64,000 nucleotides of DNA, taken from assembly GCF_001677475.2 (NCBI RefSeq), contig NZ_CP015229.1. One strand, 5' to 3'. This stretch comes from Escherichia coli (GTDB taxonomy: Bacteria; Pseudomonadota; Gammaproteobacteria; Enterobacterales; Enterobacteriaceae). Under the pieces are notes generated by a model that had not been told where the DNA came from, did no database searches, and was given only the letters and a program-made list of their open reading frames with translations. Position 1 is the stretch's first letter; each line of letters opens with the position of its first letter. A program made the position numbers and the translations under genes. Below are positions 1-64,000 of the stretch, piece after piece.

Positions 1-3000
1 GCAAACAGCCGCTTCGTTTCACCATCAAGTGAAACGGTATTATCAGCCAACTGCATTGTCGGCTTAGCACCGGAACCGCCAAGGTCACTAATAACCTGCC
101 CGTCTATCTGCATACGACCGGTTGGTTGCTGCAAATCGTTGGCGGCAGTCGTCACCTGGGACGTGGAGGCTGGTTGAGGAGAATTATTTGAGCGCATTCC
201 CCGGGCATTAATGAGTTTGTCATACAGCCCATCAATCCCCATTTGTGCACCGAGTTGGTCAAAGTAACTTGAGTTGTTTGCTACCGGACGTGCCTCTTCA
301 ACTGGCATAGGTGTATCAACATACACATTGCCAGCTGCCGTTGCGGTTCCCCTTCCTCGTGCACGTTCTTCGAGGGTTCCCTGAACGACTTCCCGACGCA
401 TCCCCCGGCCATTCATGAATTTGTTGACCAGATCGTTAACGCCAACAGCATTGCCGATTTTGTCTACCAGACCGCCTTTCTCAAACGGGCTATCACCAGG
501 GGTAAACGCCAGGCCAGTAGACTGATCGATAACAGCGTTATCAGGCAGTGGTCCCCTCACTCCATATTGCGCCCCACCCTGTGCTCCTGCTCCAGGTGTA
601 TAGATTTCACCACCCAAATAGCGAGCACGATGAGTATTGACCTTGATCGCGTACTCACGGTTTTCTTTCGATAAGTCACCTGTGCCTTTTTTCCACTTAT
701 TGATAGTGCCAAACCCAGCGTTATATGCAGTGATGGCCTCGTTTAAGTCTCCATTGGCTTGCTTCAGATACTTGCTCATGAGAAGAGCCGCAGCTTCTGC
801 CGATTTCACAGGATCAAATGCATCCGGTTCCGATATCCCTGTCTCTTTACGAGCAATACTCGTGAACTGGAACATCCCGAGTGCGCCACCACTTAACTTT
901 CCATCTGGTGATCTTGTAAGCGGAGACTTTGCGTTAGGATCCCCTCCTGATTCAGTTGCAGCAATCGCGTAAAGAGTGCCTTCTGGAAGACCATATTTAT
1001 TCTCTAGTTCAGCAAAATATGGAGCCAACTTATCGAGATTTGCCTTACCTTCAGCGCCAAGACTTCCTACTTTTACATCCAAGTTGCCATTGTTGTAGGT
1101 ATCCGCAGCTTTCTGAATATCATTCCTGGTTCCAGTAGTATTACGCGACGATGATGACGAGCTATTTTGACCAATGGCTTTATCAATTTTCTGCAACGCG
1201 CGATTGCCCGTTTCTACGGCATTTGCATTGATAATCTGATTAGCAGTTTCTTTAACTGTTTTATTGCTATCTTTCGCCGTATCTAAGGATGCATTTACAA
1301 CACGAGTGACAATATTAGCCTTTTTAGGGGTATATTCAGTCTTAGGAGCATTGCCCTCCTGACGTTCTTTAGCAGGTGTTTTTAATTCAGGTGTAACCTC
1401 TTTCGCATCCGCTTTATTGACTAGCTTTGATGCAACCCAGGCCACAGGGGTGCTCTGAACAGCGGCATCAGCAACCTCACCTGAAAGCTCTTTTGCGGCA
1501 CTCCATAGATTACTGCCAGCCTCTTTAATGTATTTCCCCGGGTTCTTAATGAAATCAATTGCACTATCAATTGCATCACTGAAAACCTTTTTCAGGTTAT
1601 CGACAGTAAAGAAGTCTTTGATGGCGTCTAATTTTTCGTTCAGACTCTTGGTTGTGTCACTGAACCAAGCTGAAATAGCATCGCCAATCTTGGCTGTGTA
1701 ATCGTTGAATGTTGTGGATATGGTGTCACCAAGGTTAGAAATGTATGTTTCTAAATTGGTAATCCCACTATCAATGGCCTGTGCAATACTTTCCGTCGAA
1801 AATGATTGCAACATATTGCCGATATCCTCAAATCCAAGTGATTTGAGAACGCCACCAATGGCACTGCTAATACCAGATACCAGTCCTCCCATATCGAGAA
1901 CGTTAGCCAGTGTATAAGCCGCTTTTTGCTGAAAAGATGGATCTTCCCCATCCTTAAGCCCAAAGGTCCGACGTTGTGCTTCTGTATCATTCCAACCGGT
2001 TACCGCATCATAGATACCTCCAGCCACCGTGCCGACTAGCGGAATTGCGCGTAAAACCCCCTTTGCAAGTGCCTTAACACCTAGTTTCCCCAATCCCTTA
2101 GTTGCAAGTTTTCCGGCACCGCGAGTAGCCAATTCGCCAGCTTCTTTGGCAGCAGCTTTTTTCCCACCAAAGCCCAATAAGCTTGCAACTTTTTTTATAC
2201 CTAAAGCGCCTAGTGCCATCGAGCCAACTTTCTTTAGTGCCCCACGGCCAAAAATGAGGGAAGCAATACCACCGGCCCCCTTCCCTAACAGGCTAAATAA
2301 TTTGGACAGCAAGCCGCCCTTCTTTTTCCCGGTGTTTTTGGCTATCTGATCAAGGGCGCTGAGAATCTTGTCATTGCCCTCTTTAATTTCGCTGGTCTGA
2401 TCCTGAAGTTCCTGAACCGTCCGTTTTTGGGTGTTAACCTGAACGACATCGGCACTACTTTGCGATTTACGCCTAAAAAAACCTTTTTTACGGCTGTTAT
2501 CGTCATTGCCACGAATCACATCGGCAATAGACTTTCTGGCACCATTAAGCGATCCGCCAACTTCTTTTGATATCCCGCCAAGCTCCTTCCCTGCGGCCCA
2601 CAATGGACCAGCAACGGCATAACCTAACGCATCGACGGCACGAGTCTCTGAAGGGTTACCTATGCCTTCAGCTACTTTTGACAGTTTTTTTAATAAACCT
2701 GATTCAGCATTTAGACGCTCATCATCCTCTTTTCGCCTGGCCTTTTCTGCTCGTTCAGCATGGGCATCTTCCGCTGCGGCCTTACTCCCTGACTTTCCAA
2801 TAAAACGACCACGCGCATCGCGTTGGTTTTGGCTTTTTTGCGCACCGCCTTTTTGACCGAACATTTCGCGAGCGTGTTCGGCTGCTTCGGTCCGTTGCGC
2901 CTTTACATCCTCTGGTATAGCCTTCCTGCGTCGTTTTTTACCCTTTGGTGTGGTTGATTTGGCCCGCTGTTCCTGTTGAGCAACATCTTCCTGAACTACA

Positions 3001-3266
3001 CGAGAAACGTCCCCTAAATTAAGCCGTTTCATTGCGTCAACAATAGGGTCTACTGATGGCGCTTTGGCCACAAAGTCAGGCCGGGAATTTTCGATTGTGC
3101 GATTTAATGCCGACACGCTGCGAGAGACAGGATCAACAGTAGCAACTCGCCCACCTTTCAAATCTTCAACAGCTTCCCGGATACCAGCAAGCTCTTCCAG
3201 CTCTTTTGCGCTGGCGGTTTCAACTGTCCTTATAACATCGTCAATGTTGGCGTTTTTTCTTTCCAT
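1..3266 (-). CDS. Phage structural protein with lytic transglycosylase (SLT) domain, tape-measure or ejection-protein-like; partial, 3' end beyond window start
   Basis: One minus-strand frame is open from ATG at 3266-3264 to the window edge (absent from ORF track because no stop in window). My translation shows Gly/Lys/Ala-rich amphipathic repeats and SLT motifs (ATESGG, GMFQF, AYNAG) encoded around 640-1010. Confidence 0.6.
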   Translation of the reverse strand, partial: MERKNANIDDVIRTVETASAKELEELAGIREAVEDLKGGRVATVDPVSRSVSALNRTIENSRPDFVAKAPSVDPIVDAMKRLNLGDVSRVVQEDVAQQEQRAKSTTPKGKKRRRKAIPEDVKAQRTEAAEHAREMFGQKGGAQKSQNQRDARGRFIGKSGSKAAAEDAHAERAEKARRKEDDERLNAESGLLKKLSKVAEGIGNPSETRAVDALGYAVAGPLWAAGKELGGISKEVGGSLNGARKSIADVIRGNDDNSRKKGFFRRKSQSSADVVQVNTQKRTVQELQDQTSEIKEGNDKILSALDQIAKNTGKKKGGLLSKLFSLLGKGAGGIASLIFGRGALKKVGSMALGALGIKKVASLLGFGGKKAAAKEAGELATRGAGKLATKGLGKLGVKALAKGVLRAIPLVGTVAGGIYDAVTGWNDTEAQRRTFGLKDGEDPSFQQKAAYTLANVLDMGGLVSGISSAIGGVLKSLGFEDIGNMLQSFSTESIAQAIDSGITNLETYISNLGDTISTTFNDYTAKIGDAISAWFSDTTKSLNEKLDAIKDFFTVDNLKKVFSDAIDSAIDFIKNPGKYIKEAGSNLWSAAKELSGEVADAAVQSTPVAWVASKLVNKADAKEVTPELKTPAKERQEGNAPKTEYTPKKANIVTRVVNASLDTAKDSNKTVKETANQIINANAVETGNRALQKIDKAIGQNSSSSSSRNTTGTRNDIQKAADTYNNGNLDVKVGSLGAEGKANLDKLAPYFAELENKYGLPEGTLYAIAATESGGDPNAKSPLTRSPDGKLSGGALGMFQFTSIARKETGISEPDAFDPVKSAEAAALLMSKYLKQANGDLNEAITAYNAGFGTINKWKKGTGDLSKENREYAIKVNTHRARYLGGEIYTPGAGAQGGAQYGVRGPLPDNAVIDQSTGLAFTPGDSPFEKGGLVDKIGNAVGVNDLVNKFMNGRGMRREVVQGTLEERARGRGTATAAGNVYVDTPMPVEEARPVANNSSYFDQLGAQMGIDGLYDKLINARGMRSNNSPQPASTSQVTTAANDLQQPTGRMQIDGQVISDLGGSGAKPTMQLADNTVSLDGETKRLF

Positions 3267-3347
3267 GATCTTATCGCCTACCGTTTCGGTTTAAGTTTTT
3301 CTTCCAGTTTCTCCAACAGGAAAAACGCATAGGATTCAGTGAGCCTT

Positions 3348-4229
3348 TCAGCGTCCTGAATCGGTATACCCCCATACAAAACCAGGTTGGACACTAAGGT
3401 CTGATAGCTTTTCAATCCCCACCTGTGGAATGAAGTCGGTAGCCCGAAAGGGCACCCACAGACGGGTATATGCACCCTCTGTGGACTCCTTTTTATCCTG
3501 ATTTGGGCATTTATGCGGCGGGAGACGAAGACGCATTTCACCTTTATCGATGTAGCACGGTAAACCATGTTCGAGCTTTTCATGAGCCAGTCGGATGTGT
3601 GCCGCCAGCTTCATAAATTCAGTATCAATGGCCATCCGTTTAATCGTTTCATAACGACGCTCAGCCTGATCTTCACGAGTACCGCTAACATCGTTATAAA
3701 GCTCACACTGATAAGCGAATTCCCAAAAACGCAAATCAACGATCGCTTCTTTGAATTCCGCGTCGTCTTCAGGTGGCAATGCTGCACGGCGCATCTCCAG
3801 CATTTCCATTGCCCAACCATCAAGCGGCACGATACGCCATTGATAAGGTACTCCCTCTACAGACACCTCAATATCGTCAATGAAAGGTTCCACTTCCAGG
3901 ACCTGGATATCTTCAGCCAGAGCATTCATATCACAATCGTAATAATGCTCTTTACCACAATGTTTACAGGTGTAGGTGAATGTCTCGACCGGTGTTTCAC
4001 GGGAGCCGGTAAATATCCACCATAACGCGGTAATCCGGTCCTGCGCCGTCCATGTCAGGGGATCATGTTTCGCGGGTTCAGCCAGCAAGGCTTTTAAATA
4101 CGCCGTTGTCTGTTGTTCTTGTTCCTCCGGTGTTATCGAGTTGAAACGCATCGCATCAGCAATATTTGGCTGACGGAACTGGATCAATTCAGTTGGCCGC
4201 GATGGTAGCGGGAAAAGAGGTAAAAGCAT
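3348..4229 (-). CDS. Hypothetical phage-associated protein (293 aa)
   Basis: ORF track; co-directional and tightly spaced with neighbouring structural genes; Cys-rich segment CKHCGKEHYYDCD; no family recognised. Confidence 0.4.
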   Translation of the reverse strand: MLLPLFPLPSRPTELIQFRQPNIADAMRFNSITPEEQEQQTTAYLKALLAEPAKHDPLTWTAQDRITALWWIFTGSRETPVETFTYTCKHCGKEHYYDCDMNALAEDIQVLEVEPFIDDIEVSVEGVPYQWRIVPLDGWAMEMLEMRRAALPPEDDAEFKEAIVDLRFWEFAYQCELYNDVSGTREDQAERRYETIKRMAIDTEFMKLAAHIRLAHEKLEHGLPCYIDKGEMRLRLPPHKCPNQDKKESTEGAYTRLWVPFRATDFIPQVGIEKLSDLSVQPGFVWGYTDSGR

Positions 4230-4243
4230 CCTTGCTCCTTAAT

Positions 4244-4855
4244 TCAAAGAGAAAAGCTAAAGCCCAGAAGGGAAGCCAAAGAACTTGAGGATTGGTTAAA
4301 CGTGCTGTGCAATGCGAAGGTCATTGGGAATGACTTAAATTCAGTAACCTGATCTCGCGCATAGGTGACATCGCCGGTAGTGACCGGGAATACCGTCATC
4401 TCATTTTCCAGTTTGGTTAAACCGGAAGACAGTAACCGATAAATACGCACATTGAGCAAATATTTAGACGGTATATTCCCAGTACCGTCCGGATTAATCA
4501 CCCGACTTTTTGCCGTCTTAAACCAGTCCAAAACGAGGCCATCAACGGTATCCCTGACCATCATTGTTATCTGCCCAGGCGAACGCTCCGTTGGCTGAAG
4601 GATATTCCCTCCGCCGATTTTAATCGTTTCATATTCGATGCTGTAATCGTGGTAGGTAATGTCTTTGGCAAAGAAGTCTGCCCCCTCCAGTCCATCAACT
4701 TCGACAGAGAACTGCCATCCTTGCGCGAACAGCATTTTGTTCATGATGATTGACGTCAGCTTACCAACTTCCCGCTCACCAACGCCGGAGCCAAATAATG
4801 TCGTCGTTAATGCCGAAGATACATAAGACTTTACTGATGCAACATTAAGTCCCAT
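4244..4855 (-). CDS. Hypothetical phage structural protein (203 aa), possibly major tail/tube
   Basis: ORF track; 11-nt spacing to neighbours; position upstream of the SLT/tape-measure-like gene; family not recognised. Confidence 0.35.
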   Translation of the reverse strand: MGLNVASVKSYVSSALTTTLFGSGVGEREVGKLTSIIMNKMLFAQGWQFSVEVDGLEGADFFAKDITYHDYSIEYETIKIGGGNILQPTERSPGQITMMVRDTVDGLVLDWFKTAKSRVINPDGTGNIPSKYLLNVRIYRLLSSGLTKLENEMTVFPVTTGDVTYARDQVTEFKSFPMTFALHSTFNQSSSSLASLLGFSFSL

Positions 4856-4865
4856 ATCAACGACC

Positions 4866-5312
<447 letters not shown>

Positions 5313-5400
5313 TATTTCAAGCCTTTTAAGCCCCTTCAAAAATGCCCGCATCTCCTTTTAAAGCGAATTTTAAAGAAGCTCCAAAAGCAGGTCAATTAAG

Positions 5401-5916
5401 TCAACCTGCCTTTGCTTTTACGCTGTGTGAGAGAATACTTGCTTCAATTTCTTCCAAAATCTCTCTGACTTGCTCGTCGGACATATCAACCAACATCAAT
5501 GCAGCCAGGCGTTTACGACCCTCTAGTTGCAGCAGTTCTTGAGTATCTTTGTCCAATAAGCGTAGTACCGTTTCAACGCCTTTCCTTGCGAACATGCTGG
5601 TAAGAGCCTCTCGTTCTTCACTAGTAAGAAACGAGAGCATCTCAGTTAGCTGATCGCCTTGACTTAAACTGCTTTGTGATTCTTGTATTTTTGGTGGGTT
5701 TCCGTTGCCTGTTTTTAACCATTCAAGACTAACACCTTCACTTTCTGCAATGCGTACCAATATGCTTTCTCGAGGTTCTGGTGTGTTTCCCTTTTTAAAA
5801 TAGCTTTGTAACGTATTGATATTTATTCCCCAGGCTCTGGCTGCAGCACTTCTTGATGGATACCGTCTAATAAGATATGCCATGCGCTCTACGATAGGTT
5901 CTTTTGCTTGCTCCAT
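5401..5916 (-). CDS. Prophage repressor (c-like), HTH DNA-binding protein
   Basis: 171-aa ORF divergent from ner-A-B; HTH-like segment SAAARAWGININTLQSYF; position matches the Mu c gene. Confidence 0.6.
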   Translation of the reverse strand: MEQAKEPIVERMAYLIRRYPSRSAAARAWGININTLQSYFKKGNTPEPRESILVRIAESEGVSLEWLKTGNGNPPKIQESQSSLSQGDQLTEMLSFLTSEEREALTSMFARKGVETVLRLLDKDTQELLQLEGRKRLAALMLVDMSDEQVREILEEIEASILSHSVKAKAG

Positions 5917-6056
5917 AAAAGTACCTCTAGGTATTTTTCTGCATAAAGGTTCTTTTCCATCTATCTAATTGAATAGAAAGGAAAATTCAAAAATACAAAC
6001 AAAATACAAAAAATACCTTGTAATGGTACTTTTTGTGATCTACGATTTTATCCATA

Positions 6057-6078
6057 CGGATATCCGACCGGATATCCG
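6057..6078. promoter_or_regulatory. Tandem 10-bp palindromes CGGATATCCG (x2, 12-bp register) in the divergent c/ner control region; candidate Ner or repressor operator
   Basis: Seen directly: CGGATATCCG AC CGGATATCCG about 30 nt upstream of ner start; AAATACAAA-type repeats at 5990-6020 nearby. Confidence 0.45.
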
Positions 6079-6107
6079 CGCGGGTAACTTTGTAGGGTAA
6101 AGGAAAG

Positions 6108-6359
6108 ATGAGACAAAGAGAAGATCGCGACCGCGATTGGCCTTCGCTAAAGATTCAGCTGGCGCTCAAAGATAATGGGTGGTCTTCCTTCCGGGAGCTT
6201 TCACTCCATGCTGGTTATGCTCAGGATTCACTGAAAGCGGTAGTTCGTACACCGAACAAAAAATACGAACGCGTAATTTCTGACGCTATAGGTGTACCGC
6301 CAGAAATCATCTGGCCCAGCCGGTATCGTAACGATGGATTTATCAGGAAGGCGTCGTGA
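6108..6359 (+). CDS. ner: Ner-like DNA-binding transcriptional regulator
   Basis: 83-aa ORF with RBS; C-terminal motif IIWPSRY typical of Ner/Nlp family; sits immediately before the transposase gene. Confidence 0.75.
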   Translation: MRQREDRDRDWPSLKIQLALKDNGWSSFRELSLHAGYAQDSLKAVVRTPNKKYERVISDAIGVPPEIIWPSRYRNDGFIRKAS

Positions 6360-6360
6360 T

Positions 6361-8457
6361 ATGCAGTTGTACGTTACCGCAAACGACTTGCTCGGCGTAC
6401 CAGGAATGCCAGTCACTGCAAAAGGTATCCGTCAGGCGTTACAGCGTTTTGCCCATGGGCGCAATGACGTTAGCCGCCGACGTGAAGGCACAAAAGCCAT
6501 TGAATACCACATCGATTGCCTGCCAGAGGTAACTCAAAGGGCACTGCGTGAACGCTATGTGGAACAGCTGGTGGCTACAGAGAACAATGTTTCTGAAGTG
6601 AAGGTTGTTACCAGGAAGGCTCGTAATCCTGATGCAGTCCAGGCAATCGAAGCATATCGCGGTTCTCCACAACTGATGGAAGAACGCCTGAACGCGTTGA
6701 CCGAAAACCAGCGCCGGGTATCTGAAGCAAGATCTGCGCTGGTGGTGGAAGTGCTGAGGCTGGAAAGAGACGGTGATCTCGGGCGACTGAAAGCCATTAA
6801 CTTTCTTGTCGAAAAAGCCCGTAAAGGTGAACTACCGGAACGCCTGCAACAGGCCGCAGTTAACGCCAATGCAAAACGTGGTGCTAATCGCACCATCAGT
6901 CGTGACCCACTTTATCAGTGGGTGCTGAAGTACAACCAGTCACAGAACGCCGCAGAACGGCTGCTGTTACTGGCACCAGGAAAACGCGACGAAATAAAAC
7001 CGGAGGAAATTAGCTGGCTACCTGAATTTCTGGCGCAGTATCGCCAGGCGAATGGCAGACCTATGTCAGAAGCCTACGAAGATTTTGTCGCGGAATGGCA
7101 GCGTCGCCATGCAGACGAACCCTACATGATAGAGGTGATGCCCTCTTACGATGTGGTTCGTTATGCCATGAAGAAATTGCCGGAAGTGGTGAAACAAAAA
7201 GGCCGTGTTACCGGCAGTGAATACCGTCAGCTTGAAGGATTCACCCGCCGCGACTGGACAGCTATGCCGGTGAATTATGTCTGGATTGGTGACGGTCACG
7301 GTATGAAGCTGAAATGTGCGCATCCGATCCACGGGCGTCCATTCTCACCAGAAGTCACGTTTGTGATCGACGGTGGAACCCGGTTTGTTGTTGGCTGGAG
7401 TCTTGATCTTGCCGAGAACGTTTTCGCCGTTGCCGGAGCGATACAGCACGGCATTCGCAACCACGGAAAACCGTTCCTGTATTACTCGGATAACGGTTCT
7501 GGTGAAACGGCTGACATGCTTGACAAAGAGGTCGTGGGTATTCTGCCCCGCCTGGGGATTAAACACCCAACAGGTATTGCCGGTAATCCACAGGGGCGCG
7601 GCATTATTGAACGCCTGAACCGGACACTGCCGATGCGTATAGCCAGGAGGTATCGCACCTATTTTGGCAAGGGTGCTGACCGGGAATCGTTGCGTGTACT
7701 TAACCGTGATCTGCGTTCAGCGTTTAACGCCCTGCAACAGGACAAGCCTCTGAACGACCGCCAGAAAGCTGCAATGCGCGAGCTACCATCGTGGGCGGAG
7801 CTTATTGAGGCTATTCGTGAAGGCGTGGAATGGTACAACAACCGCCCGCATTCTGAGCTGCCTATGAAACCGAACGGGCGGCATTACAGCCCGGCAGAGT
7901 TCAGAAAAAAACGCCTGGCAGAAGAAGACACCGAAATTGAGTGGCTGAGTGATCTTGAGCTGCGCGACATGTTCCGCCCGATGGTGGAGCGTCCGGTAAA
8001 ACGCTGTGAAATCAAATGGCTTGGCAATATTTATTACGCGCCGGAGCTGCGTGACGAACACGGTCGCAAAGTGCTTATCAGTTATGACATTCATGACGCC
8101 GAGCGAATTACGGTACGTCGCAAGGACGGCAGCTTTATCTGTGAGGCGATATGGAACGGCAATAAACGCGCAGCCTTCCCTGTCAGTGCGGAATATCACA
8201 AACAACAGCAGCGTATTAAAGGGATGCGCAAACGCGCTGAGGAAAAAATTCGCGATGCTGAAGATGAAGGTATTCAGATTCTGGAACACAAACAGGCTGA
8301 ACCCTGGCTGGATAATGTTTATCGCCCGGTTGGTAATGTGGTGGCCGTTCAGCAACCGGAATATGAAGAAGAGCATGACGAAGAATTTGAACGCGATTTC
8401 AGACTGGGGATGCAAAAACTTTTTGCCATGCAGGAAGAAGATGATCCGCTGGCCTGA
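6361..8457 (+). CDS. Mu-type DDE transposase (A protein)
   Basis: Long ORF; ATG at 6361 follows the ner stop (ORF-track start at 6292 is an upstream alternative start overlapping ner); DDE-transposase-like core (WIGDGHG ... SDNGSGE); gene order ner-A-B. Confidence 0.8.
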   Translation: MQLYVTANDLLGVPGMPVTAKGIRQALQRFAHGRNDVSRRREGTKAIEYHIDCLPEVTQRALRERYVEQLVATENNVSEVKVVTRKARNPDAVQAIEAYRGSPQLMEERLNALTENQRRVSEARSALVVEVLRLERDGDLGRLKAINFLVEKARKGELPERLQQAAVNANAKRGANRTISRDPLYQWVLKYNQSQNAAERLLLLAPGKRDEIKPEEISWLPEFLAQYRQANGRPMSEAYEDFVAEWQRRHADEPYMIEVMPSYDVVRYAMKKLPEVVKQKGRVTGSEYRQLEGFTRRDWTAMPVNYVWIGDGHGMKLKCAHPIHGRPFSPEVTFVIDGGTRFVVGWSLDLAENVFAVAGAIQHGIRNHGKPFLYYSDNGSGETADMLDKEVVGILPRLGIKHPTGIAGNPQGRGIIERLNRTLPMRIARRYRTYFGKGADRESLRVLNRDLRSAFNALQQDKPLNDRQKAAMRELPSWAELIEAIREGVEWYNNRPHSELPMKPNGRHYSPAEFRKKRLAEEDTEIEWLSDLELRDMFRPMVERPVKRCEIKWLGNIYYAPELRDEHGRKVLISYDIHDAERITVRRKDGSFICEAIWNGNKRAAFPVSAEYHKQQQRIKGMRKRAEEKIRDAEDEGIQILEHKQAEPWLDNVYRPVGNVVAVQQPEYEEEHDEEFERDFRLGMQKLFAMQEEDDPLA

Positions 8458-8532
8458 ATAAAAAAACAGTCCGCGGGAACGGACTGTTAAACAAGGAAAA
8501 CAAAGTGAATCTGTAATGATGGAGGAAATACT

Positions 8533-9486
8533 ATGACTGATATTGATGATGTTTTCAACACTATTAATACGTTGATCAACGAGGGCGACAAGCCCCAGGA
8601 AGATATTGCTGATGAGGCCGGAATGTCTCCGGCAACACTCTCGGCTCTGCGTAAAGGAGAATACAAAGGCAATGTCGAAGGTATGCATGACAAATTACAG
8701 GAATGGTATCGGGTCTGGCAAAAAGGGCAGAATTTGTCAGGTGCCCCCGGCGTTGTGAAGACCCAGACATTTTGTGATTTGCATGAGCTGTTTAAAACAG
8801 TGCGCTCACTCGGGATTATCAGTGTTGTTGTTGGCGTACCGGGTGTCGGCAAAACTTTTGCTGCACGGGAATATTGCCGCAAGACAGCTAATGCCTGGAT
8901 GGTGACGCTTGCACCGGCACATTCGAGCGTAACGGAATGCCTCCTTGAAATAGCATATGCGCTGGAAATTAATAATCCGGGAAGAAATAAGGGGAATATA
9001 ACCCGCGCCATTCGCAGAAAACTGGGCGGTGGTAAAGAAACCAGTGGCCGTGTTAACCCCCTGCTGATTATTGATGAAGCTGATCACTTAAGTGTGGATG
9101 GTCTGGAGCAATTACGCGCCATTCAGGATGCTACTGGCGTGGGGATGGTTTTAATTGGCAACCCGAAACAGATGGCGGATGCCACCCGTCGTGGGACTGA
9201 TGAACTGGCTCGTTTGTTCAGCCGTTTTGCCATGACAAAACAACTGCGCAAAGTGAAAAAGACTGATGTGATGGCTGTAGCCAAAGCATGGGGAGTAACA
9301 CAGGAAGATGAGCTGGATCTGCTGATGAGGGTTGCCGAAAAGCCCGGGGGATTGCGTGTATTAACTCACACACTGAATCATGCGTGGCTGGCGGCGAAAG
9401 GTGCTGGTTCATCCCTGAATAAAAGTCACATAAAAGCGGCTTTTAAGGAGGCTTACAGCAACCCTAAGTTGCTGAACTGGCAGTAA
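8533..9486 (+). CDS. Transposition ATPase B (AAA+ target-DNA activator)
   Basis: 317 aa; Walker A GVPGVGKT and Walker B LLIIDEADHL; immediately downstream of the transposase as in Mu. Confidence 0.8.
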   Translation: MTDIDDVFNTINTLINEGDKPQEDIADEAGMSPATLSALRKGEYKGNVEGMHDKLQEWYRVWQKGQNLSGAPGVVKTQTFCDLHELFKTVRSLGIISVVVGVPGVGKTFAAREYCRKTANAWMVTLAPAHSSVTECLLEIAYALEINNPGRNKGNITRAIRRKLGGGKETSGRVNPLLIIDEADHLSVDGLEQLRAIQDATGVGMVLIGNPKQMADATRRGTDELARLFSRFAMTKQLRKVKKTDVMAVAKAWGVTQEDELDLLMRVAEKPGGLRVLTHTLNHAWLAAKGAGSSLNKSHIKAAFKEAYSNPKLLNWQ

Positions 9487-9498
9487 GGGGCATAAACC

Positions 9499-9726
9499 AT
9501 GATGTCACGGAATATCAAAATGGCAACGGAAGTAAAGACCTGGTTACAGGAGCGCGGCAGCCACGTCAACGAATCCTGGCTGGGCGTGGCCCGCCCGGTG
9601 CTTGAAATCACCTGCCCGCCACCAGAGCTGGTCAGAAACGCTGTCAGGATTATGGAGCATAAATCCGGGGTTGCCCGTTCAGTATGGACGGCCCGTCTTA
9701 ATGGTTGTCAGATTATCTGGAGATAA
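9499..9726 (+). CDS. Hypothetical early protein (75 aa)
   Basis: ORF track; ATG start; Mu semi-essential early region position. Confidence 0.4.
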
Positions 9727-9728
9727 CG

Positions 9729-9959
9729 ATGAGTATCAGGTCTGGAAAATATATTGAGTGGGTTAAACATTGTCAGCGCCACGGAGTGCCTTTGACGACA
9801 TATAAATGCCCAGGATGTGGCAAACAACTTATGACGCAAAGTTCCCCCGAAAATGAAGTATGGGACTCCTTCACATGTTGTCCGTGGTGTAGTGGTGTTT
9901 TCTTTAAACAGGTAGAAGGCGCGAAAATAAAGGTCAGCGCAGTTATTCAGAATCAATAA
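9729..9959 (+). CDS. Hypothetical early protein with Cys-rich zinc-ribbon-like motifs (76 aa)
   Basis: ATG at 9729 just after the previous stop; CxxC...CxxC pattern (CPGCGK ... CCPWCSG). Confidence 0.4.
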   Translation: MSIRSGKYIEWVKHCQRHGVPLTTYKCPGCGKQLMTQSSPENEVWDSFTCCPWCSGVFFKQVEGAKIKVSAVIQNQ

Positions 9960-9970
9960 GGAGAAACAAA

Positions 9971-10240
9971 ATGGCAAAAGTAATCTTTGAATTTAACCGC
10001 ATGGAAGATGTTGAGTTTCAGAAAAAAGGAGGTTTCTTTGTAGGAATGAGTGTGCAACTGGAAGAACGGTCTCCTAAGGAGCAAATCGGACCACATGACG
10101 TAATGGCAGGCATTATCAAGAGCATGGCTCCTGAAATTATTGAAAAAGCAACCCAGGAGTTGTTGAAGTCAGCCAGACAACTTGGACTGGAAGCCGAAGG
10201 CGAGTTATTCCGGTATAAACCGGATGCAGCCAAACATTAA
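9971..10240 (+). CDS. Hypothetical early protein (89 aa)
   Basis: ORF track, RBS AAGGAGAAA upstream. Confidence 0.4.
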   Translation: MAKVIFEFNRMEDVEFQKKGGFFVGMSVQLEERSPKEQIGPHDVMAGIIKSMAPEIIEKATQELLKSARQLGLEAEGELFRYKPDAAKH

Positions 10241-10260
10241 TTCATAAAGGAACTCTGACA

Positions 10261-10680
10261 ATGAAAGCCAAAATCAGAAACGAAATTCAGGCATTAATTC
10301 GAATTAAAATGCGTAATAACAATGGCAGAGACTTACGCGAGTTTATTTGCGCGCGCGAAGTTGAGGGGTATGGCGAAAAGACTTACCTGATTGCATTTGA
10401 CCATTACAGCATTTGTGCGCGTTATTGCGGGGAGGCGGTATTCCGCGCCATTACGTTTGGCAATGCCTTCAATGTGGATTTATGGGAATACGTCATGGAC
10501 CGCGAATACATCAGCGCGTCAGACCCGGACGCACGGGAGCAGTGGAAGAACATCTGGCGCGATTACCGGCAAATGGCGAAAGGCTGGACGCAGGGGACGT
10601 ATTCTTCCCTTGCCCTGAAAGCGGTTCAGCTATCTGTGCGGCATATGCTGTCGGCACGATTCGAACTCCCGGTGCACTGA
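10261..10680 (+). CDS. Hypothetical early protein (139 aa)
   Basis: ORF track; RBS-like AAGGAAC upstream. Confidence 0.4.
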   Translation: MKAKIRNEIQALIRIKMRNNNGRDLREFICAREVEGYGEKTYLIAFDHYSICARYCGEAVFRAITFGNAFNVDLWEYVMDREYISASDPDAREQWKNIWRDYRQMAKGWTQGTYSSLALKAVQLSVRHMLSARFELPVH

Positions 10681-10696
10681 TAAGGAGGGCATCATC

Positions 10697-10984
10697 ATGA
10701 TAATCCCTCGCAAAAGATGGTCACGTGAAGACCGGGAATTTATCGAAGCCAGTGTCGGGAAAATGACTGTTGAAGAAATGGCGAAAAAACTGAACGTTGC
10801 CACAAGCGCCCTGCGGGCACATGCCAGAAGGTACGGAATATCGTTGTGTGTATACAAAATCAGTGAGCACGACAAATATTTGTGTCGTGAACTTTATAAA
10901 GAAGGGGTGGCTATTCATGTCATTGCCCAAAAGATGGAATTAAGCAATCGGGCTGTATCCAGCATTGTATACAGAGAATATTAA
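10697..10984 (+). CDS. Hypothetical early protein with HTH-like repeats (95 aa)
   Basis: ORF track; RBS AAGGAGGG upstream; two helix-turn-helix-like segments. Confidence 0.4.
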   Translation: MIIPRKRWSREDREFIEASVGKMTVEEMAKKLNVATSALRAHARRYGISLCVYKISEHDKYLCRELYKEGVAIHVIAQKMELSNRAVSSIVYREY

Positions 10985-11004
10985 TTAACAGGAGCTTTAT
11001 TTAT

Positions 11005-11529
11005 ATGGCTAAACCAGCAAAACGAATCAGGAATGCCGCAGCAGCTTATGTTCCTCAATCCCGGGATGCCGTGGTGTGTGATATTCGCTGGATTGGTGAC
11101 CTGCAACGCGAAGCGGTACGACTTGAAACGGAAATGAATGACGCTATTGCTGAAATTACGGAGAAATACGCCTCACGGATTGCGCCGCTTAAAACCCGTA
11201 TTGAAACCCTTTCAAAAGGCGTTCAGGGGTGGTGTGAAGCGAACCGTGACGAACTGACGAACGGCGGCAAGGTGAAGACGGCCAACCTGGTAACCGGCGA
11301 TGTGTCATGGCGTCAGCGCCCACCATCGGTAAGTATTCGCGGTGTGGATGCGGTGATGGAAACGCTGGAGCGTCTTGGCCTGCAACGCTTTATTCGCACG
11401 AAACAGGAAATCAACAAGGAAGCGATTTTACTGGAACCGAAAGCGGTCGCAGGTGTTGCCGGAATTACAGTTAAATCGGGCATTGAAGATTTTTCTATTA
11501 TTCCGTTTGAACAGGAAGCCGGTATTTAA
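11005..11529 (+). CDS. gam: Gam-like host-nuclease inhibitor (DNA-end-binding protein)
   Basis: 174 aa, same size and early-region position as Mu Gam; sequence strongly reminiscent of the Mu Gam family (recollection, not searched). Confidence 0.6.
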   Translation: MAKPAKRIRNAAAAYVPQSRDAVVCDIRWIGDLQREAVRLETEMNDAIAEITEKYASRIAPLKTRIETLSKGVQGWCEANRDELTNGGKVKTANLVTGDVSWRQRPPSVSIRGVDAVMETLERLGLQRFIRTKQEINKEAILLEPKAVAGVAGITVKSGIEDFSIIPFEQEAGI

Positions 11530-11627
11530 TACCACCACAAATATTTAATTAGTTCACTTTCTTTTAATTATGGCGCGATGCGTCAGGGGATTGCTCGCGC
11601 CTGAATCTGATATACGGGATATAAAAA

Positions 11628-12170
11628 ATGATTAATACAAAAGTTCTGAGCGGCGTCAGCACATTATTACAGGTTTACGGGCGTCTGACCTGCGGCGTTC
11701 TGGCTGAAAAAATGAAGATGCCACCTTCCTCAATGGTGTATTTCCTGCGTGATGCGGTTGATGCCGGAGTTCTCACTGAATGCAACGGATTTTATGACGT
11801 TCCGCGCCCTCGTCCAACGCCGCCAGTAAGACGAAACGCAACAACTGAACACCCCGATGTTGATGATGCTCAATGGTGCGCGTTCCGCCGCTCTTTGCCC
11901 TGGCTGGAAGGCAATGCCATTCCGGCACTGGCAAAAGAATTCGCGACAGGCGTACTGACCTGCGAGTCGGTTTACATCGTTGCTGAAGTGGATGACGAGA
12001 TGTGCAAACAGGGAATGCCCCGTTTTGTGATGGCTTATATCGATATCCGGCTGGGTCGTTTTATTTGTGGCTCCAGTGGCTGGAATATCACCGACCACAT
12101 CCTGCGCTATCTCATTCTTGATTATTCACCGGTTCCGGCAGAAACACAGGAAATCAGCGAGCATGGTTAA
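11628..12170 (+). CDS. Hypothetical early protein (180 aa)
   Basis: ORF track; ATG start. Confidence 0.4.
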   Translation: MINTKVLSGVSTLLQVYGRLTCGVLAEKMKMPPSSMVYFLRDAVDAGVLTECNGFYDVPRPRPTPPVRRNATTEHPDVDDAQWCAFRRSLPWLEGNAIPALAKEFATGVLTCESVYIVAEVDDEMCKQGMPRFVMAYIDIRLGRFICGSSGWNITDHILRYLILDYSPVPAETQEISEHG

Positions 12171-12345
12171 GTCAACTGGCTTTGTCCTGCTGGTTGGCAC
12201 CTGCGGGAATGATGCCTGTGATGCCATTCCGGTAACGGAAAAAATCTGGCCCACAGAGCAGACATGTATGCAGGTGCAGGAACGCTTACAAAAACGCTAT
12301 CCCGGTGAAGTTTTTTATTGCGAAGAGGTATTACGAAATGAGTAA
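12163..12345 (+). CDS. Small hypothetical protein (60 aa)
   Basis: ATG at 12163 overlapping the preceding stop; ORF-track entry 12067-12345 trimmed to this internal start. Confidence 0.3.
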   Translation: MVKSTGFVLLVGTCGNDACDAIPVTEKIWPTEQTCMQVQERLQKRYPGEVFYCEEVLRNE

Positions 12346-12700
12346 GCATATTTATGACGACCCTAAATATCGGGCTGAAATGCGGGCGCAACTGGTTGTC
12401 AGTGGATATACACCGGAGCAGGCCGATACAACTATGACAGAACTGATGGGACAGCTTCCATTTGATGAAGCTGAATATGAATACTGGCTGAAGCGGTACA
12501 AGCTGGAAATTATGGAAAATACCACACTTCCATCGCTGATCAGAATAATAAAAAGCGTTGTCGACAATGCTTGTTATAGCGGTGATTGTCTGGCCGCAGC
12601 AATTGCGACCCATGCTCTGGTGAATCTGCTGGAGGTTACCGGCGCAGTTTTCCTGAATCCTGAAAAGGTATTAAGAGATGAAAATACAGATGATTACTGA
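12338..12700 (+). CDS. Hypothetical early protein (120 aa)
   Basis: ATG at 12338 overlapping previous stop (translational coupling). Confidence 0.4.
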   Translation: MSKHIYDDPKYRAEMRAQLVVSGYTPEQADTTMTELMGQLPFDEAEYEYWLKRYKLEIMENTTLPSLIRIIKSVVDNACYSGDCLAAAIATHALVNLLEVTGAVFLNPEKVLRDENTDDY

Positions 12701-13013
12701 TGCTGATTTAATGGCTGCAACCTTAGTTTCCAGTGGCATGTCAGAACAAAAGGTAAATGATTTTCTGGATAATGTCGTATACCAACACTATGAGCAGGCC
12801 AGAGAAAATTTAATTTCGGAAAAGCTCACGATGATTGCTGAATCATTAAGCCCTGCATGGATTATCGAAGAGTTGCGGGGAATCATTGCCAGCCATGATA
12901 AAGTGGCGGCAGTTGCCGCCCTCGATGTGCTACAGCGAATGAGTAAAGAGCTATTCAACACTGAATTAATTTTTAAATCCGGGGGACATAATGAGCCGCA
13001 CATCCCTGATTAA
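12678..13013 (+). CDS. Hypothetical early protein (111 aa)
   Basis: ORF track; overlaps neighbouring genes by a few codons. Confidence 0.4.
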   Translation: MKIQMITDADLMAATLVSSGMSEQKVNDFLDNVVYQHYEQARENLISEKLTMIAESLSPAWIIEELRGIIASHDKVAAVAALDVLQRMSKELFNTELIFKSGGHNEPHIPD

Positions 13014-13542
13014 ATTAATTCATGTTGCCCGTCGGGAGTTGCAACTCGACGATGACACTTACCGCGCCTTTCTGGTGCAGTGCACAGGCAAGACCAGTTG
13101 CCGCGAGCTGACCTTCGCACAACTGGAACTGGTGCTCGATGCCATGAAAGAGCGCGGTTTTAAGAAGCAGAAAAAACATCCCCGCCGTCGCTTTAAGGGG
13201 CATGTCACACCACGCGAGAAGATTTACAAAATCTGGCAGCAGATGTTTCTTGATGGTTTCGTCTCCGATATCAGCGACGCCGCGCTGGACAAATACGTTG
13301 AACGCCTGACGGCCAGACGTAATGGCGGTCAGGGTGTTTCCACGCTGGTCTGGTGTCACGGGGAATCGTTGCAGGTTGTGCTCGAAACGCTCAAGCAGTG
13401 GCACATGCGCTGCATCCGGGAAGCCTTTGCCCGACATGGTGTGCCGTTACCTGCAAGCCCATCCGGGCGGGAACTACGCGGATATGATGCACTGACCAGT
13501 GCATATGCCCGCGCACGAAACAGCGGGAGAATTGCTGTATGA
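12991..13542 (+). CDS. gemA: GemA-like (Mu gp16 / DUF1018) regulatory protein
   Basis: 183 aa directly upstream of mor, as in Mu; assignment from position and sequence recollection. Confidence 0.5.
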   Translation: MSRTSLIKLIHVARRELQLDDDTYRAFLVQCTGKTSCRELTFAQLELVLDAMKERGFKKQKKHPRRRFKGHVTPREKIYKIWQQMFLDGFVSDISDAALDKYVERLTARRNGGQGVSTLVWCHGESLQVVLETLKQWHMRCIREAFARHGVPLPASPSGRELRGYDALTSAYARARNSGRIAV

Positions 13543-13988
13543 AACAGATGAAAGAGCAGGATTTATTCGAAGACCTTCGGGACGACAGCGTTCTGGAATA
13601 TCTTCATGATTACCAGGAAAACACCGCTTATCCGGCGTTACTTTCTGAACTGAACGCACTGCTGCGTAAAGAGCTGGCCCGGATTGGCGCAGACCCTGCT
13701 CATTCCCTTGAGCTGGTTGTGGCGATTTGTCGCCATATCGGCGGGATGCAGGTTTATGTTCCGAGGGGGAATATTCTGGAGAATCTTGTCCGGGATATGC
13801 GTATCTGGCGTGATTTTAACGGTCATAATATTCCTGAACTGGTTCAGCGTTACGGGGTGACGTATAAAACCGTCTACAAGGCCATCAAACGGATGCGACG
13901 TCTGGAGCGCAATAAATACCAGCCGGATTTGTTTTACCCCTCCCCGAACCTGCCTCACCCCGTTCGTCGTCCACCACGACGCCCTTAA
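13539..13988 (+). CDS. mor: Mor/C-family transcriptional activator (middle operon regulator)
   Basis: 149 aa; Mor/C-family HTH region (...VYVPRGNILENLVRDMRIWRDFNGHNIPELVQRYGVTYKTVYKAIKRMRR); location before the lysis/late genes. Confidence 0.7.
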   Translation: MKQMKEQDLFEDLRDDSVLEYLHDYQENTAYPALLSELNALLRKELARIGADPAHSLELVVAICRHIGGMQVYVPRGNILENLVRDMRIWRDFNGHNIPELVQRYGVTYKTVYKAIKRMRRLERNKYQPDLFYPSPNLPHPVRRPPRRP

Positions 13989-13993
13989 TCAAT

Positions 13994-14018
13994 GAAGCCG
14001 GTAAATCCGGCTTTTTTT
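13994..14018 (+). terminator. Intrinsic terminator-like hairpin GAAGCCGG-TAAAT-CCGGCTTTTTTT after mor
   Basis: GC-rich inverted repeat followed by a T-run, directly after the mor stop. Confidence 0.6.
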
Positions 14019-14073
14019 ATGCCTCCGGCACCATGAAGCAGACCACGTTTAAATCTGCTTCACAGGTGCTTTT

Positions 14074-14670
14074 ATGGAAAATCAAAAATTCTCCCCGGCC
14101 TTTGAACATGCGCTGAATTTCATTCTGCGTCCCGATATCGAAGGCGTCTATGCCAATGACCCCACTGACCGTGGCGGTGAAACCAAATACGGCATTTCTG
14201 ACCGCCGCGACGGTGTGACTGACGGCAAAACCGATGTCAACGGCGACGGCAAACCGGATACCCGCATCAGGGATTTAACCCGCGAACAGGTTGCTCAGAT
14301 TTACTGGCGCGATTACTGGCTGCCTGCCGGATGTGACCAGTGGCCTGATGGCGTGGCGATGTTTGTGTTCGATGCGGCGGTTCAGCATGGCGTTAAAAAA
14401 GCTATCAGGATTTTGCAGGAAGCCGCGGATGTGGATGCTGACGGCATCATCGGCCCCCGTACCCGTAAGGCCGTGAGCCTGTCCACCCCGGACTGGCTGC
14501 TGGCCCGCTGCATTGTCCGTCGTTCCCGCTTTTATGCCGACATCATCAAGTCCAAACCCGCCCAGGGCAAATACCTGAACGGCTGGTTTAACCGCATGGA
14601 AAAGCTGACCGACGCCTGTCTGGAAATCATCGATACCCCTCCAGGCATCATGTCCGCCACGCGGGGGTGA
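14074..14670 (+). CDS. Endolysin (glycoside hydrolase family 108-like with peptidoglycan-binding domain)
   Basis: 198 aa; conserved N-terminal GH108-type region and PG-binding-like C-terminus; first gene of the late region. Confidence 0.7.
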   Translation: MENQKFSPAFEHALNFILRPDIEGVYANDPTDRGGETKYGISDRRDGVTDGKTDVNGDGKPDTRIRDLTREQVAQIYWRDYWLPAGCDQWPDGVAMFVFDAAVQHGVKKAIRILQEAADVDADGIIGPRTRKAVSLSTPDWLLARCIVRRSRFYADIIKSKPAQGKYLNGWFNRMEKLTDACLEIIDTPPGIMSATRG

Positions 14671-14671
14671 T

Positions 14672-14923
14672 ATGGGCAAAGGCTGGGATGCCTCTCTGAA
14701 AGCCGGGCGGCGCGACCGCCTGCGTCAGGAGGTTCTGCACCGCATGGCCGGAGGTCCGCCCCCGAAACCGCTGGACTATACCGGCCATGACGGCACACAC
14801 GCCAGCTACTACATGCGTGGCTGGAACTCCGTGGATACACGGGACATTTTCTGGCAGTGCCAGAAGTACAGGGAAAAATTCAATGTGGAAAAAGGTTATG
14901 AACAAAATTTTAAAACTGTGTGA
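14672..14923 (+). CDS. Hypothetical lysis-region protein (83 aa)
   Basis: ATG 2 nt after the endolysin stop. Confidence 0.35.
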   Translation: MGKGWDASLKAGRRDRLRQEVLHRMAGGPPPKPLDYTGHDGTHASYYMRGWNSVDTRDIFWQCQKYREKFNVEKGYEQNFKTV

Positions 14924-15308
14924 CTGGCTGATTTGTTCCCGACTGATGAGAACCCCATGGCCGCTGGCCGGACTGACGCTCTGTATGTTCATCATCAGCA
15001 TGTTATGTGGCTGGCGATCGTTCGTGTTGATGTTGTTGTCCTTTGCCGGGGTGGTGTTGTTTTCATACAGCGCAAGCCTCGGGAATGTGCCATTTCGCCT
15101 GCTGCCTGAGGTCCGTTACCGGGCTTTTGGTCGCCACATCATCGTGTGGTCATGGGTGGTCTGGGCGCTGGGATATTTCTGCTGCGTCTTCAGCACGCTG
15201 ATGATGATGTCACCGGCACACCCGGTGTTCTGGCTGTGTGGTGGCGGTTGCGGCGCTCTGCTCTGTCTTCAGCGTTATCTGTATGGAGGTTTCCCGTGGA
15301 TCCGTTAA
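14898..15308 (+). CDS. Multi-pass membrane protein, putative holin-like
   Basis: ORF 14787-15308 trimmed to ATG 14898; several hydrophobic segments; adjacent to endolysin. Confidence 0.35.
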   Translation: MNKILKLCDWLICSRLMRTPWPLAGLTLCMFIISMLCGWRSFVLMLLSFAGVVLFSYSASLGNVPFRLLPEVRYRAFGRHIIVWSWVVWALGYFCCVFSTLMMMSPAHPVFWLCGGGCGALLCLQRYLYGGFPWIR

Positions 15309-15904
15309 CCCTTTCAGGCATCGCCTCCGTTCTGCTGAAAGCCGGGCCGGGGCTGATTCGTTCCGTCGGGCGCTGGTTTGGTGGCGGTACATCTGCCGCC
15401 GCTGACTCGGTGGCCGGTATGGTGGAAAGCGTCCGGGAAAGCCTGCCGGTGGCTGAACAGCAGCGCGTTCTGGAACAGAAGATGGCGATGTTACCACCGG
15501 AACAACAGATACAACTGGAAACCCTGAAAATTCAGCTGCAACAACTGGAGGTGGAGCGGCAGAAGCTGGTGCTGGCTGACCAGCAGGCCGCACACCACGA
15601 ACAGCAGGAAACCATCCGCAATGGTGACAACGCCACGGACAGCTATGTGCGCCAGACGCGCCCGCTGCTGGCCCGCCTTTCCTGTTACAGCGGTCTGGCC
15701 TATGTGCTGTTGCTCTCCTGCGGCCAGATTGCCGGAGCCGTTGCCGGTGCCAGAGGTATCACGCTGCATATGCCAACACCGGACTGGGATATCACGCTGA
15801 TGTTGCTTACCCCTGCGCTGGGCTATCTCGGCGTGCGAACCCTTGACGGCTTTGCCCGTTACAGCAAATCAAGCCGTCACAAAATGTCTGCGGGGCTGAA
15901 ATGA
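15297..15904 (+). CDS. Membrane/coiled-coil protein, putative lysis accessory (spanin-like?)
   Basis: ORF 15146-15904 trimmed to GTG 15297 with GGAGG RBS; Gln/Leu-rich coiled coil plus C-terminal hydrophobic segments. Confidence 0.3.
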
Positions 15905-16128
15905 CCGATGAAATCGACCGCATCAGTGAAGTGGTTCTGAACGAGCGTCAGTGCGTCGTTAAAGCCTGGCAGACGCGGACAAAAGAAGCGCCCCACAGTC
16001 GGGGCTTCTGCAATGACTGCGGGAACGTTATTCCGGCACAGCGCCTTGCGGCGCTGCCGGATGTGGTGACCTGTATTGACTGCCAGCAGATGCGTGAGCG
16101 CAGGAGGAAGACATGTCCTGGGAAGTGA
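15901..16128 (+). CDS. TraR/DksA-family C4 zinc-finger protein
   Basis: 75 aa with CNDCGNVIP...CIDCQ four-Cys motif. Confidence 0.6.
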   Translation: MTDEIDRISEVVLNERQCVVKAWQTRTKEAPHSRGFCNDCGNVIPAQRLAALPDVVTCIDCQQMRERRRKTCPGK

Positions 16129-16418
16129 TCCGGGCCAACTGGCCCATTTTATGGGCGCTGTTGATGACAGCGATAAATTTGCTTCAGCTGATTCTGGCAA
16201 AGACTTACGTCAAACGCGAAGAGTTTGATTCGCTGCGTTCCCGTGTGTCGGTGATGGAAGGTCTGGTGAATCAGCTCCCCGACCGCAATGAATTTCACCG
16301 CCTGCAACTGGATATCAGCAACCTGCGGGGCGAAATCCGGGAACTGGGGCCATCCATACGCCAGGTTTCCCGCATCAGTGATTTGTTATTAGAGAACGAG
16401 TTAAAGGTAAAAAATTAA
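16113..16418 (+). CDS. Small membrane-anchored coiled-coil protein (DUF2730-like)
   Basis: 101 aa; N-terminal hydrophobic helix then coiled coil; common before Mu-like head genes. Confidence 0.4.
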   Translation: MSWEVIRANWPILWALLMTAINLLQLILAKTYVKREEFDSLRSRVSVMEGLVNQLPDRNEFHRLQLDISNLRGEIRELGPSIRQVSRISDLLLENELKVKN

Positions 16419-16711
16419 TGGCGATGAAAGAGATCCTCACTGAAGACCGTCGTCTGGTGTTGCTGCGTTCCCTGCTGGACTGTGGCGACAGCGCGAATGA
16501 ATCCGTGTTGCAGACCTGCCTTCAGGCTTATGGTCATAAGGTATCCCGTGATGTGGTGCGCACCCAGCTTGCATGGCTTCGCGAGCAGGGGTTGGTTCGT
16601 CTGTCTGATGTGGGCGGCTGTTACGTGGCTGAAATCACCGGCAGCGGCGAGGATGTGGCAAACGGCCTGTCCAGCGTTCCGGGCGTTAAAAAACCCCGTG
16701 CGAGGGGCTGA
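16418..16711 (+). CDS. Hypothetical protein (97 aa)
   Basis: ORF track; ATG overlapping the previous stop. Confidence 0.4.
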   Translation: MAMKEILTEDRRLVLLRSLLDCGDSANESVLQTCLQAYGHKVSRDVVRTQLAWLREQGLVRLSDVGGCYVAEITGSGEDVANGLSSVPGVKKPRARG

Positions 16712-16713
16712 GC

Positions 16714-17013
16714 ATGGCCCGAAAACTGAAGCCGTTAAGTCGCGGAGAACGGGCCGTCGTGCGGCAACTGGCGTACTGCCTTGTGCTGGCAGATATTGAG
16801 CAAAACGCCATTGTCCGTGCATACGAACAACAGACCGGAAAGCCCTGGAGCCCGGATGCACCGGACAGCCCCATGAAACGCTTTCTGCGGTCATCACCGG
16901 CATGTGCGCGGCTGTGGAAGCTGCTGGGTAAGGATATCCGGTCCGTTCGCGAAGAAATATACGCCGGTCTGAAAACACCGGGAACTGAAGACGGGGGCCG
17001 TCGTGAACCGTAA
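16714..17013 (+). CDS. Hypothetical protein (99 aa); frame stays open in-frame past its TAA
   Basis: ORF track; the same frame continues for about 49 codons after the TAA at 17011-17013. Confidence 0.35.
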   Translation: MARKLKPLSRGERAVVRQLAYCLVLADIEQNAIVRAYEQQTGKPWSPDAPDSPMKRFLRSSPACARLWKLLGKDIRSVREEIYAGLKTPGTEDGGRREP

Positions 17014-17150
17014 AAAGAATCCGATAAGTAAAGCGTCCCGTGATGAACTCCGCCGTCTGGCGCACAACCTGACATGGCGGGAAATCCAGAGCGGCGCGCT
17101 GAAATCTGCATACGAAAGTTTACAGCGTAGTGAGCAACAGGAGGGCAAAC

Positions 17151-17732
17151 ATGGAAAATGAACAACGCCCCACCCGTGGCCGTCTTTCCAAAGTGGATTT
17201 ACTCCCGGACAGCATCCGGGAGCAGTTGCATCAGATGCTGCGGGAAAAGCGGCACACGCAGGAAGAAATCCGCGAAGCCATCAACGCCCTGATTGACGAA
17301 CACAACCTGCCGGAAGAGATGCAGTTAAGCCGGACGGGTTTAAACCGTTATGCCAGCCGCATGGAAAAAGTCGGGGCCAAAATCCGCGCCTCCCGCGAAA
17401 TGGCCGAAGTCTGGGCGGCAAAGCTGGGTTCCGCGCCAACATCAGACGTCGGCAGGCTGCTGATGGAGTTTGTAAAAACGCTGGCCTTTGAAACGTCCAT
17501 GTCGATGGCAGAAGACGACAAACCTGTAGCACCAAAGGCGCTGGGGCAACTGGCGCTGGTTGCCCAGCGTCTGGAAGCGGCAGCCATGACCAGCCATAAA
17601 CGCGAGAAAGCGATCCGCGATGCGTTTGCACAGGAGATGGCTGAGAAAACCGAAGAGCTGGTCAGAACGGGTGGTCTGTCAGGCGGTGCGGCTGACACCA
17701 TCAAACGAGACATTCTGGGGATTAGCGCATGA
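17151..17732 (+). CDS. DUF3486-type protein (Mu gp27-like, putative small terminase subunit)
   Basis: ATG 17151 with AGGAGGG RBS (ORF-track start 17130 is an upstream GTG); N-terminus ...RGRLSKVDLLPDSIREQL typical of DUF3486; directly upstream of large terminase. Confidence 0.6.
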   Translation: MENEQRPTRGRLSKVDLLPDSIREQLHQMLREKRHTQEEIREAINALIDEHNLPEEMQLSRTGLNRYASRMEKVGAKIRASREMAEVWAAKLGSAPTSDVGRLLMEFVKTLAFETSMSMAEDDKPVAPKALGQLALVAQRLEAAAMTSHKREKAIRDAFAQEMAEKTEELVRTGGLSGGAADTIKRDILGISA

Positions 17733-19264
17733 CACAGATGAACACGTTCAGTGAATCCGATGTTCTGCTGCCGTATCAGAAACGCTGGGTGGCGGATGAT
17801 TCAAAACTGAAAATCGCCGAGAAATCACGCCGTACCGGGTTAACCTGGGCGGAAGCGGCAGATGCAGCACTGACCGCATCACTGAAGAAGGAAAACGGCG
17901 GGCGCGATCACTTTTATATCGGTTCGAATAAGGAGATGGCCCGCGAATTTATCGACGCCGTAGCGATGTGGGCGAAAGCGTTTAATGCGGCAGCGGAAGA
18001 AATCCGCGAGGAAGTGATCACCGACGAAGACATGGACATTCTGACGTTCGTCGTGTACTTCGCCAGCGGTTTTAAGGTCAAGGCGCTGTCCAGCAATCCG
18101 GGCAACATTCGCGGGATGCAGGGGAATGTCACCATCGACGAAGCGGCGTTTCATGAAAAACTGGATGAGGTACTCAAGGCGGTCACACCACTGACCACGT
18201 GGGGCGGTAAGGTTCGCCTTATCTCCACCCATGACGGCGTGGACAACCCGTTTAACCAGCTGATTCAGGAGAGCCGCGCAGGCAAAAAAGATTACCGTAT
18301 TCACACCATCACGCTGGATGACGCCTGCAGTGACGGGCTGTACCGGCGTATCTGTCAGGTACGCGGCATGGAGTGGTCACCGGAGGCCGAGGCGGAATGG
18401 AAAGAAGGCCTGCTGCGAAATACCGCCACCCGCGAAGACGCCCTGGAGGAATATTACTGCGTCCCGAAAAACGGCGGCGGCACGTATATCCCCCGCTCAA
18501 TGCGTGAACGTGCAGCCCGTGGCACCGGAAAAGTGTTGCGCTTTACCGGCACACCGGAATTTAACGCACTGACGGAAAGCCAGCGCCGGGCAGATATCCG
18601 GGAATGGCTGGAAACGGTGGTGCGCCCTGAACTGGAAAAACTCCCACAGAACCTGCGCCACTGTCTGGGGGAAGACTTTGCGCGTTCGGGTGACCTGACT
18701 GTGCTGGCCCCGGTGACGGTGAACGACGACACCACCCGCGAGGTGCCGTTCCTGGTTGAGCTTGCCAATGTGCCGTTTAAACAGCAGGAGCAGGTACTGT
18801 TCTGGCTTTGCGATCGTCTGCCCCGTCGTGACGGCATCAAAATGGATGCGCGGGGGAATGGTCAGTATCTGGCAGAACAGGCGGCGGAGCGGTACGGCGA
18901 CGAGGTGGAACAGGTGATGCTGTCCGTGGCGTTTTACCGTGAAAACATGCCCCGTTTCCGTGCGGCGTTTGAAGATGATGAGCTGATCCTTCCGAAGCAT
19001 GAAGACGTGATCAATGACCTCGGGGCCATTCAGTTACTGCGTGGCGTTCCCGGCATTGATGATTCACGAACCAGAGGCAGCGACGGTCACAAACGTCACG
19101 GCGACGCCGCTGTGGCCATTTTCCTGGGCTTCCTTGCCAGTAAAGATGACTGCCACCGTTACGAACTGCACCGTCTGAACCGCCCGGCGAAACCGGAAGA
19201 ACGCAACGCGCGCCGCCAGCTGAAGCTGACGCGCGGCCTGAAAAATGAGGGAGGTTTACTGTGA
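17729..19264 (+). CDS. Terminase large subunit (Mu gp28-like)
   Basis: 511 aa, between DUF3486 gene and portal gene; overlapping stop/start coupling. Confidence 0.7.
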   Translation: MTQMNTFSESDVLLPYQKRWVADDSKLKIAEKSRRTGLTWAEAADAALTASLKKENGGRDHFYIGSNKEMAREFIDAVAMWAKAFNAAAEEIREEVITDEDMDILTFVVYFASGFKVKALSSNPGNIRGMQGNVTIDEAAFHEKLDEVLKAVTPLTTWGGKVRLISTHDGVDNPFNQLIQESRAGKKDYRIHTITLDDACSDGLYRRICQVRGMEWSPEAEAEWKEGLLRNTATREDALEEYYCVPKNGGGTYIPRSMRERAARGTGKVLRFTGTPEFNALTESQRRADIREWLETVVRPELEKLPQNLRHCLGEDFARSGDLTVLAPVTVNDDTTREVPFLVELANVPFKQQEQVLFWLCDRLPRRDGIKMDARGNGQYLAEQAAERYGDEVEQVMLSVAFYRENMPRFRAAFEDDELILPKHEDVINDLGAIQLLRGVPGIDDSRTRGSDGHKRHGDAAVAIFLGFLASKDDCHRYELHRLNRPAKPEERNARRQLKLTRGLKNEGGLL

Positions 19265-20832
19265 ACCAGAAACAACAGGCCGGGGCCGCACGCCGTCTGC
19301 TGAACCCGGCAACCGGTGAGGAAGACACGCTGAAAAAAGAGGCGCTCAACGAAGCACAGGCCCGTCCGCGTCAGGCTGGCGTGCGTCCGGCCTCGCCGGG
19401 CATCAGCATCGCCTCCGGGCTGAATCCCGGCAGGCTGGCAGGCATTCTGCGCAATGCCGCCAACGGTATCACGCGTGATTTTTTTATCCTTGCCGAAGAG
19501 ATGGAAGAACGCGATTTGCATTACGCCTCGGTGCTGCGCACCCGCAAGCTGACGGTGGCGGGTATTGAACCGGTGGTGGTGGCTGCCAGTGATGACGATG
19601 CCGACGTACAGCTGGCGGATGCCATACGTGCGCTGATGGAAGCCCCGCAAATCCCCGAGCTGATGTTTGATTTGCTCGACGGGCTGGGAAAAGGCGTGGC
19701 GGTCTGTGAAATTTTGTGGAACACCCGCAACAACCACTGGGTGCCCCGTGATTATGAGTGGGTTGATCCCCGTTTTCTGAAAGCCGAAAAGCCCACTCTG
19801 CGCCGGTTCCGCCTGCTGACTGACGATGAACCGGTGGATGGCGTACCGCTGACACCGGGAAAATTCATTGTTCACCAGCCGCGTCTGAAATCCGGTCTGC
19901 CGCTGCGTAACGGTCTGGCCCGTCTGGTGGCTGTGATGTATATGCTGAAATCCTTTACCGTGCGTGACTGGTGGGCATTTGCGGAAAAATTCGGCATTCC
20001 GGTTACGGTGGGGAAATACGGTCCCAACGCCACGGAGGAGCAAATCCGCGTGCTGATTGATGCGATTGCCTCCATTGCCTCAGATGCCGGGTGTGCCATT
20101 CCGCAGTCCATGCAACTGGAGATGCAGGAAACCGCCAGCCGGAATAACGGCGGCGCGCTGTTCCGTGAAATGGCTGAATGGTGCGATGCGCAAATCAGTA
20201 AAGCCGTACTGGGGCAGACCATGACCACAGATAATGGCAGTTCGCGTTCACAGGCGGACGTGCACAATCAGGTGCGCATGGACATTGTGCGCTGGGACGC
20301 GCGACAGCTGGCTAACACGCTGAATGAATATCTGGTGCGTCCCTACATCGAGGCCAACTACGGGCCACAGGCGCACTATCCCCGTGTTGTTCTGCGTATC
20401 AGTGAAGCCGAAGATCTGAAGGCGCTGACTGATGCTCTGGTGCCACTGATTGACCGGGGGATGCGGGTTCAGGAATCGGAGCTGCGGGATCGGTTCGGCC
20501 TGGCGGAACCGGACGAAGGGGCTGATGTTCTGCATCCGGTGTCTGCCGGAATGTCAGGTGATATGGCGATGAACCACGAGCGCGTCGCCCTGAACCGGGA
20601 ACACCCCGACGAACTGGCACAGATGGTGGATGATGCCCTGCGTGACTGGCAGAAAACCGGCGAGGCGTTCACAAACCCGGTGCTGACACTGGCGCAGGAA
20701 TGCGACAGTTTTGATGACTTTCTGAAACGCCTGCCTGAGCTTCAGGAAACGCTGAACGCGGACGACTTTGCCCTGCAACTGGCGGAGGTGTGCTTTAAGG
20801 CCCGTGCGCTGGGAGACACTGGTCATGCGTGA
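19261..20832 (+). CDS. Portal protein (Mu gp29/H-like, DUF935)
   Basis: 523 aa; position after the terminase; GTG start overlapping the terminase stop. Confidence 0.7.
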   Translation: MNQKQQAGAARRLLNPATGEEDTLKKEALNEAQARPRQAGVRPASPGISIASGLNPGRLAGILRNAANGITRDFFILAEEMEERDLHYASVLRTRKLTVAGIEPVVVAASDDDADVQLADAIRALMEAPQIPELMFDLLDGLGKGVAVCEILWNTRNNHWVPRDYEWVDPRFLKAEKPTLRRFRLLTDDEPVDGVPLTPGKFIVHQPRLKSGLPLRNGLARLVAVMYMLKSFTVRDWWAFAEKFGIPVTVGKYGPNATEEQIRVLIDAIASIASDAGCAIPQSMQLEMQETASRNNGGALFREMAEWCDAQISKAVLGQTMTTDNGSSRSQADVHNQVRMDIVRWDARQLANTLNEYLVRPYIEANYGPQAHYPRVVLRISEAEDLKALTDALVPLIDRGMRVQESELRDRFGLAEPDEGADVLHPVSAGMSGDMAMNHERVALNREHPDELAQMVDDALRDWQKTGEAFTNPVLTLAQECDSFDDFLKRLPELQETLNADDFALQLAEVCFKARALGDTGHA

Positions 20833-21589
20833 AACCCTCATCCCGAAAGAGGCGCTGGCGTGGCTGAAGGCGAAGAAGCTGCGCCCCGGTTTTGATTACC
20901 GGGATGTGTGGCGGGAAGAACACCGGAACAGCTTCACCGTGGCAAAAATGCTGCAACTGGATTTGTTGTCGGATGTGAAATCCCTTGTGGAAGACGCCCT
21001 GCAAAGCGGGCAGACGTTCAGCGAGTTCCGGGAGATGCTGCAACCGCTGCTGATAAAACGCGGATGGTGGGGCGTACAGGAGATGGATGATCCGCTGACG
21101 GGCGAAAGGCGCACCGTGCAACTGGGCAGCGACCGCCGCCTCCGCACGATTTTTGACACCAACATGCGCACCGCCCGCGCGGCGGGCCAGTGGGAACGCA
21201 TTCAGCGGACAAAGCGGGCCATGCCGTATCTGATTTATGAGCTGGGGCCATCCCGCGAGCACCGGGCGGAGCATGTGAAATGGGCGCGTCTGTGTCTGCC
21301 TGTAGACCACCCGTTCTGGCAGACGCATTTCGCCCCTAACGGCTGGGGCTGCAAATGCACCATCCGTCAGGTCAGCCGTGGTGAGTATGCGCAACTGGCG
21401 GCACAGGGCACCATTCACACCGAAGCGCCGGAAATCAGGACTGTCCGCTGGGTGAACAAACGTACGGGCGAAGAGGAAGAGGTGCCGGAAGGGATTGATC
21501 CGGGCTGGAACTACAATCCCGGTATAAACCGTGAGCAGGAGCTGGCGCGCCAGCTGGCGACAAAACAGGCCCGTTTTGACAGTGAGTAA
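20825..21589 (+). CDS. Head morphogenesis protein (Mu F-like)
   Basis: ATG 20825 overlapping portal stop; position after the portal gene. Confidence 0.6.
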   Translation: MRETLIPKEALAWLKAKKLRPGFDYRDVWREEHRNSFTVAKMLQLDLLSDVKSLVEDALQSGQTFSEFREMLQPLLIKRGWWGVQEMDDPLTGERRTVQLGSDRRLRTIFDTNMRTARAAGQWERIQRTKRAMPYLIYELGPSREHRAEHVKWARLCLPVDHPFWQTHFAPNGWGCKCTIRQVSRGEYAQLAAQGTIHTEAPEIRTVRWVNKRTGEEEEVPEGIDPGWNYNPGINREQELARQLATKQARFDSE

Positions 21590-21726
21590 CCCTCCCGCCG
21601 TAAATCCCCCTGAAACGCATCAGAAACGCGTTTTTTATTCTGATGGCGTGAATGTGCATTCTGACGTTTTTGAAGATGCTGTGGCGTTTTTGAAGGGGTT
21701 TTGAAGGGGGTATTTCCCCGTTTTCA

Positions 21727-21753
21727 GTGAAGCCGGTAAATCCGGCTTTTTTT
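21727..21753 (+). terminator. Second copy of the GAAGCCGG-TAAAT-CCGGCTTTTTTT hairpin
   Basis: Same hairpin plus T-run as at 13994-14018, in the F-to-I intergenic region. Confidence 0.55.
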
Positions 21754-21802
21754 CTGCCTTCCGCATACTGACCGTCGGTAACCCCAGACGACGGAGACTG
21801 AC

Positions 21803-22758
21803 ATGCAACCGGAACTGCTGGCGCTGTGTTTTTCCCTGCCAGAACCCATCCCTGAGCTGACACCTGCTCAACTGCCGGAATGGCTCGAACTTGTCCCTGC
21901 GGGTGAGTTCACCGGCGCGATGGCCGGACGTGGATTAACCGCAATCCGCATGAGGTGGTTGCCCGTTCGTCCGGCATCAAAATTCCGGTGGATATTGAAC
22001 ACGCCACCGAAATTAAAGGCCCGCGTGGTGAAGATGCTCCGGCGTATGGCTGGGTGGAAGAACTGCGGGTGACGGACAGCAGCACCATTGAAGGGCGTGT
22101 TGTCTGGAGCGAGTCCGCCCGCTGGATGCTGAGCGAGCGCCGCTACCGCTATTACAGCCCGGCGTTTTTCTTTGACGCGGAAGGCGTAGTGACGCGCCTG
22201 TCCAGCGTCGGGCTGACCAACAAACCTAACCTGGATTTTCCTGCACTGAATACGGAGAAAAACCTGATGACAGTACCTGTGCAAATCACCGGCCTGCTTG
22301 GGCTGGCTGAATCTGCCACGGTGGACGATACCGTGGCCGCCATTAAACAACTTCAGGAGAACGAACAGGTGGCGCTGAACCGCGCACAGACACCTGATCT
22401 GACGAAGTTTGTGCCGGTGGAAACCCACAATCTGGCCCTGAACCGTGCCGAAACCGCAGAACAACGCCTTCAGCAACTTGAAGAGAAGGAAGCAGAAGCG
22501 CTTGTGGATGCGGCCATCGAAGCCGGAAAAGTGGCCCCGGCAAACCGTGACATGTTCCTTGCCACCTGCCGCACGGAAGAAGGCCGCAAACAGTTTGCGG
22601 AGTACACCAGAGGCGCACAGCCGCTGGTGAACAACGACAAGCCCAGCCAGGGCAAGGATAAACCCGCGCAGACACTGACCGACACCGAACTGGCGATGTG
22701 CCGCAGCATGGGTATTACCGGGGAAGAGTTCCTCGCCGCTAAACCGAAACAGGAGTAA
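21803..22758 (+). pseudogene. Head protease/scaffold (Mu I-like) with an apparent -1 frameshift near 21915
   Basis: N-terminal part (...LPEWLELVPAGEFTG) is in one frame (ORF 21803-22072), the rest (RDGRTWINRNPHEVVARSSGIKIPVDIEHATE...) in the -1 frame (ORF 21955-22758); joined by one missing base after ACCGG at about 21914. Confidence 0.55.
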
Positions 22759-22765
22759 GTAACAC

Positions 22766-23701
22766 ATGTCACAGACTATCAGTTCTGAAATCCTTCATGC
22801 ACTGACCACCTGCCTGAGCGCCGCCTTTACCCGTGGACTGAGTGGTGTCGAACCGCAGTGGAATCGTATTGCTTCTGAGGTGCCGAGTTCGTCCGCCTCC
22901 AACACCTACGGCTGGATGAAAGATTTACCGGACATCAAAGAATGGGTCGGTGAGCGTCAGCTGGCAACGCTGGACGGTTATGGTTACACCATCACCAACA
23001 AACTCTGGGAAAGTTCCATTCGCGTTAAGCGCGAACACATTGAAGATGACCAGATAGGTCAGTACAGCATTACCGCCGAACGCTATGGCCGTATGACTGC
23101 TGTGTTCCCGGACAAGCTGTGTTACGCCCTGTTGTGTGCCGGGTTTAACACCCTGTGCTTTGACGGCCAGAACTTCTTTGATGAAGACCACCCGCTGGGC
23201 GACGGCACCTACAGCAACGTTGTCGGTACACCAGGAACGGACCAGGGCGAACCGTGGTTTCTGATTGATGAGTCGCAGGTGCTGAAACCCATCATCTGGC
23301 AGACGCGACGCGCCTTTAAATTTGAAGCCCTGGACGATCTGAACAGCGAGCACACCTTCAAGAACCACGAGTTCCTGTACGGCGTGGACGGTCGCTGTAA
23401 TGCGGGCTTCGGCTTCTGGCAGACCGCCGTCGGTTCCGTGCAGCACTGACGGTGGAGAACTACAAAAAAGCCAATGAGTTGCTGCGGGGCATGAAGGCAC
23501 CAACGGTGAGCCGCTGGGCATCCGCCCGACCACCCTTGTGGTGGGGCCGAAAAACCGTGCGGACGCGAAGCTCATTATTGACGCCATGCTGGTTAACGGC
23601 GGCGATTCAACATCTGGTACAAGGATGTGGAGATCGTGGACAGCCCGTACATCACACCGCTGGCAATAACCCGTCATCGCGTATCTGTAACCCGCAGTTA
23701 A
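22766..23701 (+). pseudogene. Major head subunit (Mu T-like) interrupted by three apparent single-base deletions
   Basis: Protein-like translation continues through three frame changes: ...AVGSVQ / (A)LTVENYKKANELLRGMK / GTNGEPLGIRPTTLVVGPKNRADAKLIIDAMLVNGGDS / NIWYKDVEIVDSPYITPLAITRHRVSVTRS*, shifting at about 23443, 23497 and 23608. Confidence 0.55.
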
Positions 23702-23751
23702 AAGGCGCTGCGAATGCCCTTTTAACTGCCTTTTAAAAGGCAGAGTCATGA

Positions 23752-24060
23752 GTGAAAAAAGCAGGAACCAAAGGCGCGAAAGCCGCAAAGAACAGCGCTG
23801 CACAGGAAAACCCGGCACCGCTGGCAGACGTTATTGTGGCTGACGGTCAGGCGAATGAACCACGTCCGGCTGAAGACCCGGTTGCTGTACAGGGTGACGC
23901 CCCTGTCCGGCTGAACGTCCGGGCCGTGTCTGAAAACGGGTTCTGGCGCTGTGGCCGTTTCTGGTCACATGCCGGTGAGAATGTGGCGGTGATCGCTGCG
24001 GTTGCCACCCGCCTGATGGCAGAGCCGAATCTGATTGTCCGGGAAGCGGAGAAAGGCTGA
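23752..24060 (+). CDS. Hypothetical head-region protein (102 aa)
   Basis: ORF track (GTG 23752); an upstream ATG at 23748 is out of frame by one base across an A6 run, so the start is uncertain. Confidence 0.4.
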   Translation: MKKAGTKGAKAAKNSAAQENPAPLADVIVADGQANEPRPAEDPVAVQGDAPVRLNVRAVSENGFWRCGRFWSHAGENVAVIAAVATRLMAEPNLIVREAEKG

Positions 24061-24497
24061 TGGGGTACATCACGCAGGAAGACCTGTTACGCGCGGACGG
24101 CAATCTTGTCTGGAACATGGCGATTAACCGGGAAACCAACGGGCTGGACGAGGACAAAATCCGTCAGGCCATCAGTGATGCCGAAGCGGAAATTGATTCG
24201 TTTCTGTCCCGCCGCTACCAGCTGCCGCTGGGAGTGACGGAAATCCCGCGCCCGCTGCAACGCGTGGCAGTATCGCTGGCGTTTTACTGGTTGTCAGAGC
24301 GTGACAATCAAATCACTGAGCTGATCCAGAAACGCTACGACGACGCCATTAAAACCCTGCGTGAGATGGCGAACGGCACCCGTGACCTGGGTCTGCCGAC
24401 GTATGCCACCCCGGCAGAAACCGACCACGGGAAGATCATTGTAGTGGGTGCCAATGCCCGGCTGTTCACCCGTAACAACCTGAAAGGGGTGCTGTGA
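24060..24497 (+). CDS. Head-tail connector-like protein (Mu gp36-like, DUF1320)
   Basis: 145 aa; position after head genes; overlapping start/stop with neighbours. Confidence 0.45.
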   Translation: MGYITQEDLLRADGNLVWNMAINRETNGLDEDKIRQAISDAEAEIDSFLSRRYQLPLGVTEIPRPLQRVAVSLAFYWLSERDNQITELIQKRYDDAIKTLREMANGTRDLGLPTYATPAETDHGKIIVVGANARLFTRNNLKGVL

Positions 24498-25039
24498 TGG
24501 GGATTTCTGTACAGGTCAGCGGTGACCAGCGTCTGGAGGATATCCGCCGCGCCGTTGAAAAGCTGGCAGATGGTTCATTGCAGGCAGAGCTGCTGGAAAG
24601 CATCGGTGCGGTGGTGGAATCACAGACCCGCCGCCGCATCATCGATGAGAAAACCAGTCCGGGTGGCGAACGCTGGCCGGACTGGTCTGACGGGTACAAA
24701 AAGACCCGCCACGGCAACCAGAGTCTGCTGCGCGGTGAAGGCCATCTGCTGGAGAGTATCCAGTACATCGTGGAAAACCGTGTGGTGCGTATCGGTTCAC
24801 CGCTGGATTATGCCCGCATCATGAATGACGGCTTTTCCGGCAGTGTGCCGGTCAGCGCCCACAAACGGCTTATCTCGCAGTGTTTCGGGCGGGCGCTGAA
24901 ATATCCGGTCTGGCAGACCGTCGGCGCACATAACCGCATGATGAACATTCCACAACGTGAATTTCTGGGGCTGTCTTCTGCCAACCAGCAGGAGCTGCAA
25001 CAGGTTATCAGTCATTTCTGGAAGGAGGTTCTGCCATGA
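24494..25039 (+). CDS. Virion morphogenesis protein (Mu G-like / tail completion)
   Basis: 181 aa; gene order and size. Confidence 0.45.
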   Translation: MMGISVQVSGDQRLEDIRRAVEKLADGSLQAELLESIGAVVESQTRRRIIDEKTSPGGERWPDWSDGYKKTRHGNQSLLRGEGHLLESIQYIVENRVVRIGSPLDYARIMNDGFSGSVPVSAHKRLISQCFGRALKYPVWQTVGAHNRMMNIPQREFLGLSSANQQELQQVISHFWKEVLP

Positions 25040-25647
25040 CAGAACAACGCCCTGAACTGCGCACACCGGGGAGCACCGTTGCGGCCGCAGAGCGCATTGT
25101 GGCCTGGCTGAAAACAGCACTTCAGGGGAAAACCCCTGACCGGGCCGACGTGGTGGAGCGTCACATCGGCCAGTTCAACAGCCCGGAAGAAGTGAAGCGC
25201 TATCTGTCCGGTCGTACCGGCTGTATCCGGGTAGCTGCCCTGCGTGTCCGGGATATCAACCCGCGCGGCGGGCTGTCCGGTCTGGTCACCTGGGTGGCTT
25301 ACATCATGGCAACGGATTCGTGGGGGTATTCCCGCGACGTGCGCTGTGAAGTGCTGGCCGAAAAGGTGATCAAACGCCTGCTGTCGTCGGATGCCACAGC
25401 GGGCATGGGGGCTGAACGCATGGCCGCTGATGTGCGGGCAGACAACATTTACTCCGCCAGCCTCGACGGGCTGGGTGTCACCATGTGGGCGGTGACGTGG
25501 GAGCAGGAATTTCAGCTGGATGAAGAGATTGATCTCGCCGCGCTCCCGGACTTCCTGCGCCTCGGAGCGACGCTGCGCAGCGGTGAACATACTGAGATTA
25601 ACGACGTGATCCATGTACGGGGTGACGATGGAACAGAAACTGATTAA
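25036..25647 (+). CDS. Hypothetical virion protein (Mu gp37-like)
   Basis: 203 aa; AGGAGG RBS; position before sheath. Confidence 0.4.
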   Translation: MTEQRPELRTPGSTVAAAERIVAWLKTALQGKTPDRADVVERHIGQFNSPEEVKRYLSGRTGCIRVAALRVRDINPRGGLSGLVTWVAYIMATDSWGYSRDVRCEVLAEKVIKRLLSSDATAGMGAERMAADVRADNIYSASLDGLGVTMWAVTWEQEFQLDEEIDLAALPDFLRLGATLRSGEHTEINDVIHVRGDDGTETD

Positions 25648-25831
25648 GCCAGCGCGGGAAAACGTCCGTGTCCGTAAACCGGATGGCGCGCATTTATCCC
25701 CGGAAGGGGAACGTCTCGACGTCGGGGCGTACTGGCGACGTCGTGAAGCCGAGGGGGATGTGGTGATTGCTGATGTTCCGGCAGAAACATCCCTCCCTGA
25801 AACCAAAAATCAGAAACGAAAGAGGAAGTAA
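25628..25831 (+). CDS. Small hypothetical protein (DUF2635-like)
   Basis: ATG 25628 (ORF-track start 25613 trimmed); Lys/Arg-rich C-terminus. Confidence 0.35.
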   Translation: MEQKLIKPARENVRVRKPDGAHLSPEGERLDVGAYWRRREAEGDVVIADVPAETSLPETKNQKRKRK

Positions 25832-25835
25832 ATCT

Positions 25836-27311
25836 ATGTCGCTGGGTTCAATTCCTGATGATATCCGCGTCCCGCTCGTCGTGATCGATATTGACAATTC
25901 ACAGGCGCTGGACAGTGCATCCGCGCAAAGCCGAAAAATTCTGGTCATGGGCCATGCGGTATCGTCCGGCAGCGCAGACGCCCTGTCACTGACCCGCATC
26001 ACCAGTGACAGCCAGGCAGAGCAGCTTTATGGCAAAGGGTCTATGCTGGCTGAAATGCTCAAAATACTGCGTCGTGCCAACACGTACACGGAAACCTGGG
26101 CAATGCCGGTTGCCGCACCTGTTGGCGCTGCCGCAAAAGCCACGCTGACCGTGCTGGGGACAGCAACAGAGGCCGGAACGGTGGCACTACTGATTAACGG
26201 TGTCTCCGTTCAGGTGGGCGTGAGCGCCGGGGATACCAAAGAAAACATTGCAAAAGCCATTGCTGATGCGGTGACGAAAAAGCCTGCCACGCAGGTGGCC
26301 GCTGCGGTGAAGGATGATGCCACGGATACCGTGGAGCTGACCGTGAACTGGCACGGCGTCACCGGCAACGGTGCCGACGTTCGCCTGAACTACTACACCG
26401 GTGAAGCCTTCCCGGCAGGTGTGAAGGTGACCGCAACCGCGTTTACCGGCGGCACCGGGACACCGGAAATGGCAGACGCCGTTGCGGCCATCGGCCCGGA
26501 GTGGTTTACCGATATCATCGCCCCGTTCACCGACACGCAAAGCCTGAACACCCTGCGTGATGAACTGCTGAACCGCTGGGGGCCGCTCAGGATGATGGAA
26601 GCGCAGCTATGGACGGCGTTTCGTGGCACGCACGGCGAGACAGGCACGTTTGGTGAAACCCGCAATGACTGGCTGATTAGCTGTATCGGCACCAACCTGT
26701 CACCGCATCCGGCGTGGATGTGGGCCGCGTCATACGGCGCAACGGCAGCGTATCACCTTGCCATTGACCCGGCGCGTCCGCTTCAGACGCTGGTCCTGAC
26801 CGGCATTCTGCCGCCTGCGCGTAATGTTCGCTGGGATATGCCGGAACGTAACCTGCTGCTGCATGACGGCATTGCCACGCACATGGTGGACGCCGGGGAT
26901 AACGTCTGCATAGAGCGTGAAATCACCATGTACCGGGTTAATCAGTACGGTGATGCGGATGTGTCGTACCTGGATGTGCAGTCGCCCGCCACGCTGGGCC
27001 GTATCCGTTACATCATCAAAAACCGTTTCTCGAACCGTTATCCGCGCCACAAGCTGGCGGATGATGACGTGCTGGACTCGCTGGATGCGGGGCAGCCGGT
27101 GATGACGCCGAAGCTGTGCACCGCAGAGCTGCTGGATATCTGCCAGACCGAACTTATCCCGGCAGGCCTTGTGGAGAACTTCAGCGATTACAGGGACACG
27201 CTTCAGGTGACACGCGACAGCAGCGATAAAAACCGCCTGAACTTTATCTGCCACCCGAATCTGGTGAACCAGCTGCGTGTGCTGGCAGGCCTGATTCAGT
27301 TCAGAGTTTAA
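25836..27311 (+). CDS. Tail sheath protein (Mu L-like)
   Basis: ATG 25836 with AGAGGAAG RBS (ORF-track start 25767 is upstream alternative); about 491 aa immediately before the tube gene. Confidence 0.7.
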   Translation: MSLGSIPDDIRVPLVVIDIDNSQALDSASAQSRKILVMGHAVSSGSADALSLTRITSDSQAEQLYGKGSMLAEMLKILRRANTYTETWAMPVAAPVGAAAKATLTVLGTATEAGTVALLINGVSVQVGVSAGDTKENIAKAIADAVTKKPATQVAAAVKDDATDTVELTVNWHGVTGNGADVRLNYYTGEAFPAGVKVTATAFTGGTGTPEMADAVAAIGPEWFTDIIAPFTDTQSLNTLRDELLNRWGPLRMMEAQLWTAFRGTHGETGTFGETRNDWLISCIGTNLSPHPAWMWAASYGATAAYHLAIDPARPLQTLVLTGILPPARNVRWDMPERNLLLHDGIATHMVDAGDNVCIEREITMYRVNQYGDADVSYLDVQSPATLGRIRYIIKNRFSNRYPRHKLADDDVLDSLDAGQPVMTPKLCTAELLDICQTELIPAGLVENFSDYRDTLQVTRDSSDKNRLNFICHPNLVNQLRVLAGLIQFRV

Positions 27312-27320
27312 GGGGGCCGC

Positions 27321-27677
27321 ATGGCAAAAATTCTTGGCATGGCGACCATTCGCGTGAATGGCCGCGAAATTAAAACCGAGGGGAAATCCACGCTGAATCC
27401 GGGCGGCTTCAGCCGCACCCAGCATATGGGCGGCGGCAAGGTCTGGGGTATCTCCAGCAAGATGGCCTCGCCGTCCATCAAGGTGACCATTGCGGCAGCA
27501 GCGGATATGGACGTGATTGAAATCAGCAGCTGGGAAGATGTCACGGTGATGTTCTACGGCGACAACGGCCTGAACTACATGATGACGGGGTCCGCCACGG
27601 ATAACCCGGCGGAGCTGGACGAGGATTCCGGCACCATCAGTGCGAACTTTATCGGTGAAAAATGCGTGAAGGTGTGA
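27321..27677 (+). CDS. Tail tube protein (Mu M-like)
   Basis: 118 aa directly after the sheath gene. Confidence 0.65.
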   Translation: MAKILGMATIRVNGREIKTEGKSTLNPGGFSRTQHMGGGKVWGISSKMASPSIKVTIAAAADMDVIEISSWEDVTVMFYGDNGLNYMMTGSATDNPAELDEDSGTISANFIGEKCVKV

Positions 27678-27678
27678 C

Positions 27679-28074
27679 ATGGCTGAAATGACATTTGAAC
27701 TGAAACACGGGCTTCTGACCGGCAAAGGCACGGCAGATGAAACCCTGCATAAAACCGTGAAGCTGCGCGAGCTGACCGCCAGCGACGTGATTGATGCACA
27801 ACTGGCCGCAGAACGTGTGGTACTGGGCGAGAACGGAAAGGCGGTGGCCTACTGTTCTGAAGTGCTGATGGGGCTGGAGATGATGCGCCGTCAGGTTGCG
27901 TCCATCGGCAACATTCCCGGCCCGCTGGACATGAAACTGCTGCGAATGCTCCACCCGACAGACCTTGAGCTTATCAGCACCAAAGCTGCTGCGCTGGATG
28001 AAATGCTTGAGGAGGTGGCAACTCGGGGGCGAACTGATGCCGCTGGCGGCGGCACTGATGAACCTGCTGGTTAA
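27679..28074 (+). CDS. Tail assembly chaperone (Mu gp41-like); C-terminus may continue in the overlapping +1 frame 27965-28174
   Basis: 131 aa between tube and tape-measure genes; Gly/Ala low-complexity tail in this frame while overlapping ORF 27965-28174 looks more protein-like. Confidence 0.45.
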   Translation: MAEMTFELKHGLLTGKGTADETLHKTVKLRELTASDVIDAQLAAERVVLGENGKAVAYCSEVLMGLEMMRRQVASIGNIPGPLDMKLLRMLHPTDLELISTKAAALDEMLEEVATRGRTDAAGGGTDEPAG

Positions 28075-28160
28075 CCTGTCTCAGCGATTCAGCATTCAGT
28101 ACCTGGAACAGCTGCCCCTGTGGCAGCTGTTCCGTCTGATAAAGCAACTGGAGAAACAGC

Positions 28161-30026
28161 ATGGCAACAGGTAACCGTCTCAGCACGGAAATCATGATCA
28201 ACCTTGCCGGGAACCTGACCGCCAAAGCCCGGCAGTACGGCGCAAATATGTCGCAGTTCGCGCGTAATCATCAGAAGGCAATGAATCTGGTCAAAGCCAC
28301 AACGGAATCTGCCACACGTGGCCTCGATGTGCTGGGTAACCGCTACACGGCGATGGTTGCCGGTTTTGCGGGTAGCGCCATGATGCGTGAGTTTGCGCAG
28401 GTGGATCGCCGGATGACCCGTATTGGTATTTCCGCAGAAAAGACGCGCGACGAAATGGCGCAGATGCTGAATGGTATTCAGGACGCCGCCATCAAATTTA
28501 AGGTTGATGACAGTGAACTGATAAGCGCGGTGGAAAAAGTTGGCACCGTGACGGGTGAGATTAATTTTGGTTTCAAAAACAAGGAGATGATGGCGGCATC
28601 CATCGCCGCTTCCGGAAGTTCAGGGGAAGCCATCGGCTCGCTGTTTTCTCAGTTTACGAAGTTCGGGATTAAGGATGAAAACGATGCCTTAAAGGCAATG
28701 GATACCCTGAACCTGCTGGGAAAAGAAGGTGCCTATGAACTGAAAGACATCGCAGAAAAAGCAACCCGTGCGATGTCGCTGTATTCCGCTGCGGGCGGAC
28801 GTGGTGTGCAGGGTGTCAGGGATGTTGGGGTTGTGCTTGAATCTGCGATTGATGCAACCGGAGATCGGGATACTGCGGCTACAGTAGTAGAAAACCTTAT
28901 AAAAGATTTGCAAAAAACAGGAACCGTAAAGGTTCTTAAACACAATGGCATTAACGTATTCGATAACGAAGGAAATATGCGTTCATTGCCCCTTCTTCTT
29001 CAGGAGATTGCCGCACGCTCCGGAAGTAAAGGTACAGAAATACAATCCCAACGGCTGGATGAAGCCGGGTTTCTTGATGATGCAACAATGTTAATCAAAG
29101 CGGTAACCTCAGGCAAAGGCGCAGAAAACCTGCAACGTTATATGAAGGTTACAGGTGATGGAAAAGGCATCATGAAGGATGCCGCATATGCTGCACAGGA
29201 TTTTACGTCGGCCATGCAGGCGCTGGAAACCAGCTGGAAAAAATTCTCCCACCATCAACTGGCAAAACCCGTTCAGGACCTGGCTGATGCCATCAACAGC
29301 GTGGACCAGAACACCGTCCAGAACTGGTTGCAGGTCGGTAAATATATGGCGATTGCTGTGGGCGGCATTATCGCCATCAGAAAAACGTACCAGTTAGGTA
29401 AAACCCTCCACGACATCATGAATCCCAAAGGGAAAGGCAAAGGAATACCCGGCGGCATTACGGATGTTTTCGGCTCCGGCGTGATGCCGGTTTATGTGGT
29501 CAATATGGGCAGTGGCGGGATGAATGGTAATACCGGCGGTCTGCCGGATACACCGGATTCATCGCGCAATCCCCGCAATCCTCGGGGTCCGGGTAACCGT
29601 GGAGGAAAGGCAGGTAAAGGCGCTGGCATCATTGCCGGTGCTCTGGAGTTTTACGATTTTCTGACCACACAATACGCCCTGCCGGGTGAGGTTGACAGTC
29701 TCACTAAATCCGTTGCCGGTGATGCCAGCGCCAGCCCGTGGGAGCGCGAGTTCGCGCAACAAAGTCAGGACAACCAGAAAGCGCTCGAGTCCGTCTGGCG
29801 TAAGGTAACGGACTGGTTCAACTCGCTGGGTGACAAGAACATTGCCGACCCGCGACCGTGGGCAGGTATGCAACCCACACAGAATTATCCTTTCCTTCCG
29901 CAACAATTGCAGGGGGAAATCCGTGTGGTGGTGGAAGGTGACGCCCGCGTGAAAAGTGTCAGAGTGGATCAACCCGGCGTCAGACTCAGTGCGCAGGCTG
30001 GCGTCACCAGCGTGGAGCAAGGGTAA
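28161..30026 (+). CDS. Tail tape measure protein
   Basis: 621 aa, helix-rich with Gly-rich C-terminal region; between chaperone and baseplate genes. Confidence 0.65.
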   Translation: MATGNRLSTEIMINLAGNLTAKARQYGANMSQFARNHQKAMNLVKATTESATRGLDVLGNRYTAMVAGFAGSAMMREFAQVDRRMTRIGISAEKTRDEMAQMLNGIQDAAIKFKVDDSELISAVEKVGTVTGEINFGFKNKEMMAASIAASGSSGEAIGSLFSQFTKFGIKDENDALKAMDTLNLLGKEGAYELKDIAEKATRAMSLYSAAGGRGVQGVRDVGVVLESAIDATGDRDTAATVVENLIKDLQKTGTVKVLKHNGINVFDNEGNMRSLPLLLQEIAARSGSKGTEIQSQRLDEAGFLDDATMLIKAVTSGKGAENLQRYMKVTGDGKGIMKDAAYAAQDFTSAMQALETSWKKFSHHQLAKPVQDLADAINSVDQNTVQNWLQVGKYMAIAVGGIIAIRKTYQLGKTLHDIMNPKGKGKGIPGGITDVFGSGVMPVYVVNMGSGGMNGNTGGLPDTPDSSRNPRNPRGPGNRGGKAGKGAGIIAGALEFYDFLTTQYALPGEVDSLTKSVAGDASASPWEREFAQQSQDNQKALESVWRKVTDWFNSLGDKNIADPRPWAGMQPTQNYPFLPQQLQGEIRVVVEGDARVKSVRVDQPGVRLSAQAGVTSVEQG

Positions 30027-31300
30027 TGACAACGAGCAAAGGCAAATGGGACGGGCTGCGCGATGCCTCGTTTCGCGGCGTCCCCTTCTTTCTGGTGGAT
30101 ACGGAAGGCACCGGTGGCCGCAGGGCTATTCCCCGTGCTTATCCCCGGCGTGAAACCGCCTGGACGGATGATAACGGGGCCGTTCCGGGGCAACAGCAGA
30201 TTAACGCAAAGCTGCCAGGTAAAAACTTCCAGGATGATTTAAACGCCCTTTTAGACGCGCTCAATACCCCCGGCCCCGGCGAGCTTATCCACCCGTGGTT
30301 CGGGATACAGACCGTACAGGTTGGCAAGGTCACCCATCGCCTCAGCACGGAGGAAGATGGCATTGCATATGTCACCTTTGAAGTGTTTGAGGCAGGCGAG
30401 CGCCTGTTCCCGTCTGCGGCGGATAACACGCAGCAGGAGGTGCTGACAGGCATTGATGTGGTAAAAGCGGCCATTGATGCTGGCGACTGGTTCAGTGTAC
30501 CTGACGGGCTGGGTGATATGGCCGACAGCTTTCTGGCCGATATGGAAAACCTTGTGGCTAACCTGCCCACGTTACCGGCAGCACTGAATCAGTGGATGGA
30601 CAGGCTGAACCATTTTAAGGAGATGGCCGGAACCATTATTGCCATGCCGGGACGTCTGGTCAGTGAGCTGTCCTCGTTCATCGACGGCGTGGTTGATCTG
30701 GTGACGGAACCACCCGAAGCACTGGCGGTTTACACGACATTACACAACCAGTGGGCCGGAGAACGCGCCCGACAGGTTGCCACCGGCGCACTGCCGGAAG
30801 ATATCACCGTGAAGCCCGGCAGCGTGGCAGACGGCGAACCTGGCTTTGCTATCGGGTTGTCACCGGGTTATCAGCCGGTGTCTGACAGCCTGCAAAAGAA
30901 CATTGACGACTTCCGCCTGGTGGTTGTGCTGGAAACCCTGCTGGGACAGGCAAATGCCGTGGCCTCGATGACGTTCGATACCAGTGACGCGGCATTATCT
31001 GCCGGTGACACGCTGGCGGCTGAACTGCATGAGCAGGCGGTGGCGGCGGTGGAAAATAACCAGCGGGCATTGTGGCGAACGCTGCGCGATTTACGGCAGG
31101 CCGTGATTACGGATGCCCGCGAGCGCGCCGCCCGTCTGCCGGAAACCCGGCAGGTGACGCTGACCACAACCACATCTGCCGCATTGCTGGCATGGCGCGA
31201 GCATGGGGATACAAGCCGACGGGATGAAATCGTGCAGCGTAACCGCCTGCGCCATCCGTCATTCATTCTGCCAACGCAACCTGTGGAGATTACCGACTGA
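30026..31300 (+). CDS. DNA circulation protein (Mu N-like)
   Basis: 424 aa; position after the tape measure, as in Mu. Confidence 0.6.
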   Translation: MTTSKGKWDGLRDASFRGVPFFLVDTEGTGGRRAIPRAYPRRETAWTDDNGAVPGQQQINAKLPGKNFQDDLNALLDALNTPGPGELIHPWFGIQTVQVGKVTHRLSTEEDGIAYVTFEVFEAGERLFPSAADNTQQEVLTGIDVVKAAIDAGDWFSVPDGLGDMADSFLADMENLVANLPTLPAALNQWMDRLNHFKEMAGTIIAMPGRLVSELSSFIDGVVDLVTEPPEALAVYTTLHNQWAGERARQVATGALPEDITVKPGSVADGEPGFAIGLSPGYQPVSDSLQKNIDDFRLVVVLETLLGQANAVASMTFDTSDAALSAGDTLAAELHEQAVAAVENNQRALWRTLRDLRQAVITDARERAARLPETRQVTLTTTTSAALLAWREHGDTSRRDEIVQRNRLRHPSFILPTQPVEITD

Positions 31301-32370
31301 TGGGATCCGTGATTCTTACCGTTGACGGCAAACTGTGGGAAGGCTGGACGGAAATGTCTGTCAGTCGTTCCCTGAAGGCGATTGCCGGTGAGTTTGAGCT
31401 CAGTGTAACAACCCGCTGGTCATCGGCGGCACCGCGCGTGATTCGTGAGGGGCAACCCTGCACGGTCAGGCTGGGTGCAGATACCGTGCTGACGGGGTAT
31501 ATCGATGATTTTATCCCCAGCTATGACGCAAACAGCGTGGAGATTCGCGTCATGGGGCGCGATAAAACCGGCGACCTGGTGGACTGCTCTGTGGTGCATT
31601 CGTCCGGGAAATGGAAAGGCGTGCGGCTTGAACAGGTGGCGGCTGATGTCTGCCGCCCGTTCGGGATAACCGTCATCACGGAAAACCCGACCGGGGAGGC
31701 GTTTGCGTCCGTTGTTCTGGAACAGGGTGAAACGGGTTTTGAACTGCTCGACCGGCTGGCAAAACAGCGCGGCGTTCTGCTGACGTCTGACGGGGCGGGT
31801 AATCTGATTATCACCCGCGCCTCTTCCGTTCGCGCGGGCGTGTCACTGGTGCTGGGAAAAAATATCCTCGCCGCCCGTGGGCGCTTCAGCTGGCGGGAGC
31901 GTAACAGTCAGTACATCATCAAGGGCACCACCAGTGCCGGTGGCAGAGTGTGGGACAGCCAGCCTGCCCCGATGGTGGGCGGTCGCCAGTACATCATCGA
32001 AGACTCTGAAATTAACCGTTACCGTCCGCGCATTCTGGTCAATGAAGACAGCCTGACCGTGGGCGGGGCCAGCATTCGCGGAGAATGGTATAAAGCCCGG
32101 ATGCTGGGAGAGGCCCGCACGACGGAAATCACGGTGGCAGGCTGGCGCGAACAGGGCGACAGCGGTCCGCTGTGGCAGACCAACCGCCTTGTCGATATCG
32201 ACGACAGCATTCAGAACCTGAAAACCACCTGGCTGATATCCGGGGTGACCTGGACGGATGGCGCACAAGGGCGGATGACGGTTCTGGCGCTGGTTCCGCC
32301 TGAATCACTGGATATGCCGGAAATGAAAGCGAAGACGAAGAAAACAAAGGCGGTGGCCACATGGGATTAA
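31300..32370 (+). CDS. Tail/baseplate hub protein (Mu P-like, late control D-like)
   Basis: 356 aa; gene order. Confidence 0.55.
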   Translation: MGSVILTVDGKLWEGWTEMSVSRSLKAIAGEFELSVTTRWSSAAPRVIREGQPCTVRLGADTVLTGYIDDFIPSYDANSVEIRVMGRDKTGDLVDCSVVHSSGKWKGVRLEQVAADVCRPFGITVITENPTGEAFASVVLEQGETGFELLDRLAKQRGVLLTSDGAGNLIITRASSVRAGVSLVLGKNILAARGRFSWRERNSQYIIKGTTSAGGRVWDSQPAPMVGGRQYIIEDSEINRYRPRILVNEDSLTVGGASIRGEWYKARMLGEARTTEITVAGWREQGDSGPLWQTNRLVDIDDSIQNLKTTWLISGVTWTDGAQGRMTVLALVPPESLDMPEMKAKTKKTKAVATWD

Positions 32371-32897
32371 ACGCCATTGCCCGCCGTCTGCGACTGATGG
32401 TTGACCGTGCCATTGTCCGCATGGTGTCTGACAGTCTGGAGCGGCAGAACCTGCAAATCCAGACGCTGGCAGATGCCACCGACGACGACGTGGAACGCTT
32501 CCAGAACTACGGTTTTACATCCGTGCCGCCGGAAGGTTCTGAAGCCATAGTGCTGGCCGTTAGCGGGCGGCGTGACGGGCTGGTTGCCATCGCGGTGGAG
32601 GACAAGCGATGTCGCCCGAAAGGGCTGTCCCCCGGCGACGTCCGGCTGTATCACCAGGACGGCAAATCACATATCACGTTAAGGAAAGGCGGAATTATTG
32701 AAATCACAGGGGAACAATTAAACGTTTCAGGGAAAACGGTAAATCTCACCGCCGACGAATTACTGGCTATAAATGCAGGAAATATGAAATTCGTCGGTCC
32801 CTGTGAGTTTACTGAAGATGTCAGAATCAACGGCAAATCTTTCAGCGAACACATTCATAAGGACGGCGACAATGAGAATACATCACCGCCCGTATGA
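32361..32897 (+). CDS. Baseplate assembly protein V-like (spike; Mu gp45-like)
   Basis: 178 aa; gene order within baseplate cluster. Confidence 0.55.
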   Translation: MGLNAIARRLRLMVDRAIVRMVSDSLERQNLQIQTLADATDDDVERFQNYGFTSVPPEGSEAIVLAVSGRRDGLVAIAVEDKRCRPKGLSPGDVRLYHQDGKSHITLRKGGIIEITGEQLNVSGKTVNLTADELLAINAGNMKFVGPCEFTEDVRINGKSFSEHIHKDGDNENTSPPV

Positions 32898-33346
32898 CGA
32901 CAGGAATCCGCTGGAATAACATGCTCTCACGGGGTGACATCACCGTCACCCATAACGGCCTCTCACTGGATGAGGGGCTGGTCACTCAGGTTCTTATCTG
33001 CCTTTTCACCGATGCCCGTGCTGATGACGATGATGTCATTCCTGATGGTTCCGGCGACCCGCGCGGATGGCCGGGCGACACGTACAGCGATTTTTCGTGG
33101 GGTTCCCGCCTGTGGCTGCTTGAGCGCGAAAAACTGACGGAAGATGTCCGCCTGCGCGTGGAAGACTACGCGCGGTTGTCCATGCAACCGCTGCTGCGGG
33201 CCGGTTACGCCCGTAACGCCACCGTCACGGCCAGAATCATCGTCCCTGACCGTATTGCCTTTCAGGTGGTGTTAACCCGCCCGGACAAAACCACGCTCAC
33301 AATTGAAATCACCCGCCGATGGGAGGCCACCATTAATGCCGTATGA
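32894..33346 (+). CDS. Baseplate protein (Mu gp46-like)
   Basis: 150 aa; gene order. Confidence 0.5.
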   Translation: MTTGIRWNNMLSRGDITVTHNGLSLDEGLVTQVLICLFTDARADDDDVIPDGSGDPRGWPGDTYSDFSWGSRLWLLEREKLTEDVRLRVEDYARLSMQPLLRAGYARNATVTARIIVPDRIAFQVVLTRPDKTTLTIEITRRWEATINAV

Positions 33347-34412
33347 AATCCCCACGCTGGGCAAACTGATTGCCGACGGCGAAAAAGATATTGCGTATGA
33401 ACTCGGCCTGCAAAAGCTGCCGCCTGTCAGTGTTGAGCAGGCACTGAACGTGTCATTCAGCAGTCAGGTCCGGGATTTATACGACCATCAGAGCTGGATT
33501 AAGGACCAGATAATTCCGTCCACCGCGTCTGATGATGAAACCATTATCAAAACAGCAACGTATGAAGGGGTTATCCGCAAGCAGGCCACCTTTGCCAGCG
33601 GGCCGGTGACCTTCACCAGTCAGTCCCCCATTCCGGCAGAAACCCGGATGCAGTACGACACGAATCAGGTGTATCAGGTACTCACATCCGGCGAGGTACA
33701 GAACGGCGAGGTCACTGTCATCGTGCAGGCTGAAGAAGCCGGTGTTGCGGGCAATCTTGCTGCCGGTGCCGTGCTGACCCTGCTGTCCCCGTTGCCCGGA
33801 ACGGGCAGCACAGGCGCGGTGACTGAAAGTGGCATCACCGGTGGCGCAGATATCGAATCCATCGCAGAGCTGCTGGACCGTCTGCTGTATATGCGCCGCA
33901 ATCCCCCGGTGGGCGGTGCACTGCATGATTACGTCATCTGGGCGCGTGAAGTGCCGGGTGTCAGCCGCGCGTGGGCATGGGATGCGTGGCACGGCCCCGG
34001 CACGGTCGGGCTGGCATGGCTTTATGATGACCGTGAAGACATTATCCCCACACGGGACGACCTGAAGACAATGGAGCAGTATCTGTTCTGCCACAAACAC
34101 CCGGCCACCGGCGTGATGGTGGGCAAACCGGGCGGCATCGAGGTCTGGCCGGTGCAGGTCAGGCTGAAGAAGCTCGACCTGTCCATCCGTCTGACACCGG
34201 ACAGCCAGGCGAACAGGAACGCCGTCCGGGCAAACCTGACCGCATTACAGAAAACGCTGGCCCCCGGTCAGATGCTGCCGGTGTCCTCGCTGCGCACGTC
34301 CATCGGTATGACGTCCGGTATCACGGATTACTTCCTCAACATCGGGGAAGACACCACCAGTGATGTGGATGAGCTTATCACTATCGGGGAGGTGACATGG
34401 CTCACAGCGTGA
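33336..34412 (+). CDS. Baseplate J-like protein (Mu gp47-like)
   Basis: ATG 33336 overlapping previous stop; about 358 aa. Confidence 0.55.
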   Translation: MPYEIPTLGKLIADGEKDIAYELGLQKLPPVSVEQALNVSFSSQVRDLYDHQSWIKDQIIPSTASDDETIIKTATYEGVIRKQATFASGPVTFTSQSPIPAETRMQYDTNQVYQVLTSGEVQNGEVTVIVQAEEAGVAGNLAAGAVLTLLSPLPGTGSTGAVTESGITGGADIESIAELLDRLLYMRRNPPVGGALHDYVIWAREVPGVSRAWAWDAWHGPGTVGLAWLYDDREDIIPTRDDLKTMEQYLFCHKHPATGVMVGKPGGIEVWPVQVRLKKLDLSIRLTPDSQANRNAVRANLTALQKTLAPGQMLPVSSLRTSIGMTSGITDYFLNIGEDTTSDVDELITIGEVTWLTA

Positions 34413-34981
34413 CGGAATGGCTGACCGCGCTGCAACAGGTCATGCCACGGGGTAAGGCATGGCCGCGCGATAACGACGCGGATTTAAACCGTTTTTTAAG
34501 GGCGCTTGCAGAGCGTTTAACCCGCGTTGAATACGACGCCTCGCGCCTGCATGTGGAGATGCGACCGGAAACCACGCTCCAGCTGCTGCCGGAGTGGGAG
34601 CAATATCTGGCACTGCCGGAATGCGGAATTGCCGCCACCACAACGGAAGCCCGCCGCCGGGCCGTGGTGGAGAAATACCGCCGCAAAGGCGGGCTGGCAA
34701 CCTGGCAGATTGAAGCCGCTGCGGCGGCGCTGGGCTTCACCATTAAGGTGACGGCCGTTCTGCCGCACCACTGCCTGCGTGACTGCATGTACCCGCTGCA
34801 TCCGGCACGGTATCGCTGGCTGCTGAAAGTGGAAGTCCCGGACAACGATGCCGGGCGGTTTACCTGTATTGATGACGTCATGACGCCATTAATCAGCGAA
34901 CGCACCCGCGAGCTGGAATGCCTGCTGAAGCATTACCGGCTGGCGGGTACGGAATATGAATATTATTACACCGGAGAATAA
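34397..34981 (+). CDS. Tail protein (Mu gp48-like)
   Basis: 194 aa, last baseplate-cluster gene before the tail fibre. Confidence 0.5.
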   Translation: MAHSVTEWLTALQQVMPRGKAWPRDNDADLNRFLRALAERLTRVEYDASRLHVEMRPETTLQLLPEWEQYLALPECGIAATTTEARRRAVVEKYRRKGGLATWQIEAAAAALGFTIKVTAVLPHHCLRDCMYPLHPARYRWLLKVEVPDNDAGRFTCIDDVMTPLISERTRELECLLKHYRLAGTEYEYYYTGE

Positions 34982-34984
34982 TTT

Positions 34985-35764
34985 ATGTTTCACGTGGACA
35001 ATAATACGGGTGTGCCTGTTATGCCGCCTGTTGCGGCTGAATTAAGCAAAACAACGCTTTATTTCACCGAAGGCGGGAACGGTATTCCAGCCACTTATCC
35101 AGGACCAGACTGGTTTAATATTATTCAGTCTGAACTGCTGGAAATTCTCCGGCAGGCAAATATCAAACCGGATAAAAATACCACCAACCAGATTATGACG
35201 GCGCTGAAAAAACTGTTTATTACGAACAGTGGTTCAGCCGGAGCTATTGCTGGATTAACCGGTGAGAATAATACGTTCCCGTATTTTACCGGCGAAGACG
35301 AAATGGCATTAACGCCGCTCAGTGCGTTTGTGCGCGGCATTCTTGGTAAAACCACAGCCGATGAAATTATTGATGCACTTTCATTACGTGACACGGTAAA
35401 TAAAGCCAGTAGTGCCGTACCGAATACCCGCAGGGTCAACGGCATGGCCCTGACTTCAGATATCACCATCAGCAACATCAGCGGCAACGCCGGAACGGCA
35501 ACCCGACTTCAGACGGCCCGCAGGATTAACAATGTGCTGTTTGATGGTTCCGGTGATATCACAATCCCTGCCGGGATGAGTCAGTCCACAGCGGATGCGC
35601 GTTATGTTCAGAACGTTCAGTTAGGTGCGCAGGTACAGGGGGGATCTCAGGCACCCACAGGGTGTGTGGTCACCTTTGTTGATGGCGGCGAGAAGATGGA
35701 ATATATCCAGTATAAACCCCTGCAAATTTATATTAACGGCGCATGGCGCACGATATCCGGTTAA
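34985..35764 (+). CDS. Tail fibre protein (short; S-like)
   Basis: 259 aa; followed by an assembly chaperone gene. Confidence 0.55.
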   Translation: MFHVDNNTGVPVMPPVAAELSKTTLYFTEGGNGIPATYPGPDWFNIIQSELLEILRQANIKPDKNTTNQIMTALKKLFITNSGSAGAIAGLTGENNTFPYFTGEDEMALTPLSAFVRGILGKTTADEIIDALSLRDTVNKASSAVPNTRRVNGMALTSDITISNISGNAGTATRLQTARRINNVLFDGSGDITIPAGMSQSTADARYVQNVQLGAQVQGGSQAPTGCVVTFVDGGEKMEYIQYKPLQIYINGAWRTISG

Positions 35765-35778
35765 TTAAGGAGAAAATA

Positions 35779-36309
35779 ATGGAACTCAGAAACGTCACGC
35801 GTTATTACCCTGAAGATATGCCTTATGGTGAAAATATTCAGTATTTCCGTAGTGAAGACGGGCAGGATTTTTATGAATCGCTGGATAAATTCACGAAGAA
35901 ATACAAATTGTGTATTCACCCGGAAACCGGCGTGATTTATTCGATGGCAGAAGACGTGTCCCGTCTTTATCCGGCGGGGTTCACTATTGTGGAAGTGGAC
36001 GAACTGCCGGAGGGTTTTGGCATTGAAGCCTGCTGGTATTACCGGGATGGCGAAGTGCTGCCGGTTCCGGTTGATTATTCGCAACTGGCAGAAAAGCAAC
36101 GCCAGCGTCTTCTGGCTGAAGTCAGGGACATCACCTCCGACTGGCGAACCGAGCTGGAGTTGGGCACCATCAGCGACGATGACAAAGCCCGTCTTACGCA
36201 GTGGATGGCATATATCAAAGCGGTGAAGGCGCTGGATTTAAGCACCGTTACTGATGAAGCCTCCTTTAATGCCATCAACTGGCCGGAGCGTCCCGATGCC
36301 GCAGCTTAA
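35779..36309 (+). CDS. Tail fibre assembly protein (Tfa/U-like)
   Basis: ATG 35779 with AAGGAGAAAA RBS; about 176 aa; follows a fibre gene. Confidence 0.6.
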   Translation: MELRNVTRYYPEDMPYGENIQYFRSEDGQDFYESLDKFTKKYKLCIHPETGVIYSMAEDVSRLYPAGFTIVEVDELPEGFGIEACWYYRDGEVLPVPVDYSQLAEKQRQRLLAEVRDITSDWRTELELGTISDDDKARLTQWMAYIKAVKALDLSTVTDEASFNAINWPERPDAAA

Positions 36310-38545
36310 AGGTGTGATTAAAACGCCCACGGGAGAACCGCTGGGCGGCGCAACCATTACTCTGACCTCCCTGCACAACCGTGCAGGGATCCTGAAAGGT
36401 GTTTTCAGCCACGTCACCACACAGAGCGGGGAGTACGACTTCCCCGTTCTGCCGGGTGTGTACAGCGTTCGCCTGACACAAAGCACACAGCGCCTTTCAG
36501 AAATCGGTGTCATCCGCGTTTATGAAGATTCACAGGACGGTTCGCTGAATGATTTTCTGGGTGCAACCGATATTGACCTGCGCCCGGAAGCCCTGAAGAA
36601 ATTCGAGGAGCTGGCGCAACAGGCGCAGCAAAGCGCGGAAGAAGCCGGAGAGCACGCGGACGCGGCTGAACAGGCCCGCCAGGATACAGAAACCCTCGCC
36701 GGGGAAATACAGCAGGATGCAGAAGAAATTGCAGGCAATGTGCAGAAAGCTGAAGAGCTTGCCTCTGAAACCAGTCAGAATGCAGCCCGCGCAGAGCAGG
36801 CTGTCAAGGATGCCGACACGATAGTCCGGAAAGCGGTCGATAAACTTGCTGATGCTGCAACGCTGAGCGGCGAGGCAAAAGCCAGTGCCGGAGCTGCCGC
36901 ACAAAGCGAACAGAATGCGGAAAATCACGCTGATAATGCAGCACAAAGCGCACAGCAGACCGCGCAGGATGTGCAGGCAACGGTCACAGCCCGCAGTGAT
37001 GCGGAACGTTTTGCGGGTGAGGCAGAAAACAGCGCACAGTCATCAGGCACAGCGCGGGACGAATCAGTCGATGCCGCCGAACGCGCCCGCCTTTATCATA
37101 ATGCCGCATCATCAGCTGCAACCAGCGCGGAAAATGCAGCAAATGCTGCACTCGGGCATGAAAACAGCGCCGCCGAATACGCCCGACAGGCTAAAGCCAG
37201 CCAGGATGCAGGTGCAGACAATGCGCAGGAAGCGAAACAGTACAGGGATGAGGCGCAGCAGATAGTTGATGACCTGAATGCAACAAATGCCTCCACGACA
37301 GAAAAAGGTCTGGTGCAACTGTGTAGTGATACGGACAACGACAGCGAGGAACTGGCTGCCACGCCAAAGGCTGTCAAAACCGTCATGGACGAGACGAAAA
37401 CAAAAGCGTCACTGGACAGCCCGGCTTTCACCGGCACCCCAACCACCCCAACCCCACCGGATGATGCCGCCGGTCTGGAAGCAGCGAACGCAGCGTTTGT
37501 GCGCAAACTGCTTGCTGCGCTGGTTGGTTCATCGCCGGAAGTTCTGGACACCCTGAACGAGCTGGCAGCGGCGCTGGGCAATGACCCGAACTTTGCGACG
37601 ACAATCACAAACGCGCTGGCAGGCAAACAACCGCTTAATGACGTCTTAACGGCAATCAGCGCACTGACGCAACGGGCAGATAATCTTCTGTACTTCAATA
37701 CAGACGGGAATGCCTCACTGTCTCCGCTGTCAGAGAAGGCCCGCGCATTACTGGCGCATGACACGGCTGAAGCCATGCGCACGGAGCTTGAGCTGAGCGC
37801 GGCTGCGACGATGGAACCCCAGAGTGATATCCGTGACCGCACACCGGGCAGGCTGGCCCTGTCCGGGATGTATGGGTTTGGACAGGCATTCACCAGCGCC
37901 GAAGCTCTGTCATTTAACGGACAGGCTGATTTCGTTATATGGCTGCAGACAGTCACACCGGGGCGTTATGCGGTCAGTATTGCGGACTCCTCCACGCTGC
38001 TGAAGGGGACCACGAAATTTAACGGTATCATTGATGTGATGTGGTCACCGTCTGATAACGACGAATCAGACACGGCGCGTAAATTCAAAACGCTGCTGTA
38101 CTACAACCAGTATTACGAGGATGAGCACAGCATACATTGTATGCGTTATCGCTACAGTGGTAACAGCTGGAATGCAACATCAAGCCTTATTGTGTATGAC
38201 GGCAACTCCCTGGCATATCTGATGTCCTCAACCGCCGGTAATGGTCCGTTCTCATATTACCAATACCCGGCCGTCGGTGTGCCGATTATGGCGGTATATC
38301 AGGGAGAAAGTTTTGGTGAAAATGCTTCTCTGGGACTCGGTGATACTGTGCCGGGTTCCCGTCTTGGTCCTCTGGCCATGAGTGCACAGGTTAGTGATAC
38401 AGGGACATACGCATCCTCACCGCAGGTTGTGATTGGCGGTGCCGGTGAATACAACTTCCCCGGTCGTTACACGGCGCTTTCGGGCCTGGGTAACAATTAT
38501 GGTACTCAGCGTGGCTTTATCGGTCTTTTTGTACGCATTGAGTAA
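36296..38545 (+). CDS. Long tail fibre protein with Ala/Glu/Gln-rich coiled-coil repeats (side-tail-fibre-like)
   Basis: ATG 36296; about 749 aa; long low-complexity helical repeat region (residues ~110-330) and a distinct C-terminal domain. Confidence 0.6.
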   Translation: MPQLKGVIKTPTGEPLGGATITLTSLHNRAGILKGVFSHVTTQSGEYDFPVLPGVYSVRLTQSTQRLSEIGVIRVYEDSQDGSLNDFLGATDIDLRPEALKKFEELAQQAQQSAEEAGEHADAAEQARQDTETLAGEIQQDAEEIAGNVQKAEELASETSQNAARAEQAVKDADTIVRKAVDKLADAATLSGEAKASAGAAAQSEQNAENHADNAAQSAQQTAQDVQATVTARSDAERFAGEAENSAQSSGTARDESVDAAERARLYHNAASSAATSAENAANAALGHENSAAEYARQAKASQDAGADNAQEAKQYRDEAQQIVDDLNATNASTTEKGLVQLCSDTDNDSEELAATPKAVKTVMDETKTKASLDSPAFTGTPTTPTPPDDAAGLEAANAAFVRKLLAALVGSSPEVLDTLNELAAALGNDPNFATTITNALAGKQPLNDVLTAISALTQRADNLLYFNTDGNASLSPLSEKARALLAHDTAEAMRTELELSAAATMEPQSDIRDRTPGRLALSGMYGFGQAFTSAEALSFNGQADFVIWLQTVTPGRYAVSIADSSTLLKGTTKFNGIIDVMWSPSDNDESDTARKFKTLLYYNQYYEDEHSIHCMRYRYSGNSWNATSSLIVYDGNSLAYLMSSTAGNGPFSYYQYPAVGVPIMAVYQGESFGENASLGLGDTVPGSRLGPLAMSAQVSDTGTYASSPQVVIGGAGEYNFPGRYTALSGLGNNYGTQRGFIGLFVRIE

Positions 38546-38559
38546 TGAGGAAATCAGGC

Positions 38560-39135
38560 ATGAAAATCAGAGCGGTGAAAGGTATCAGAAACGCACATTA
38601 TCTTGAAAATGGTGCGGTTGACTGCGAGGTGTTATTTGAAGGTGAAACGGAGTTCGCCCTGTATACTGCCATACAGGATGATATGGCCCCGACAGGCCAG
38701 CACATCTGGCAGGAGCTGCAAAGCGGGAAATGGGGCGAAATCGCCCCGTTCACCGTCACGCCGGAACTTATTGCAGCGGCAAAGGATGCCAAAAGGCGGG
38801 AAATTGAGGCATGGCGCGACAGTCAGGAAAACGTTGAGTTTATTTTCACGTTTGATGGCCGTCGTTTTGATGGCGGAAAAACCTCGCAGTCACGCCTTGC
38901 CCCCGTGGTTGCAGCAGCGCAGGCCGGACTGCTTCCGGAGGGATTTTTCTGGACTGATGCGGATAATAACAACGTCGTACTGACCAGGGAGAAACTTATT
39001 GCGCTGAACGATGCCATGATGGTGGCCATGGTGACGGAGGGCTTTAAAATCCACGAACGCCAGCGCGAGATGAAAGAGCAACTTTCCCTGCTGTCCACAC
39101 TGAGCGATATAAGAGCGTTAACGCCCGGTTATTAA
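38560..39135 (+). CDS. Tail fibre assembly protein (second Tfa)
   Basis: ATG 38560 (alternative ATG 38545 right after the fibre stop); about 191 aa downstream of the long fibre gene. Confidence 0.5.
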   Translation: MKIRAVKGIRNAHYLENGAVDCEVLFEGETEFALYTAIQDDMAPTGQHIWQELQSGKWGEIAPFTVTPELIAAAKDAKRREIEAWRDSQENVEFIFTFDGRRFDGGKTSQSRLAPVVAAAQAGLLPEGFFWTDADNNNVVLTREKLIALNDAMMVAMVTEGFKIHERQREMKEQLSLLSTLSDIRALTPGY

Positions 39136-39158
39136 GTCATCATTTTGTATAGTTTATA

Positions 39159-39257
39159 ACGATCGATACAATCGTATCGATCGTCAGTTTGCATCATCTG
39201 TGATTAAATACCCTGGCCCTCAGGGCTGTCGTATCTGGTTAATACACAGGTGGGATC
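39159..39257 (+). promoter_or_regulatory. com-mom upstream control region with GATC-containing inverted repeat
   Basis: Inverted repeat ACGATCGATAC/GTATCGATCGT (39159-39184) carrying two GATC sites, a third GATC at 39254-39257 abutting the com ATG. Confidence 0.45.
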
Positions 39258-39443
39258 ATGGATGCTGTTCGTTGTAAAAACTGCAATAAATTGCTGTTTA
39301 AAGGAAGTTTTAAGCATATAGAAATCAAATGCCCTCGTTGTAAACGTTACATTGTCATGTCGAGTGCCCGGGAGCATCCCACGGAGCTGTATTGTGGGAA
39401 AAGAGAAGAAATCACGCATCCTTACAAAACCCTGCGTTATTGA
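39258..39443 (+). CDS. com: Com zinc-finger translational activator of mom
   Basis: 61 aa; [10 protein letters not shown]...CPRCKR four-Cys zinc finger closely resembling Mu Com; overlaps the mom 5' end. Confidence 0.8.
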
Positions 39444-40089
39444 GTATGAAGGCCGTATTGTCGGCTATGGTTCAAGGGAACTGCGCGTTGAAACCATATC
39501 CTGCTGGCTGGCCCGCACAATCATTCAGACAAAGCACTATTCCCGCCGTTTTGTGAATAACTCCTGGTTGCATCTGGGGGTATTCAGCGGACGTGATCTG
39601 GTTGGCGTTCTCCAGTGGGGATACGCCCTTAATCCCAACTCAGGGCGTCGGGTCGTGCTGGAAACGGATAACCGGGGCTATATGGAACTGAACCGCATGT
39701 GGTTACACGACGACATGCCCCGCAACTCTGAATCACGGGCTATCAGCTACGCACTGAAAACCATCAGGTTACTGTATCCATCAGTGGAGTGGGTTCAGTC
39801 CTTTGCAGACGAACGCTGCGGACGTGCAGGTGTTGTGTATCAGGCATCTAATTTTGATTTTATTGGTAGCCATGAAAGCACGTTCTACGAGCTGGACGGC
39901 GAGTGGTATCACGAGATAACGATGAACGCGATTAAGCGTGGAGGACAACGAGGCGAGTATTTGCGGGCTAATAAGGAGCGGGCGGTGGTACACAAATTTA
40001 ATCAGTATCGCTACATCAGATTCCTGAACAAGCGCGCAAAAAAGCGATTAAATACCAAGCTATTCAGGATTCAGCCATACCCGAAGTGA
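39394..40089 (+). CDS. mom: Mom DNA-modification protein (anti-restriction)
   Basis: Frame open from 39352; start placed at GTG 39394 (231 aa, start uncertain); last gene before the prophage right end as in Mu. Confidence 0.7.
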
Positions 40090-40154
40090 TCTCACTTAAT
40101 GAATAAAAAAGCAGCGGCCAATGCCGCTGTTTCGTTTGAAGCGCGAAAATTAAA

Positions 40155-40204
40155 GTTTTCGCATTTATCGTGAAACGTTTTCGCGTTTTTCGTGCGCCGC
40201 TTCA
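40155..40204. repeat. Prophage right terminus (Mu attR-like transposase binding sites, ends ...GCGCCGCTTCA)
   Basis: Reverse complement reads TGAAGCGGCGCACGAAAAACGCGAAAACGTTTCACGATAAATGCGAAAAC, nearly identical to my recollection of the canonical Mu right end. Confidence 0.7.
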
Positions 40205-40207
40205 GCG

Positions 40208-40609
40208 ATGACCCCAAACGGGGAAATGTATTATCCTGATGCTGTTTATAGTTCAGATTATTCATCGCAAGCAATGCCTGGTGATCGTGAAACAGTAGCA
40301 GGTGCTTCTCACTTGTTTATTCATGAAATGATGCATGTTTGGCAATATCAGAAAGGGTATGCAGTTAAGTTGCGTGGTTTATTTTCCTGGGCGGCAAATT
40401 ATCATTACGATCTTAATTTACAGTCAATTTCTTCTTATTCCATGGAACAACAAGCATCTATAGTTGCTGATTATTGGCTATTAATTAACTATGGACTGGT
40501 GGCTGATTTGGCAAATGTTAACTATGTAGGTGATACAACTGAATCAGTGAACACTCTATCGGAAAAATACAAAAAGGTGCTTAATTTTTTTCCTGCGGGT
40601 GTCATATGA
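40208..40609 (+). CDS. HEXXH motif protein (putative zinc metallopeptidase-like toxin domain), possibly a 5'-truncated remnant
   Basis: 133-aa ORF starting 4 nt after the prophage terminus; HEMMH signature; stop overlaps the start of the next gene (ATGA). Confidence 0.45.
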   Translation: MTPNGEMYYPDAVYSSDYSSQAMPGDRETVAGASHLFIHEMMHVWQYQKGYAVKLRGLFSWAANYHYDLNLQSISSYSMEQQASIVADYWLLINYGLVADLANVNYVGDTTESVNTLSEKYKKVLNFFPAGVI

Positions 40610-40962
40610 AGAGATTCTTTTTGTTTTTCTTTTTGTCGGGATGCACTGTTGGTGATTATGTTCGCCCATTGTTACCCGGTAGTGTATATTTGCAAGACGG
40701 ACAGATTTGTTCAAAACCAGACGATGGGAATATTATTTCAAATTATGTTTTATATGAAGGTAAATATGGCAATGCAATAAAGTTGAAAAGAGTGACAGGT
40801 CAGTTCGAACCCGTATGTATTGATATAAGTGAGCTATCTTCAGATGTTATGTATATCGGGAAATATATGCTCTCTTCCGGAAGTAAAAAAGAATACTATG
40901 GTTTTAGCATAATTAGAACCGGAGAACGTATTTTAAGACTTGATGATAATCATATCAAATAA
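40606..40962 (+). CDS. Lipoprotein, candidate immunity protein
   Basis: 118 aa; signal peptide with lipobox (MKRFFLFFFLSGC); AT-rich; translationally coupled to the upstream HEXXH ORF. Confidence 0.5.
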   Translation: MKRFFLFFFLSGCTVGDYVRPLLPGSVYLQDGQICSKPDDGNIISNYVLYEGKYGNAIKLKRVTGQFEPVCIDISELSSDVMYIGKYMLSSGSKKEYYGFSIIRTGERILRLDDNHIK

Positions 40963-41183
40963 CAGATTAAATAATTTTATTAGTTTTATTAATGTACTTT
41001 AGGTGAATGTTTCCACCAGGTTAACATGACGGTGCATTCTTCAAGGCATATATGGTTGATAGTATCTTCAGTAGCATGCATAAGTATTGAGATGTTTTAT
41101 GCCAGCTACGAATATATTGCATGTTTTATTCTCTGTAAGATTTCTTATTAGCACTTATCCATTTCTAGTTAAAAGGATTAATT

Positions 41184-43178
41184 ATGAGTTTTGCAGCTAC
41201 AGATTATCCATCCGGCGCACTAACTGGATCGGGTACACATAACGTGACTTTGAGCGGCAGCGCAGTTCCTGATGGAATGTTACTGTTTGCAAGCTTAGGG
41301 GGTACAGAAACAGTAGGGGAACTATTTACTTATTCTATTAAATTAAAAACTCCTGACATCCTGAACCTGGGCTATGTTTCCCCCGCAGCCAACCTACAGC
41401 TCAAACCGATGGTGGGCAAAGATCTGTGCGTCAATATCGAATTGGATGGCGGCGGAAAACGTTACATCAGCGGGCTGGTGACGGCGGCACGCGTGGCTGG
41501 TCATCAAGGACGTTCGGTGGTGTATGAACTGCGGCTCGAACCGTGGTTAAAAATACTGACCCACACTAGTGACTACAAAGCGTTTCAAAATAAAAACGTG
41601 GTGGAGATCCTGGATGAGGTACTGGATGAGTACCCCTGGCCAGTGGAAAAACGACTGGTGGAAAATTATCCGACTCGCGCCTGGCAGGTGCAGTACGGTG
41701 AAACAGATTTCGATTTTATTCAGCGCCTGATGCAGGAGTGGGGTATCTACTGGTGGTTTGAGCACAGCGAGAACAGTCACACGTTAGTGCTGGCTGATGC
41801 CATTAATGTCCACAAGGCATGCGCAGATTCGCCGCTGGTGTGTTATTACCAGAAAGGGCTGAAACTGGACAAGGAGTTTATCCATACCATCACAGCAAAT
41901 GAAAGTCTGCGCAGCGGACAGTGGGTGCTGAATGATTTCGACTTTATGAAGCCGCGTTCACTGCTGAAGAGCACCGTGGCTAATCCGCGTGAAACCGGCC
42001 TTGCTGAATATGAGCACTACGAATGGCCGGGAGATTACTTCACAAAGAGTGAAGGTGAAATGCTGACACGCATTCGCATGGAAGAACAGCGTAGCCCCGG
42101 TAGTCGGGTACAGGGCAGCGGCAATATTCGTACCCTGATAACGGGTTTTACCTTCACCCTGGAAAACTATCCGACAGCCGAAGTGAACCGGGAATATCTG
42201 CTGGTACAGACCACGCTATTTATACAGGACAATGCGCAACACAGCGGCCAGGAGCAGCATTTCTCTTACTCAACCAGCTTTGAACTGCATCCCACCAGCG
42301 AAGTTTACCGCCCACAACGAACCCTGTGCAAACCCCACACTAAAGGCCCGCAGAGCGCAATCGTCACCGGCCCGGCAGGGCAGGAAATCTGGACAGATAA
42401 ATATGGACGGGTGAAAGTTCAGTTTGGCTGGGATCGTTACGGTAAGAATGACGAAAATAGTTCCTGCTGGGTCCGTGTCAGTTATCCGTGGGCGGGTAAA
42501 GGATTCGGTGGCATTCAGATCCCGCGCATTGGTCAGGAAGTACTGGTGGATTTCAAAAACGGTGATCCGGATTTACCGATAATTGTTGGGCGTACCTACA
42601 ACCAGGACACCATGCCACCGTGGGGACTACCGGGCGCAGCGACGCAAAGCGGATTTTACAGTCACACTATCGGCGGCGGCCCAACCAATGCCAACGCACT
42701 ACGTTTTGAGGATAAACCTGGCGGTGAAGAGGTCTGGCTACATGCCGAAAAAGATCAGCGGATTGAAGTAAATAATAATGAAAGCCACTGGGTGGGCAAT
42801 AATCGCCTTAAAGTCATTGATAAAACAGAAACAGCGATAATTGGTGAGGAACGTTCTCTTACAGTTCAGATGGATGATACCTCCCTTGCCGGACAAAACA
42901 AAACGATTCAGGCCGTACAGAATTTACGCCTTGCTGCGGGAGATTCCATAATTCTTAGTTGTGGGAACACTATCCTGCAAATGACCAGTGACGGAATATT
43001 TAATATAACCTGTAAGAATTTTAATATTACTGCAACAGAAAATGGAAAGATAAATACACAATCAGGTCAGCTTGATTTAAATATGAATAACAGGGCGGCA
43101 GATATACTTCCGCCTGGAACATCGGAAAAAACAGCCCTTCAATTGGCGATAGACGTCGCCTTCATGACTAAAAAATAA
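41184..43178 (+). CDS. vgrG: Type VI secretion system spike protein VgrG
   Basis: 664 aa with conserved VgrG gp27/gp5-like core (e.g. [38 protein letters not shown]); AT-rich promoter region upstream. Confidence 0.85.
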
Positions 43179-43228
43179 ACAAAAACCATCATTAAATAAT
43201 TTATTAATTTAAAAGGACTCATATCATT

Positions 43229-43681
43229 ATGACGGAGTATTATCTCAATGAAACTGTTGTAAGTTTTTCCGGGAATATTATTCAGGACAGTACTATTAAT
43301 ATGCTTCGCCTCAGCGATCCCGACGCTGCACTCATTATCAGCCGGGGCCAGATGCAGGAAGGAGACGAATTAGCCTCCCAGATTGAACAGCAAATGAAAA
43401 AACTGGAGAAACAGGTAAAGGATCTTCACTACACGCCCGTTCAGGTAACACGGGTGGGGATTAATGACGGTGAAGAAGGACTGGAAATACAGAGCCAGTT
43501 TCTCCGGGGTAACGAGCAGGTGTACCAGTGTCAGGTGGCATTTGTATTGCCGGGTGAGCGGGTCATGATGGCCTTCACCTACGCCCGAACCACACCGCTG
43601 ACCCCGGCAGATATGACGCGCTGGGCTGAAATTAAAAAGAATCTGCGCTTCAGGATGCGGCAGGAAGCCGGGACGAATTAA
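43229..43681 (+). CDS. DUF1795 (EagR-like) effector chaperone
   Basis: 150 aa between vgrG and a prePAAR-Rhs gene; typical position and size. Confidence 0.6.
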   Translation: MTEYYLNETVVSFSGNIIQDSTINMLRLSDPDAALIISRGQMQEGDELASQIEQQMKKLEKQVKDLHYTPVQVTRVGINDGEEGLEIQSQFLRGNEQVYQCQVAFVLPGERVMMAFTYARTTPLTPADMTRWAEIKKNLRFRMRQEAGTN

Positions 43682-43699
43682 TCACACAGGGAACGGGAC

Positions 43700-46600
43700 A
43701 TGGAAGAGGCATTCTGGGCGGCAAGGCAGGGTGATGCCCTGCTGCATACGTCGTTTATGGCAGATGTGCTGGGGGCAGTTGTAGAGGTTGCCGCCACAGC
43801 CCTGGTGGATGTTCTGGTTGTCGGAACCATGGCGGCGCTGGGCGGAGTTGAAGTGGCAACGCTGGGCTGCTCAACCATTTTAGCGATCGGTATAGCAACA
43901 GCGGTATTTATGTCGTATCAGGGCTGGAATGACCGAATCAGTAGGGAAAGTGAGCAACTGGCGAACTGGCTTTTCCCGCCTCAGATTGAAGGTTACATCC
44001 TCACCGGCTCTGGCGACACATGGATCAACAGCAAACCTGCCGCGCGGGCCGCGGCGACTGCGGCATCGCGGCAGGACATTGAGGCGCAGGAGGCGCAGGC
44101 GAAGGCGGAACAGGAAGAAGCGCAGCGTCAGGAGGATGCCAGAACGTTCCTGGATGTGGCCGGGGAATATCTGGAAATGGCGGGGGCCATAGCCCTGGCG
44201 GTTAACCCGGTGACAGGGCCTGTGCTGATGTCCCGGGCGCTGCACGACCAGCTCAGTACGGAAGAAGGGCGTTCTGAAATGGTGGATGGCGTGACACATT
44301 TTGTGTCGGAACTATGGCAGCCCACCGTGGCCAGTGCGGCCCCGGGCTCCACCCCGACCCCTGACGATAAAATCGACTGCCATAAACATCCCTCCTCACT
44401 GACGCAGTTTCTCGCACAAAAAAAAGCCGCCTTTCTGGATGACCCCCTGGGAACGGCCCTTAACCTGCTGAGTCCGGGCGGTATGCTGGAAACCGCCTTT
44501 CAGGGAGTGAATGCGGTTATTGGCAGCATCAGTAATCTGTTCAAAGGCGATGATGAACCGCCCGCAGCGGAATATATCGCGGAAGGCGCGCGGGATGTGC
44601 GTATCAACAGCCAGCCGGCGGCACGCAGCGGGGCACGCTGCACCTGCGAGGCCAGGGTGGTGAATGAGCCGGGGAACGGGGCGTTTGTGTCACCGGATGT
44701 CCGCATTGGCGGTCCGTTACTGGTGGTCAGGGATATCAGAAGCGGCAGGTCGCAGATAACCCTGGTGGCAACCGTGGCGCTGATGTTTCTTCGCCCGGGC
44801 AAAATGCTTTCTAAAATCGCCTGTTTTGCTGCCAGTGTCGGGATGGGGGTGATGACGCAGAAGGCCATCAGTGCCCTTCCGCATCCGGTCAATGCCGCCA
44901 CCGGAGCCAAATATCTGGCCGATGACGATGATTTTGACTTCAGTCTGCCGGGCCACTTTCCGCTGGACTGGCAGCGCGTGTACAGCAGTCGTGACGACCG
45001 CACGGAAGGGATGTTCGGGCAGGGCTGGAGTGTAATGTATGAAGTCAGCCTCGAGCGCACGCCGGGTACTGCTGACGAAAACTGTATGACCTTTGTGTCG
45101 GGCATGGGACGACGTCTGGATATGGAGGCCGTGCTGCCGGGGAGCGGGTTTTACAGCCCCGGCGAAGGACTGGCAGTACGGCGGGGTGAGCAGGGGCACT
45201 GGCTTATCAGCAGCGATGACGGGCAGTTTTTTCTGTTTGAGGCCGACCCGCGTCACCCGCAGCGCCAGCGGCTGAAAATGCTGGGCGACCGCAACAGCAA
45301 CTGTCTGAATCTGTACTACGACGAGCTGGGGCGCATCACGCAAATCAGCGGTGAACAGCAGCGTCCGTGCATCCGTCTGCATTATGAACTGGCGGCGCAT
45401 CCCCGGCGGGTGACACAGATTTATCAGCATTTCCCTGAGATGGCTCCTTTACTGCTGCGTCGTTACCGCTATGACGAGGCCGGCGACCTGAACGGCGTGT
45501 ACGACAGCACGGGGCACCTGCTGCGCGAGTTTGCTTACGACGAAAACCACTGCATGACCCTGCACCGCCAGCCGGGCGGCGAAGGGTATTATTACCAGTG
45601 GGGCTGGTATGAAGGCCCGGATGACGCAGCGTGGCGGGTGACGGGGCACCACACGGACAGCGGTGAACAGTACCGGCTGGCGTGGAGCCTGGCGGCACGC
45701 AGGCTGTGCGTGACGGACGGGCTGGGGCGCACGCGTTATCATCAGTGGGACGCGCAAAATCAGGTGACGGCGTACCAGGACGAAGCCGGGCAGGTGACGA
45801 CGTTCCGCTGGAGCGACGAAGAACGGCTGTTACTGGGAATGACCGATGCGCAGGGCGGCAAATGGCGCTATGTGTATGACCGGCAGGGGCATATCACGGA
45901 GACGCACGACCCGCTGGGGCGGGTGGCACAGACACAGTGGCACCCGGTGTGGCACCAGCCGGAAACGGAGGTGGACGCGGCGGGGAACAGCTGGTGCTGT
46001 GAGTACGATGAACGCGGCAATCTTCTTGCGGTGACCGACCCGCTGCAGCAGAACACCCGGTATCAGTATGACCGCCACGGCCAGGTGGTGCAGATAACGG
46101 ATGCGCGCGGGGGGAATAAATACCTTCAGTGGAACGAAGACGGGCAGCTCATGCGGCACACGGACTGTTCCGGCTCGCAGACGGCCTGGTTCTACGACGA
46201 ACGCACGCGGCTGATACGGATGACAGACGCGCAGAGCCACAGCACGCGCTACGGGTATGACGACAGCGGCCACCTGACGGAGGTGATACTGGCGGACGGC
46301 CGCACGGTGAATTACCAGTCGGACGCGGCGGGCAGGCTGGTGAAGTACACCAGCCCGATGGGGAGGATAACGCGCTGGCAGCGGGACGGGCAGGGCCGGG
46401 TGCGCAGCCGGACAGACGCGACGGGGCGCAGGACGGCGTTCGGGTACGATGCCTACGGGCGTCTGGTCACGCTCACGAACGAGAACGGAGAAAGCTACCG
46501 GTTCCGCCATGACGTGCTGGACCGTCTGGCGGAGCAGATAAATCCGGACGGCTGCCGCCAGACGTACCGCTACAACGCGCTGAACGCGGTCACGGAAGTG

Positions 46601-48415
46601 GTGTTCACCGGGGACCGGGGCGGTGAAATCCGCCACCGGCTGGCACGTGATGCGGCGGGCCGGCTCACGGCAAAGGAGACAGCCGATGGCCATACGGAAT
46701 ACGTCCATGATGCGGCAGACCAGCTACTGGAAATCCGCCGCCGACGGTCGGATGCCGGGGAAACAGACGCACCGGAGATTATCCGTTTCAGTTACGACAG
46801 ACTGGGGCGGATGCTGACCGAGGAGACGGCGCAGGGCGTCCTGACCCATCAGTACGATGAACTCAGCAACCGGACAGCCACCACCTTTCCGGATGGCAGA
46901 ACGCAGCGTCATCTGTACTACGGCAGCGGCCATCTCCAGCAGATAAATCTGGACCGGGAGGTCATCAGCGAGTTCACACGTGACGCCCTGCACCGGGAAG
47001 TGCTCAGAAGTCAGGGGCGACTGAGCACGCGGCAGCTTTATGACCCCGCCGGGCGGCTGAAGCGCAGGGAGACATACAGCGGGATGCGCGGGGTGGTACC
47101 GGAGACGTTCACGGACCGGCAGTACAGCTACAGCGGCGAGGATGAATTGCTGAAGACGCGGCACAGCCGGCGGGGGGAAACGGATTACGTCTACGACCCC
47201 ACGGGGCGCATCACGGCGTGCCGCTCGGAGGATGAGGGGTATCTGGCGAGCTGGCAGTACGACGCGGCGGGAAACCTGCTGGGGAGGCGCGCGGGGGAAA
47301 GGGCCACGGCAGAAAACAGCGTGGTGCCGTTCAACCGGCTGATGTCTTACCGTGGTGTGCACTACCGTTATGACGAATTTGGCCGGACGGTGGAAAAGGA
47401 GGGCCGGAGCGGCACGCAGAGTTACCGTTATGATGCGGAACACCGGATGGTGGAAGTGACGACAGCGCGGGGGACATACCGGTATGTGTACGATGCGCTG
47501 GGGAGGCGGACGGAAAAACAGCACATCAGCCCTGACGGTAAAGCGTACAACCGGACGACATTTTTATGGGACGGAATGCGGCTGGCGCAGGAGAGCAGGC
47601 CGGAGGGAATAAGCAGCCTGTATATCTACAGCGACCCGGGGAGTTATGAACCGCTGGCGCGGGTGGATAAGGCGGGCAAAGAGGGCCCGAACCGGATACT
47701 GTATTTTCACACGGATGTGAACGGTGCGCCGGAAGAGATGACGGACAGTGACGGGAAAATCGTGTGGGAGACGGGGTATCAGGTCTGGGGTAACACGATA
47801 CAGGAGAAGGACCACGGCGGGGTGGAGCAGAACCTGCGCTACCAGGGACAGTACCTCGACAGGGAAACGGGGCTGCACTACAATCTGCACAGGTACTATG
47901 ATCCGGATGTCGGGCGGTTCATGGTAACGGACCCGATAGGGCTGGCGGGGGGGCTGAATCTTTATACTTATGCGCCTAATCCAGTAAGCTGGATAGATCC
48001 CCTTGGTTTAAGTTGTTACTTTAATTCTAAGTCTAATCGCTGGCATGACAGGCAGACAGGTCGTTTTACAAAACGACCAACAGATCCTTCAGAATTAGTT
48101 CATAATGGCCGAATTGACAAGGCTGATATAGATGTTTGGGCTAGTCAAGGAGGGATTCCAAATACATGGGGGCATGATCCGTTAAAATTCCCCAGTGGTG
48201 GTTTTAAATATGATGCTGGTAATTATACTGTTCATGGTCATGGTGCTAATCCATCTGCGGCAGCTAAATTTCCTAATTCTAATGCGGCAAATGGGCCGAC
48301 AGCGAGCATGAAAAATACTTCAACAGGTGAAGTGTTTAGAACCGATGGAACTTGGGGGACATTCAAATCAGATGCCAATGGTGCTCATATCCCCCTTGAT
48401 GGCTCACCTTATTGA
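43700..48415 (+). CDS. rhs: Rhs-family polymorphic toxin (T6SS effector) with prePAAR motif, TM segment, YD repeats and variable C-terminal toxin domain
   Basis: 1571 aa; N-terminal AARQGDALLH (prePAAR) plus hydrophobic helices; many YD-type repeats; conserved DPIGLAGGLNLYTYAPNPVSWIDPLGL boundary followed by about 135 aa of unrelated AT-rich sequence. Confidence 0.85.
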   Translation: MEEAFWAARQGDALLHTSFMADVLGAVVEVAATALVDVLVVGTMAALGGVEVATLGCSTILAIGIATAVFMSYQGWNDRISRESEQLANWLFPPQIEGYILTGSGDTWINSKPAARAAATAASRQDIEAQEAQAKAEQEEAQRQEDARTFLDVAGEYLEMAGAIALAVNPVTGPVLMSRALHDQLSTEEGRSEMVDGVTHFVSELWQPTVASAAPGSTPTPDDKIDCHKHPSSLTQFLAQKKAAFLDDPLGTALNLLSPGGMLETAFQGVNAVIGSISNLFKGDDEPPAAEYIAEGARDVRINSQPAARSGARCTCEARVVNEPGNGAFVSPDVRIGGPLLVVRDIRSGRSQITLVATVALMFLRPGKMLSKIACFAASVGMGVMTQKAISALPHPVNAATGAKYLADDDDFDFSLPGHFPLDWQRVYSSRDDRTEGMFGQGWSVMYEVSLERTPGTADENCMTFVSGMGRRLDMEAVLPGSGFYSPGEGLAVRRGEQGHWLISSDDGQFFLFEADPRHPQRQRLKMLGDRNSNCLNLYYDELGRITQISGEQQRPCIRLHYELAAHPRRVTQIYQHFPEMAPLLLRRYRYDEAGDLNGVYDSTGHLLREFAYDENHCMTLHRQPGGEGYYYQWGWYEGPDDAAWRVTGHHTDSGEQYRLAWSLAARRLCVTDGLGRTRYHQWDAQNQVTAYQDEAGQVTTFRWSDEERLLLGMTDAQGGKWRYVYDRQGHITETHDPLGRVAQTQWHPVWHQPETEVDAAGNSWCCEYDERGNLLAVTDPLQQNTRYQYDRHGQVVQITDARGGNKYLQWNEDGQLMRHTDCSGSQTAWFYDERTRLIRMTDAQSHSTRYGYDDSGHLTEVILADGRTVNYQSDAAGRLVKYTSPMGRITRWQRDGQGRVRSRTDATGRRTAFGYDAYGRLVTLTNENGESYRFRHDVLDRLAEQINPDGCRQTYRYNALNAVTEVVFTGDRGGEIRHRLARDAAGRLTAKETADGHTEYVHDAADQLLEIRRRRSDAGETDAPEIIRFSYDRLGRMLTEETAQGVLTHQYDELSNRTATTFPDGRTQRHLYYGSGHLQQINLDREVISEFTRDALHREVLRSQGRLSTRQLYDPAGRLKRRETYSGMRGVVPETFTDRQYSYSGEDELLKTRHSRRGETDYVYDPTGRITACRSEDEGYLASWQYDAAGNLLGRRAGERATAENSVVPFNRLMSYRGVHYRYDEFGRTVEKEGRSGTQSYRYDAEHRMVEVTTARGTYRYVYDALGRRTEKQHISPDGKAYNRTTFLWDGMRLAQESRPEGISSLYIYSDPGSYEPLARVDKAGKEGPNRILYFHTDVNGAPEEMTDSDGKIVWETGYQVWGNTIQEKDHGGVEQNLRYQGQYLDRETGLHYNLHRYYDPDVGRFMVTDPIGLAGGLNLYTYAPNPVSWIDPLGLSCYFNSKSNRWHDRQTGRFTKRPTDPSELVHNGRIDKADIDVWASQGGIPNTWGHDPLKFPSGGFKYDAGNYTVHGHGANPSAAAKFPNSNAANGPTASMKNTSTGEVFRTDGTWGTFKSDANGAHIPLDGSPY

Positions 48416-48425
48416 GATTATTAAT

Positions 48426-64000: not shown

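Follow-up and report, generated by a model that had tools for sequence, protein, structure and literature searches.

What are the two small genes that lie between the right end of a Mu-like prophage and a vgrG gene in this Escherichia coli chromosome, and does the first of them still encode a working protein? Both lie in the 64,000-nucleotide stretch of DNA that was analysed as a whole (hereafter the window). From the letters alone, the first-pass annotation had described a 133-aa open reading frame (ORF) with a HEMMH motif, an ATGA overlap with a 118-aa ORF, and a lipobox in the latter. All of these features were confirmed in the sequence, and the pair is composed as follows.

40208..40609, + strand: 5'-truncated tpe gene, 133 aa, comprising codons 44-176 and the stop of a 176-aa Tpe-family gene; almost certainly a pseudogene.
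40322-40336, + strand: HEMMH (HExxH) motif inside the 133-aa ORF.
40445-40447, + strand: codon of the predicted third zinc-ligand Glu, inside the 133-aa ORF.
40606..40962, + strand: putative tpi-like immunity gene, intact, for a 118-aa lipoprotein with the lipobox L-S-G-C13 and the conserved C35 and C71.
40642-40644, + strand: codon of the lipobox Cys in the lipoprotein ORF.

The two ORFs overlap in ATGA at 40606-40609, and the N-terminus of the 118-aa ORF reads MKRFFLFFFLSGC. Our answer, which we regard as very probable, is that the locus is an auxiliary T6SS island with a Tpe/Tpi-type pair, in which the toxin gene has been cut by the Mu-like prophage and the immunity gene is intact.

The DNA upstream of the pair belongs to the prophage, for which the following features were recorded.

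5153..40204, + strand: Mu-like transposable prophage of ~35 kb; its right end is the last base of Mu/SfMu and its left end is the switch from P1 to Mu homology.
5401-5916, - strand: repressor-like gene of the prophage.
39258-39443: com of the prophage, with Com Pfam matches on identical draft contigs.
39394-40089: mom of the prophage, with Mom Pfam matches on identical draft contigs.
40110-40129: hairpin terminator after mom.
Up to 40204: right-end transposase-binding repeats of the prophage.
40205..40209, no strand assigned: presumed 5-bp copy of the Mu target site, GCGAT, from comparison of window 40195-40215 with the uninterrupted sequence ...GAACAGCGATGACC of E. coli 2014C-3338.

The Mu-type terminus that had been proposed directly ahead of the pair proved to be real. 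A blastn match to Mu (AF083977, 35778-36717) stopped at 40204, which corresponds to base 36717, the last base of Mu, and the blastn match to the SfMu genome, which runs through com and mom, likewise ended on the last base at 40204. The right-end sequence ...TTTTCGTGCGCCGCTTCA finishes at this position and ends in CA, aligned to the final base of Mu, with com-mom just inside. Furthermore, a Pfam match to the Mu transposase was obtained on draft contigs identical to the window. Host DNA restarts at 40205 with GCGAT, and ATG 40208 is the fourth nucleotide past the prophage terminus. The target consensus of Mu is N-Y-(G/C)-R-N, which GCGAT fits. The GC content is 37% in the 133-aa ORF and 34% in the lipoprotein ORF, as against 49% in vgrG and 54% in the prophage.

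The first-pass annotation had supposed that the 133-aa ORF might be the 3' remnant of a longer gene, whose uninterrupted upstream part should then be sought in prophage-free genomes; that part was found. When 40205-41183 was used as a megablast query, the region was detected in 226 of 5,426 complete E. coli genomes (~4%), on the chromosome every time. It was mostly annotated there as two hypothetical proteins, and no phage was present. In E. coli 2014C-3338, the region is 99.4% identical over 979 nt and sits between ansP and the vgrG/Rhs island, and its intact first gene consists of 531 nt encoding a 176-aa protein (WP_000058705.1). The window joins this allele at ...GAACA|GCGATGACC, with the prophage between codons 43 and 44, and ATG 40208 is the internal Met44 of the 176-aa protein. 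The window copy is without codons 1-43, the promoter and the ribosome site. The 5' 130 nt of the intact gene read ATGTCATTAAGGAGAATGACATCTGG..., and this missing 5' part was absent from the 64-kb window, as was a Mu left end of classical sequence. An exact-sequence look-up of two hypothetical ORFs, in which the 5' fragment was fused to the Mu left end, returned no record. As a separate matter, the idea that the pair is part of the prophage was rejected, since host DNA begins at 40205 and the pair is phage-free in the 226 genomes.

Within the window, the fragment differs from the intact allele by one synonymous change and one residue change, L127F, and the lipoprotein gene by one synonymous change. 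Because both are nearly identical to the intact allele, the insertion is judged to be recent.

The left flank of the prophage is of a different nature. Window positions 1-5152 are P1-type phage-plasmid DNA, 99% identical to ~95-kb plasmids. The P1 homology stops and the Mu-like homology starts at 5152-5155, and the P1 gene pmgC is interrupted precisely at the beginning of the Mu-like left end (5153-5155). The left flank (..GGGTATA[TA]) is unrelated to the right flank (GCGAT), and so plasmid-type DNA and chromosome are connected through this copy of the prophage; in this assembly the insertion is more than a simple one. Four draft contigs elsewhere also carry the P1/Mu-left junction. The join between P1 and chromosome could have arisen as a Mu-mediated cointegrate, by two Mu copies recombining, or by a mis-join of the assembly through a repeated prophage. 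It is possible, if rather doubtful, that the prophage marks one of the junctions at which Mu fused a P1-type plasmid prophage to the chromosome, with P1 pmgC at its left end and the chromosomal T6SS island at its right, and that this arrangement was fixed in a natural E. coli lineage. If this were true, the event disarmed a T6SS toxin and left its immunity gene an orphan.

These flanks also bear on whether the right-end junction itself is genuine. An assembly could have been mis-joined through a repeated prophage, in which case the gene would be intact in the real genome; the left flank is P1-plasmid DNA and not the 5' half of the gene, the two flanks have no shared target duplication, and such flanks are what a mis-join between two Mu copies gives. 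However, at least six independent draft assemblies contain the right-end junction without a single base changed, and the host side opens with a sequence that fits the target consensus of Mu. A product identical to the 133-aa one is recorded on 16 draft contigs. On six fetched draft contigs from six assemblies, the junction was identical to the window over 884-1060 nt with 0 mismatches, and some of the six reach >2 kb into the prophage. Neither this junction between the Mu right end and the gene nor the left-hand one was found in complete E. coli genomes or PLSDB plasmids. We consider a mis-join at the right end highly improbable: this junction, and hence the truncation, is real whatever befell the left end.

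The identity of the truncated gene was examined with the intact 176-aa protein as well as the fragment. In a phmmer search of the PDB, the intact protein gave a sole, strong match to 6H56 (E 1.9e-20, residues 4-138), in which LFIHEMMHVWQYQ pairs with LFIHEMTHVWQHQ and YSMEQQASIVADYW pairs with YNIEQQGDIVRDYF of the VgrG2b effector domain. The 133-aa fragment by itself also matched 6H56 (E 1.5e-8) with the HExxH motif aligned, and for this reason the motif is not a chance occurrence. H82, E83, H86 and E123 are the equivalents of VgrG2b H935, E936, H939 and E983, respectively; they are invariant in 35 homologues, and all four zinc/catalytic residues are kept in the fragment. Structure prediction led to the same protein. 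The AlphaFold2 (AF2) model of the intact protein (pLDDT 89.6, pTM 0.89) matched 6H56 in a Foldseek search of the PDB (E 1.3e-9, TM 0.64, 33% identity), and 6H56 alone was significant, the next match having an E of 1.6.

More than 140 effector homologues were obtained; those with a source name were all from Enterobacterales, and most of the full-length ones have ~160-200 aa. They are usually named 'type IV secretion protein Rhs' at NCBI, which is a misnomer. Within E. coli, full-length matches are 88-99% identical. The intact 176-aa protein has no signal peptide. Neither the effector, whether intact or as the fragment, nor the lipoprotein had a usable match in Pfam (sole match, DUF6782 with E 0.19), and no NCBIfam model was found for the effector. 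By these sequence relationships, the 133-aa ORF is the tail of a predicted T6SS gluzincin effector gene of the VgrG2b/Tpe family.

Does the tail still make a protein? The alternative to a remnant, also entertained in the first-pass annotation, is a functional stand-alone metallopeptidase translated from ATG 40208, its message supplied by read-through of the late (mom) transcript of the prophage or by an unrecognised promoter. The ORF is uninterrupted, with only the two changes noted above relative to the intact alleles, and the zinc/catalytic residues are complete; such near identity is, however, expected of a recent insertion. At 80% coverage or more, the 5' region is present in 214 complete E. 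coli genomes and the 3' part in 224, whereas the junction occurs in none of the complete genomes, and the fragment falls short of the length of most full-length family members.

The missing part is also structured and highly conserved. In the AF2 model, residues 1-43 make up a strand (3-4), a helix (8-18) and a second strand (29-30) with pLDDT 93-97, and they contain the invariant R4, E10 and Q38 together with nine near-invariant positions in the 35-homologue alignment. They carry half of the 6H56 score, which falls from 77 bits for the intact protein to 38 for the fragment. No other part of the fold is as well conserved as this lost strand-helix-strand, and the window copy, which has no complete catalytic domain, belongs to the family by descent.

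The upstream sequence was then of interest for expression. The frame had been described as open across the junction, and it is, but only for 18 codons upstream of ATG 40208, where a TAA within the Mu end, near 40151, closes it. No ATG, GTG or TTG lies in frame between this TAA and ATG 40208. An ORF extending into a phage-encoded N-terminus was rejected on account of this in-frame stop and the lack of a start after it. Neither a Shine-Dalgarno sequence nor, on the + strand, a promoter-like site was found ahead of ATG 40208, and the hairpin terminator that follows mom (40110-40129) precedes the ORF. Because of the missing Shine-Dalgarno sequence and the position behind the mom terminator, the effector copy in the window is almost certainly a dead gene, that is, a pseudogene. 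A working stand-alone peptidase has, in our judgement, very little chance of being the right explanation. Of the two readings originally offered, the remnant has thus held, as a 176-aa gene in prophage-free genomes of which the window retains the part from Met44, and the stand-alone protein has not.

The partner of the remnant, the 118-aa lipoprotein, matched the NCBIfam model NF045617, which is titled 'putative T6SS immunity periplasmic lipoprotein'. The alignment spanned positions 7-103 of the 119 in the model (E 2.3e-7) and scored 30.9 bits, which falls below the curated cut-off of 43 bits. Its relatives in E. coli and Citrobacter scored 31-35 bits against the same model. The genes that follow the effector homologues in Enterobacter and Serratia reached 83-102 bits and carry Pfam DUF7480; a direct match of the lipoprotein to DUF7480 (PF24295) was not obtained. 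When the E. coli/Citrobacter clade was compared with the DUF7480 alignment by hhalign, the two aligned over 88 columns with 82% probability and an E of 1.1e-5. In a joint alignment of 29 sequences, L10, G12, C13, C35 and C71 were invariant, and the L-S-G-C lipobox aligned with the L-T-G-C of the DUF7480 members. Furthermore, the position of the lipoprotein gene after the effector gene is syntenic with that in homologous pairs.

The clade is narrow, with relatives only at the level of Escherichia and Citrobacter. Within E. coli, its matches share 86-98% identity with the window copy and so vary somewhat more than those of the effector. Beyond the close relatives, none was found by an HMMER profile search of 1.84 billion representatives or by a word-indexed search; one spurious match in these searches was a 3183-aa repeat protein. 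The AF2 model of the lipoprotein was mediocre (pLDDT 66), and a Foldseek search of AFDB50 with it was uninformative, yielding nothing but the E. coli orthologue of the protein itself and beta-sandwiches of a generic kind. The profile and alignment comparisons support the assignment of the lipoprotein, from its sequence, as a short and divergent member of the NF045617/DUF7480 immunity family and the presumed intact partner of the toxin. The Thr at +2 probably directs sorting to the outer membrane, and by analogy with PA0261 the mature protein probably contains a C35-C71 disulfide.

It had been stated earlier that neither protein could be placed in a named family; this no longer holds, as both are now placed in experimentally studied families. 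Of the routes that had been suggested, profile-HMM searches gave a family match for the lipoprotein alone, below the cut-off, and Pfam and NCBIfam gave nothing for the effector; the phmmer search of the PDB and structure prediction both led the effector to 6H56.

Downstream of the pair, the window contains the following genes.

41184..43178, + strand: vgrG, T6SS spike gene, 664 aa (TIGR03361, 557 bits), directly downstream of the pair.
43229..43681, + strand: DcrB/DUF1795-type (Eag-like) chaperone gene (PF08786 on the identical gene in draft contigs).
43700..48415, + strand: PAAR-Rhs toxin gene, 1571 aa, with RHS_core, YD repeats and the Rhs-associated core domain.

Pfam matches to Phage_GPD, Phage_base_V and Gp5_trimer_C were obtained on the identical vgrG of a draft contig, and those to PAAR (faint), DUF6531 and RHS_repeat on the identical Rhs gene of a draft contig. 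The DcrB/DUF1795-type gene is, judging from its family, a likely chaperone for the downstream Rhs, and PAAR-Rhs is the second effector of the island. These three genes, directly downstream in the window, link the effector family to the T6SS. T6SS core genes were not found within the 64-kb window. We read the locus as a chromosomal auxiliary T6SS island, occupying the vgrG/Rhs site of E. coli that lies close to ansP.

A lack of co-occurrence elsewhere had been named in the first-pass annotation as grounds for refutation, but the two genes do occur together elsewhere, in the neighbourhoods listed below; the percentages after the genus refer to the effector.

Citrobacter farmeri, 68%: same order, with a vgrG fragment ahead; lipoprotein 48% identical.
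Enterobacter, 48%: pair after tssB, tssC, tssK and a clpV remnant.
Serratia, 51%: pair adjoining hcp.
Salmonella, 44% (E 4e-47, 188 aa): between clpV and a DUF7480 gene, in a T6SS cluster.

In all four genera, a gene for DUF7480 or a related small lipoprotein follows the effector homologue, with T6SS genes adjoining, and the Salmonella order clpV-effector-DUF7480 is the arrangement of SARI_02727/SARI_02726. Together with the homology to VgrG2b C-ter/PA0261, this gene order upholds the earlier readings of the pair as a zinc peptidase and an immunity lipoprotein, forming a periplasmic T6SS effector/immunity pair.

The two genes might instead encode a peptidase and a lipoprotein with a task unconnected with the T6SS, in housekeeping or, for example, in maintaining the envelope, with the proximity of vgrG being coincidental. 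Effector homologues do occur in Sphingomonadaceae, in which the T6SS is rare (PMC6899460), Pfam annotation is absent, and the lipoprotein lies below the cut-off of its family. On the other hand, the pair is accessory in E. coli, being limited to 226 of the 5426 complete genomes, and is AT-rich; vgrG, hcp, tssBC or clpV adjoin it in five genera; and its homologues have been shown experimentally to be T6SS effector/immunity pairs (PMC6899460, PMC12992299). A role unconnected with the T6SS is accordingly very unlikely, and we retain the effector/immunity reading.

Other copies of the island have decayed differently. In another E. coli lineage, represented in 78 index blocks of the collection, the effector E123 codon has become a stop and the immunity gene is intact. 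Since this lineage exists besides the prophage insertion, the effector has been lost at least twice with the immunity gene kept. In 2014C-3338, the pair is intact and vgrG and rhs are pseudogenes, which is the reverse of the window (mosaic decay of the island).

We propose the following mode of action, drawn largely from the characterised homologues. The intact 176-aa protein would travel as a cargo effector of the T6SS, which would inject it into the periplasm of a Gram-negative cell nearby, where the gluzincin site, H82-E83-x-x-H86 with E123, would bind zinc and cleave an envelope target. As with VgrG2b, zinc-dependent proteolysis would make the cell bleb at its middle and lyse. The lipoprotein, translated together with the effector, is predicted to be exported, lipidated at C13 and exposed to the periplasm. 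It would there bind and block the effector in the producer and its kin, the binding being extrapolated from PA0261 and the neutralisation from SARI_02726. In the window, a Mu-like prophage has transposed into the effector gene at codon 43/44, and its promoter, its ribosome-binding site and the first 43 residues are gone. The orphan immunity gene, if transcribed, would guard against the same toxin from relatives. Two genes annotated in RefSeq as 'hypothetical protein' or, misleadingly, as 'type IV secretion protein Rhs' thereby gain names and a likely function. A locus with its toxin half dead and its antidote half surviving also bears on predicting which strains kill or resist in T6SS competition.

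The family in which the pair is placed, Tpe/Tpi (VgrG2b C-ter/PA0261), has been published, together with its fold, the periplasm as its site of action and the lipoprotein form of its immunity proteins in Enterobacteriaceae, and the pair reveals no new mechanism. VgrG2b C-ter is a thermolysin-like gluzincin whose zinc is bound by H935/E936/H939 and E983 (Wood 2019, PMC6899460). It is toxic in the periplasm, causing mid-cell blebbing and lysis, and this toxicity was abolished by H935A, E936A or H939A (PMC6899460). PA0261 binds VgrG2b C-ter and needs DsbA, and a disulfide is required for its function; the cysteines of its family are conserved, and the Enterobacteriaceae homologues are predicted lipoproteins (PMC6899460). 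In many Enterobacteriaceae, the domain occurs as a cargo effector whose gene has a small lipoprotein ORF after it (PMC6899460).

The Pseudomonas aeruginosa pair (6H56) resembles the E. coli pair in the catalytic domain, the zinc site of HExxH and Glu, and the fold, as well as in a small, periplasm-exposed immunity gene product encoded after the effector and having conserved cysteines. The VgrG spike of P. aeruginosa, however, carries the domain as a fusion placed after a TTR domain, whereas the 176-aa effector of E. coli is a cargo protein by itself, with its gene upstream of a separate vgrG. The signal peptide of PA0261 is of the ordinary kind, and the E. coli protein is a predicted lipoprotein; the effector domain of VgrG2b is complete and the copy in the window is truncated.

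A closer organisation is that of SARI_02727/SARI_02726 of Salmonella enterica subsp. arizonae SPI-20, reported in 2026 as a periplasm-acting toxin and a partly neutralising lipoprotein (PMC12992299). This effector is likewise a free-standing cargo, of 189 aa, with the lipoprotein gene overlapping its 3' end, and the Salmonella homologue in the same gene order is the one 44% identical to the E. coli effector. Whereas the E. coli pair occupies an orphan vgrG-Rhs island, that of Salmonella follows clpV within a T6SS core cluster, and SARI_02726 is a canonical DUF7480 protein of 154 aa, in contrast to the divergent 118-aa immunity protein. Tpe1/Tpi1 of Acinetobacter baylyi (ACIAD0053/0054; Ringel 2017), as described where it is cited in PMC6899460, shares the effector family, the cargo form, the downstream immunity gene and periplasmic action. 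By the same description, Tpi1 has an inner-membrane transmembrane helix, unlike the predicted lipid anchor of the E. coli protein.

Loci with an orphan immunity gene and a decayed effector, in T6SS and Rhs islands, show the same outcome, with the effector inactivated and the immunity gene intact; such loci decayed by deletion, recombination or point mutation, whereas the inactivation here was by a Mu-like prophage. What is specific to this locus is that the pair is located in an orphan vgrG-Rhs island of E. coli, that its immunity protein belongs to a divergent 118-aa clade below the family thresholds, and that its effector was inactivated by the prophage.

The arrangement around the effector gene was compared with that in Citrobacter farmeri (locus L013) and in E. 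coli 2014C-3338 (locus L001), where the following features were found.

L013:5000-5980, vgrG fragment of 326 aa followed by the effector gene
L001:8980-12489, vgrG and rhs, both annotated as pseudogenes

The vgrG fragment lies 5' of the effector gene in C. farmeri, and this order suggests that the effector/immunity pair was once part of its own vgrG-effector-immunity module, in tandem with the vgrG-Rhs module. In E. coli 2014C-3338, the pair is intact and adjoins the vgrG and rhs pseudogenes, whereas in the window the effector gene is cut and vgrG and rhs are intact. Given these opposite states, different parts of the island have therefore been lost in different lineages.

A second form of effector inactivation was observed in two other E. 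coli assemblies (L020 and L021).

L020:4001-4923 and L021, effector gene with a stop at the E123 codon, the site equivalent to window 40445-40447

The sequence there reads SYSM*QQASIV, the stop replacing the third zinc ligand, and this inactivation is independent of that in the window. Both assemblies still carry the immunity gene (118 aa) as well as vgrG-DcrB-Rhs, and the variant was found in 78 blocks of the genome collection index.

Downstream in the island, the Rhs gene overlaps a small ORF at its 3' end.

43700-48415, Rhs gene, with a putative C-terminal toxin domain past the DPxGL core motif
48327-48755, ORF of 142 aa

The ORF showed no family match; it presumably encodes the immunity protein to Rhs.

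The DNA to the left of the Mu-like prophage is of phage-plasmid type.

1-5155 (junction 5152-5155), P1-type phage-plasmid DNA, from an SLT transglycosylase gene to pmgC

This leftmost 5.15 kb of the window showed 99% identity to plasmids of approximately 95 kb, and pmgC is truncated at the start of the prophage left end. The left flank is thus P1 DNA and the right flank the chromosomal T6SS island; accordingly, the prophage flanks are non-cognate. When the two flanks were compared, no common 5-bp duplication was found. Non-cognate flanks could have arisen from a cointegrate, from recombination between two Mu copies or from a mis-join, and the identical P1/Mu junction was also present in four draft contigs of other assemblies.

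The prophage left end gave no match to the classical Mu left-end sequence, and the 171-aa repressor-like ORF (5401-5916) gave no NCBIfam match. Three copies of a ATTCAAGATAA-like sequence occur within the first approximately 170 nt of the left end (5160-5330) and are probably the transposase-binding sites of a Mu relative whose left end and repressor region differ from those of classical Mu.
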